A stretch of 63,239 bases of DNA, the filler included, from Neoconidiobolus thromboides FSU 785 (lineage: Eukaryota > Fungi > Entomophthoromycota): assembly GCA_025603075.1 (NCBI GenBank). It is 7 parts of 7 records of this genome, joined end to end, with 100 filler letters (N's around TTAATTAATTAA, not from the genome) between each part and the next. Parts side by side here need not be neighbours in the genome. Positions count along the whole stretch, not along the records: positions 16,972 to 39,334 come from MU626534.1; 6 more parts are not named here. One strand, 5' to 3'. This document shows, in pieces, positions 1 through 63,239 of this stretch (positions are counted from its first letter, which is position 1; the number at the start of each line of letters is the position of its first letter). The notes beneath the pieces are model-generated. The model was given only the letters and a program-made list of their open reading frames with translations. It ran no database searches and was not told the DNA's origin. The position numbers and the translations under genes are program-made.

Positions 1-617
1 TTTTCACGTAATTTAACCATGGTAATTTCATTCTGTGCTTTACCACTTTCAGCTTCTTGTAATTCAAGTTTAAGTTGTTCAATAGTAGCAGAATCAGTGG
101 AAGATTGTTGACCATCGGTTTCATTTTTCTTACGCTCTTCTTCAAGTTCTTTGATAGCATCAGTTAACTTTTGTTTATATTCTTTAAGTTCTTCATCAAC
201 TTTTTGAGTATCAATACCATTAACTTGACCTTTTTTGATTTCTTGTTTCAACTGTTTGATTTCCTCTTCTAATTTATTCTTTTCTTCGACAGTGAATTGA
301 ATTACTTCTTTTTGTAAATCTTCATTATTACCGTTTAAAAACTTACTTTCTTCTTCCTTTTTTTTCATTTCTTTTTCATATTTTTCTAAGGTTGCTTTAA
401 CTTGCTCATACTCCTTCTCTATCAACTCCTTTCTCTTTAAGTTTTCCTTTAACTTTTTTAACTCTTCTTGGGCTTCTTCAGCTAAAGCTTGACGCTGAAT
501 ACTTTGGGTACTTACACTATTCTTTTTAGCATAAGAGCTACTAGTTAAATAATAAACAAGGGGGGCAGTGATGGCTGAAGCAACAGCAGCAGTGGTGATA
601 TATTTTGAATTATCCAT
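1..617 (-). CDS. Partial N-anchored coiled-coil protein, copy A (runs off window start)
   Basis: Reverse complement of the ORF at 16255-16871; ATG at 615-617; short hydrophobic N-terminus then E/K-rich coiled coil. Confidence 0.75.
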   Translation of the reverse strand, partial: MDNSKYITTAAVASAITAPLVYYLTSSSYAKKNSVSTQSIQRQALAEEAQEELKKLKENLKRKELIEKEYEQVKATLEKYEKEMKKKEEESKFLNGNNEDLQKEVIQFTVEEKNKLEEEIKQLKQEIKKGQVNGIDTQKVDEELKEYKQKLTDAIKELEEERKKNETDGQQSSTDSATIEQLKLELQEAESGKAQNEITMVKLRE

Positions 618-691
618 CTTTTAACTAAATGAATTAATTCAACCGTTACATGAAATTATTTTAGTTACCTCTTGATATAGATTCTACTCTA
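1..691. repeat. Left arm of 691-bp inverted repeat
   Basis: No mismatch seen by eye against the reverse complement of 16181-16871; identity ends abruptly at 691/16181. Confidence 0.95.
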
Positions 692-874
692 TTATTCAAA
701 TTATAATCTTTGAAGAAATAATGACTAATTTTCAAACTTTTTTATCATCTATTTTTACCTATGGTTTCGATATGATTTGTTCAATTTTAATGACGTCAAA
801 GGGTGTAATTCCTATTGGTTCTTCGTTTTATGGGATCATTTCTATGTAATTACTCGGTCCGATTCTTAATAAAT

Positions 875-971
875 GGGGATGTATTCTTTGTTTAAGGATT
901 CTACTAACAATTTTTCCGCTCAAATAGCGTTTAAAAATGGAAAAAGTAATGAAATCAAAAAAGGCATCTCC
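875..971 (+). mobile_element. ~98-bp MITE copy
   Basis: GGGGATGT...CATCTCC termini; AAAT direct repeat on both flanks. Confidence 0.85.
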
Positions 972-1161
972 AAATGTTGTATTTGTTAATGACCATTTTA
1001 TTTATTAACTATCGTTTTTTTGACTTTAGCAGAAAAATAACAATTTTGTAGAGTTAAATTAAAATAACATAGTACTATTAAATATTGAAAAAATATGCAA
1101 AAAATATGCAAAGAATATAGAATTTATAAAAAAACAAATATTAAAACTATAAATAGTATAT

Positions 1162-1258
1162 GGGGATGTATTCTTTTGCTCGAGAATTTCATCAACAATT
1201 TTTCCACCCAAATAGTGCTTAAGAATGGAAAAAGTAATGAAGCCAAAAAAACATCCCC
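1162..1258 (+). mobile_element. MITE copy
   Basis: Full TIRs, ATAT on both flanks. Confidence 0.85.
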
Positions 1259-1420
1259 ATATGTATAATAAACATATTTATTGTTAAAGAATATTATACT
1301 GTGTATTAAAAGCTTTTTTGCTTGTGGTCTTACTTTTGTGTAGAATCAACTATATATTTAGTTTTTGTAGGAGTTATTACTATTGAATATTGTATCCTTC
1401 TCCATCGGAAAAAAAGATAT

Positions 1421-1517
1421 GAGAGTGTTTTTTTTGGCTTCATTACTTTTTCCATTCTTAAGCACTATTTGGGTGGAAAAATTGTTAGTGAAATTCTTAA
1501 ACAAAGAATACATCCCC
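1421..1517 (-). mobile_element. MITE copy (inverted relative to 1162-1258)
   Basis: Reverse-orientation match to consensus; accounts for most of the spurious ORF 1322-1543. Confidence 0.85.
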
Positions 1518-1837
1518 ATACTTTTTTTTATCATGAAGTTTGAATAGCTTTAAAAAAATTAAAGTTAAAAAAGTTTATAACTTAATTTATTGATTAGATT
1601 TAAAAGTTATTAAATATAGTAGCAGCAATAAATCTATAATCATTAATTTTAATATAGCATCTGCAAGTATCCTATTATACATACAGGGGTGTTTTTTTTG
1701 ATTTTATCACTTTTTCCATTTTTTAAATGCTACTTGAGTGCAAAGATCATTGATTTTATTATTTTGATGATTAATGTCCAACTTTATAATATTTGTTGGT
1801 TTTAAGTTTTTATTAGATTATGCTTAATTTAGTATAT

Positions 1838-1935
1838 GGGGATGTATTTTTGTGTTTAAGAATTTTACTAGCAATTTTTCCACTCAAATAGCGTTCAAAA
1901 ATGGAAAAAGTAATGAAATCAAAAAAAACATCCCC
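1838..1935 (+). mobile_element. MITE copy, near consensus
   Basis: ATAT|GGGGATGT...ACATCCCC|ATAT. Confidence 0.9.
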
Positions 1936-2640
1936 ATATATTATATTGCTATTAGGTTATTAAATTTTGACATTTTGGGTTACAAATCCAAAAATGCTGG
2001 TTTTTGGTAGTTGTTAATTGTTGTTTACATTACTTCAAAAATTAAACAAAATTAAAAATTGAAATTCAAAAACTAAAAATGGAAAAAAAGTAGTAAATAT
2101 TTAGAACTGAACTTTACTTCACCTGATAACCAATATTATTTTAATTGAAGAAAGACTATACTAATAAGCTTTATCTAACAAAGTTATATAAAATGATAAA
2201 ACAAGTATACATGGCAAAATTTGAATACTGTTGATAATGAAAAAAGCTTAATTTCAAAGAAAATAGAAATTTATGACAATTATTTAGATTGAGTAGTAGA
2301 TGGAGGTGTTTTTTTGGTTTCATCACTTTTTCCATTTTTTGAGCGCTGTTTGAGTGGAAAAATAGTTAGTAAAATTGTTAAACAAAAAATACATCCTCGG
2401 GTAATGACTCCCATAAAACATCCCACGTAACGGTTGTTGAATTTGAACTACTAATTTGATTTCAATTGTTACAATTGGAACAATCGATAGTAAAATAGCA
2501 AAGTTCTTATTTGAACCAAAATAAGGATAAGTAAATAACGTAAAATAAATATAACGACTAACTTTATTAATATAGTTTAAAATAAAAAAACTTTAATTCA
2601 AGATAAGGAAAAAGGATATCAAAAAAAGTAGTAATTTTTT

Positions 2641-3780
2641 TTATAAAAAATACTTTTCCCAACCATTAGTTGGTGATTTAGCTTCTGGCCATCCTAAAGG
2701 TAAAGAATTACCTTTTTTACTATAGGTTAAATATTTATCCCATTTAGTTCTATTTTGGACTTGTTAATTTGTAACTATAAATTTATTGAAATTTTACCTT
2801 GTTTTAATTAATGATGGAATATCTTTATTACTTGACTTATAGTACTCTGTACACAACGTATTGTAATCTATTCGTTTTTTATCATTATCATCAGCCTTGA
2901 TTATATCTGATTTAAGAGTGGTATCCTCCTCAGTTTCATCCTTTTTATAATTTGTTAAATTCTCGGCTTCATTTTTAATTTTATCAAAAAATGCGTTATC
3001 ATCTTCGCTATTATTTTCAGTGTATTGCCCTAGCTTTATTAACTTTTGCTTTCTTAATCTTTTAATTTGATTTAATTGACTTAACATCTTTTTTAACTCT
3101 GCTATTTTAGCTTGTTTCTGTTTAATCTTTCTCAGTTCAAGAGTTTGATTCCTATGTTCTTCCAGTTGCTTTGTCATCATTTAATAAAATCAAGAAAAAT
3201 AAAATAATAAAATTACTTTTTTTTCAATTTCTTGTTTTTGTTTCCAATTTAATTGCCAAGCATCTATCTTTTTTTCTTTTTCGATTTGAGCTTCCTTTTC
3301 TTTTTCTTTCTTATTTTGTTTCCAACGCTTTTTATTCATTTAGATCAATACAAATAAATTAAAATTAACACAAAGTTACCTTTTTTCTTTCCAATTTATT
3401 AATTTTGTGAAAATATTTGGTTTTAAAACTAGTAAACTCATCGGTTTTAAATTGAAACTCCTAAATCGTTAACTGAATCAAATCTTTAATTATTAAATAA
3501 ATAAAAGTTTAATTACCTTTCTTAGTTGGTCTCCATTACCAAACTCAAAATTAGTACTCTTTTTTAATGTTAAATACGTTTCATATTTTCTTCTTGAAGT
3601 TAATAAATCAATCAACTTAGTTTTAAGTACTTGGAACTTATTTTCTGGTTGTGGTTTGGTTATAACAGTAATATGATTTATTGTATCATTTTGATTTTGA
3701 TTATTAACAACATTTTCATTTACACTTTTCGTTATAAAATTGAGTTGATTTTGCTTATATGGATTAAAAGTGGAATGCAT
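2641..3780 (-). CDS. PDCD7: PDCD7 / U11-59K minor-spliceosome protein homolog (about 5 exons)
   Basis: Spliced by eye: ...LERKKRWKQNKKEKEKEAQIEKEKKIDAWQLNW...LKKMLSQLNQIKRLRKQK...EYYKSSNKDIPSLIKTR/TKWDKYLTYSKKGNSLPLGWPEAKSPTNGWEKYFL*. This matches the PDCD7 C-terminal pattern as recalled (YY..A.HSLPALIQIR..WDQYL...KGNFVP.GW). Last intron 2750-2797. Confidence 0.8.
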
Positions 3781-3848
3781 TTTAAACAAAGAATAAAAAA
3801 ATAAGAAAATGAATTAAATTTTTATTATTTTATCATTTTGAAAAAAAA

Positions 3849-6800
3849 ATGAAACAAGCTAAACCAACAATTATACAAATCTTTCAAGATGCTCAAAAAA
3901 AGGGTAATAATGAACGTCGAAGTATAATACAATTAAAGAATTTATATGACTTATCAATCAAAGAACAAAAACAAGAAGAATTTTATGAGCAATTGTATCA
4001 ATTATTAAATAAAGTGATTACATTGAAAAAGAAAGAAATAATCGTTGATAGGATCATTAGTTTTTTATATAAATTTTTAACTTTTTTACAAGAAAAAGAA
4101 GATAAAGTGATTGATTTAGAAGATAGTATTGATTCAATCGCTGATTTACAACCTTCCAATGATTTACCAAACAAATTACTGGCCTATTATTTAAACGGTA
4201 TTCATGCAAAAGAAAAATTGGTAAGATTTCGTTGTGCTCAATTAGTCGCTATTTCAATTCATCATTTACGTTCTATTGAGTAAGATTTTTATTTCATAAT
4301 ATTTTAATAAGTTTAATGGTTTTTATAGTGAAGAAATATTTTCAGAATTAAAAATTCAATTATTAAAAAGATCTCAAGATAAAGAAAGCAACGTAAGAGT
4401 ACAAGTAGCTATTGCTTTATCTGGTTTACAAGTAATATTTCAATTAACACTAGCGTTATATTTATTTATTTAATTTGAAAGGATGAAAGTGATATTGATA
4501 ATTATAATCAAATCATTAACCGATTAATAGAAATGTTATCAAAAGATCCATCAAAGTAAATATAGAAAATAATTTATTAGAATTAATGTTGACATTAACA
4601 AATAGTGATGTAAGAAGAACTGTATTAAGTAATATATTAGTGAATGCACTTACACTACCACATATATTGGAAAGAAGTAAAGATGTAGATAAAAGTATTC
4701 GGAAATTATTATTTGAAAAAGTAATGGTAGATTTGGGTGGCTTTAAAAGTTTATCAATTGAACAAAGAGAATTTTTATTAAAAAATGGGTTTTCGGATAG
4801 GTAAAATTAGAGTGATTATTAAAATAGTATTGTTGTATTAAATAATTAAATAGAGAAAAAGAAGTTAAACAAGCATGTACAGAATTAGTTACTAAAATTT
4901 GGTTACCAACGGTTGGGTCTGATTTAATTGAAGTAAATTTATTTATAAAATGAAATAAAATGATTTAATATTGTTATTTAGTTATTAGAAAAGCTAGATG
5001 TAATTCATTCCGATGTAGCAGAAATGACATTAATTGCTTTTTTTGATACTCATAAAAGTGAATTTATGAAATTCAATTTACCTGGTAGATATTTGTATTA
5101 TTAATTGCATTAATATTTAGTAATATTATATAGCTGAATTTTGGGCTACCTTAAGTACAGAAAGTGCATTTTTAGCTCGAGTTGTAATTGAATATGCTCA
5201 TGATAATAATGTAAGTGTATTATTAAAATGGTAATAAATGTAATAATAATAATAATAATAATTAGCATAACACAAAAATGGAACAAATGATACCAAATGC
5301 AAGTGAGTTAGCTCAAATAATTCAAGAATATTCCAATGTTTTAGTTGAAATGGGTGAAAACGAAGATGATGAAGATAATTCAAATGATTCATTAGAATTT
5401 ATATTATTACAATTATTAAAAATATGTTATTTATTGGATTTTGGAGATGAAGTTGGTAGAAGAAAAATATTTTCAATTTTGAGTAAATTTATATTATTAT
5501 TTTTATTATTAATATTAATCTTTTTACTTTTATTCTATCTTAAAATAGGAAATTTATTTTGTATACTTGATGCTAATGATTCAATTGTTAATTTACTAGT
5601 CAAAATTATTAAAAAACTATCAATTGATGAATTGGATTTTGTTAGGTAAAAAAAGTTCAAGATTCAAAACTCAAAAGAAATTTATAAATTTTGTATTAAC
5701 ATCATTTTAGAACTATGATCGAAATTGTTTCCGATATTCAAGAAAGTTTAAATGAAAACGAAAGAGAAGTAAGCTATTTGCTTATTAATAATAATTGCTA
5801 TATATAATAATATTATTATAACTTTTTTTTAGCTCACATTAGATCAAGTTGAATTAGAAATTGAAAATGAAGAATTAAGTGAAAATGTTAAAAAAGAACA
5901 TAATAATTATTTAATCGTTATTCATAAATCGATACTTACTTTAAAATTCGTATTACAATTATGTGAATTGGTAAGAATAATAGTGTTATAAAATAATAAT
6001 TCTTTTTTATTATTATTAAATTAGGATTTTAAAAAAAATTCGGTTTGGTCTGGATTATTAAGTGATTTTATTAAACCAGCATCAAAATGTGGTATTGATG
6101 TAATTCATGATATTGGTTTACAATGTTTAGCTTTATGTTGTGTTTTAGATAAAGTAAATTATTATTATTATTTTATCTTATTTTATTTTATTTTATTTAA
6201 TATAGGATATGGCAGAAAATAATTTCAATTTATTTTTACATAATTGTAATTTGTATGATGATGGTGATAATCATGCGCTTCGTATTTATTCATTACAAGT
6301 AATTTAATAATAGTTTAATAATTTAATAATAATCTTTCTTTTGTAGACTATCTTTGATCTTATTATCATTTATGGATTAACACCTTCATTTAATATTAAT
6401 GTAATATTATTTTATAATTGTATTATTTATAAAATAATTAATAACATCGATTTAGATTAAAAAAGTATATAACTTTTTCAAAGCATGTTTAAAAGATGAT
6501 GATTCAGAATATTTATCTGTTTCTGTATTAGGTTTATGTAAACTTTATTTGTTAGGTTTGTTAGATGATCAAGAGGTAATCGATTTAATACAATAATTAA
6601 TTATAATATGATAACCAGTTGTAATATTTATTTTTTATAATAGATATTAGCAAGGATGATTCAACTGTATTTTATACCAACCACTCAAGAAAATATTAAA
6701 TTGCGTCAAAGTTTGCAATATTTTTTAGAAGTTTATTCTAAATTAAACTTGAAATTTCAATTAACTATGTCCCAAGTAATTTATTATTATTATTATTATT

Positions 6801-8270
6801 GAATTTTATTTTATTTATTTTATTAGGTTTTTACAAGTACACTAATAAGGATGATTGATTCTTATAAACAATTTAGTAATCAATATACGATGGTTACTCC
6901 TATCCAAGTAGGTATTCAATTGGCTGATTGGACAGATCCTAAAAAAATGATGTAACATAATATAAACAATAGTTATTATTGATAAATTATTTATTAATGT
7001 TATTAATATTAGGGGTGAAAAAGACGATGAAACTATAACCAATGATATTCATTTAAATACAAGTATCGAATTATTTAAATTAGCCTATTCAAAAAATGAT
7101 GGTAGATTAAAACAACAATAATAATAATAATAGCATATTAATAATTATTAGGAGAACGTAAAATTATATTACAAGTATTAAACAAATTAAATATAGAAAG
7201 TATGAAGAATCCAAAAGAACTTCAAATATTATATTATCTAATTGAAAATTATAGAGAAGTAAGAAGTAATATTTTTAATAATAATAATATATTAACTTAT
7301 AAATTAGATATGTGGATTCCCAGATTTAATATCAAGAAATAATTTTATAAAATTTGAAGAAAAAATACAGCAGCAAATGCAACAATTAGATTTAGAATTT
7401 AATTCGAATGCTTTAATTTCAAATCAACAGAATGAGATAGATTTCAAAAACATAATTCAATTTTTAAATCATTTTAAACCTGAAAATGAAGCTGATTTTA
7501 ATGAAAAGAGTCAATCATCAATTAATAGAAGTTTTAATAAAAGTAATAGATCCTTTGGAAATATCAGTAATATTAGTAAACAAAATATTGATATTAATGA
7601 TAATGATAATGAGGATGTAGAGAATGGGAAGGAAGACAAAGGTAATATTATTTATTGCATTTTTATTAGTTTAATTAATTGTAATTTATTAGATAATGAA
7701 TTAAGATTAAATGATATTTTATCACCCTTAAAATTGGATATTAAAGATTTAAATCAAGAGAATAATGATAATAGTAATAGTAATAATAAGAGTTAATAAT
7801 ATATTTTGTATTGATATTAATATCAATTCCAACTTTTTAGATAATAATTTAGAATCAACTAGAATACTATCTTCTATGGGATCTGATGATGATGGGGACT
7901 TAAATAATATTGATAATGAAGATATAGATAAAGAAGATGAAGATAATAGTAATAATATTAAATATATTTTAAATAGAATACTAATAATAACTAGATAATA
8001 AATCCATATTAAATAAAAGTCAATTACTTTTCTTATCGGATAATGAAGACATAAATAATACTAGTAGTAAGAGTATAAATAAAAAGAATAATAATGATAA
8101 GAGTAGTAATGACTTAATAATTATATATTATTAATAGTATTAATAATATATTTTTTTTAGATAATAAATCAATAAATAAAATTCGTTCCCCTTCCCTATC
8201 AGATGAAGAATTAATCAGTTTTAAATCAAAGGTACCTAAATTAGATTTATCTTCTTCTGATATAGAATAA
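3849..8270 (+). CDS. YCG1: Condensin subunit CAP-G (Ycg1/Cnd3), HEAT repeats, about 20+ short introns
   Basis: IIQIFQDAQK, GIHAKEKLVRFRCAQLVA, VRRTVLSNI...TLPHILERSKDVDKSIRK, DFGDEVGRRK, LRQSLQYFLEVY; acidic low-complexity C-terminus. Exon boundaries approximate. Confidence 0.9.
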
Positions 8271-8334
8271 TTTAATTTGAAATAAAACTAAATAATTATT
8301 GTTTTCATATTTTATATTTTATATTGTGTTTTAT

Positions 8335-8914
8335 TTATTTTTCATCTTCTGAATCCGTTGATTCATAATTGATTAATTTCGGTAATTCAATGATAATATC
8401 TTCGACATTACCTAAAAATAAATAAATTAATCTTTTTCAAAAAAAGTAATATTCAATTTTACCATCAATAATTCTAGCTAAAAATACTTGTTCATTATCT
8501 AAAATATTATAATAACTCCAAGTTTTATCTTCTTGTAATAGCAACCATTCTACTTGTTCTGTACCATCATTTTCTTGTTTTTTATAAAGATTAAACTTCC
8601 ATTCAATTTCTCTATCCCTTTCATTTCCATTCTCAATACCATTATTATCCTCCAACGATATTTCTTCTGAATGTTGTAAAGATTGATCTTTTTCAATACT
8701 AAATTTTAACATAGTATTTAAATGTAATTTACTATTTAATATAGTTTCCGATACATTGGTTAAAAGGTAATAAATCTTTTTTTTATAATGAACTTTTAAT
8801 GTGATATTACCTTGACCAAGGGAGCCTATGTTCTATTGTTTAAAAAACAATATTAATATCTTATATTTTATAATAATTTAAAAATGTGAAAAATTTTACT
8901 TGTTGGTCATTCAT
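8335..8914 (-). CDS. Hypothetical protein, 3 exons (weak PH/RanBD-like pattern)
   Basis: MNDQQ/NIGSLGQGNITLKVHYKKKIYYLL...FLARIIDG/NVEDIIIELPKLINYESTDSEDEK*; both introns are GT-AG and preserve the frame. Confidence 0.6.
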
Positions 8915-9926
8915 TTGAGTTATGTTTGAATTAATATTAAAAATGTATAAAATAAACTGATTAAAAAAACTCAACTAAATCTCAAAGTGAATTTTATTTG
9001 ATGATGTTTAATTTTTTAACAAAACTAAGTTTATTATAAATAACTTGCCTTTTTTATTGGTTTAAAGAAAACCGATATATTATGGAGAAATATCCCAAGA
9101 CATAATTAAGGAATTTTTGGGTTGATCTTCGATTTTAATCGAGAATGATTCATAGTGATAGTCCAGGTATTAGGCCACTTAAGCTGAGATCTGGTAAGCT
9201 TATAAGTAAATATAATGATATATTAAGATATTATAGTAATAAACTAGTATGTTAATATGAAGTGTTAATATGAGGATAAGTTGAGAAAGTGTGTCGAAAA
9301 GTAAGTAAGTTAATATGGAACAATTAAAATACATCAATCTATTTATTTAGAATACAGATACAATAATAAGGTATTGATAATTGAACAAGGATTAAGGTAA
9401 GAGAAGTTAGTGATATTTGTGCTAATTTTTATATTATTAGGATCAAGGTCAAAAAGAAATCAAAAGATGAGTGAACAAAGACAATTAAACCACAATAACG
9501 AAAAAAAATTAAATAAAACGATGTTAATAGGATTGTTTTAATATTTAATATTTAATATTTAATATTTAATATATCAATTAGAATACTTTATAAACATTGA
9601 CTTCGGGTGGGTTTTGATTAAAATAAAGTTTGTATTTGTATCCCTTAATTTTTAATTTTAATCTTTGTAATTTTAAATCCTTTGTTTTAAAACTTATTTA
9701 TGTAATTTAAATAAAATAGTCTAAATAAAATATATTAAATAAATATGTTGAGTGTAATAGAATAAGATATCAATCATTTAAACTTAGAAATGAAAATGGC
9801 TTTAAATAGACTTTCAATAATAATAATAACAATTTATATATTATAATGTTAATTCTAGAACAGCTAAAATTATTACTAACTGGTAATAATTTTAACATTG
9901 AAAATCTAGCTATTGACACAATATTT

Positions 9927-10022
9927 AGGAATGTTTTTTTATTTCATCACTTTTTCCATCTTTTAAGCACTATTTGAGCAGAAAGATTGTTAATAAGATT
10001 TTTAAATAAAAAATACATTCCT
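9927..10022 (-). mobile_element. MITE copy
   Basis: ATTT direct repeat on both flanks. Confidence 0.8.
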
Positions 10023-10601
10023 ATTTTATTAATTTATTTTTCGTTATAATGAATTTTACAAAATAGAATGAAAATGAAAGATTCTTTAAAATCAAGTTTT
10101 GATAGTAATTTACTCATTTATCAATAATTTCAATCTTCATCTCAATCTAATAATAAATGAATTAATAATATTCCAATTCTAACTTGAATGATTTTCAATA
10201 GAAATCAAAAATCATTGAAATAAAATTAACATTTAAAAGATAGTTATAAAGCATGTTTTGTAATGAAAAATACAAAATAAAAAGTTTTAAACATTAATTC
10301 ATAAAATTTGTTTTTATTGTTTAAGAGAGTGAATTTTAATTGAAAATAAGTTAAAATGTCTATTTTATAGAAAGTTATAGAAAAGTTTATAATTTGAATA
10401 ATTAGGTTAAATGTTAGTTATTTGATTATTTTTGAAATTTTTTATATTGTATTTTTTATTTTATAATAAAAGTTGTGTTTTTTATTGTAATTAAATTTAA
10501 TTAATTAATTTATTTAAAATTAATCTTGTTAATATTATCTAATAAAATATCAGAATCTTTAAATATTTTAAAAACTTAAAAGTCGATTTATTTCGGAACA
10601 T

Positions 10602-11977
10602 TTATTGTTGAATTTCACTACCAATTTTATAAGAAAAGATCTAAATTAGATTAAATAAATAAGTAACATATTATTATATTCTATTATAATAAAAATAAAA
10701 TAATAACTTACTTGAGACCAATCAATTTTACTACGAGTAATAGGTAAATTTCTTCTTAAACCTTTAAAAGCATTTTGATTTAAATTTAAATAACCTTCAT
10801 TTAGTGCTAATTGATATTCTTGTTCTTTAGTTGCTATTTTATCAACAATCATCTTAGATAAAATTTCAAAGTTATTCTATAAAATTAAGTTAAATTAAAT
10901 TAATCCCCTTTTGACTAGAATTCAATGTAAATGAACAAATGAACTACTTACTTTTTGTGTTTCATTAACTTCTATCTTAACATCAAATTCTTTATTTGAA
11001 TGAAGTTGGACATTTCCTTCTTCATAATAATGAACTGTACCTGAAATACTACCTTTTAGTTCATTATTTGATACATCATATTTCCATTCGCTTTTTAAGC
11101 GTCCATTCCTATATAAAAATTAAGATTGAATTTAATAAAATTATTAAATTGAAGTTACCAATAATTTTTTTGACTTAATTTTAGACCAAAAATAACAAAA
11201 ATAAATTGTCCATCTTGATAATAGACCATACTATCGCCATTGGGATAATGTTGTTGTTGATAAATATTTAATTGTAACGAAAATTGAGTTCTATTTTTTG
11301 TAGTAATAATATTAAGTTTCCTCTGTTTAATTTGTTTAATTAAATAGTTTACCTCAACTCTTCATTTTCTTCATTATGAAGATAATTTGTTTCAATAACT
11401 TCTACTTTCTATATATAAAAATGATACATTAATATTATATACTATTTTATTAAAAATCTCCATTACCTGAGTCACTGGTTCTAAATTAAATTTAATCTTC
11501 AGTTTAGGACAATAATAAGTATCTTCTCCTAAGTGATTATATTTGGTAACAATAGTCTATAGTTGAAAAAATCAAAATCATTATCTGTTCTTCTAAAAAT
11601 TTAACAATTAAAACTTACTTTATCATTATTATTAACTTCCACGACTAAATAATTTTGTTGAATATATAATTTTAATTTATTAATAATGAATGGTTCAAAT
11701 AATTCTTCCTCTTCCTCTTTAAAAAAGCCAGTAATGTCTAGTAAATTTTAATAAATTTTAATTTTCGAAACTATTATCATTGTTTTATTTTTTTCAAATT
11801 TCAATTCTTCTTACCTCGAATAACATCATTAATTTCCCCTGGTGGTGCATCTAATAAAAAATTTGATGCTAATTCAAAGCGTTCATTTAGGCTTAATTCT
11901 TCATATTCACTTCCTTGTTCTACTTGCTCCATTTGCTCAATTTGTTCATTTTGCTCAACTGGTTCAATTTGTTCCAT
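10602..11977 (-). CDS. CAP1: F-actin capping protein alpha subunit, multi-exon
   Basis: [65 protein letters not shown] are CAPZA hallmark motifs. Confidence 0.93.
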
Positions 11978-12124
11978 CTTTTAATTTTAGTTTTAAAGTG
12001 ATAAAAATTGATTTCGTCTTCTTAATTTTTAAAAAGTGCCCATCTTTTGGATTAAACCAATTAAAAACAAATAGATAAACAATGTCTTATTAAATTTTCT
12101 AAAAAAAAGTGAAAAACCTACAAA

Positions 12125-12196
12125 AGGTCCCACCGAGAATCGAACTCGGATTACAAGGATCAAAACCTTGGGTGCTAACCATTACACCATGGAACC
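12125..12196 (-). tRNA. tRNA-Gln(TTG)
   Basis: Cloverleaf GGTTCCA...TGGGACCT; anticodon arm CAAGG-TTTTGAT-CCTTG; TTCGA T-loop. Confidence 0.95.
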
Positions 12197-12449
12197 ATAT
12201 TTATTAAGATTTTTATTGTTTATATCGAGTTTATTTTACAGGATCTTTGAGAAAAATTAATAGATTTTATAAAATATTAAATTAGTTTCAAAAACCAACT
12301 TATATTATAGAAGCAAAGTAGGTCATAACAGCAATATTTTTTTTATAATTAAATTTAAACTTTAAATATCTTTAAAGTAGTAACAATAATGAAAACAATA
12401 ATATGAAACATAAAATATTTTATTTTATATTTTATATTTTATATATTTT

Positions 12450-13115
12450 TTATCTCAACTCTACATTCAATTTATCTTCAATAACGGAGCGTATTTTTTC
12501 TTGAATGGAATTAATTTCTTCATTGGTAACATTTCTATTAAATAAAAAAATAATAAATATATAATATATATAATAAATAAATAAATAATATAATATAATA
12601 TAAATATATATAATATATATAATATTACCTATCCATTGAACGATAAATAATTCTATAGCATTTGCTTTCTCTATTTGTTTTTGGATGTTTGAAACTGTCA
12701 ATCTAAAAATTATAAAAATAAAAATAATTATAAATACATTATAATACAATAAATAGTAAAGTATAATAAAATATAATAAACCTACCAATTCTACAGACTC
12801 TACTAAATCTCCAGCAATTTCTCTAACTAAATCTGAAAAATCATTTTCTTCAAATTGATTATTAATCCAAAATGTAATATCTTTAATGCAAGGTGGTAAT
12901 TTGGAAAATGGCTGAAATTGAATTGAATCGTTTAAGCTCTTGTTTTTAAACTGATTTAAGAATCTAGAATCTTCACTCCAAAATAATCTTATATCTTGAA
13001 TATTATATAATACCATGCTTAATCTTTCAATTCCAAATCCACTAGCCCAGCCTATTTCATTTTTACGTTCTAATATAATAATATTAATTAATATTAATTA
13101 ATATCAATTAGTATA

Positions 13116-13185
<70 letters not shown>

Positions 13186-14181
13186 TATTATGTAATGATA
13201 AATTACCATTTCTATCTAAAATTTCTTGTTTTAATATACCACAACCCATAACCTCTAACCATTGATTATTAAAATAAATTTCAACTTCCCAAGAAGGTGA
13301 AGTGAATGGAAAATAAGCTTCGATCCAACGAATTTTTAATTTTTGATTTTGATTTTTACCGAATAAATTAAATAACATTTGATTTACAGTCGTTTTTAAA
13401 TCTTTTGTAACTAATTCAATGTCTTTAATATTATGTTCTTTTTGTAATCCGTTACTACTACTTAAATTGTTAAGATTTAATTTTGATTCTTCTACTTCTA
13501 TGCTATTATTAATTTTTTCGTTATTCTCTTGTTGATTATCACTTTCTCTTTTATATTTTTCTAATTGTTCTTTATTGAATAAATGAACTACTTCTAACTG
13601 ATGAAATATAGGATAATGATTCTTATCAACTTCATCTCTTCTATAAACATCAGCACAAATTGTAAATTTATCTACCTCTTTTAATTTATAAACATCTATT
13701 TCATTAGTAGTTGTATGCGTTCTTAACATATAATCTTTATTAAAATAAAAAGAATCCGATTTGCTTCTACCAGGATGATCTTTTTTAACTAATAAATCAT
13801 CAAAATTTCGTGTTGTTTTTACAATTGGTGTATAATCATTGAAATGTTGATAACCTAATAAATTAGCTTGAATTCTGTCTTTAATTAACTTAATCGGATG
13901 TTCATGTTGATTGTGCAATCTTTTTTCAATTTTTTGTAATATATTATTGTTAATATTACTATACTCATCTTTTATATATTCTTTTTCATTGATTTTGTAA
14001 TGTGTGGTTTCATTTTTTAATTCAAATGCAATACTTTTACTTGAAACTATGTAATAAACGGATTAAAATATTATTTAAAGGAAATGGTGTCATATATTAA
14101 CTTACACTTTATTAAATTCAATAATCTATTTTTATTAATTTTATCAATTAATGGAACTCTATTAATTAATAAACAAGTCAT
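12450..14181 (-). CDS. MSF1: Mitochondrial phenylalanyl-tRNA synthetase, multi-exon (start uncertain)
   Basis: NFDDLLV..DHPGRSKSDSFY, LRTHTT, VYRRDE.D..HYPIFHQLE, AYFPFTSPSWEVEI, WLEVMGCG, WAFGLGLER and a C-terminal FDX-ACB domain. Confidence 0.92.
13119..13183. repeat. (TTA)n microsatellite, about 21 units, inside an MSF1 intron
   Basis: Direct reading. Confidence 0.95.
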
Positions 14182-14430
14182 CTTTTATTGTTTCTTTACT
14201 ATAGAATCCTAGTATAATAAAGAGTTAACTTACACTAAACTCAAGTAAATAATTACAAATTTCGTTTCGAAATGGTTATATTATTGGTCATTGAAGCACC
14301 AATAAAAAAAGATAGAATTTCATAGTAGTAAATTGAAAATTAAAGCTACACTACACATAAAACTATTGAATCTTTATTCACTTTTTTAATTTGATATTAT
14401 TCTAACTTTTATAAAAATTTTAAAAAAACT

Positions 14431-14877
14431 ATGGTAACTTATTATTATTTAACTAATACTGTAAAAAACAACGATTTATAAATATATATAAAGCCAATTA
14501 GAAGCAGAAGCTACTGAATAAAAATGAAAAAAAATTCAATGATTTAATTAACATTGAACTTTTATTTAGTCATCTTCCGATTCTCTTGTAGGCTTAAGTT
14601 TAATAGCCTTCGGTTTATTTGCGTTTTCATACTATACATTTTGGGCTGTAATATTGGTAATTTGATCATCTATCTACTTATAGTTTATTAATTAATCGAT
14701 AATATTTTTACTTTACAGCCTTTCTTACCATCGGATCATTTTGCCCAATCATTTTTCCTTGGAAATGATATGGTAGTCTATGCCCCATTAACTATATTAA
14801 TTGTAGGCGTAGCTCTTATTGCAGGTTTTATATCCTCAGTATTATATAAGAAAGCTAATAAGAAAAAGTCTACTTAA
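14431..14877 (+). CDS. DPM2: Dolichol-phosphate-mannose synthase regulatory subunit DPM2 (absent from the ORF track)
   Basis: Exons 14431-14433 (ATG only), 14570-14656 and 14719-14877 give MSSSDSLVGLSLIAFGLFAFSYYTFWAVILPFLPSDHFAQSFFL...PLTILIVGVALIAGFISSVLYKKANKKKST*; YYT.W..LPF motif and two TM helices. Confidence 0.88.
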
Positions 14878-15272
14878 TTGTAAGAATAAAATGAACTTAT
14901 TTTCGTACAAATTATGGTAATTATTTTGAATAATACAGGCTTTGCTTTAGTTTATTTTTTCTATCCATGGAAACGTTGAGGGAGAGAGTTGATTGATAGT
15001 ATATTTTAGATTTCAATTTAAATATGTTAGATAAGTAGAAATAAGGTAAAAATACTCAATCTAGATCATATCATAACATAATTTGAGATAGGATATTTAT
15101 TATTTTGACTACAATCATGAAAAGCAGAAAATAGAAAAATAGTTAGAATTTCTAATAAAACTAAATTTACTATTGTTACAAATACTATATACAAAAATAT
15201 TAAAAAGTGAACCTTAATAAACTATTATAAAAGCAATAAATATAATAATTTCTGCTATGGTACAGTAAATAA

Positions 15273-15343
15273 GTCATTGTAGTATAGTGGTAGTACACCG
15301 CGTTGTGGCCGCGATAGCGGGGGTTCGATTCCCCCCAATGACA
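15273..15343 (+). tRNA. tRNA-His(GTG)
   Basis: GTCATTG/CAATGAC acceptor stem; anticodon loop TTGTGGC; TTCGA T-loop; downstream T-run terminator. Confidence 0.93.
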
Positions 15344-15450
15344 ACACTTTTTAACTGAAAAACGAGGTCTAATTCCAAACAAAAACAAAAAGAATTAATT
15401 TGAGCTGATGAAATTATCTCTTCTTTTATTTAAAAGGAACACGGTTTCCA

Positions 15451-15996
15451 ATGAAAATATTATGTTTTGGAGATTCAATAACAAAAGGATATGCCAGTGA
15501 GTTTTCAACCTATTTCGAAGATAATACTATTTACAACGGTGGTGAGAATGGTGGATTAGTAACAGAAATGGAAAATCGATTAACTAATTTATTACTCAAG
15601 AACCAATATGATATAATCATCTTATTAGGAGGCGTCAATGACCTTGGTAGTGATATTGAAATCAATAAAATTGTACATGGTTTCAAAAAAGTTTATCAAA
15701 TTATAAATAATAATAAATGTGTGAAGAAGTTGATTCATTTAACTATTCCATTTAATGCATTTGATAAGTTCGAATCTGAAAAAAAGAATAAGATGGAATT
15801 AAATGATTCTATTGAAAAGCAACTACATAGTGATAAAAGAATAATATTTGATTTGAACAACACTGAATTCAATTATTTAAATTTGAATGATATCGAAAGA
15901 AAGTTATATTGGGACGATAGTATTCATTATTCAAGCTTGGATTATAAACTATTAGCTAAAAATATTTTTACCTTTTACACAAATTTACTCTCTTAA
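15451..15996 (+). CDS. SGNH/GDSL-type hydrolase, intronless
   Basis: Block I FGDSIT, block III GGVND, block V DSIH. Confidence 0.85.
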   Translation: MKILCFGDSITKGYASEFSTYFEDNTIYNGGENGGLVTEMENRLTNLLLKNQYDIIILLGGVNDLGSDIEINKIVHGFKKVYQIINNNKCVKKLIHLTIPFNAFDKFESEKKNKMELNDSIEKQLHSDKRIIFDLNNTEFNYLNLNDIERKLYWDDSIHYSSLDYKLLAKNIFTFYTNLLS

Positions 15997-16180
15997 ACCT
16001 TGAGACAGTTCAAATTAGATTTTACCTCTCTTTGATAGAACTCTGGGCTTTTTTTGATTCCCTTTTTCTTTCCTTTTCCCTTTTCATGCACATTTTATTT
16101 ACCTTTTTAAAATCAAATAAGATATCCATATATTAAAAGAATTAGTTGCTATTCCTTATGAGATTATACCATGATTAAAG

Positions 16181-16871
16181 TAGAGTAGAATCTATATCAA
16201 GAGGTAACTAAAATAATTTCATGTAACGGTTGAATTAATTCATTTAGTTAAAAGATGGATAATTCAAAATATATCACCACTGCTGCTGTTGCTTCAGCCA
16301 TCACTGCCCCCCTTGTTTATTATTTAACTAGTAGCTCTTATGCTAAAAAGAATAGTGTAAGTACCCAAAGTATTCAGCGTCAAGCTTTAGCTGAAGAAGC
16401 CCAAGAAGAGTTAAAAAAGTTAAAGGAAAACTTAAAGAGAAAGGAGTTGATAGAGAAGGAGTATGAGCAAGTTAAAGCAACCTTAGAAAAATATGAAAAA
16501 GAAATGAAAAAAAAGGAAGAAGAAAGTAAGTTTTTAAACGGTAATAATGAAGATTTACAAAAAGAAGTAATTCAATTCACTGTCGAAGAAAAGAATAAAT
16601 TAGAAGAGGAAATCAAACAGTTGAAACAAGAAATCAAAAAAGGTCAAGTTAATGGTATTGATACTCAAAAAGTTGATGAAGAACTTAAAGAATATAAACA
16701 AAAGTTAACTGATGCTATCAAAGAACTTGAAGAAGAGCGTAAGAAAAATGAAACCGATGGTCAACAATCTTCCACTGATTCTGCTACTATTGAACAACTT
16801 AAACTTGAATTACAAGAAGCTGAAAGTGGTAAAGCACAGAATGAAATTACCATGGTTAAATTACGTGAAAA
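16181..16871. repeat. Right arm of 691-bp inverted repeat
   Basis: Reverse complement of 1-691. Confidence 0.95.
16255..16871 (+). CDS. Partial N-anchored coiled-coil protein, copy B (runs into gap)
   Basis: Open frame from ATG 16255 to contig end; ITTAAVASAITAPLVYYL anchor then coiled coil. Confidence 0.75.
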
Positions 16872-16971
16872 NNNNNNNNNNNNNNNNNNNNNNNNNNNNN
16901 NNNNNNNNNNNNNNNTTAATTAATTAANNNNNNNNNNNNNNNNNNNNNNNNNNNNNNNNNNNNNNNNNNNN
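16872..16971. other. Artificial contig linker (also at 39335-39434, 42087-42186, 47228-47327, 60312-60411, 62115-62214)
   Basis: 44 N + TTAATTAATTAA (stops in all six frames) + 44 N, identical each time. Confidence 0.98.
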
Positions 16972-17061
16972 AACAAACCGGTCCATTAACCTTAAAATAA
17001 TACATCCGTGTTATCAACTCATTTAACGTTTATAATATCATTACATACTATTAACAAGAAG

Positions 17062-17069
17062 TATAAATA
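17062..17069 (+). promoter_or_regulatory. TATA box of the small peptide gene
   Basis: TATAAATA 68 bp upstream of ATG 17130; the paralog has TATAAAT at equivalent spacing (~20154). Confidence 0.5.
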
Positions 17070-17129
17070 GTGGTGGTTTTATCATACTATATAATTATAT
17101 TACATTAGATACAAATTACTATATACAAA

Positions 17130-17255
17130 ATGCAACTTACTTTCCTTATCGCTTACACTGTTTACATTATGTCTGTAATCACTTCAGTTCCTACTAATAA
17201 CCAACCAGCTGCTGATAAACCCAAAGCAATTGAAATCCGTCGTCACTGGCCTTAA
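17130..17255 (+). CDS. 41-aa secreted peptide precursor (signal peptide, pro-region, RR, HWP)
   Basis: MQLTFLIAYTVYIMSVITSVPTNNQPAADKPKAIEIRRHWP*; C-rich codons unlike the flanks; TATA box; homologous copy at 20221. Confidence 0.7.
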   Translation: MQLTFLIAYTVYIMSVITSVPTNNQPAADKPKAIEIRRHWP

Positions 17256-18957
17256 ACATGAAGTCAGATCTTGACTACTATTACCTGGATATTCATTTAT
17301 AAATAAATAGGATATTTGAAAAAATAATATTTTTTGTCTTTTTATATCAAAATTTGTGTTTTTTATTGCTTATAATAGATAAATATTACTATTTAATAAC
17401 AATAGATCATTTAAATAAGCGAGCTTCTATGCTTTATAGTCTTCATTATAATATCTAAACCAGAAACTTTACTATTTAACTAAAAAAACACCTACTTAAT
17501 TTGTAGCTAGTTTCTAAAAAATTGTAATTTACCACCATGAATAAATCCAACTTAACATTGTCATTGAGCATTGTAATATCTAGAAGCACCGATGTCAAAA
17601 ACTGCTTTAGTATTTGTGTTCCTTCTATTATCTAATAAGCTAGAAACTATAACCATTTATTCGCCTAAACCTAATCAATGGAGTAGTGTAAGATTATTAA
17701 TATATATGTCTTCTCCAAAAAAAGGTCTGGGGTTATAGAGATCCGTTTGGTAGGGGGTACTGACTAAGTAAGTAGTTTTTTTTTACTGCAAAGAATTCCT
17801 ATTTTGGGCAGAATTTTATTCTAAATAAAAAAACTAATATCTAGAATAGAAACATAGCTGTTGTATACTTTTAATAAGGTTAAACTAGGGAGTTTAGGGT
17901 TAGGGGTAGTATTTATATTCAATTAAATTTAACCTAAAATTTGTCTGATAAAAAGCAATACTTTACCAAAAAAAGTACTATCTACCCACTTATTGCCATC
18001 TGTTATACGTTCAACAGCTTTAGTATGTTTTTTGACTGCAGTGATTCCCTTTACACGCGATTTAGGTATAAAAGATAACATGATACATGCAATTTAGAAG
18101 TCAAAGTTATATAAGTCAGTGCTAATTACAGCACTTGTGAATTATTTTTCTGATAACGAAGTTTTGAATTAGATACTATTAAATTGATTCCTTTACTTTA
18201 TGAAGTTTTTGTAGTTTGTTATTTTAAATTAGCATTTAATCTTATTTTATATAGTATTTAGTGAGATGATTCTATTGATTAAATTTAGTTATCAACCTTT
18301 TCTTAGATTACTCCTCCCTATTGAAGATTTAGTTTATTCAAAAAAACCAAAGATGGGAACAAAATAACCACATAAAAGAAAAATCAATCAGGAGCCCTAT
18401 ACCTATTGGAAGCTGGTAAAGTAACTGTTTTTTCCCAGTTAAGCGGCTAAAACGAAGAGAATTGACTATTAAAGGAATTAATTTGGTTACGAATGAAAAA
18501 AGTTTTTCCTATAGTAGCTTTTTCCATCCAAAGACTAGAACTTACTTAGATGGTGATAAAGAGATAAAGTAACAAAAGAGCTTATTGAAGATCCTTTGAA
18601 TAATTTACACAGTATATAAAGCTATAAAAAGTTTATTAAAGTTGTCTAACTCAATAATTAAAATAAGAGTAAAATCAAAAGACAATGACCATGATAGAGG
18701 ACAATCAAATTTAATGTTAAAAGCAAAACTACAGGCATAGTAGGAATCTTGGATGAAATAATATGGTATAAAGTTATTTTATATATATTATTTAAAAGCA
18801 GAATAAAATATTAAGCTATTATTAGTTTTAAAAAAATCTCAAAATAGGGCAAGTCTTAAATGGTTCATCATTTTAGTTTTGAAGGTAAATACAAAGAGTA
18901 AATAAAAGAGATAATAAGATATATACAGAGAACGAAATAAATCTAGTGCTATTAATT

Positions 18958-19920
18958 TTAGTTTGGTAACTCTCTATTACCTTCGATTACAATCTTCATA
19001 TCAGTTATTTTTTTAGAATATATCTTTTCAAATGATTGAATCAAATCTTCATTAAAATCATGAGAATATCGGAATGCAACTGATTTTTCGTTATTATATG
19101 GATTAAACATATCAGTAGATTTAGTTATAATTGGATACATTACTCATTCAAATGGTCGATTCCTCTTTGTTCTTTGTTTATAATAGATTGATAAGATCAA
19201 AAGTATTAGAAAAGCTACACCTGTAGAGCCGCCTAGACTAAATTCCATTGATTTATTAGCATTGCTACTATCCTTAGTATTATTTCTTATTATTGTAATA
19301 TAGTACATACTTTACCAGTTCTACAATAACAAAAAATAATAAATTAACGACAATACACCAAGTATTAGTATCAATTGATTAAATTCTATCACTGTCAACA
19401 AATCCGAGCAATTGAGTAAAAAAGTTAAGCTATTAATTATAATACGCCATACAACCAAAATCTAAACTGAAAGTAAAGTTTGCTTCTTCGAGATTAAGGG
19501 AACTGGTATTTAATTTATAAGGGCCTAAATTTACAGCAACTGTAGATTGAAATAAATAGAATTTTCCACTTTTACTATTTTAATTGTTTCATTCTTTCTT
19601 GAATTGTTAAATTTATTAATAGTTAATATACCATTTAATAAATTATATCCATATGGCTGGTGAAATTTTATTCGTGATTGATAACTAAACTCACTCTTTG
19701 ATTCAAAATAATTAATCTTATCATTTAATGTGGACATTTCGCCCCTAGTAACTACTCAAGTATTAAATAATGTCTTTAATTCGTTTGTTTCAATCTTATA
19801 TGATGTTAAAAGTGATGTTTTAAAGTCTCTCTCATTATCATATATACCACCAATATAAAATTGGTTTAAATTCAAACCATTTTGTATATTGAAAGTATAC
19901 TAATATATAGCATCTGCTAT
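18958..19920 (-). pseudogene. Decayed Kelch-like/TM protein gene
   Basis: Stop-interrupted frames: QFYIGGIYD..SYKIETNELK (Kelch-like), then FSLGGSTGVAFLILLILSIYYKQRTKRNR (TM + basic). 5' limit uncertain. Confidence 0.5.
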
Positions 19921-20220
19921 CATACTATGATCATTATTTAATTTACTAATATTATAATAACTAACGAATGATCCTTTATTTTTAGGCTAATGAAAGTTAA
20001 TAATTGTATCACTTTTTTTACCAAGATAATAAGAATATGAGGATGTGCTTTTGTGTTTAAGTTTTAAACAAACTACTTTATTAATATTAAATTAATACAT
20101 TTATACTATCAACTTTAATTAAAGTTTTATTATAAATTATAATATCATTAAAATATAAATATTAAAGATTTTATTATCTTGTAAAATTATATTATATTAT
20201 ATACGTTACTTACAAATCCA

Positions 20221-20351
20221 ATGTGACTTACTTTCTTTATTGCTTATATTGTTTATATTCTATCTATAATCATTTAATTTTTATTAATAACTAGCTAGCT
20301 ATTAATATAGCTAATGCAATGTAATTAAAATTTGCTATCACTGACTTTAAA
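20221..20351 (+). pseudogene. Degenerate paralog of the 17130 peptide gene
   Basis: ATG TGA CTT ACT TTC TTT ATT GCT TAT ATT GTT TAT aligns with ATG CAA CTT ACT TTC CTT ATC GCT TAC ACT GTT TAC; ends tcactgactttaaacat vs tcactggccttaaacat. Confidence 0.8.
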
Positions 20352-20581
20352 CATTAAATTAAACCTTATATTGTTATTAATTAAAAATTAGAGTGAATTT
20401 TCTGATTTTTATTATTAATAAATATAATGTAATATCTATAAAATCAAGAAAAAAGGTTATATATTGAAATATTGAAGATGCTAAAAATAAATATTTTAAT
20501 TAACTATAAATATTTGAATATTTAAAATAGTTTATTAACTTTATTAAAGAAAATAAAAATTAATAATAAAAATTAATAAAT

Positions 20582-21988
20582 TTATTTTAAAATTTGATTA
20601 ATAAATTGTAATATTTTTTGTTTGGCATCTACTACTTCTAATTGATCATTACTATCTGGTTTATAGATATCCATTGAATGTGAGCCATTAATAACATTAA
20701 TAATTTTCATTGAATCATATGTTGAATTAATAATAGATAATGAAGACCAAGGATCTAATTGACCATTAACTAATAATAAATTATTAACTTTAATATTTTT
20801 ACTGTTATAATTTAAATTTGTTTTTGTTACATTTAATATTAAATTATTATTAATTCCAAATGTATTTTTACAATAGAATTCCATATTAAAATTAATAGTT
20901 AATAATTTCGATCTTACTGGTAATTGATTTAATGGGGCTGTTTGCCAATATCCAAATTCAGTACAACATTGATACATCCATTGTCTAAAAGCATCTCCAC
21001 GATTCGGTTTTTCAATTGAATTGTATTTTAAATAATTGAAATCCTCTCCGCATTTCTTGTTATTTAAACGGAGTTTAAAATCTCTAATAAAATCTTCAAA
21101 CTTTTCTTTTGATGTCCCATTTAACATTAATGAATTACAATAATTTTTTAAATTATTTTTTTCATTATATTGAACTAAAGCAGATAAATATAAAAAAGCT
21201 AAACCAAACTCATCATCTTTAACAGTTTCACATGTGAATCTCTTTTTCAATTCATACTTCTCTTCTATACTTCCATTCAATAATATATTATTAATAAATT
21301 CAAAGTTTTCTAAATGATAATTTAAACATGATTGTCCTCCGTGAGTTAATAATGCTTTTTGAACCATTAAATCATATTCAAAGAAATCTATTTTAGCTTC
21401 TAATGCAGCTGATGAAGCAATAGCCCCATGAAATGTATCTGGATACTTGTATTTTGCCCAAGCAGCTAAATTCCCTGCATAACTAGCGCCATGTAAAATC
21501 CATTGAGTATTCTTATTTTTCTCACTTATATTTTTAACAAAATTAACAATATCTAAAATAGCTAATTCAGATGTTAGATATTTTAAACTATTTAAAGATA
21601 AATCTTGTTTTGGATAAGATTCACCATAGAATCGATGTTCTAATGCATAGATAATACCTCCTTGTTGTTCTGCTGCCGTTGTTAAGATTGAATTAGTCGT
21701 CCAATAATCCCCATATAATTCTCCTTCCGCACCAATAAATAAGAAAGCTGGACCTCCAGGACGATAATATTGATCATTTATAAAATAACGTTGGGACCAA
21801 TAACCAGATTCTAATTCAGAATTATTATGGGATAAAGATTGATTAAACCATAATTGTTGTACTGAATTAAGTAATCGACTATTATGAGCTAATTGAGTAG
21901 GTGATGGATCTCTGTATTTAAAATATAAGAAATTGCTATGAATGAACAGTGGAAATAAGAAGAAAAGGAGATTATAAATTGGATTCAT
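20582..21988 (-). CDS. Secreted serine peptidase, family S28 (prolyl carboxypeptidase/DPP7-like), intronless
   Basis: Signal peptide; QRYFIN, GGPAFLFIGAEG, LEHRFYGES, nucleophile HGASYAG, QCCTEFGYWQT, NGQLDPW, SHSMD. Confidence 0.92.
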   Translation of the reverse strand: MNPIYNLLFFLFPLFIHSNFLYFKYRDPSPTQLAHNSRLLNSVQQLWFNQSLSHNNSELESGYWSQRYFINDQYYRPGGPAFLFIGAEGELYGDYWTTNSILTTAAEQQGGIIYALEHRFYGESYPKQDLSLNSLKYLTSELAILDIVNFVKNISEKNKNTQWILHGASYAGNLAAWAKYKYPDTFHGAIASSAALEAKIDFFEYDLMVQKALLTHGGQSCLNYHLENFEFINNILLNGSIEEKYELKKRFTCETVKDDEFGLAFLYLSALVQYNEKNNLKNYCNSLMLNGTSKEKFEDFIRDFKLRLNNKKCGEDFNYLKYNSIEKPNRGDAFRQWMYQCCTEFGYWQTAPLNQLPVRSKLLTINFNMEFYCKNTFGINNNLILNVTKTNLNYNSKNIKVNNLLLVNGQLDPWSSLSIINSTYDSMKIINVINGSHSMDIYKPDSNDQLEVVDAKQKILQFINQILK

Positions 21989-22860
21989 TTTTCTTTAATT
22001 TTGATTTTAATTAAAATAGAAATCAATGCAATTTGAATTCATTTTTATATTAATTTATACTAATTTATTGAAACTTATTGAAATTTAGATTCCTATTTAT
22101 GTTATTCTTTAGATGAGAAAATGATATATTTTATAATTAGATTACTTGTTTATTCTATAAAACACAACAAGTTATTAAGCTTGTGCTTGCATCTTCAGTC
22201 TATATTAAAAGCGATAATTAGTTATTACAGATAAATAGTAATATTTACTAGTATATTGAATTATCAATTGGATAATAAGCCTATGATTTATGTAATGAAA
22301 ATAGTTCGTATTTTATTTATCTTAGGTTTGGCAAGGGATTGATTACTATTTTTATTCAATTTATAATTAACCGTTTTTATAAAATTTTTTAATATTCTTA
22401 GGTCTAAAACAATTAAATCGCTTTTTTTATTTATCTTATCAAAGTATAAATGATTAGAAATTACAAAACTAATCCTTCAAAAAGGACTTTTATTATTTGA
22501 TTTAATATTAAATAGTTTAATAACATGGGGTTTGTTTTTTTAGTTTCATTACTTTTTCCATTTTTAAGCGCTATTTGAGTGGAAGGATTCCCAATAAAAT
22601 TCTTAAATATAAAAATAAATCCTCATATATTATTTCTTTTATTTTACCTTATCAAACACTAATTAAAATGTCATTTGTTATCTATTTATCAGCAGGAAAT
22701 ACTTTATAAAAATGTAGTATTATTTTATTTAAATATTTAAATGATAATATGATATAAAGCTAATAATAATAAAGCAAAATTAGTTGATATTTACTTTTAT
22801 TAAAAAAGATTTAATTAAATAACTTAATTACTTAATTATCTTTCTTTAAAATTAGAAAAT

Positions 22861-22959
22861 GGGGATGTTTTTTTTGGTTTCATTATTTTTTCCATCTTTT
22901 AAGCGCTATTTGAGTAAAAAAATTGTTAGTAAAATTCTTAAATACAAAAATACATCCCT
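22861..22959 (-). mobile_element. MITE copy
   Basis: AAAT direct repeat on both flanks. Confidence 0.85.
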
Positions 22960-24413
22960 AAATATTATAAGTTCACTATAAATTTTTGTAATTTTTATTA
23001 AAAAAATAATTTAAGAGTATAATCTAATGCCTTTTTGACTGCTTAACAAGGTAATAGTTTTAATACTAAATTATTATACTTTTAAGTTTTATAAACTTTT
23101 AATAAATTTTACATTAATGATCAAAAACTAAGTTATAAAGCAAATTAAAAGTAATACAAAAATAAGTTAAATATGAAATTCAGAGTATAATGTAGCTTTT
23201 TAGTTGCTTATGTTAATAGGAGCTTAAATCCAAGTTATTCTTTTGTTGATGATTTTATAGTGATAAGTACTATCTAACCTGTTCTCACTTCTGAAGCATT
23301 TCAACTTAGCTCTATTCTAATTTTAATAAAAAAACAAAATGTCATCTTGAAATTAGTTTATTGAACTTTTTAAGCTCATATTTCAAGAAAAAGTTAACTC
23401 AAAATGAATAGAGAAACTGGTTGAAGTAGAGTAGAGTAGAGTTGAATTATTACACTCATAAGATCTATTTCAATAATCAGTTTATCTTCAATTAAAGCAA
23501 TAGCTTTAAGACCAAAAAACAAGTAACTGATGATACATCAATAATATTCTTTAAAAAATATTATTTTTTTAAGTAATTAGAAAACTTCAACTACATTAAT
23601 AATATTCAACATCTTACTACAGCTCTATATTGTAATATCAACATTCTAAACAAAGTAAATATACATCGAATTATTTTAAAGTAACGTGGTATTGAAGAAT
23701 TTAATTCAACAAACCAATGAAATGAAAGATTTAAAATTAAGGTTTTTATTTTATAAAATAGTATTAAATATTAATAATAAACTATTTCAATTTGAATCCC
23801 TCTTTTTATAAATAAAAGTTGATCTATTAGATGACACTCTTTGTATTAGTAAAAGGAGTTAGTTAGCTTGTATATTACTTCTTTTTTTGTATTTATAGGT
23901 TTAAAATACATTGAGTTGGTATTATTTTAATAATAAAATATAAGTTATAGATGATAAGAGTGAATAAATTAAGTTCTTAATTTAAAATCAAGCAATGTTA
24001 TAATATCATTAAGAACTAACAAATAACAGCCTTAATACTATAAGCTTAACATTTAACTTAATAACTTTAATAACACTAATAATATTAAATAATTAAAATT
24101 ACCTTATATAGTAATAATGATGGGATGTATCAATGTTTGATAATACAAATGGGGGTGTTTTTTTATTTCATCACTTTTTCCATCTTTTAAGCACTATTTG
24201 AGTAGAAAGCTATTAGTAAAATTCTTCAACAAAAAACACATCTCAAATGTTATTTCTAAATATAATTTAAATGTTCGCGAAACAACGATAATAATGAATT
24301 CAATTAATTAGTTAAATTCAATTACTAAATTAAGCTTTTATAGAATTTCAATTTATTAATTGAACTATACTATAAATAAAAAATAAATAAAAACTGAGAA
24401 TCCATTTTCACTA

Positions 24414-25322
24414 ATGTTTAGATCACAATTTACAGAGTATATGTTACAATACTATGCTAACTCACTATCCATAATAGTAACATTATATTCATTACTTTTA
24501 TTTATTACTGTATCTTTTATCAACAATCGAGTCAACAATAATATACCTTATTTAATTTCCGTATTCATATTAATAAGTGATTTATTATATTCAATATGTC
24601 AAATAGGGTTTATATTTATTGATTTGCCACCAATAGCGTGTAAAATCTATCAATGGATGGAAATTTTATCCATATCCTTATCAATGTTTTATGCAGCTAC
24701 TATATCAATTATATTCTTATTAGCAATCAAATATGAACTAAGATTAACTTTAACAATGAGGGTATTAACGTACAGTATAGCACCAATACTATCTATAATA
24801 TTAAGTACATTGCCACTAGCTTTTGATAGGATAAGGACAGCAGATGGATGTGGCTTTAATATGAAAAACAATGGAGTTGTTTGGATTTTAGCTACTAAGT
24901 TTGGAGCTACTTTTATTACCGTGTTTATATGTCCCATTATTTATATTGTAATCATCTACTATTTAGCATTAAAGAAGCGCATGTTAAGTCGATCAGGAAT
25001 CGGTAGTGGAAGTAATGGCTCTTCAATACAATATAGAGCCTTTATACGACTATTCATTTATCCATTAATACCTTTAATTAGCTATGTGTTTTATATGGTT
25101 GTGTTTATATTTGCTATCTTTAAAATTGAATTGAATAAGATGACCGTTTCTACTATTGGTGATATTGGCGCCTTTTTTTCTGGTTTACAAGGTTTTTTTA
25201 ATTCACTACTATTTTTAACTAATAGTATCTTTTTAAAAGAAATTAATCAAGTGGGAGAATGGTATAGCGATTCTTCCTTCTTTGATAAAACTTACTTTAT
25301 TAAATTGAAACAATCTAATTGA
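24414..25322 (+). CDS. 7-TM G-protein-coupled receptor (cAMP-receptor-like/Git3-like), intronless
   Basis: Seven hydrophobic segments; TM2 ISDLL, Cys before TM3 and in ECL2, TM6 RLFIYPLIP, TM7 LQGFFNSLLF. Confidence 0.85.
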   Translation: MFRSQFTEYMLQYYANSLSIIVTLYSLLLFITVSFINNRVNNNIPYLISVFILISDLLYSICQIGFIFIDLPPIACKIYQWMEILSISLSMFYAATISIIFLLAIKYELRLTLTMRVLTYSIAPILSIILSTLPLAFDRIRTADGCGFNMKNNGVVWILATKFGATFITVFICPIIYIVIIYYLALKKRMLSRSGIGSGSNGSSIQYRAFIRLFIYPLIPLISYVFYMVVFIFAIFKIELNKMTVSTIGDIGAFFSGLQGFFNSLLFLTNSIFLKEINQVGEWYSDSSFFDKTYFIKLKQSN

Positions 25323-25748
25323 TTAATGTCAATAATAATTTAAAAGCTGGTCTTTAAATTACTATTGTTATTGTTATTTAGGTTTAAATGATAAAATTTT
25401 CCACAACATTTAGTTAAAGTAAAGGAGAATTGAAAATTCAAATATCTCAATATCATTATTTTGACTCCAAGTTGCATTGTAAAGCATGATTATAACATCA
25501 CAACCTCATTTTAAATAATATACAAGGATGTACTTTTTTGTAACAATTTTACTAATAATCTTTGTGTTCAAACAACCTTTAAAAAAATGAAAAAAGTGAT
25601 AAAACCAAAAAAAGACATCTCTGTACATTTCTTTTTCATCTAAGTTTATTAATAAATATTGAATATTTATACTAATTTATTTATTTTGCTTATTTTATAA
25701 AACAAATTTTCTATTTAAATCTTACATATTGTTTCAAGTTAATTATAT

Positions 25749-25846
25749 GGGGATGTATTTTTGTGTCTAAGAATTTTACTAACACATTTTCTGCTTAAAT
25801 AGCGCTTGAAAAATGGAAAAAATAATGAAGTCAAAAAAACACTCCC
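25749..25846 (+). mobile_element. MITE copy
   Basis: Full length, ATAT flanks. Confidence 0.85.
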
Positions 25847-28800
25847 ATATTCTTCATTAAATGTCAAAAACAAAAACATCAATGAGACCAGTATAAACCC
25901 GTTATTTAGATTATATAAGAATGGACCTAAGGAAATTAAGCATTGATTTAATCTAATTTTAAATTAGAATCATAGTTCAGATATTAATGTGTTTTAGCAA
26001 CAAAAGCATTTTATGGATAACTAGTTTTGTAAACTGGATATTCATTATAAATAAAAGTAGCTTATTGAGATAATGAGTTACTAAATGTTATTGCCACCTC
26101 AAATTTATAAAGAATTGGAAGCAGACCCAATTTCTTTATAATATAACTAATTTCATTGTTCTAACTATCAATGATTTCGACAATTTTATTAATAATCTTC
26201 CATAACAGTATTAGTAATACTAGAACAAAATGACTTGCTTCAGAGAAAAAGTATCCTTCAAATCTTGCTCTATGGAAACGTAAAAGTATCCAACTGTCTT
26301 TATGAAGTGATTGCACTGATTACTCCAGTTGATTATTGAACTGGAAATATCAAATATATATGTATCCTACTTTGCCCTTTAGGGGGAATAAAACCTTATC
26401 AAGTTGAGGTATTTTACTTGGGACAGTATTTCAAGCCCCACTTTTATTAATAGTTTAACAGATATATGATCAGCTCTTCAAACCCAAGGTAGAAAACAAA
26501 AATTAATATAAAATAAATACTTTAGAAGTTTCCATTTAAAAGGTAATTTACAAATCAAACATATATAGCAGATCAAGATTTTATAGCTTTAAAACCCATT
26601 AAAAATTGTGGTCCAGAAATTTAAACCTTGAATGGATGTATTGATTTTGTACTGAGTTTGGTTAACGGCAGATCACTTCATCATAAAAATAAAATTCTAT
26701 TAGATTATGTTGATTAATTAGTTCATTTCATAAAGTTAATATAGACAAAGATGTATTTAATTCAAAGATAAAAAATTTACCAAATAGTACTAAATCAATG
26801 AATGATTAATGCCAAAAGAAACTTTTTATTAACTATTTGATGTTTATGAATCAAGAACTAAATCCTTTGATGTTACTTTTTATTCTTAACTTCACTAGTG
26901 AATCAGTGTCATTAATAGTGATTAAAGTCAAATCCTACTGCTCATATATTACATTGTTTCTTTCCAATGATTGAAAGGAAATGCTTTAAGCCGAGGAAAA
27001 ATTTGCTACATTTATTAATTTTATTTTGGTATAATCTGAACTTAAATATTCAAGAGTATCTAAAGTATATGTAGCTAAAAAATAAAGTTTTAAAATAATC
27101 AAAGTTATACTATACTCGTTTTTACTAATATATAAGCCAACCGGTTATGGAATAAGGTAAATGGATTATACATACATATAAATAAATATGCATATGGGTA
27201 AATTTAAGGCCAATGTCCAGGAGGACCTTCGTCGTTACCAACAACTGTAGTTTTTGGAATAACGGGATTATCATGAGCAACAAGATAAGAATTAATTGAT
27301 AAAACAGATAGGGCAAATGCGAAGATTAAATTGAAGTTCATCTTTTAATTATTATTTTTAAATGAAAAAGTTTGTTTTCAAAATAACTCAAAAACCATTT
27401 GACCTTTTGGGTTTATATATTTGTTCCAGACTAGGACTGTAGATGTTACAATATAGCATAAACAGGTTTAATGCAAGAATATTAATGTCTTTGTTTTTTA
27501 TACTGGTTAAAATGGAGCTTATTGAGCCCATGTGTAATAAATTCATCTACCTATTTAAAAATCTTTAGTCCAATTTAATTAAACTATTATCAAAAATAGA
27601 ACTGTTTTTCCGTATATTCCATTCTAGAACCATGTAATTCCGATTTTTATATATTTTATAGCGTTGACTATACAAACAAATCACTTATATAATGTGATAT
27701 TAATGAACAATTGCGTTTTCGACTAAAATTTATCCATAATTTGGATATTATATAAATTTATCATCCTAATAATTATAATAATTGAAAGAAAAAACTGATT
27801 TTAATGTATGTTGGAATATAAATTATCGCCAAATCCACTTTGAGCTTTATAGATACTATAAACTTTAAAAAGTAAATCAGGACCACTGTAATAATAGGAT
27901 GTTACATTCCTACCTACAATTAGAAATTGAATTCTGTGATATACCTCATGATCAAAGTAAGACTTAATCCAAGAGAGTGGTATTAATTTAAGCTTTTTAT
28001 TTGTATCAAACATATGAGGATGTAATTTTGTGTTTAAGAGTTTCACTAACAATTTTTCCACTCAAATAGCAGTTAAAAGATAGAAAAGGTGATGAAGCTA
28101 AAAAACACCCCTATATTTTGTCTATTTAGTAAACAAATGCTTATAGACTTTAATAAATAAGCGCCTGCTAGTATTTCCAATTTGCTGTATATTAATTAAC
28201 AGTGTGGAATAGTTATAGAATTAATATAGTGGCATCTTATTAATTATTAAATAACACATGTTTTGTAGATATTATAAATAGCCTACACAATCTTAATTAA
28301 ATGCATCAAAACTAGTATTATGCTATTACATTTAGTTTTATCTTACAAAAAAGAGCTAAAGAATATTTTATGTTACTAAGCTGATGTATGTTCTATATAA
28401 AAATTCGAACAAATAAATTAATTTTAATATATTAAAAAAACGACATGTAGAAGCAATAGTATAAAATCAAATTACTAAAATTACTAAACATTAAAAAGAC
28501 TTATTTTTATTATTATCATGAGATTTTAATAGTATTCCATTAATAAAATAGTTTACAATTAATCTCATATTTAAAACTGAAAACAAAATTTGTATAGTTT
28601 TTATTCAAAAAAGCATATGGATGTGTGTTCTGCCGTTATGATCTGTTTCATTTATTATACAATATAAAGATAGGCAACTAACAGATATTAAAAAAAAGCT
28701 AATAACGCTCCTATATCACTTCACACTTGGATCCAATATATAAAGTCAGATAAAAATCAACTAAAATACATTTTGATCTGGTTAAGACCAGTAACCCTTA

Positions 28801-30248
28801 AATTATGCTACCTTCGATTAATTGCCTGATTCATATCTCACTTGTGTCCACAGTACTTTCATGCTTAACTCATCTTTAACTCACCTTTTCTCTATTTCCC
28901 TTTTTGATAAACCTTGTACTTATAAAACAGATGATTGAGAACCTCCAGTTCTTTCAAGATATCAAAAGAAAAATATTCTTTTATTTTTTCATTAAAAAAA
29001 TAAAGATATTATAAATAAACATTTTTGTAACCATATGAAGATGTTTTTTTAGTTTCATTGCTTTTTCCATCTTTTAAGCATTATTTTAGTGGAAAAATCG
29101 TTAGTAAAATACTTTAAAAAAATACATCCCCATATATAATATACCTTTTTTTAATAAATTAAACAAATACTACAAAACCTTACTACAAAAATTACTAACT
29201 GTTTTATAAAGTTATTTCTTACTTGTCTTGTTCATAAAGTTTCTAACAAACCTTAATCCTTAATTTCGGATTGATAATAATTATATTAACCAGTAATTAT
29301 TTTTTGGCTCTTAAATGCCATTCAAGATAACTTCGTAAATAAGCTCAAATTAAAACACTTACAAATGCTAGTTTTATGGATGTACAATTAAGATAGTTTG
29401 AAGACATTAAATCTTAGGGACTTATATACTTGATTGAAACTAAGTTACAAGCATCAATATATATATACTGGTTTATATATCAGAGTCTTTTTCTGCCAGT
29501 TATCTTTAAATTTGCTTGATTCCTATATGTAAAAAAAAATTGATTTTTATAAATGATACCCCAATTTGTACCTTACAATCATTGAGGTTTCAAAAATAAA
29601 ATACCAATAAAAATGATTAAATATGAAATCGCTTTTCATATTCCAAAATAGATATAATACAATAAGAGTCTTTGTTCTAATTATAAAGCCCATTTCCTTC
29701 AGCTTTACCGTAGTTTGAAACCTTCAAAACTTTATACAAAAAATATCAATTCATCTTATATATAGTAAATGCTTGTTTAAGGTAGCATATTCTAGAGTTT
29801 CATGAAATTTGTTCTATTTATTTAGAAGTATGTTTATAATATAACCTTATAATTTTTTATATCATTGATAGTCATTATGTCTTTATACAAGTTTATCTAC
29901 TGATCACTAGTATATAAGGAAGATATGCTATTAATTTAACTAAATTTGTTCATTCACGGAACCTGAGATCCGAAACTTTAGAAAATACATGAAATAAAAA
30001 TGCATTGGTTTTTTTACCTTTCAAAAAATTATCACTATTGATATAAGTATAGTAAAATGTATTGAATAAATTAGTTTAATACTAAAGAGGATGTTTTTTT
30101 TATTCCATTACTTTTTCCATTTTTAAGCGCTATTTAAGCGGAAAGATTGTAGAAAAATTCTTAAACAAGGTACATCCCCAATGTTAAATATCGAATTATT
30201 TTTAAGCCCTCAAAATGGTATATATATTTTTAAAAACCTAACTTATAA

Positions 30249-30320
30249 GGCTTAGTGGTCTAGTGGTATGATTCTCGCTTTGGGTGCGAGAGGCCCTGGG
30301 TTCAATTCCCAGCTGAGCCC
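30249..30320 (+). tRNA. tRNA-Pro(TGG)
   Basis: GGCTTAG/CTGAGCC acceptor stem; CTCGC-TTTGGGT-GCGAG anticodon arm. Confidence 0.95.
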
Positions 30321-32903
30321 TATTTTTTTGATTTAACCCTTTTGCTATAAATCTGACTTTGAATTTTAGAAACAAATAGAGACCGTTTTTAATTTTATTG
30401 CTTTTTCCTGAGATAAAAATATTTTATAAAAAGACAACACTCCAGTGACATAATTAAGAAAAACCTATACAACTAAAGTAATAACTTTAGTTAATGTATT
30501 CTTATAAAGCTTTATCTATTTGATAGTGAATCTGCAATGTTGGTTATAAAGTAGTCAATAATAAATATTTCTCAATAAACTACTTTAATGCTATAAATGC
30601 ATCATTGGTATATTACTAAGTTAATAAATAACTGCATGGAAGGGAGTGGTTGGCCCCAAAGCTATAATTAACCATCGATTTATAGTACAAGTAATATAAT
30701 AATAGTTTTTATTACTACAACTACTCGCTCTTTGACTATTTATTAACTTAAGTAATATTAACATTTAACAATTGATTTCTATCATTTAACAAACTACTTA
30801 GTAAACATCGAAATTTTTAAATTCTCTGTTATTTTAGTAAGATAAGCTGAGATTGATCTTTTAATTTTTCTATTTTCTATAGACTCTATAACTTTAATTG
30901 GAACTATATCGCTTTTTTTTGATGTATCAGATACTGAATAACAGTGTAGCTTATTGTTATGTTTAATAAAGTGTAGATGCTTCTTAATACCTTGCATTTC
31001 TATTGTTCTTTTTGTATTTTTGTTTCTTTTATATTTTTAAAAAATTATATCTGTTTTCCCATTATTAACAGTCAAGTTATTAATCCTATTATGTTCGCAA
31101 ATAAAAGTCTCAAATCTTGAAATTAATTGATTAATATCTTCTATTTTATCTAATGCTTTAAAACCACTTTTCCATTGTGAAAGATTTCCAAAATGTCTAT
31201 CAACTATACTTTTTACATGATGCTCAGTAAAGAAATTAAGATCAATATTTAAACTGCTATTTATTTTAGGAATTTGTTTAAATATATAGGGATGTATTTT
31301 TATGTTCAAGAATTTTATTAACAATTTTTCTGCTCAAATAGTGTTTAAAAGATGAAAAAAGTAACGAAGCCAAAAAAACATTCCCATATAATGTAGGAAC
31401 TCTTGAGATTTAAAATGATTTCCTGTATCTGCCCATATATTAATTTTGTAAACTTTAAATAAAAGCTTTGTGGAAATCAAATCAATTAAACATTCTACAT
31501 ATACCGGAATCATGATTTAATGTTTCAGATAAATAGCCAAAATAAACTTTCGTTGTTATTTTAACATCTTTTAAATACGAAACATCAAACCATAATACTA
31601 ACATAGCTTGTTTCTTATAATGATCTGAATATATTGTGTTCGGTCTTGTTCCTATTTCCATATTCTGTTTAAAATTTAAAACTATTATACGACTTTTATT
31701 GTTTAATTTTTTGATAGTTTCATTAAATATGTTTTTTGAGTATCAACGCAAAATTGCGATATCGTTTTGTCAGCTCTATGATTGATTATGACATAATAAT
31801 CACTTAAGTCGCTATGTCCTCGAGTTCAGACACAATCAATCCCATGTTCTTATTTTGATTTACTATTAGAATTTCTAACTTTATCCTAAAAAATACCATC
31901 CTTTCATTTTGATATCTATATTTATCGGAGTATAGAAGAAATTTCAGAATATACCAATTCAGAACTTTTTTAACTGGATTATTCCCTCATATCTTGTACC
32001 TTTAATAAAGCCAGTAAATTCCCCTAATAATGTTTTATGTAGATTTTACAGTAGTATTGTCTATTCTATCTGTCTTGCATAGTCTGTAACATATTACATG
32101 CTACTTTCATAATTCGAGTAGAGTATATGAGGATGGTTTTTTTTGTTTTGTTACTTTTTCCATGTTTCAAGCGCTATCCGAGCGGAAAAATTGTTAGTAA
32201 AATTGTTAAATAAAAAAACACATCCCGGTATCTTAGTCACATAAACTAAGACCTTTCGGCTTATAGCTAGCCAATTAAGCAATGACTATTTTTGATTTCA
32301 ACTACTGGGTAACCAGATTTCACATTTATTAAATAATAGCTATTATTATATAGAGGTATTTTTTGACTTCATCACTTTTTTCATCCTTTTAAGCGCTATT
32401 TGAGTGGAAAAATTGTTAATAAAATTCTTGAACATAAAAATACATCCCTATATATTAGTTTGATTCTAACAAAAACTTTAATAAGATTTTGAATTTTATT
32501 GTAAATTATAAAGCTTTTTTTAATTTTACTAATTTTAATATAAGGATGTTTTTTTATTCTATTACTTTTCTTATCCTTTAGATACTATTTAAAAAGATTA
32601 GTAGTAAAATTTTAAATGATAATAAACTAAAATTTAAGCATTTATTTAAAAAATGATTTATTAGTAACATTTCTTATTTCTAACTTTGAAGTTAAAAATT
32701 AAGCAAGTACCTTTGAAAATTTATCATATAATTAAATGATTCAAATTTACAACATAATTACATGCTAAACAATTAAATGACCCCTACAATAATTCTAAAA
32801 TTGTTATCTAAATGAAGCTGTAATTGATTAATTTTAGAAGAGACCCCTTAAAGTCTGTCAAAGAATAATATGTACCTATTATTAGCTACAATGATGTATC
32901 TTA

Positions 32904-32976
32904 GGGGTAGTAGCTCAATCGGTAGAGTACTCGCTTTGCATGCGAGGGGCACGGGGATCGAAACCCTGCTACTCCA
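32904..32976 (+). tRNA. tRNA-Ala(TGC)
   Basis: GGGGTAG/CTACTCC with G3:U70; CTCGC-TTTGCAT-GCGAG; ATCGA T-loop typical of eukaryotic tRNA-Ala. Confidence 0.95.
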
Positions 32977-33014
32977 GCTATTTTTATAGCCTTGTTTCTT
33001 TGGGTACAAAATAT

Positions 33015-33112
33015 GGGGATGTATTTTTTTGTCTAGGAATTTACTAACAATCTTTCTGTTCAAATAGCGTTTAAAAGATGAAAAAAATAATGAAATCAAA
33101 AAAACACCCCCC
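33015..33112 (+). mobile_element. MITE copy 38 bp downstream of tRNA-Ala
   Basis: ATAT flanks, full TIRs. Confidence 0.85.
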
Positions 33113-33711
33113 ATATGGTATACTAAGAATCTATCTATAATTTCAAATAAAATTGTTTAATTAGAATTTTGCCTTTATTAAGTATCAATCTATTAAGCTT
33201 ATTATATACATGAGAATGTATTTTTGTGTTTAAGAATTTTACTAATAATTTTTCCACTCAAATAGCGCTTGAAAGGTAAAAAAAGTGATAAAGTCAAAAA
33301 AAAGCATCCTCATGTATTTTTTATTTTCCATCTCCTCATATCTTTGATATTAGTCTCATACACTCTTTGTCAAAATCTACCTTTTTTCTCTTGGTCTTTG
33401 GTAAATGTCAAGAGTTTTATAGCCTTTCTGTTGAAAACGAAGACTAGGCACTTCTGGTATCCATTGTATCTCTTATCTGATTGGAAAAATATTCAAAGAC
33501 TTGAGGTTAAGCGGGATATCTTTGCCTGATCAAGTTCCAAAAAAGTAGAAGCATACTGGGAGAAGTTCTCACCCTTTATAATAACTCCCTCACTAAAGCT
33601 TATATGTAGTGACAGCGCTTTATACAATTCTTTATCTTAATAAATTAAGCACTTGAGACTTCACCCTTTCAAAAAAATTACTGGCTTGCTAAATTATTAA
33701 TATAAGCATAT

Positions 33712-33809
33712 GGGGATGTATTTTTGTGTCTAAGAATTTTACTAACAATTTTTCCGCTTAAATAGCACTTAAAAAATGGAAAAAATAATGAAGTCAAAAA
33801 AACACTCCC
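33712..33809 (+). mobile_element. MITE copy
   Basis: ATAT flanks, full length. Confidence 0.85.
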
Positions 33810-36285
33810 ATATTTTGTTTCTAAGCCCTTGAGGCTAAATCAAGAGTCAAATAAAATTTAAATTTTTTAAATACATATATTCATATATAGCTATGTTTAT
33901 TTGGTAAAAAACAACTTCTTGATAGTCATCTAAAGTTGAGTGCAGTGTCTAGGGCCAATGACCGCGAGTTTTAAAGCCATAGGTTTGATCAGCAGCAGGT
34001 TGGTTGTTAATAGGGACTGAAGTGATTACAGACATAGTGTAAACGGTGTAAGCGATAAGAAAAGTAAGTTGCATTGTATTTATAAGTAATTTGTATCTAA
34101 TTTAATATAATATTATAGGATAGTAAAGCGACTACTATTTATACTTCTTAATCCCACTGTATACCTGTATTATAAATGTAAAAGGAGTTCATACTATGGA
34201 CATATCAAATTGAGCTTAATGGATCGCTTTGTTTATAACTTAAATTATATTGATAACACATGGTATGTTATAACGCATTGTTGTTGACTGAGTACCGTAC
34301 CGAATTATTTTTATAATATTAAACTTTTATTACCTATCCTTTATATGAACTTTTTACGTTTGTGTTTATTAATTATCTAAATAAAAGTAAGCTAACTTTT
34401 ATGCACCCTGTAATAGATTATTTAAATCTAGAGTTTATTTGATTTTATAATATTATCCCGACTTTGTTAACTAATAGAGAGTAAATAATAACTAGCTCAA
34501 TTTTCCTTTTATTCATTATTCATCTACATATCAATGTTATGAATAAAACAATATAAACAGTTAAATAAAGTTATAGAATGTTGCTTTGGCTTATAAGGGA
34601 CATAAAATATAATTTTTTATTAGGATTATTATTTAGATTTGTTTCATTTTAGTCTTACAAAAATTTTGATATCAATTGAATAAATAAATATAAAAAACTT
34701 GAGTTTTTTAACAAAAATTAAGTCATCTTAAAATTTTAAATTTAAAAAATTCTTTGTAAACTAATAAATTCAAAAGGGGGTTACCCACAAAAAAACTAGT
34801 ATAATATATTTGAGATTTTTATTTAAAAAGTATTCAATACAAAACAATAAAAAGCTTACGGCTTACATCTTTAAAACTAAAATCGTAGAGTATATATAAT
34901 TATTTAATGACTTACTAATGGTGTCTCGGCAACATGGTTTCAATAATAGATGTTTATAAATATCTATAAATAAATCATAAAAAAAGTTATTGCTAAGATA
35001 ATAATTAATTAAACAGGTTATTTAATTAAGTCTAGTTTCATACTGATAAAGATCAGAGATGATCGCTATAGAATAAAATAAGTTTAAATCTTCTTTATTG
35101 TAAAATACCTTATATATTTAGCCCCTTATGAATAATTTTCACTTGTATTTGAAAACGTACTCGATTTAGTCCTATTCAAGTTAGTTATATGGGTATTGTT
35201 TATTAGTTTACTTTCTTAATATAATTAATGAGCCACGGGTTGAATTACAAGCCTAATGATAATTTAGATGTAGAATCAGTATTGTTCAAATTTAAGTTTA
35301 TAACACAAAGTATTAATAACTTGAATAAAGCGTGTTTTTTTCTCAATACTGTAAAAGTTAAAATTTGAATTGGAGGTAGTAACCAGCTAAGTATGAAACA
35401 TTTCAAACAAAAAAGGCCATTTTTAGAGTTTAATTCCAATCGAAAAAACCAAATGTTGAATTAAATAGTTACTACTAACTTTTAATAAAGTTAGATTAGG
35501 CTCAAGTTAGAGATAGGATGTAAGTTTAAAATTCATTAGTAATTTATTTCATATAAACCTATACTTTATTAAAAAAATTGTACCTATTTGACCATTGTAC
35601 CCTACCGTTGACATTAAAGTTATGTCTGAGGCCCTTTACAGTATCCATTGTGTTTTGCAGACCGTAGCCGCGTTTTAGGAAAAACATTTCAATTGAAAAA
35701 AAACTGAGGCAATTTTTGTTGAAAGCTGTAATGAAAATAGGTTCAGTTTCAATTTGACTAATAGAACAAGTTATACCTAGATGTCATTTGCTAACTGTAA
35801 TTTATAACTAGTTTTTTTCAGCATGAAATAAGAGTTAAAGTTTTAATATCATTGGATTACACTATAGGTTTTTTTAACCATAAATTAAAATATTTAATTA
35901 TAGCCACTCCAAGATCATTAAATTTTAATTTTTTGACTGGGATTTTGCTAATAGGGCGTTTATATAGTGTTATAAAAGGTAGAAATAATAATTCATAAAA
36001 TAAAGTAACTTTAGTATCAATTTTTTGTGTCACAAAAATTGATTCTTTATCCAAAACTTAATAAAGAATACTACCCTGTTCAATAGAGTACCATTGTCTA
36101 TTTATTAGAAAGGTTACAAAGGTTAATAAAGAGACTAAATTCTTATAAACAGCAAAGCGAATTAGATTTATTTTTATAGTATTCTACTTTATTCTTAAAA
36201 ATCAATAAAGCTTACTGATCAAATATTTGTGTACAATACCTTATAATTCGTTTATATAATATTAATTACAGCAATTATTATTAAA

Positions 36286-37656
36286 ATGTTTTTTTTGCTC
36301 TATTAGTTTATCTTTTAATGTTCAGTTCGCTATTCGTTGTTTTTTTCTTTTCATAGAGTTATTGCATATTTGCCAAGGTTACAAGACGGAGGATGCATTG
36401 TAGTTCAAGACAAAGTGTATTATTTAGGTGGGTATACATATACACCTAATATGAAAGAAGCAGGAGACCAAAACCATAATGTATTTACGTTAAATCTAAG
36501 AAGTGGGCTTAAAGGGATCGATAATTCGATGGAATGGGAAATAAATGAAGTAGCTAATCATCCAAGAATAGGCACAATCTTACTTTTTTATTCTACAACT
36601 GAGAATGGAATAAGAACTATTGGAAGCATTTACCAGAGTAGATTTAAAAAATGGCTATTATTTAACTCCCTTAGTATTGAAAAAAATGAATGGTATGGTG
36701 AAGATGGTATTGAAAGTATGTATCTGGAGTCTATTACAGATAGTAAGGGAAATATAGCATGTTATTAGAGATATTTTATCTTGCAAGATGAGAATAGGGA
36801 TAAATTGTTTTATGTTTCTGGCTATTGTTTCAATATAGAAACTAAGGAAATCAAACCTATATTTGAGCCGCCCCATAATATGATCATCCATCAATTATTT
36901 ATTTTAAATAATAAACTGTATTATTTTTTAGATTTAGGGTTGGAAGATCGTAAGAAAAGTGGTCAAAATAAGCTATATGAATTGGATTTGAAGTCAAAGG
37001 ATGTAAAAGAATATGATATAAAAATCAAACACAATGATCATTTTGAGCCCATAAAATATAATCAATCAATTTATTTTATTGGGTATGAAAAAGGTGAAGA
37101 TGCTAATTTTTTAGGTGACGTGTATGAGTTAAAGTTGGGTCCGTTTTCATTTAAAAAGATAAAACAAATTAGAATAAGTAACAATGAGTGTTTTTCTGTT
37201 TATAAGGATTATCTAATAAACTCATTTGGTTTATATTTTATTAGTAAAGAAAGGAAAAAATCAGTAGAAAGCTCAAATAAAATATTACTAACAAATATGT
37301 CTAATTGGGGATAAATTGATTATCTACCTTCATCATTAAGTAATAGTAATTATGATAAACAAGCAAATCATAATGATTACAGCAATATAGAAATAGGATA
37401 CACTGTTAGTTTTTAAATATAAGCTATAATAATAACTTCAATCGTCTTATTGATGTTTTATAAGTATAGAAAGAAGAAAGGAAGACCGCCGAGTATAATA
37501 ACCGATAGTATTGTCATTGAATCTATTAGCCCTTTAAATTATAAATATGACCATCACAGTATAGATCTTTTTAGTTATTCTCAACAGATTGATAACCATA
37601 GTACTATATTACCTGTTAAAATAGAACTTAAAGTAAATAGAGTTGTCTATGACTAA
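36286..37656 (+). pseudogene. Signal peptide-Kelch propeller-TM protein, disrupted
   Basis: ORFs 36337, 36781 and 37450 lie in one frame separated by in-frame stops (36766, 37312 and two near 37415); KVYYLGGY, SIYFIGY Kelch-like motifs; TM then KYRKKK; 5' frameshift in a T-run. Confidence 0.7.
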
Positions 37657-38667
37657 AAGTATAAACTTTCCTTTGGTCAAATACTTAATGATAGGTCTGA
37701 GTCCAAAACGTATCTAATATGAACTCAATACCTTCTGCTGTACTCAAAAAGTCTAAAGATCAATTTACATATTGGTCTTCCAAAGAAATATGGTTTTGTC
37801 TGAGAACCCTCCTAGATACCAGGGCATAAATTTCATTTTCTATTTTAAATATAACGCTTGCCTCCATTAAGAACTTCTTTAATGCACACTGATTTTGTAT
37901 TAAATCTATGATTTTGACCTAGTAAAACAATAAAATGCTTATAGACAAAATATACATACTCAGAAGGAGTTCATGGATTATCAAATATTAATTTAATGGA
38001 TCAATAATGTTTTTTAAGTGATTTAAAGTATTTCATACTTAGCTTACAAATATTTAATAATATTGTGTCAAAAGGACCTTTTTACAACATTGTGCCTCTG
38101 TTATCATATTATCTAAAGATTTTGTATTAGCAGTCCCCATAGTTTTCACTTTAATAAAACCTCTTTCCGTATAACCATTACCCCCACTGCTTTTACTTGG
38201 GATTTTATTATATGTGGATATATTTTTACGTTTAAGAATTTTACTGACAAATTTCCCTCTCAAATGATGCTTAAAAAATGGGAAAAATAGCGAAGTCAAA
38301 AAAACACCCCTCTATATACTAAACCAAATCAACCGTAAAACTTTAACTTATTCATAGCCCAGGTTGAAATATCTATTTTCTCAGAAGTCAAACTTCCCAT
38401 CCACAGCTTAGTCAATCAATAAGGAGGGCTTTTTAAGATCTTGTTTATTTCAATGAAAATAGTTATTTGGTTATAAATATAGTTATAATTGAGTATTGTT
38501 TTTTATTAAATTAATTCAAATTTTCAAAGTTTCGAGTAATCTAACAAAGCAATATAAATTATAGGAACTACTTTTATAGCCTGTACTTCAAATATTTAAA
38601 TATTCATTATATTTTACTTTTATTACATTTATATTTGTTATTTTGTTTGATTTATCAGTGAGTATTT

Positions 38668-38765
38668 GGGGCTGTTTTTTTTGATTTCATTATTTTTCCG
38701 TTTTTTAAGCACTATTTGAGTGGAAAATTTGTTAGTAAAATTCTTAAACACAAAAATACATCCTC
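38668..38765 (-). mobile_element. MITE copy
   Basis: ATTT direct repeat on both flanks. Confidence 0.85.
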
Positions 38766-39003
38766 ATTTTATGCTTATAAATTATAGTTTATTTTAACTA
38801 TATAATTTAAAACATGGTTGTTAGCTTTATTTAAGATTATAATGCTATATAAACAGTTATCTTTCTTGAAATATAATGTTTTACTATATAGCTAAATCCT
38901 AAACTTTATTTACGTCCTCAGCTTTTTACTATAAAATATTTTTTGTTTTTTAGTTATATTAAATGATTTCTCAATATAAATTTTGATATCTAATTAAATA
39001 TAT

Positions 39004-39207
39004 GGGGATGTATTTTTACGTTTAAGAATTTTACTAATAAATTTTCCGCTCAAATAGCGCTTAAAAGGTGGAAAAAGTAATGAAATGAAAAAAATCATCC
39101 CCATATAGTGATGTGTTTTTTGTTTAGTAATTTTACTATTAATCTTTCATCCCAAATTGTACTTAAAAAACGGAAAAAATAAAGAAACCAAAAAAAACAC
39201 CTTCTTC
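39004..39207 (+). mobile_element. Two tandem MITE copies sharing one ATAT
   Basis: 39004-39102 (intact) and 39107-39207 (degenerate). Confidence 0.75.
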
Positions 39208-39434
39208 ATATGTAAGGTTGTACTTACTAAACAAAAAATAAGAGATAAAAAACAACTCATAATAATAACAAAATCATTTATTCACATAGAAAACTAACAA
39301 GAGCCATAACGATTTAATTTGATAAAAACAGAGCNNNNNNNNNNNNNNNNNNNNNNNNNNNNNNNNNNNNNNNNNNNNTTAATTAATTAANNNNNNNNNN
39401 NNNNNNNNNNNNNNNNNNNNNNNNNNNNNNNNNN

Positions 39435-39497
39435 TTTTTAAAATACAAAATTTTTCAAAAATTGGATAAAATAATGAAACTAATTCAAACAACTCCC
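39435..39497 (-). mobile_element. Terminus of a longer MITE-related repeat (family B)
   Basis: Reverse complement of the 41970-42030 segment; truncated by contig end. Confidence 0.7.
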
Positions 39498-41969
39498 ACA
39501 ACTTGTTATATTGATCAACGTTTAAAATATTTGATTTACAAACAATTGTTCTTTAAGAACAATTCATAAGTGATATAACTTGTCATCCAAAACTACACCA
39601 CGGTATCTTAGAATTGACATTTAATAAGTGAGTATACTAAATCACGTCATATTTATTATAAATCGGTTAAATATGATTGGTATTTATAGTGCGGAATTTT
39701 TCACTTCATTAAATTGCATTAAGCAAAGAATTTAAGATTAAAAGCAAACATGATGGGGTGTGTGTTTTTTACTTCATTACATTTTCCATTTTTCAAGCAC
39801 TATTTAAGCGGAAATTTTGTTAGTAAAATTCTTAAACCCAAAAATGTATTCACATGTTATAGTTGAATTATTTATTGGCAAATTTAAAACATACATAAAA
39901 TCCTACACTATTTGCAAAATATTGATATCAATGAAGTTATTAATATAATTCAATTATAGTAATTCTTCAATACTTACCAATCTCACAAGAGAATGTTTAT
40001 GTTTTATACTGATCATCCATCCATGTGGACAAAAGATATTTACATTTACTCGGGAGCTTTGTAATTGTTTTTAGATATCCATCTCTTCACTACTAGATAA
40101 ATATATATGAATAAAAATTAGGATTAAAGATTGACAAACTAGTATTATTGAGATATATTAATCTGGGAATCCCTGGGGTAACAGGGATTTTTATTTTATG
40201 TATTATCTATCTAAATCCATATAAATTTCAAAATTGCCATTAATAGTGGTAATATAGCGAGCACTAAAGATGCTTTTCATAATTAGAAAACTTCACAAAT
40301 CTTCCCAAACTATCTTATTTATGGAAAAAGTGAGTTCATGTTTTAGTTACTTTCATGCTAAGTTTTTTTCAATCAAAAAATTACCGATTGGACTAAAACA
40401 GCTAAAATTGGTTTCTTTGTATAACCATTAAGCTTGATTTCTTAGGTAGTACTCTGCCTTTTGTTAATAAAAACTAACTATTGTTTATTTGTTGGCTATT
40501 ACAAACAAAGTAAACTATATGAGGATGTATTTTTATGTTTAAGAATTTTACTAAATTTTCCACTCAGATAGTGGCTTAAAAAATGGGAAAAGTAATGAAA
40601 GCCAAAAAAAACAGCCCCGTTATAGTTTAACGAAATTCAGTCAATATTTCATTTTTATGAAATTTGATTTTGATTTAAAGACATTAGCAAGAGAAATAAT
40701 TTAATAGATTATTCATTAATTAACACGTTTATTTTAAATATAAATGCTCAACTATATTTAAAAATAAAAAATGGGGGGGATGTGTTTTTTTGTTTGAGGA
40801 TTTTCCTAACAATATCTTTTTCCACTTAAATACAAATAGTGCTTAAAAAATGTAAAAAATGAAGCTAGAAAAAACATCCCAAAATACTAAATAATTTATT
40901 TTTAATTACAAATATATATATAAATAAAATCGCTAATACTGGAACAATAAAGCTCAAAAAAAGTACTATCGGTTTATGCTTATATTTAAAAAGCTATCTT
41001 AATAATAGAAATCTTGAAATAAAATATTCACAATATAGATTATATAATTACTTCAAAACTATAATTTATAATCAATTAATAAAGTAATGTTTAATTAATA
41101 ATTGGATTTTGAAAATAAACTTTTGAAAAGTTAAATCTCACATTACTTTTTAACTAAGAATGTGTGATGAATTTCTTGCTTTACACAATGTAAATTTTAA
41201 AATAAACAAAAGTACATTAGTATACTAAATTGCTTTTATTGTTTTTTATCTTTTTTTATTTTTAAAAAAGCGCTCCTCCCCTCCCCATTAATATTAAGTA
41301 AAAACAAAATAATTTGTAATTTAAGGAAATTTTGAATTTTCAAAATTACAGATCTAATTTAAATTTGAATATGGAAGATTTTCCAATAATAGTCTCAAAT
41401 TATAAACATCATAATATTAACGACTTTGATTTTATTATTTTAATACCTAATATTAGAAAAACCATTTAATAAAACTTTAATAATATTTGTGAAATACCCC
41501 ATATAAACTGGGATATAATAAAATCCTTTTTGATTTTAGCTATTTTCAGTATGGGGTCCATTTTAAAAATATTTGATAGCTAATACAACTTCACTTATAC
41601 ATTCATTGATTATACTAAAACAACTACAAAACTTTAACAGTATTTATTTTGTCCATTGTTTTTATCTGTAATAATAATATTAAATATGTTTATTCAAATT
41701 TAATTATCATTTTTTAATTTGATTAGGTTTTTATTATGATGTTTCAATTTTGCTTTTGTTTTTGTTATTGAGCTTATTATCAGTTAAACAAAATTTAATT
41801 TAAGATTAAATAAATACAAACAGCCTTTTTTGAGCTATACTTTTATAATTACACTAAAAAATGCTCAAACAATCTTCTAAGGAATACACCAAATAATACA
41901 TAAGCTGCTTATAAAACAAAAGATTATATTTGACCTTTACCAAAATTGAATATTTTAACTACAATATAT

Positions 41970-42086
41970 GGGGTTGTCTGAATTAGTTTCATCATTATTT
42001 TATCCAATTTTTGAAAAATTTTGTATTTTAAAAAGTTCGCTTAAAATTCTATAAAATCAACTTTTTTATTAAAACAAAAGTACCCA
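41970..42086 (+). mobile_element. Terminus of family B repeat
   Basis: ATAT|GGGGTTGTCTGAATTAGTTTCATCA...AAAAGTACCCA; homologous to 63128-63239 and 60062-. Confidence 0.75.
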
Positions 42087-42186
42087 NNNNNNNNNNNNNN
42101 NNNNNNNNNNNNNNNNNNNNNNNNNNNNNNTTAATTAATTAANNNNNNNNNNNNNNNNNNNNNNNNNNNNNNNNNNNNNNNNNNNN

Positions 42187-42781
42187 ATGGATCTAAAATT
42201 GATGGGGAAAAAGGTAAGTTATATAAGTACAAATGATAATATTAAATATTAATTAATACTGTAATATAGAATTGACTGTATTAAGCTATGAGTTTAAACA
42301 CTATTTAAATGAATATTTAGCCAATTCAGTAACTGGAGAACAATTAAGTTTAAGTAAAATAATTGAATACAATAATCAACACAGCTCAACTGAATTAAAG
42401 CTTTATGGTCAAGGTTTATTAATTCAAGCTAATCAATCCAAGACATTAGATGATCCAGTTTATATTCAAAGTAGAGATGAAAATTTAAAAGCAGCTAGAG
42501 ATGCCATTGATAATATTTTAGCACAAAATAAATTGGATGTTTTACTAGCTCCCGCTGATTTTAGATTAGGCGCCGTTACACCTCCTGCTGTAGCTGGCTA
42601 TCCTGTTATTACTATTCCTTTAGATGTTAATACTAATAAGATACCATTTGGTATTACATTACATACTAAAGGAGATAAAGATGTAATGTTATTGAAAGTA
42701 GCTAAATTAGTTAGTGATAGTATCAAAGTTCAAAGACCAACTCCCAAATTTATTCCATGTTGTACAGATATTGATTTATAA
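42187..42781 (+). CDS. Amidase-signature family enzyme, 3' part, copy A
   Basis: EFKHYLNEYL, YGQGLL, LDVLLAP, AVAGYPVITIP, PFGITL, LLKVA; intron from ~42208; 5' part lost in gap. Confidence 0.85.
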
Positions 42782-42846
42782 TATATATAATAATAAATAA
42801 ATAAATAACAACAATCAATAATAATAATGAATAATTTTTATTTTAT

Positions 42847-44823
42847 TTAACAATTAAAATTAATTTCATCTTTTATATAAAATCCATGATTGGAAGTTAA
42901 TTTGCGTTGATAACAATAAGTTGGATTATAAGTAGGCAATATAGCTTTGATTGAAGCAGTGGAATTGCAATCTCCAATAGCAGAAGAAGTCAAAGAATCT
43001 CGAATAGCATAAGCAGTTGCTGATAAACTTAAATGAATTTGATTATTTTTAATATCCTTTTTATAAGAAGATAAATTAAATATTGAAGATAAATTATAGC
43101 CATTGAGTTTAGTAGTTAATTGAGTTAATTTACCATTTAATAAATAATGATCATTTAATTCATATACTTTTCTTATTGGTATTAAATTTAATTTATTGAA
43201 ATTATTTAATTGATTTATTGATATATCATTAAATTTCAAATGTTGTAATTGAATTTGATTTTTATAATAAATCAAATAATCAGATGTTGTTAAATTATCT
43301 TTTAATAATAAATTTTGTTGATATTGTAATTGTTGATTGTAGTTTATAATATTTAATTGTAACTTGTTATTACTTAAGTGGAAATAAACTGTATTGTATT
43401 CATTTTTTTGTTTCATTTGAATATTAAAATGAAATTGTTCTAAATCATTCAAATAACTAAATTCAATATCTTGTTTTAATTCAGGTGGAATTAAGGTAAT
43501 TAATTTTGTATCTTTATTCTTCTTTTTAAATAAATGCAAGTTACCCGATACTAACCAAAATTCAGTTGCATTAACTACATTAAATCTTAGCTTATTATTT
43601 AATTTATTATTACTCAACAATGGTAAAAAAGGTAATAAATCCAGTCTATATGTAGGAACATCAAAAGAACCTAAACCAGAAATTGGTCTCCACAAAGTTA
43701 ATGTAATACCACCTGTATAGACAGTAGGAAATGGGATTAAATTAGAAATGAATTGATCATTAAGAAATATTTGTAGTTCTCTATATCCACCATTTGAACA
43801 TTCTCCATGTTGTAAAGCATAATCATTTGATGGATTTAAATACCAAAATTCATCACATCCATGATTAGAAATAAATATTTCTAATTCTGCACCTACAATT
43901 TCATTATTGTTATTATCATTGTTAATATCAACTATTAAACTTTGATTATTGTTTATTGTATACCATGCTTCTTGTCCTTTTCCTTTAGATATTGATATGA
44001 TTTCATGAATTATATTATCATTATCATTATCATTATCACTATCATTATCACTATATTTATTATTATTATTATTATTATTGTATTTATTTAATATATTTTC
44101 TACATCTTCATTAGTAATAATTGAATCACTATCATTATTAATTTGACTAATAATTGTATTGATATCATTTGTGTTGATATCATTTACATTCTCACCATTG
44201 ACTGTAGTACTCTCACCTTCATTTTCTACCTCCATAATACTTTTATTTTTTAAATAGAAAACAATATCAATTTTGATATAAATCGTACCCGTATAAATTT
44301 CATTAACCAAATTACCAATAGAAGCTGTAACTACTCTTTCATTATAAAATAGAGGTATTTTATCACTTAAGTCCTTTTCAAAATTCCATTGTATACCTTT
44401 TTCAGTAGGTTCTGCTGTAGTTGTACGTAATAATTCATAACCATCCAGATAAACAGCACCAAATCGATCAAATTGTCTACCTTTTACATTACCTACAAAT
44501 TTCATTATTATTTGATCAATTTGTTTATCTTGTGTTAAACAAGCAGGTAAAGTATAATTCCCAATATATGGTTTACCATAAGAATTAGCAAATCCATGAG
44601 TCATTAAATTGAAAACACATGAAGTAGTGGAAGTATCATGTGTCTTTGGCGGTATTATACTTAAATCAATTGGGTTAGCATATTCTTTTAACACATTTGG
44701 TGAATCAGATTGTAATTCAATAGGTCGTTGATTAGAATCAAAGGTATCAGCTAATCGAATCCAATTATTTTGATAACTATTAATAGCATCTAATAAGAAG
44801 AAAAAGAATATTAACAATATCAT
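42847..44823 (-). CDS. Peptide-N4-(N-acetyl-beta-glucosaminyl)asparagine amidase A (PNGase A), secreted, intronless
   Basis: HGFANSYGKPY, GRQFDR, LLRTTTAEP, GHGCDEFWY-like NHGCDEFWY, GGYRE, PFPTVYTGG, LWRPI..LGSFDVP; Asn-rich insertions. Confidence 0.9.
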   Translation of the reverse strand: MILLIFFFFLLDAINSYQNNWIRLADTFDSNQRPIELQSDSPNVLKEYANPIDLSIIPPKTHDTSTTSCVFNLMTHGFANSYGKPYIGNYTLPACLTQDKQIDQIIMKFVGNVKGRQFDRFGAVYLDGYELLRTTTAEPTEKGIQWNFEKDLSDKIPLFYNERVVTASIGNLVNEIYTGTIYIKIDIVFYLKNKSIMEVENEGESTTVNGENVNDINTNDINTIISQINNDSDSIITNEDVENILNKYNNNNNNNKYSDNDSDNDNDNDNIIHEIISISKGKGQEAWYTINNNQSLIVDINNDNNNNEIVGAELEIFISNHGCDEFWYLNPSNDYALQHGECSNGGYRELQIFLNDQFISNLIPFPTVYTGGITLTLWRPISGLGSFDVPTYRLDLLPFLPLLSNNKLNNKLRFNVVNATEFWLVSGNLHLFKKKNKDTKLITLIPPELKQDIEFSYLNDLEQFHFNIQMKQKNEYNTVYFHLSNNKLQLNIINYNQQLQYQQNLLLKDNLTTSDYLIYYKNQIQLQHLKFNDISINQLNNFNKLNLIPIRKVYELNDHYLLNGKLTQLTTKLNGYNLSSIFNLSSYKKDIKNNQIHLSLSATAYAIRDSLTSSAIGDCNSTASIKAILPTYNPTYCYQRKLTSNHGFYIKDEINFNC

Positions 44824-45507
44824 CTTAATTATGATCGAATTCTTTATAAAAGGAAAGGAAACTTCAAATTTAATTAAAAATAAAAATTTTCCATTGAGTT
44901 TTATATTTCCTATTTATATTTCTAAGTTAATAATTTTTATCCCTGATGAATTACTTAGTTGGGTTAAGATTTATTTCGGTTCCAGGCTTGAACCAATAAA
45001 AGTTCAAAGGTGCCTTAGTTACTCTTTTTATTTAATATGATTGTTGATTTAAAACTTGAATTCTTCTTTTAGAGATTTAGTTGGCTTTCTTAACTTCAAT
45101 TGTCTTCAACTTTATTAATTCTATTTTATAACTGTCGAATTAAATGCGTCAATTAAATAAGCTACTATAATCAATCATAGATCCTAAAGCCAACAAGTAC
45201 TATTGATAATTTATTAAGACAAACTACGATAATTTAAAAAGCGATATGATACCAGCTTTGTTATCAATAATAACATGATGAAAATATTTAATAAATAGTA
45301 ATGTGATTTAAGTTAATTAAAAATCAACTAAATTTAAAAATTATTATATAATCCTACTTTTACTAAATGTTATTTTATACGCCCAAGAAATCACAATTCA
45401 TTATCCCTTTTTTTGCTTTTATTTATAAAAATATTTTTGAGATTCACTAATAAAGTCAAAGAAGCTATAATTAACTCTATTTTCTTTGGGCATATAAAAC
45501 ACTAAAT

Positions 45508-45602
45508 CGAGATGTTTTTGATTTCATTATATTTCCATTTTTTAAACGCTATTTGAGTGGAAAGATTGTTAGTAAAATTCTTGAAAATAAAAAAACATCT
45601 CT
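45508..45602 (-). mobile_element. MITE copy
   Basis: AAAT on both flanks. Confidence 0.8.
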
Positions 45603-45669
45603 AAATAGTAAATTAATTCCATTAAGCATAAAAAACAGGTTTGAAACTATAAGTCAATATTTACCATAT

Positions 45670-45768
45670 GGGGATGTATTTTTGTATTTAAGAATTTTAC
45701 CAACAAATTTTCCACTCAAATAGCGCTTAAAAAATGGAAAAAATAATGAAGTCAAAAAAAACACTCCC
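45670..45768 (+). mobile_element. MITE copy
   Basis: ATAT flanks. Confidence 0.85.
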
Positions 45769-45784
45769 ATATAATTCAATTTAT

Positions 45785-45881
45785 GGGGATGTATTTTTGT
45801 ATTTAAGAATTTTACTGACAATTTTTCCACATAAATAGTGCTTAAAAAATGGAAAAATAATGAAACTAAAAAAACAGCCCC
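45785..45881 (+). mobile_element. MITE copy
   Basis: TTAT direct repeat on both flanks. Confidence 0.85.
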
Positions 45882-46620
45882 TTATGTTATAACTAATAAA
45901 ATAATATTTTAAATACATTTATTTTATACCTTTCTTTATTTCTTATTTTTAGATTATATTTCTTATTACTATTTTATTTAAACAATCAGAACATTGACTT
46001 TGAAAATAATAATTTTTATACTTATAATAAGTTTGGACTATAGTATTATAATAATCAGACTTGAAAAAAACCAAAATGAAAGTGTTTTTTTGGCTTCATC
46101 ACTTTTTCCATTTTTTAAATACTATTTGAGCAGAAGATTGTAAGTAAATTCATAAAAAATACATCCCCATATCCTGGAAAAAATCTGTTATATTTCACTA
46201 AATCTTTTATATTTAGTTATTTAAGTTCAAAAGTGTCTATTAAAATTTATAAAAATAAAATATCGACTTATATTTAACTATAATTAAAATTATAGTTTTT
46301 TTCAATCTATTTATTTTTTTAAATACAACTTTACAGGCTACTGCTTAAAAAATATATATACAAAGCAAAAAAAAAGCTATTAACGGTTTTAACTATATTG
46401 TTGGATCTAAGTCCTGGTAGTTATAATAATTTGAAGTTTGGAATACTAATATCTTCTAAATTGCTGACTCCATAAAACGATGATGTAGTATAACAGAGGG
46501 TTAGTGCATTTAACATATTAAATTATATAAAAAACATCTTTGTGTTACATTACGAGCTATAAAAAAGTCAAAATTTTTAATAATTTTAGATAGAAAAATA
46601 TTTCATATAACAAGTGTATA

Positions 46621-47227
46621 TTAATTTTTATTCTCTAAATCAATATTACTGCAACATGGAATAAATTTGGGAGTTGGTCTTTGAACTTTGATACTATCAC
46701 TAACTAATTTAGCTACTTTCAATAACATTACATCTTTATCTCCTTTAGTATGTAATGTAATACCAAATGGTATCTTATTAGTATTAACATCTAAAGGAAT
46801 AGTAATAACAGGATAACCAGCTACAGCAGGAGGAGAAAAAGAGCCTAACCTAAAATCAGCGGGAGCTAATAAAACATCCAATTTATTTTGTGCTAAAATA
46901 TTATCAATGGCATCTCTAGCTGCTTTTAAATTTTCATCTCTACTTTGAATATAAACTGGATCATCTAATGTCTTGGATTCATTAGCTTGAATTAATAAAC
47001 CTTGACCATAAAGCTTTAATTCAGTTGAGCTGTGTTGATTATTGTATTCAATTATTTTACTTAAACTTAATTGTTCTCCAGTTACTGAATTGGCTAAATA
47101 TTCATTTAAATAGTGTTTAAACTCATAGCTTAATACAGTCAATTCTATATTACAGTATTAATTAATATTTAATATTATCATTTGTACTTATATAACTTAC
47201 CTTTTTCCCCATCAATTTTAGATCCAT
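46621..47227 (-). CDS. Amidase-signature family enzyme, 3' part, copy B
   Basis: Near-identical inverted copy of 42187-42780, including the intron. Confidence 0.85.
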
Positions 47228-47346
47228 NNNNNNNNNNNNNNNNNNNNNNNNNNNNNNNNNNNNNNNNNNNNTTAATTAATTAANNNNNNNNNNNNNNNNN
47301 NNNNNNNNNNNNNNNNNNNNNNNNNNNAGATAATAAAGATAATGAA

Positions 47347-49167
47347 TTAAATGCGGTAAACTTTGGCTTCAGGTAAAACTGACTCCCATTGAGTTTGAGT
47401 TTTAAGCCAATCGAATAATATGTTATATATACAATTGCAATTATCCGGCTTGCTATAATTCGAGCAGTATTTAGCAATACGTTTACGAACTATACTTGCT
47501 TCGATTTTATCTCCAACCAAAATATCTTCGCTACTATATTCGTCATGAATATAACATTTATTAATCCCTGAATATTTTTTAGGTGTTAAATCCACATTTG
47601 CAAATAACTTCGAAGCACTAATTAAAGGAGATTCCAACTTACTATAAGCAACTAATGGTGATACTAATCCTGAAACATAACGTGGTGAAGCTAGAGTTCC
47701 AAGAGCCCAGCCCAATAAAAGATATACAACATAATCTGGAAAGTAACCATTGATAACAGCATCAATCCATACTGCAATTGGACAAAAACCTTCACGACGT
47801 AAAATATAAGCAATATTAAGCCCATCTCCAGTTATACTATCATCTACCTCTTGCCATAAATCATGTGATAATGTAACCAAGATCCCGATTAAATTGATAG
47901 ATTCTACATCATCACTTAATTCAGGATGATTAAATGCTAAAGCACAAGCAATTCCGAAGCCACCAGATACCGATGACCTTAAAAATGCAGTCCCAGAAGT
48001 ATTTAATAATTCTTGAGTTAGCTCAGTTGACCTACCACCAACAAATTTACGCATTAAGATAGATAATATTTGTGGAGACCATAATAGTTTATCTGCATTT
48101 GTTATTTTTTTCAGCTTTTCGAAGCAAAGATTGGTACTAATCCAACCTGCATAAAAGTGAATAAAATCAGTAGTACCATAAACTGTGTTTGCTTCTTGAG
48201 CAGTGTATAAGATCCAAATGGAAGATAAAAAGTCGATGATACTCATATCGCAATTACGAAATGCTAATACAGAAAAAGGATATGTGGCGTCAAATAAATC
48301 ACTATCTTTAAGAATTTTAAAGCAATAGTTGTCACCTATATATGAATTAAAATATGTCATCTCTTTAACTCTCTTTTTCTTTTTATTGCGAGATTCATCA
48401 CCATCCTTTGGCAATTTACCTAAACTGCCTTGGACCAAAGAGGCCAGGATAACTAATCGATTTATTTTACCACCTACTATGTTGCCTGATATTTCATAAA
48501 GGTATTCAATTTGCCTCTTATAGTTATCAAAATCAAACCCGGCGTTGATCAATGACAAATCAGATGAAGATATATTATTCTTATACGTAATGTAATTATT
48601 ATCATCAATAAACACACTTTTCAAAAGCTCGTCAATTGGGATATCCCAACTTGAAGCACTATTGTTAAGAGTAGATTGCATCAATAAAGGCAACGCATCA
48701 GCTTCAACAGTTGAGACAACGAAACTTAAAAAAGCGTCTGGATTGCTACCGTCGTTTCTTGAAAGCATTGAGACATTGTTTTCATTGTAATGATTCCTGG
48801 TAATCATAAAATGATATCCCATCAACCACTTTAGCCTATTTTCGCTCCAAGATAATGATCTCCATGGATGCTCTTCCCTTATCAATTCCAGCTCATTCAG
48901 ATTGATCCCGCCACATCCCTTTAAATGGTTTAAGATACTACTAAAGGTACACGATTTATCTTTTTCTGAGTACAAACAGCACTTATTACAAGAAATCTTA
49001 GGAGATATTCTGTTTAATTGTATCATCTCATGATCGCTCAAACTTTGTAAATTGGTGGCATTGATAGTTAATATATTACTGCCATTATAACTCAAATAGG
49101 CGGTAGTCAAATTCTGGTTATTATTTCTGGGCTTTAGATGTGGTGCTTCGATAATCCCGTTTAGCAT
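47347..49167 (-). CDS. 606-aa intronless orphan protein, possible class I terpene-cyclase-like fold
   Basis: Long open frame, visibly less AT-rich than its flanks; FLRSSVSGG, LSHDLWQE..GDGLN and GW.LG..SPRY occur in the order of terpene synthase R/NSE/RY motifs; no DDxxD. Confidence is for the CDS; the fold call is weak. Confidence 0.8.
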   Translation of the reverse strand: MLNGIIEAPHLKPRNNNQNLTTAYLSYNGSNILTINATNLQSLSDHEMIQLNRISPKISCNKCCLYSEKDKSCTFSSILNHLKGCGGINLNELELIREEHPWRSLSWSENRLKWLMGYHFMITRNHYNENNVSMLSRNDGSNPDAFLSFVVSTVEADALPLLMQSTLNNSASSWDIPIDELLKSVFIDDNNYITYKNNISSSDLSLINAGFDFDNYKRQIEYLYEISGNIVGGKINRLVILASLVQGSLGKLPKDGDESRNKKKKRVKEMTYFNSYIGDNYCFKILKDSDLFDATYPFSVLAFRNCDMSIIDFLSSIWILYTAQEANTVYGTTDFIHFYAGWISTNLCFEKLKKITNADKLLWSPQILSILMRKFVGGRSTELTQELLNTSGTAFLRSSVSGGFGIACALAFNHPELSDDVESINLIGILVTLSHDLWQEVDDSITGDGLNIAYILRREGFCPIAVWIDAVINGYFPDYVVYLLLGWALGTLASPRYVSGLVSPLVAYSKLESPLISASKLFANVDLTPKKYSGINKCYIHDEYSSEDILVGDKIEASIVRKRIAKYCSNYSKPDNCNCIYNILFDWLKTQTQWESVLPEAKVYRI

Positions 49168-51730
49168 TTTAAACTTAAAAATTAAAAAAAAACAAATAAA
49201 GCTGATATTTATATTACGTAGAATAAGGTTCGTTAGTGATAAAAAAAATCCTTTTTGAGTTAGGATAAAAGTGGAGATAAAATTATTCTTTGGGTAGAGT
49301 TATGAAAAGAAGTAATGAAATAAACTCAATTAATAATAACAATAGAATTTAGTTTAGTCTAAGAATTGATATAATATTTAATTTTAGTTAACCATATTTA
49401 TATTATTCTATATTTGCGGATCTACAATATCATTCTCTCAACTTGGGGCAGTTCATTGATTAAGTTGGTTAATATCCCATTGATCGAATAAGTTGTAGAA
49501 GTTGAATGATATTTTAATTTATTATATTTTATATTAAAGCAATATTTAATAAAATGGAAATCAACATAGGGATAAAATGATGATGGAATAAAATAAGTTA
49601 AACAGCATATTTTCTCCACCCATTTTTAAACCCGAATTGAAAATTCCTCCCTTATGAAATTTAATTTAAAATTTAAAAGGGATGTTGACAAATCATTATG
49701 TTTACCTTACATTCGTTTTATCCTTTACTCCTTAAATTCGATTTATTTGAAATAGGTTTAAGTATGATTTACTTTATGATCTTATTATTGATATAGAATT
49801 TGATATATATATCTTTTATTTTTTTTACCATTTATAATAAGTTTTGGGTTTAAATCGATGATTCTTAATTTTAAATTGTGTTACAGTTAGTACTTTACCA
49901 CACTTACTTCATTTAATAAAACAAAATGGAAGTTATAAAAAAGCTGAGTTTAAATGAAAACTTATTTTTATTTCATGGCATGGCTTGATTAACTTACTTT
50001 TAACTATATGGGGATGTTTTTGGTTTCATCACTTTTTTCGTTTTTTTAAGCGTTGTTTGAGTAGAAGGATTGTTAGTAAAATTCTTAAACAAAGAAATAC
50101 ATCTTCATATATTTATTATAACAAATTTGGTAATAAGAATAAGTTATAATATAACAGTATTGCTCCTGCTTTACAAGTACATTCTATTTTAATTTTTGAC
50201 CCTTTATAGTCATTGTCCCTGTGTTGACTTATCAACTCTTAACTGTTAGTATGTATAAATAACGTAATAACAAACAAAGTTATTTAAGTAATTATATATT
50301 ACCAACATTGATTCTAGATTTAATTAAATTAACTTCTGAATTTATAAAAACAATAAGCTTACTCAAACTATGAAATCAAGTCAGCATTTTAATGTACAAT
50401 AATCACTTAGGAATTGCTTAAAGTTAATTGGTTCAACCTGCTATGAAACTCTCTAAACCTGACCTTTCCTAGAAGTATATCCTATTATAAAGATAGTAGT
50501 AAGTTTAAGCCATGACTTAGCTTTTAAAATTATTGTTTTTAATTTAACTCTATGGTTAAACTGCTTATTTCTAAAATAATAAACTATTGAACTATACAAG
50601 CCTAAAGTTGATTTTATAGGTTTTTAAATATTTGTAATTTATGTCATTAATAAGTTTATTTGATATACTGTAGATCCTTAAGAAATCACTGTTTAGAACT
50701 TTTCTAAAGCTATTATCATAAGAACAGTTTTAAAGAATCAAATGTACTAAGCAAAATACTTTTTAATATCCTTTTAGCGCGTTAATTTATATTTGAACAA
50801 GCTCAATAACAATTAAAATTAAAAAATTTCCAGTTTAATTTTAGGTTTGTTTCAAAATCTATGTGTAAATCTATTTTTTGCCTAATCATCTGTCCATTTT
50901 TGTGTGACGTAAAATTTAAAGTTCTTTGTCAAGTACTGAATAATAAAACGTTCACATATGTGATATTACATATCAAATATAAAGCTATTTTCATAGCGTT
51001 TATACTTGACCTAAGATAATTTTGATTCCTTAAAATAGGAAAAAAGTTTATCCTTAGAATTAAGTTAGCTTATTTTGAAAATAATAATACAAAAACTAAT
51101 TCAGCAAAATCAAAAAGGGGCATTTATTCACAAAATTAATAAATTAGCTAATGTAAATCTGAACTTATGAGCAAGTATAAGGGCAAGGATCATTTACTTA
51201 GCTATTAAAAAATAAGAAAAAACTATCTATGATTGGATAAATGGCTCCTGCCCTTATATTTACTTAAATTCGGATCTATGTTGCTTAATTAAAAAATATT
51301 TTTAATAAATGTATTGTTAAAACACTTCCTCTTCTGGATTCATGACTTTCAAAAAAATGGTATGTATTGTTGAAAAATAATAATGTTTAATAAGTGTATT
51401 TTTTTATTTTATTTTTAAACTCAAAACTTTCATTATATTATTTTTAAAAAGTTTATATATAATTGATTTCTTACATATTTTTTATTGTAAATAATATTAA
51501 AATATTTACTTAATAAATTTGAAGTTTTTATTATATCATAACAACTTTATATATCAAGTGCCTCAATAATGTACTTTTCTTTTTTTTAAGTTATCATATG
51601 TTTACTTAAAAAAATCACACCATTCAGATATTTATTATATAAATGGTCATAGAGTAGCCTACAATTAGATATCTTTTATTGCTTTTAGTTTATAGCTAAG
51701 AAAATTTAATATAATATAAGAACTTCAGAT

Positions 51731-51828
51731 GGGGATGTTTTTTTACGTTTAAGGATTTTACTAAGAATTTTTCCGCTCAAATAGTGTTAAAAGGTGGAAA
51801 AAGTAATGAAGCCAAAAAAAACACTTCC
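51731..51828 (+). mobile_element. MITE copy
   Basis: AGAT direct repeat on both flanks. Confidence 0.85.
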
Positions 51829-52575
51829 AGATTTTAATAGCTTAAGTTCCTATTAAAAAAAATTTTAGCTACAAACTAAAACCAATGAAAAACTGTTAAC
51901 TGCAAGCTCTTCTAATTTATTAAAACAACTAATATGGTAACTTATAGAATAGTAAAAGTAATTTAAAAAACTTTTAAGCTTTTTGGTCTGTCATAAAAAC
52001 ATTATTAGAACAGACTGAGTATAAGCGCTATATTTTTTATTAAACAAGTATTAGATCATTCCCCTGTTTCTAATTAATTAATTCTAGAGCCCTTATCCTT
52101 TCAACCGGTTCATGGACCTTACACAAAAGCTACATAGCTTTGAAGCCTTACTCGCCTGTGAGAATAGCCTCTGACTTGATTACCACCTTCTTGCTTATTA
52201 TTCGAAACTCCATCTAGAGAACAGAGATCAAATAGAACTCCTTTTATCTTCCTAATCCTTCAAAGGTGAACAAGCTTTGGACTTGTTTCCTATCTTACCA
52301 CGTGGTTCCTCTTAATACCTTAATCCCTTAAATTTACTGATTTGAGTATTTTGTTTTAGTAAATAAAATATTCGGGGCCTCAGCCTTTCAAGAGTAAAAA
52401 AAGTGATAGATATTTTCAATCATTTCTTAGTGCTTTGCTCACTATCAAAGTCATCACTTGGGGATGTATTTTTGTGTTTAAGGATTTTACTAACAATTTT
52501 TCCACCTAAATAGCGCTTAAAAGATAGAAAAGGCAAATATCTTATTAAAAAGAATAAGTATTAAGTTTGTTATTA

Positions 52576-52648
52576 CGAGAGGAGGTCAAAAAATTCTCAC
52601 TCATACCTTCGTTGATCCACCCATTCTTAGAACCTTGACCTCCCCACG
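52576..52648. mobile_element. 73-bp mini-element with mariner-like TIRs
   Basis: TA|CGAGAGGAGGTCAA...TTGACCTCCCCACG|TA. Confidence 0.55.
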
Positions 52649-52777
52649 TATTATTTCGATAAAAATAGTAGGATTAATATCAATTTTTAAGAAAATAAAA
52701 GTGAATTCCAACTCTAATTTTAAAACAAAATGGGGAACAAAAACAGTTTTTCCCATTAGTTATTTCAATTTTATTTA

Positions 52778-53357
52778 CTAACCAAAATTCGAATAAAAGA
52801 AGGGAACAGCCATCATAAAGCAAGATAAATGGGCCTTTATCAACCTACTAGAGCTATAATTATCAAACACTTGACGACTAAAATGGTTTTAGCTTTAATA
52901 CCAAATGAATAATAACCTAATTTTACCTCATCGTTTTTATAGTTAAAGAAGCGGTACCGCTACTATTACTACTCTCAGTCTCTGTTTCTGTTTCTGTTGA
53001 ACTTGAACTTGAAGAAGTTTTAGCTTTTAGAGAAGTTTTGGTTAAAGTTTTAGTTAAGGTTTTAATTGTTGAAGATGTTAGTTTACTTGACTTAATAGAT
53101 TGAGAAGAACTAGTAGCTTTAGAATCAGAGTGTTGTGTTTCCTTTGGTTTACTAGTAATTATTGAGGCGGGATTAGTGGATTTAGGCTTGGGATGAAATG
53201 CGGTAGAAAAAAATTGATCAACATCCGAAATTGCAGAGTCAATACCATCAACAAAGTCCTGAAAGATGGAAGACTTTATATGCGTTTGGGTAGACTCAGA
53301 CAAGTATAATGTTAGAAATAGGAACAGTAAGAAGTAAAATAGAAAACTAAACTTCAT
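52778..53357 (-). CDS. Secreted Ser/Thr-rich protein, possibly GPI-anchored (2 exons predicted)
   Basis: Signal peptide, S/T/K-rich tract; predicted second exon SRQVFDNYSSSRLIKAHLSCFMMAVPFFYSNFG*. Confidence 0.6.
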
Positions 53358-53683
53358 CTATTTTGATACCAATGTGGATAAAATCTTAACAAGATAAAAG
53401 TAATATAAAAAATCGTTTTATCTTTTTCATTGATATCACCTGATTTTATGAACCTTTGGATGATTTTATGTTATTCAATTAATAAATTATTTTCTCACAT
53501 TTATACTTTTTATTAGTTTATATATTATTTACTTAATTTTTTTAAAAAATATTAAAATTAATTTTATAATTCTACACACATTACCTTGCATGATATCAAA
53601 TATTTAAAATATTTATTCAAACCGAAAAAGTACAAAATTAACAAATTTAAAACTTTTCACTCATTGTTGACTAAATCTAAAAA

Positions 53684-54579
53684 ATGGAAAATGAAAACAC
53701 TAATATAAGCCACGTCAACCCAACTGAATCCAAGCCACGATTTGAAACCTTACAACAAGAACTTGTCAATATAAGCTTAGGAACCACAACCAACAGTGTT
53801 CATTTAATCAATAATACATGTCTAACACTACTCCTTTTAGAGTCTGTAAGCCTATTTTTAAACCAAGCTGTTTCCAGTGCACCTTCAAAAAAGAATACAA
53901 TTTTGGAAAAGACATATAACTCGGCTTCAATTATAAGTACCCCTTTACCCTCTAATTTAGGTACCTTTCAACTTACTCCAGGGATTGTCAAGGATAATGA
54001 AAATAATCTAAATCGAGAAATGTTGTATTTCAAATTAGAGAATTTGGGATTTAGAGTTGGAATGGGATTAGCGGAAAGGTAATAACAATATAAAGCCATA
54101 TAGACATATAGCTGATTTATTCAATTATAGATTTACTTTAGATAAAGAGCTATTCAATGATACTTTAGATATGGTTAAATTTATTTGTAAAGAATTTTGG
54201 TTACTTTTGTTTCAAAAACAGATTGATAACTTGAAAACAAATCACCGGGTAAATTTTAATTTTATATCGAGCTTTATTCAAAACAGTTTTATTCCTTTAC
54301 TTTTAGGGTGTTTACGTATTAAATGATAATAACTTTAAATGGTTTCAAACTTTGTCGACCACCGATCCTCCAGCTGTTACCGCTAGGCAATCTATTATTG
54401 TAAGCTTTTTTATGTTTTAATTAGATTAAATTCAAAACTTCAAATTGCAGTATACTTGGTTTCCATGTGGGCTAATAAGAGGGGCATTATTTGGATTAGG
54501 AATTAATGCAATTGTAGTAGCAGAAGCAGTTACTTTACCTCAATGTACTTTTCAAATTAGAGTGGGCAAAGAGTCTTGA
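53684..54579 (+). CDS. TRS33: TRAPP subunit Trs33/TRAPPC6, 4 exons
   Basis: KLENLGFRVG.GLAER, VKFICKEFW, IDNLKTNHRGVYVL.D, FPCGLIRGAL, CTFQI. Confidence 0.93.
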
Positions 54580-54926
54580 TCATAATTTGATTTCGAAATT
54601 GTTTTTTATCGTTATTATTATGAATCAAACTTTTATAATAATATCATCAAGGATATATCTACGTTCTTTTTTTCTTATACAAAATTAGTAAATAAAAGTA
54701 AATGCTTATGATTGATTTGCAATTTGAATTCATACTACTAATTCTATATAAAAGTAACCAAGGTAAAAGACAAATACAATAAAGGACACAATAGAATTAA
54801 AAAATACATTTACAGCATACAAATTTAATTGAAAACCAGGGGATAAACCCATACTCTTAATCATTCAATAAATTAGGAGTTACTAAAAAATTAATTACGC
54901 CTTTTTTCACACCCATTTTAAAATAC

Positions 54927-57900
54927 TTACTCCACATATAAATCCTTCATAATAATATAAGGTCCCATATCTTCTTTATTATTCCTTCTTCTGGTATACT
55001 CATTTTTAGCTTTTCTGAATAAGGCTGCTCGATCCCATCTTTGTAATCTAGCTTTAGGGCCCTTAGCTTCATCTGCTTTCTTGATATCTGCCCACTGCCG
55101 CCCATACTTTGACATATATTTTGTAAGAGCATCTACTTCACTTAAATACCATTGTCTTTTCCCATTATTACTACGCCCCGCCTTTATTTTTTTTCTACTT
55201 GGACTACCACTGTCACTACTTAAAGTAACAGCTCCTTGATCAAGGACGTTTGAGTTGGTATTTCTACCATTTACAAGGGACCCTTTTGACCTTAGAGTAT
55301 TTTCTTTCTTTTGGTCTTCCTTTTTAAAACCATCAGTAACCTTTCCCTCATCTTTAGATGATCGTGAGAACATAGGTTTTTCACCATTTGCTAAGCTTTG
55401 CTTTGAGCCTTGTTTAATTTTGTGTGTCAATGAGTCACTAGAAGTAGAAGATAACCCATCATCATGATTTAGTGAGTTACTACTTTTAACTGGTTTATCA
55501 TTTTGACTAGCAGGCATTTTGTACCCATACTTATTAATAACAACTTTTGGACGCCTAGTTTTATTTGATCTTTCATTACCTAATTCAGAATCTGAAGATG
55601 TAGAAAGCCCGTCATTGTAATTGCTCGAAGATCCTTGATGATGATACTTGTTACCTCTATTATGTTCATTATGTTTTTTAATATCTGGTAACTTAGGTTT
55701 ATCTGACTTTAAGTAATTGAGCTTTGATTTTGAGGTAGATTGTATTTTTTCAATATCTGATTCTCCTGTCAAACTCGAATCCGAAGTAGAAAGTCCATCA
55801 TTAAACTTGTCTGATGGATCATAAGTGTTTCTTCTAGAAACAGAGTGTTGACTTGTTCTTGAACCGTGTGTTTTTTCTGCGCTGTTCTTATTGGCCCTTT
55901 TGTCTATAATAGAATCATCTACTCCTTTTTTTGAAACAAAATTTTGATGATACTTTATGATTGGTTTAGATTTAATAAACTCCTTTTCTTCAACCTTATC
56001 ACTTTTGTGGTTCAACGACTCAGCTAATTTAGCATTTGGTTCGATAACAGTTCGAACGTACTTATTACGACACGAGCTCCTTGTACGCCCCTTTAACTTA
56101 TCATCAATTATTCCATTTTCTCCATGATACTCAAGGATTCGATCCCAATTTTCTCCATGCTTAGCCACTGCTTTTAACAACACTTCAATAGATTCTGGAT
56201 CCCAAGATTTGCATACATGCTTCTTGCCTACAAGTCCATTACCTCCTTTTCTTTTGCTTTTAGATTGAGCCCCTGTTGTTTGAGGGATTTTAGCATCCGA
56301 AGTTTTTCTTGTTACGACAGGCGATAGATTTAGTGACTCTCTGCTTTGGCTACTTGAACGATTTAATTTAGATTCAATTGATTTACTTTTTTTATCATTG
56401 ATATATTCGCCCTTCTCAATTTTGTAATCCTCCTTTTGAACTTTTTCTGGGGTTCTCTGTCCTCTTAAAGGGACTTTATTTTCATTTTTGGCTTGATGGC
56501 AAGAGTCCATTGGTTGCTTACCATTAATGCGTCGATCCTCATGTTTATTACTTAAAACACAATCATCTCTTTTTTGATTTTCACATTTACCATTTAAGCC
56601 ACACTGATGCACTTTGGTGTATTTTGAATGATAAATATCTCTTCCGTTCTTTTTTGTATAATCGACATGAATTTCTTTGCCATTTTTAATATTCTTAGAA
56701 GGATAAATATCCCACTCCTCATCTTTTGCTCGACTAGCTAAAACATCCCCTCCAGTTTTTTTGCCTTTCGATCCATCTCTAAAACCAGGTTGATCTTCAG
56801 ATTTTTTTACACTATTAATATTTTTGCTCACTTTTTGTAATTTTTGCCTTTCATAATCAAAAGTTTCCTGATCTTTGCCCATTTTACCATCTTTAGTACG
56901 ACTTGGAGTTGGAGAAATAATCCTACTATTGCCCTTACTAGCATGCTTTGAGGTTTTGTCTTGAGAATAGAATCTATCTCTATTTCTGCTACCATTTTTT
57001 ATGAGTTTGCCTCCAGAATATAATATCTCCTTATTATTACTACTGTTATTTGAGCCCTTAATATCAGAGTATAATATATCCTTATTTTTATTTCCATTGC
57101 TTGATACTATCTTCTCAGAAGAAAAAATCGCGTCATTCCTGCCATTGTTAGTTAGAACTTTATTCTTGGAATAAGTGTTCTTATTTCTATTAATGCTATT
57201 TGACCCTTTATTCTCGGGATAGAATGGATCGTATAAAGTTTTGTCGTCTGAATAATATGAAGCATTTGAAACTTTATTGTTGTCATTTAATACATTGCTA
57301 GGGGCTTTAACATCAGCAAAAAATGGATGATTTTTATGGAAATCCGAAGTTATTGGCAATTGTGCACTTTCCCAATCATCATTTGGAGCATTATTTAACT
57401 CATCTCTATCTTTTATCTTAGAATCATTGTGTAAGTCTAATTCCATACCTTCCTCTTCCCTAAACTCATATGATGAGTTTAGTTCTAAAACCTTTTTAGT
57501 TTCACCTAACTTGCTAAGTGAATTCGATTGTCCCGGTTTTTCTGAAATTTCATTAAATGTATTTGATTGCACAACTTCTTTATCTACCTTTGAATTTGTA
57601 TTACTACCTTCATTGAACTGAAGTGCCTTAGCTCCGTTTTGAAATCCAAAGCTTGGTTCATACCTAATGGTTATTTCTTCATCCTCTTTGATATGTTTAC
57701 TTAACAAGTTATTCCTCCAATCATGATAAGATTCGTCCGAATTTAGATCTAAATTATCCAGCTTTATAGAATCATCTGACATGTCACTTTTATAACCGTT
57801 ATAATTACTTTGATCAAATCCTTCCACAACCTTCTCACTGACTGAGTTATCGTCTGCTTGTGGATTCAATCTTATTTCTTCAAAATCATCCCCAAAACTA

Positions 57901-58868
57901 TGACTGTCAAATTTAATATCCCCAATACTCTGATCATCATCTTTAATCTCTTCAAAGTTACCGTCATGATCAAACCTTACATTCTCCTGATTATCCCTTT
58001 CTTCATCAGTTTCCGATTTGTTTGATAAGCCTAACCGTAATCCTCCTAAGTTTGGTCTCTTATCACTATAACGTCTTACATGTCTTATACCATTATCCAC
58101 TACGCTACTTTTATCTAATAAATGAGATATTCTAGTTATTGTGCTATTAAATACTAAGCTTTATTCTTACCAAAATCATCATCTGAAGTAAAATCTACTT
58201 CTCGGATTATACCTTGTGAACCATTATTTAATCCATCCACCTTGTAATTCACATTTTCTTGTTTGAGTGAATAATTCAATCCTTTGGCTTCATCCTCAGA
58301 CTTATATTGGATATCATCATTCATGTTAGGATAATTTTTAATATTTGAATCCTTATTTAGCTCTGCATCAACGGACCCTTTTTCGCTTTGAAAATGCTCA
58401 TAAGCTTGGTTTCTTTCTTTCATTTGATATTGAGGATCAAAGCTAGCCTCTTCCTTGTACCAAGATTCATTGTAATGTTCCCATCCGTTTGGGCCCTCCC
58501 TTCTCTCTTGTTTAGAATTGTCTTCAAAAAATACTCCCCCTTTATAATTCCCTTCATTGTTTTTTACTGAAGAGATTTTATCAAAATTGGGCAATAAGTT
58601 CCCACTTTCGTTAGAATATTTTAACTCTTTAGAAGGTTTTTTATTTAAATAACATTGATAGTTTGATACTGAGTTATCCCAGGTGTTTTCAAAATTAGAG
58701 GAAGCTGGCTTAATTGAAGGTTTGGACGATTTCCTTGGGGCTTTATAGCTTACCGCTGGTCTATAAAATAAAGTTGGTATTGTTGTTTTTGAGTTTATAA
58801 TTTATCTTTTACCTCTCTTCCGACCTATAATGCTCTTCTTTTTTTCTTTCTTTTTTATCTGAAGCCAT
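54927..58868 (-). CDS. Large disordered protein with two Tbf1/telobox-like Myb domains (3 exons)
   Basis: Myb1 WDPESIEVLLKAVAKHGENWDRILEYHGENG..DKLKGRT; Myb2 WYLSEVDALTKYMSKYGRQWADIKK. ORF 58154-58594 joins via a GTAAGA intron near 58170; ATG 58868 with an intron after ~58813. Confidence 0.8.
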
Positions 58869-59009
58869 ATCAATTATCAATAGTTTCCAGCTTTAAAGAA
58901 CTTTTGAAATTTCAATTTTTGGTAAAATTATACTACCTGAACAATTAAAAAAGCGTAGCCAATCATAAATTATTCTGGTTGATTTCGAGTTAAAATAGCT
59001 AACTTTGTA

Positions 59010-59500
59010 ATAGAATGGTGGTAGACATTAAATCATAATTGCATCCCTAACCAAAAATTAGAGCTTCAACCGAGATGATTGTAACCACAGTTCATAGTAC
59101 ATCCATCGTATTTGTGTTTCAAATGCTAACTCCTTTAGTCAGCCTAGATTAAATTAGACTATCCCTAACTTTTAACCAATCAAGTAGATTTTTTTAGTTG
59201 ATTTAAATTAGAAATTAAGAATGGAACTTTATAGATGTTAGAAAAATTTGTAAAAAAGGTTCTACTGCCACAATCAATTATTAAAATGTTTGTAATATTC
59301 AATAGGCTTGATTGGCTAAAAAATAAGTGATTAGTCACTCAGGCTTATTTAGTGGGAAGCTCAAAAGGATAAATTAAAATATTTTAGTTTATTTTGACTT
59401 GCTTGAATATAGTAAATTGAAACTGTATTTTTAAAAGGCTTAGCATGTCACCCATGTTAGTCGTTAACTTTAAATAAAATACTCCCTTCTTAAACTCAGA
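59010..59500 (-). mobile_element. Degenerate LTR-retroelement protease remnant
   Basis: IIDCGSRTFF (retropepsin DxG-like) and downstream LGM; many stops. Confidence 0.35.
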
Positions 59501-60140
59501 TTTAAAAGTTTATTCCTTAAAACCAATTAAAAATGGCGGAAGTGTTTATTTACAAGTAACAAAAAGGAACTTTAGGGTTAAAAATTAAAACTCTTTCATC
59601 CTTTATTAAATGTTCTTGTATCGATTGATAAACTTGAATTTTATATTTATTAATTTATGAAGTATATTTATAACAAAATATTATAAAATACTTATTTTAA
59701 AATATTAAAATAATATTAAAAATAAACTTTAGTAAAACTATTTTAAAAAGAATTTAATTATTTACTTTATTTTATTTTTATTACTTATCATTTATAGTAC
59801 AATTTTAAAAATATTAGGGGATGCATTTTTATGTTCAAGAATTTTAGTGATAGTTTTTCCATTTAAATAATGCTTAAAAGATAGAAAAAGTAATGAAGCC
59901 AAAAAAAACACCCCCATTGTATATTTTTATTAATAAGATTAATAAATAATTTTTTCAAGTTGTTTTAAACTATAATTACATTATTGTAACCAAATATTTT
60001 AAATTAAGATTATTATTATACTTGTCATAATTTTGATTTTGCTTTAACTATTTAATTATATGGGAATGTCCAAATTGGTTTCAGAATTTACTTAGAAATC
60101 AATCCAAATTTTAACAGCTACTTATAATAAACTAGGGTTT

Positions 60141-60311
60141 ATGGAATTTTATAACAAAACAAAACAAAGAGAAGATATATTATCAAAGTTCACTATCAAT
60201 AATAATAAACTTGATCAAGTAATGTATAAAATTAGTGCTTTAAGAGAAACAGGAAACAAAAATCAGCAAGTAGCGTTATTATCAACTATAGCTTCAGTAT
60301 ATTCTTTTGAT
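60141..60311 (+). CDS. Hypothetical partial ORF running into gap
   Basis: Open frame only, no motif. Confidence 0.25.
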
Positions 60312-63127
60312 NNNNNNNNNNNNNNNNNNNNNNNNNNNNNNNNNNNNNNNNNNNNTTAATTAATTAANNNNNNNNNNNNNNNNNNNNNNNNNNNNNNNNN
60401 NNNNNNNNNNNATTATAAACGTTAAATGAGTTGATAACACGGATGTATTATTTTAAGGTTAATGGACCGGTTTGTTTATAACTTAAATGTATAGGTAACA
60501 CATGGTAAGTTATAGCACATTATCAACGATAAAGTAGTTTAATCGATTATTTATGTTTATACTTAATAATTATCAAAATAAAATAGTTATTTTTTATCCA
60601 CATTTTTATACACCCTTTCCATAAATACATTGTAAATTTAGAGCTTATTTATTTTTCAATATTTCATTGCAGTCTTTTTTACTAATAAGTAGAAAATACT
60701 AGCATCTTAGAGTGCTTTTATTTATTATTCAACTGCATGTTATTATTATGTTGAAATGATACAAATGGTTACACAAATTTATAACTTATTTAAGTATCAG
60801 TAATTTATTGTATTAGATTATAAGTTAAATGACAATTGGTTGTATATAGTCTGTTATTTCTTTGATACTATCATAAGATTTACAAATTTATTCAAGTTTC
60901 GGTCACACTTATATAAAAAATTACCTAATAGTTATACAAGTATTAAAAGTCAAAGACTCTTAGTTCTATTTTTTAAAAAGCAAGACTAAATGAGTTCAAA
61001 ATATCTAGTAAAATTAATGTGTAATTTACCAAATCAGGTTTTCAACAAAATTGAATCCCTTTAAAATTTAACTCTATTTAGAATTTAACTTTCATAACTG
61101 AATTCGTCAAATAAATTTACTAAACTCAATCATACCACACATGCTTAAAATCAATGAAATACATTTGATATTTTCATAAACAAGTTATAAAATATATAAA
61201 AAAAAGCTAAGGTTTTAATAATAAAATCGTGGAGTACAAAGCTTTATTACAATTAGAAACCAAGCCAATAAAGTAGCTGACAATACCCCAGTAACAAAAT
61301 GTTAATATTAGACGATGCTTAATAACATTTGTAAATAATATTTAAAGTAATAACTAACTAAATTAGTTATGTAAATTAACCATAGTTAGTTTCATATTAA
61401 GTAAAACCAAAAACAGCTGATTTGAAATCCATTTATCTCAAATATTCTCCATTGCAAAACGTCCATCACACCTTAACCTCCTTATAAATAATTCATACTA
61501 GATTTAAAAATGTATTCAGAATTAGCCCTATTAAAGTTAACTCTATAATTTATATTTATTCATTAGTAGATACTCTATTCTATTGATATAATCTGCTCTT
61601 TACAGATTAGAGTATGGCTTTTTGGAATGAACTAGATACAACAGTAGTTCAGTTACTTCAAAAATGAATTTTTATTATATCGAAGATTTAAATTAATGAT
61701 AAATAATCCATAGAAATTAGCAATGATAACTTCATGTAAAATTCTTAGTCCTTTAAATCACTCGAGCCTTTATATAACTTACAGAGAACATCAATTACAT
61801 TAGCATAGAGTAGCTTTTGATGTTATTTTCCAAAAGCATGTTTTTGTTTCAATAATTTACTAATGTGTTTTCTAATTTTAGGCTACATAAGTAATAGACA
61901 AAATAATAAAAAAGATAATTGCTTATTTAAATGTTGTATTGGTATTAAAAAAAATTCAATTTACTATCAATGATAACAAAGAGAAATCATAATATGAAAA
62001 TTTTTAATATATATATGACATTATTATGTTTATTTATAAATAAATATCCAGGTAATAGTAGTCAAGATTTGACTTCATGTTTAAGGCCAGTGACGACGGA
62101 TTTCAATTGCTTTGNNNNNNNNNNNNNNNNNNNNNNNNNNNNNNNNNNNNNNNNNNNNTTAATTAATTAANNNNNNNNNNNNNNNNNNNNNNNNNNNNNN
62201 NNNNNNNNNNNNNNGCCAATCAAAGCTGTTATACACTTCAAGGTGTTAAAGGTTTATGCAAACTTTGTGAATGCATTCCTCAAGCAGCATTTGCTACATC
62301 TATTAATAGTCCATAGTACATATATTAAGTTTGAAAATATACATGTAATAAAAATAATAATGGAAGAGGTCAAATAAATATGATTACAAAGACTAATAGT
62401 TTTTTTTATATAAAATGTTATTATTATTAAAACTTCTAATTGCTTTTTATATACAAAAATCATCCAAATTAACAAATTTAAAAAACCAACTTAGTATTTT
62501 GTTTTTTATAGTCATTTCATACAAAGCTAAGATAATTTTTGTATTAAGTGTTATTTTCTATTATGATTTTATACCTTCGCAACTTAGACCAATATAAAAA
62601 TTAGTAAAACACGGGAAGACCTGATGCCATTTTATTAAAAACTAAAGTCTTAAATTAAATTTTTTATATAAAAATTACACTTTTGAACCTTTTTTACCTG
62701 TGGTGTTAGCTCCGAATGATTTATTAAACTAAAAAGTATAAACACTTGAGTCAGGTGACTTAAAAGATACACTTATTTAGAGGTTATTTTCTGGTAAAAT
62801 ATTTATAGCATCTAAAAAATTCCTACCTTTAGAAAAAGCAGTTGAAAAAATGTCAACTATTTTATCTGTTTTATAAAAGATTCCCTACTAGATGATGAAA
62901 AAGATAGGGTTGAAAGACAAGTTCTGCTTACTGGTCCGATACAAATTTAAGCTATGTTTTAATTCAAGGTATCAGATAACTTCTTTGTTAAAGTTACCTT
63001 GCAAGCTTCATAATATACATATAATTAAAATAAGAAATTTATTTAAATTTGAAGAGTATAGATAATGATAATAAATCGGGTATGTTATTATAATAACTAA
63101 TTTATTAGTTATTTTTAAGCCAACATT

Positions 63128-63239
63128 GGAATTGTCTGAATTAATTTCATTATTTTATCCAATTTAAATATTTTGTATTTTAGAAACTTTGCTTAAGAGT
63201 CTATAAAATCAAATTTTTTATCAAAATAAAAGTACCCAG
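63128..63239 (+). mobile_element. Terminus of family B repeat
   Basis: Homologous to 41970-42086 and ends at the same AAAAGTACCCA. Confidence 0.7.

Follow-up and report, generated by a model that had tools for sequence, protein, structure and literature searches.

The question raised by this locus of the aphid pathogen Neoconidiobolus thromboides FSU 785 is whether genes for a very short peptide precursor, a peptidase of the proline-specific family S28 and a seven-transmembrane (7-TM) receptor lie close together as parts of one signalling module or as products of local duplication. The window, namely the whole stretch of 63,239 nucleotides that was analysed, includes a 22-kb contig piece (hereafter C277) that holds the precursor gene pepA, the S28 gene, the receptor gene (hereafter GPCR) and a second precursor gene, pepB (table 1), as well as two tRNA genes and at least 15 occurrences of a 110-nt dispersed repeat; the genome as a whole has 25% GC and is rich in short dispersed repeats. 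A first-pass annotation had proposed a ligand/enzyme/receptor module here, of which the identity of the parts and a recurring linkage of peptide and receptor genes stand, but the module itself is unproven. The three flagged genes are real; one of them belongs to a family of 41-residue secreted peptides that had not been annotated before, and its product is a real, selected and probably secreted precursor. Because these genes are part of an island in which duplicated families turn over fast, their proximity is not yet evidence for a module of ligand, protease and receptor. Examination of the reading frames confirmed that pepA, S28 and the 7-TM gene had been correctly placed and are intact, each consisting of one unbroken frame and being, as claimed, intronless. 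They had also been considered the only intact protein genes of the contig that could be supported, which overlooked pepB, a second intact precursor; the decayed second precursor that had been described is indeed present, as a full-length copy with several stops.

Table 1. Features of the peptide, S28 and GPCR locus, in window coordinates.
Feature	Position	Strand	Remarks
pepA promoter block	17060..17119	+	TATA box AGTATAAATAG and TTAGATACAAAT motif
pepA	17130..17255	+	41-codon ORF, 41 aa pre-pro-peptide
AATAAA poly(A)-signal-like motif	17300..17310	+	~47 nt past pepA stop
DJ-1/PfpI decayed fragments	17528..18216	-	immediately downstream of pepA
Relic peptide gene (pseudogene)	20220..20343	+	full-length copy including TATA box, multiple stops
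S28 serine peptidase	20582..21988	-	intact, 468 aa, Pfam PF05577
GPCR-fold receptor	24414..25322	+	intact, 302 aa
S28 pseudogene fragment	26627..27028	+	downstream of GPCR; C277:9656-10057
pepB	33949..34074	-	second intact 41-codon peptide gene, missed by first-pass annotation
Kelch-like single-pass membrane-protein gene	36319..37650	+	in-frame stops, probable pseudogene

The peptide family comprises five distinct intact paralogues, all unannotated and each of exactly 41 codons, which share an N-terminus that is hydrophobic and signal-like, the leader NNQPA, a variable core of 11 residues and a C-terminal HWP followed by the stop in every copy. The gene pepB is 76% identical to pepA, and the two with their flanks form an inverted repeat of 288 nt. 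Across the family, the leader has a pN/pS of 0.29, the core one of 1.37 and HWP one of 0, and the coding sequences have 39-42% GC versus 26-28% in neighbouring genes. The peptide was not found in a collection of 15 billion proteins and no relatives of the family were found at lengths of 23-72 aa; the family is new. The prolines listed in the first-pass annotation do exist in pepA, but conservation across the family is limited to the QP of NNQPA and the final WP, VP being absent from one copy and KP confined to pepA. The only invariant internal proline is that of NNQP/A, exactly at the boundary between conserved leader and variable core, and the dibasic RR occurs only in pepA (RG, HP or HR in the other copies).

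Every one of the copies has a TATA box and an AATAAA signal of its own. In pepA the TATA box AGTATAAATAG lies ~65 nt and the conserved TTAGATACAAAT motif ~20 nt upstream of the ATG, and alignment shows that this promoter block is retained across the copies, as is the AATAAA motif, soon after which the homology between copies stops. The combined promoter pattern is restricted to peptide genes genome-wide (control matches were zero), its 15-mer occurs within the window at pepA and pepB only, and a whole-genome search did not find the motif at S28, GPCR or other genes. The relic, which lies 240 nt from the S28 gene, shows a profile match to peptide positions 1-17 with a TGA, and shares 70% identity with the pepA unit along 312 nt. 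Its decay consists mostly of GC>AT transitions: it has 16% GC, and C>T or G>A changes account for 50 of the 89 sites at which it differs from pepA.

The S28 gene product is a full-length member of its peptidase family, matching PF05577 at E=1.4e-86 with 291.5 bits (cut-off 25) over positions 10-434 of the 434 in the profile, and is in this respect like the MEROPS S28 enzymes An-PEP (the acid prolyl endoprotease of Aspergillus niger), human PRCP and DPP2/DPP7. Its hydrophobic N-terminus predicts that it is probably secreted. The nucleophile motif GASYAG is present, an NGQ.DPW segment aligns with An-PEP and a GSHSMD segment with a candidate catalytic His lies close to the C-terminus. The closest solved structure is the prolyl endoprotease of Aspergillus niger (3e-28), in an alignment that is partial (residues 45-261) and nearly equalled by those with PRCP and DPP2 (3e-28 to 5e-26). 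Unlike in those enzymes, the specificity class, whether endo, Pro-X carboxy or X-Pro dipeptidyl, cannot be assigned from the sequence. In phylogenetic trees the protein forms the longest branch of its seven-member clade. The pseudogene fragment downstream of the GPCR aligns to S28 residues 335-467 with 32% identity and eight stops.

The receptor has very short N- and C-termini and a QGF.N motif in TM7. Its AlphaFold2 model (pLDDT 80, pTM 0.77) presents seven long helices in the topology of a GPCR, and all 50 of the Foldseek matches listed were GPCRs, with model-normalised TM-scores of 0.54-0.70, mostly 0.6-0.7. From C76 and C146, invariant in 11 paralogues, we infer a TM3-ECL2 disulfide, and two short strands are predicted in ECL2. 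The receptor itself has no Pfam match at E<=1, including none to PF02076 (STE3). A profile of the 11 paralogues retrieves the glucagon receptor among solved structures (E=4e-4) and reaches 1101 proteins, including 'GPCR family 2 profile 2' proteins of Basidiobolus, Syncephalis and Glomeromycota, the nearest relatives outside its own genome having E=1e-35. Its link to Dicty_CAR (PF05462) is transitive, running from the profile to one of these proteins, P0015 (1.8e-27), and from the latter to Dicty_CAR with 23.2 bits (cut-off 21). The receptor would be a divergent cAMP-receptor-like GPCR (fungal class V, family-2-like), with a TM7 QG...N motif resembling that of class B but, unlike fungal class V receptors, with very short termini and no Pfam match of its own. 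Its family counts at least 13 intact paralogues and occupies ~15 loci in 24.6 Mb.

These genes share their surroundings with other expanded families. The decayed DJ-1/PfpI fragments next to pepA are 43-45% identical in tblastn to an intact gene (C347:11230-11967; PF01965, E=1.2e-13), a similar fragment separates GPCR and pepE on contig C468, and DJ-1 remnants adjoin peptide genes at three places. The kelch-like gene, with a weak Pfam Kelch match, is 59% identical to the intact C355:4015-5412 and has four stops; its family numbers at least 64 loci, many of them broken, and is found next to GPCR paralogues on C9 and C347 too. C347 overlaps with its end, by 294 bp at 100% identity, the start of C277. 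Joined, the two span 36.5 kb with three peptide genes, the relic, two GPCRs, the S28 gene, an S28 pseudogene, one DJ-1 gene, fragments of DJ-1 and two kelch-like genes. On C468 there are two peptide genes, a GPCR with a frameshift and a DJ-1 fragment, and the sequence at both ends of this contig matches parts of C347 and C355 with 99-99.5% identity. All the peptide genes may lie in one single island. The clustering of kelch-like and DJ-1 genes with the peptide genes is just as tight, which counts against a module.

On C347, C277 and C468, a paralogue of the GPCR family is found at 1.4-8.6 kb from each of the five peptide genes and from the relic, pepD and the C347 GPCR being head-to-head and 2.5 kb apart. 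Outside C277, neither of the two peptide-GPCR neighbourhoods has an S28 gene, and the contigs of pepC, pepD and pepE contain none. S28 genes and GPCRs of this family adjoin at three loci, where a simple calculation assuming uniform placement expects ~0.1. At C432 and C318 an intact S28 gene stands beside a GPCR pseudogene, so that only one of the three receptors next to S28 is intact; the C277 GPCR groups with these two pseudogenes in trees (moderate support of 84-87, long branches), which suggests an old S28-GPCR adjacency. In Basidiobolus and Funneliformis, none of three distant relatives of the receptor has an S28 neighbour, and four other clade-A paralogues (two on C9, one each on C8 and C6) are on contigs without a peptide gene. 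The peptide copies, with pS of 0.25-0.52 and 450-650 nt of alignable upstream DNA, are much younger than the receptor paralogues, with saturated pS of 0.64-0.81 and 34-38% amino-acid identity; peptides and receptors are therefore not co-duplicated cassettes.

We lean, with modest assurance, towards the view that the locus is part of an island that is rich in repeats and turns over fast, and in which the neighbourhood arose by local birth-and-death duplication and not as a conserved three-part module. Several lineage-expanded families would have been duplicated, shuffled and left to decay in this island, and the peptide unit (~0.6-0.8 kb) would have spread there recently, long after the receptor paralogues diverged. 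The island structure, the co-clustering of kelch-like and DJ-1 genes, the age mismatch, the dispersed repeats, the private promoter motif of the peptides, the intact S28 genes beside dead GPCRs and the lack of S28 next to distant GPCR relatives all argue for this view. So do the expansions already described in Conidiobolus coronatus, with eight S28 genes named acid prolyl endopeptidase and 125 GPCRs (PMC12387763). Weighing against it are the position of every peptide gene and the relic at less than 9 kb from a member of a family of only ~15 loci, the excess of S28-GPCR adjacencies with their tree grouping, and the NNQP/A boundary, a site where a prolyl endopeptidase would cut. Under this birth-and-death scenario the precursor would enter the secretory pathway and lose its hydrophobic first 19 residues, leaving a Cys-free 22-mer, from which trimming behind the invariant NNQP may produce a 15-mer ending in HWP. 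Such a linear peptide of 15-22 residues looks more like a signalling peptide than like a toxin or an antimicrobial peptide, which also weighs against this scenario. The S28 enzyme would most likely be a secreted prolyl endo- or exopeptidase digesting proline-rich proteins, and the receptor an orphan GPCR.

A reading that we find unlikely, though not negligibly so, is that the HWP peptides are autocrine, quorum or pheromone-like ligands of the adjacent GPCRs and that S28 either matures them after NNQP or degrades them as a 'barrier' protease. The three neighbourhoods in which peptide genes and a GPCR lie close together, the variable core between conserved leader and invariant HWP, the GPCR fold with its ECL2 strands, the peptide-binding class B receptors as closest solved relatives of the profile and the meeting of a boundary proline with a proline-specific family are all consistent with it. 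There is also a precedent in Ustilago maydis Gpe1, which is activated by a protease-released peptide from the product of neighbouring pit2 (bioRxiv 10.1101/2025.09.26.678928). However, the peptides are far younger than the receptors, four clade-A paralogues lack a peptide gene on their contig, one GPCR of the three next to peptide genes has a frameshift, and S28 occurs at one of the three neighbourhoods while elsewhere outliving dead GPCRs. Moreover, the partners have no common promoter motif, the linkage of kelch-like and DJ-1 genes is equally strong, and the recurrences are not independent because the contigs may belong to one island.

Part of the same evidence bears on an improbable arrangement of peptide and protease only, in which S28 is a dedicated maturase of the HWP peptides (following the logic of MSDIN precursors and prolyl oligopeptidase), insects or competitors are the targets of the products and the GPCR is not involved. 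The hypervariable core between conserved flanks with prolines at both its boundary and the C-terminus, the unusually long S28 branch, compatible with changed function, the nearby relic and the aphid-pathogenic lifestyle speak in its favour. Yet pepA and the relic alone lie less than 4 kb from an S28 gene, the contigs of pepC, pepD and pepE have none, no modifying enzymes were found nearby, endo and exo specificity are not readable from the S28 sequence, and transpeptidation is not possible because the precursor has no follower peptide. It is more doubtful still, indeed very improbable, that the 41-codon frames are not genes but a conserved segment of a non-coding repeat element, as their absence from annotation and protein collections, the GC-poor and repeat-rich genome and the duplication of the unit together with ~0.5 kb of flank might suggest. 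Against this stand the five diverged copies that keep 41 codons and the same stop, several stops being seen only in the decayed one, as well as the low leader pN/pS, the retention of HWP through synonymous changes, the elevated GC of the coding sequence and the correctly placed TATA box and AATAAA.

Comparison with known systems sets the birth-and-death reading in context. MSDIN-type RiPP precursors (of amatoxins and phallotoxins) share the leader/core and terminal prolines, but were ruled out by the missing follower, the signal-like N-terminus and a protease of family S28 instead of S9A. Basidiomycete B (P/R) mating-type loci similarly interleave short precursor genes, with variable mature part and conserved ends, with diverged GPCR paralogues; a lipopeptide precursor of this or the a-factor type was nevertheless rejected, since all copies end in HWP after a signal peptide instead of a CAAX box and the receptor lacks the STE3 match, and here the peptides are younger than the receptors. 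Saccharomyces alpha-factor is a secreted Cys-free linear peptide matured by Kex2, Kex1 and Ste13, sensed by the GPCR Ste2 and countered by Bar1, all from unlinked genes. The likeness would lie in such a peptide being processed by secretory and extracellular proteases, including in yeast the X-Pro/X-Ala dipeptidyl aminopeptidase step of the Ste13 type, and sensed by a GPCR, but a precursor of this type was also ruled out, there being a single unit of 41 aa without tandem mature-peptide repeats, a dibasic site only in pepA and a receptor that is not Ste2. The Cryptococcus quorum peptide Qsp1 has a very short precursor with signal peptide, its secreted pro-peptide being cut outside the cell by the serine protease Pqp1 to an 11-mer signal. 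The present peptide would resemble it in size, signal peptide and extracellular serine protease cleavage, whereas Pqp1 is subtilisin-like and not S28, Qsp1 is sensed after import and not via a GPCR, and there is no sequence similarity. In the Gpe1/Pit2 system, Pit2 is a folded effector cut by host cysteine proteases, unlike a 41-aa precursor accompanied by a fungal S28 enzyme. The likeness would be that a non-pheromone fungal GPCR, with a TM3-ECL2 disulfide, lies beside the gene of a secreted product from which proteases release the activating peptide (bioRxiv 10.1101/2025.09.26.678928).

The durable new result of our analysis is a family of unannotated micropeptides ending in HWP, together with the pattern of selection that its genes display. 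The first-pass annotation had proposed a module composed of a peptide ligand (here pepA, 41 aa), an S28 peptidase processing or degrading it and a G protein-coupled receptor (GPCR); the three open reading frames are indeed intact at the positions then assigned to them, but pepA is not, as then supposed, the sole intact precursor of its contig. It has four other distinct intact paralogues and one relic: pepB on the same contig C277, pepD on contig C347, pepE on C468 and pepC on C355, the last recurring nearly unchanged at the end of C468. Every intact copy is exactly 41 codons long, and 19 positions are invariant across the family (in the hydrophobic N-terminus, in the NNQPA motif and in the C-terminal HWP), while the 11 core residues between NNQPA and HWP vary nearly freely. 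By Nei-Gojobori counting, pN/pS is 0.29 over codons 1-27 and reaches 1.37 in the core, values that come from a small sample and are descriptive rather than a test of positive selection; by the same method, the HWP codons have no non-synonymous changes, yet do contain synonymous ones.

Upstream of every copy lie a TATA box, at about 65 nt, and a conserved motif, at about 20 nt; a whole-genome search found this promoter combination restricted to the peptide genes. In each copy AATAAA follows the stop by about 47 nt. The GC content of the peptide coding sequences is 39-42%, whereas the S28 and GPCR genes have 26-28%. The decayed second precursor of the first-pass annotation is confirmed as a relic with several stops and 16% GC, in which 50 of the 89 differences are GC>AT transitions. 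This relic illustrates neutral decay at the locus and falls in the kilobase of C277 that is richest in AT (17% GC). The predominance of C>T and G>A changes in it would fit duplicated DNA being eroded through deamination, by a RIP-like or methylation-linked route.

None of the five peptides was present in a collection of 15 billion proteins, and a word-index search with their alignment, limited to proteins of 23-72 aa, retrieved no relatives. A six-frame profile search of this genome gave no members beyond those already known, Pfam had no match and the ESM Atlas returned nothing usable; no conserved ORF was found in the conserved stretch of 450-650 nt that precedes the peptide genes. Membership of the alpha-factor, a-factor and MSDIN families was weighed and rejected by membership tests. 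Judging from hydrophobic residues 3-19, the peptides are probably secreted; cleavage after NNQP is a further prediction.

Coordinates of the features discussed in the text (window positions unless a contig is named)
Feature	Position	Strand	Remark
pepA	17130-17255	+	
pepB	33949-34074	-	intact
Relic peptide gene	20220-20343		
S28 peptidase	20582-21988	-	468 aa
Receptor (GPCR)	24414-25322	+	302 aa
Kelch-like	36319-37650	+	four in-frame stops
Kelch-like	C355:4015-5412		
Kelch-like	C355:8693-10120		
Kelch-like	C347:9753-10895		
DJ-1/PfpI gene or fragment	17528-18216	-	beside peptide gene
DJ-1/PfpI gene or fragment	C347:11230-11967	-	beside peptide gene
DJ-1/PfpI gene or fragment	C468:3103-3414	+	beside peptide gene
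Most AT-rich kilobase	19972-20971		
Dispersed repeat	22507-22967; 24130-24255; 25541-25878; 28007-28128; 29029-29142; 30066-30148; 31279-31392; 32117-32457; 33005-33314; 33703-33814; 38203-38773; 38995-39178		
tRNA-Pro(UGG)	30249-30320		repeat copy at 30066-30148
tRNA-Ala(UGC)	32904-32976		repeat copy at 33005-33116
583-nt repeat	30574-31131		85% identical to C432:6473-7052
Basidiobolus meristosporus gene	L039 (MCFE01000614.1):5377-5735		77 residues

The S28 product is a full-length Peptidase_S28 (Pfam, E=1.4e-86, profile positions 10-434 of 434) with the nucleophile motif GASYAG. Its closest solved structure is the prolyl endoprotease of Aspergillus niger (3e-28), but lysosomal Pro-X carboxypeptidase and dipeptidyl peptidase 2 are nearly as close. 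The family assignment is certain; these near-equal scores do not settle the mode of cleavage.

The receptor has no direct Pfam match; an AlphaFold2 model built with 11 paralogues as input (pLDDT 80) matched only GPCRs among structures (TM-score 0.6-0.7), and the 11 paralogues share two invariant cysteines, C76 and C146 (TM3 and ECL2). The family occupies about 15 loci in the genome. Searched against solved structures, a profile of the paralogues hit the glucagon receptor (E=4e-4); against 1.8 billion representatives it hit 1101 proteins, the nearest outside this genome belonging to Basidiobolus, Syncephalis and Glomeromycota. Several of these relatives are named 'GPCR family 2 profile 2' in UniRef and one exceeds the Dicty_CAR threshold; on these sequence grounds the receptor is read as a divergent member of the cAMP-receptor-like group (fungal class V, family-2-like). 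In Basidiobolus meristosporus, a called gene without Pfam match precedes a distant relative of the receptor by about 600 nt.

C277 (window 16972-39334; 17-29% GC) is one of the 799 contigs of a 24.6 Mb assembly. Its first 294 bases (window 16972-17265) are identical to the last part of C347, so that the two contigs join into 36.5 kb with the following gene order: kelch-like pseudogene, pepD(-), GPCR(+), kelch-like gene(+), DJ-1/PfpI gene(-), pepA(+), DJ-1 fragments, relic, S28(-), the C277 GPCR(+), S28 fragment, two tRNAs, pepB(-) and a broken kelch-like gene. C468 holds a frameshifted GPCR, a DJ-1 fragment, pepE and pepC; at 99-99.5% identity its ends match C347:881-1254 and the end of C355, near-identical ends are common to C468, C355, C662 and C671, and two small contigs are 98% identical to the 3' flank of pepA. 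The breaks of the assembly thus fall at sequences 98-100% identical between contigs, indicating either a recently duplicated locus or two haplotypes.

The 22-kb piece contains at least 15 copies of a dispersed repeat about 110 nt long, in both orientations and about once per 1.5 kb, with further copies on C468 and C318. In one frame the repeat forms the recurring pseudo-ORF 'FFPFFKRYLS.K..SKIL'; it resembles a MITE or SINE and may be a cause of rearrangements in the island. Each of the two tRNA genes, the only Rfam matches in the piece, has a copy within about 100-200 nt. Neither the open frames of the 583-nt repeat common to C432 nor the small open frames elsewhere in the piece matched Pfam.

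The first-pass annotation allowed that the linkage could be due to chance. Each peptide gene lies 1.4-8.6 kb from a paralogue of the GPCR family, and S28 genes adjoin this family at C277, C432 and C318, three adjacencies versus about 0.1 expected by rough arithmetic assuming uniform placement; the clustering is therefore non-random, which is not equal to function, and an island of expanded families may explain it. Indeed, we consider most likely, with modest confidence, that the locus is a birth-and-death island and that the three neighbouring genes, though real, function independently of one another. On that view the S28 enzyme would belong to an enlarged repertoire of secreted prolyl peptidases, and the receptor to one of orphan sensors; expansions of both kinds have already been reported for Conidiobolus coronatus (PMC12387763). 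A functional link between peptide and GPCR appears unlikely by comparison, even if the product, linear and free of Cys, matches known fungal signalling peptides in size, the receptor almost lacks an N-terminal domain (any ligand must hence bind the helical bundle and loops) and the neighbouring peptide-GPCR pair Gpe1/Pit2 works in Ustilago maydis (bioRxiv 10.1101/2025.09.26.678928). Against it, the recurrences are not independent, for the near-identical ends of C468 and the small contigs matching the pepA flank imply that all peptide genes may share one island, or lie in two haplotypes of it. The ages also differ: peptide copies have pS of 0.25-0.52 and upstream DNA (450-650 nt) alignable at 68-74%, whereas the adjacent GPCRs are 34-38% identical with saturated pS (0.64-0.81), and it follows that a peptide unit of 0.6-0.8 kb spread recently among old resident receptors, rather than peptide and receptor being duplicated as cassettes.

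Moreover, other families co-cluster equally well. Kelch-like membrane proteins, encoded at 64 or more genomic loci of which many contain stops, also adjoin GPCR paralogues on C9 and C347. DJ-1/PfpI genes or decayed fragments lie beside peptide genes at three places, evidence that blocks of several genes were first duplicated and later eroded. Proteins of the kelch-like family are about 470 aa long; they begin with a signal-like segment, show weak similarity to Kelch repeats and carry a transmembrane segment towards the C-terminus. A specific role for S28 is more doubtful still: the sole invariant internal proline of the peptides falls exactly at the leader/core boundary, but S28 genes are absent from both other peptide-GPCR neighbourhoods, and at C432 and C318 the peptidase is intact while the adjoining GPCR is a pseudogene. 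These pseudogenes group with the C277 receptor (support 84-87, long branches), which suggests one old S28-GPCR adjacency with a dispensable receptor. No promoter motif common to peptide, S28 and GPCR genes was found; microsynteny, checked at three distant relatives of the receptor from other fungi, revealed no S28 neighbour at any of them.

Should the link fail, the annotation of this fungus would still be missing micropeptide genes under selection, and islands of expanded families would be seen to mimic functional clusters, as here. [quoted passage not shown] To our knowledge, peptide pheromones have no known use in this fungal group. A wider, improbable reading is that a zygomycete-grade fungus has a multi-cassette locus for peptide-based cell-cell recognition, in which recently diversifying HWP peptides would be read by adjoining cAMP-receptor-like GPCR paralogues, the S28 prolyl endopeptidase would either mature the pro-peptide at the invariant NNQP|A junction or destroy it, and C468, C355, C662 and C671 (ends 98-99.5% identical) could be divergent haplotypes. 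Such a recognition locus would recall the multi-cassette peptide/GPCR arrangement of basidiomycete B loci.
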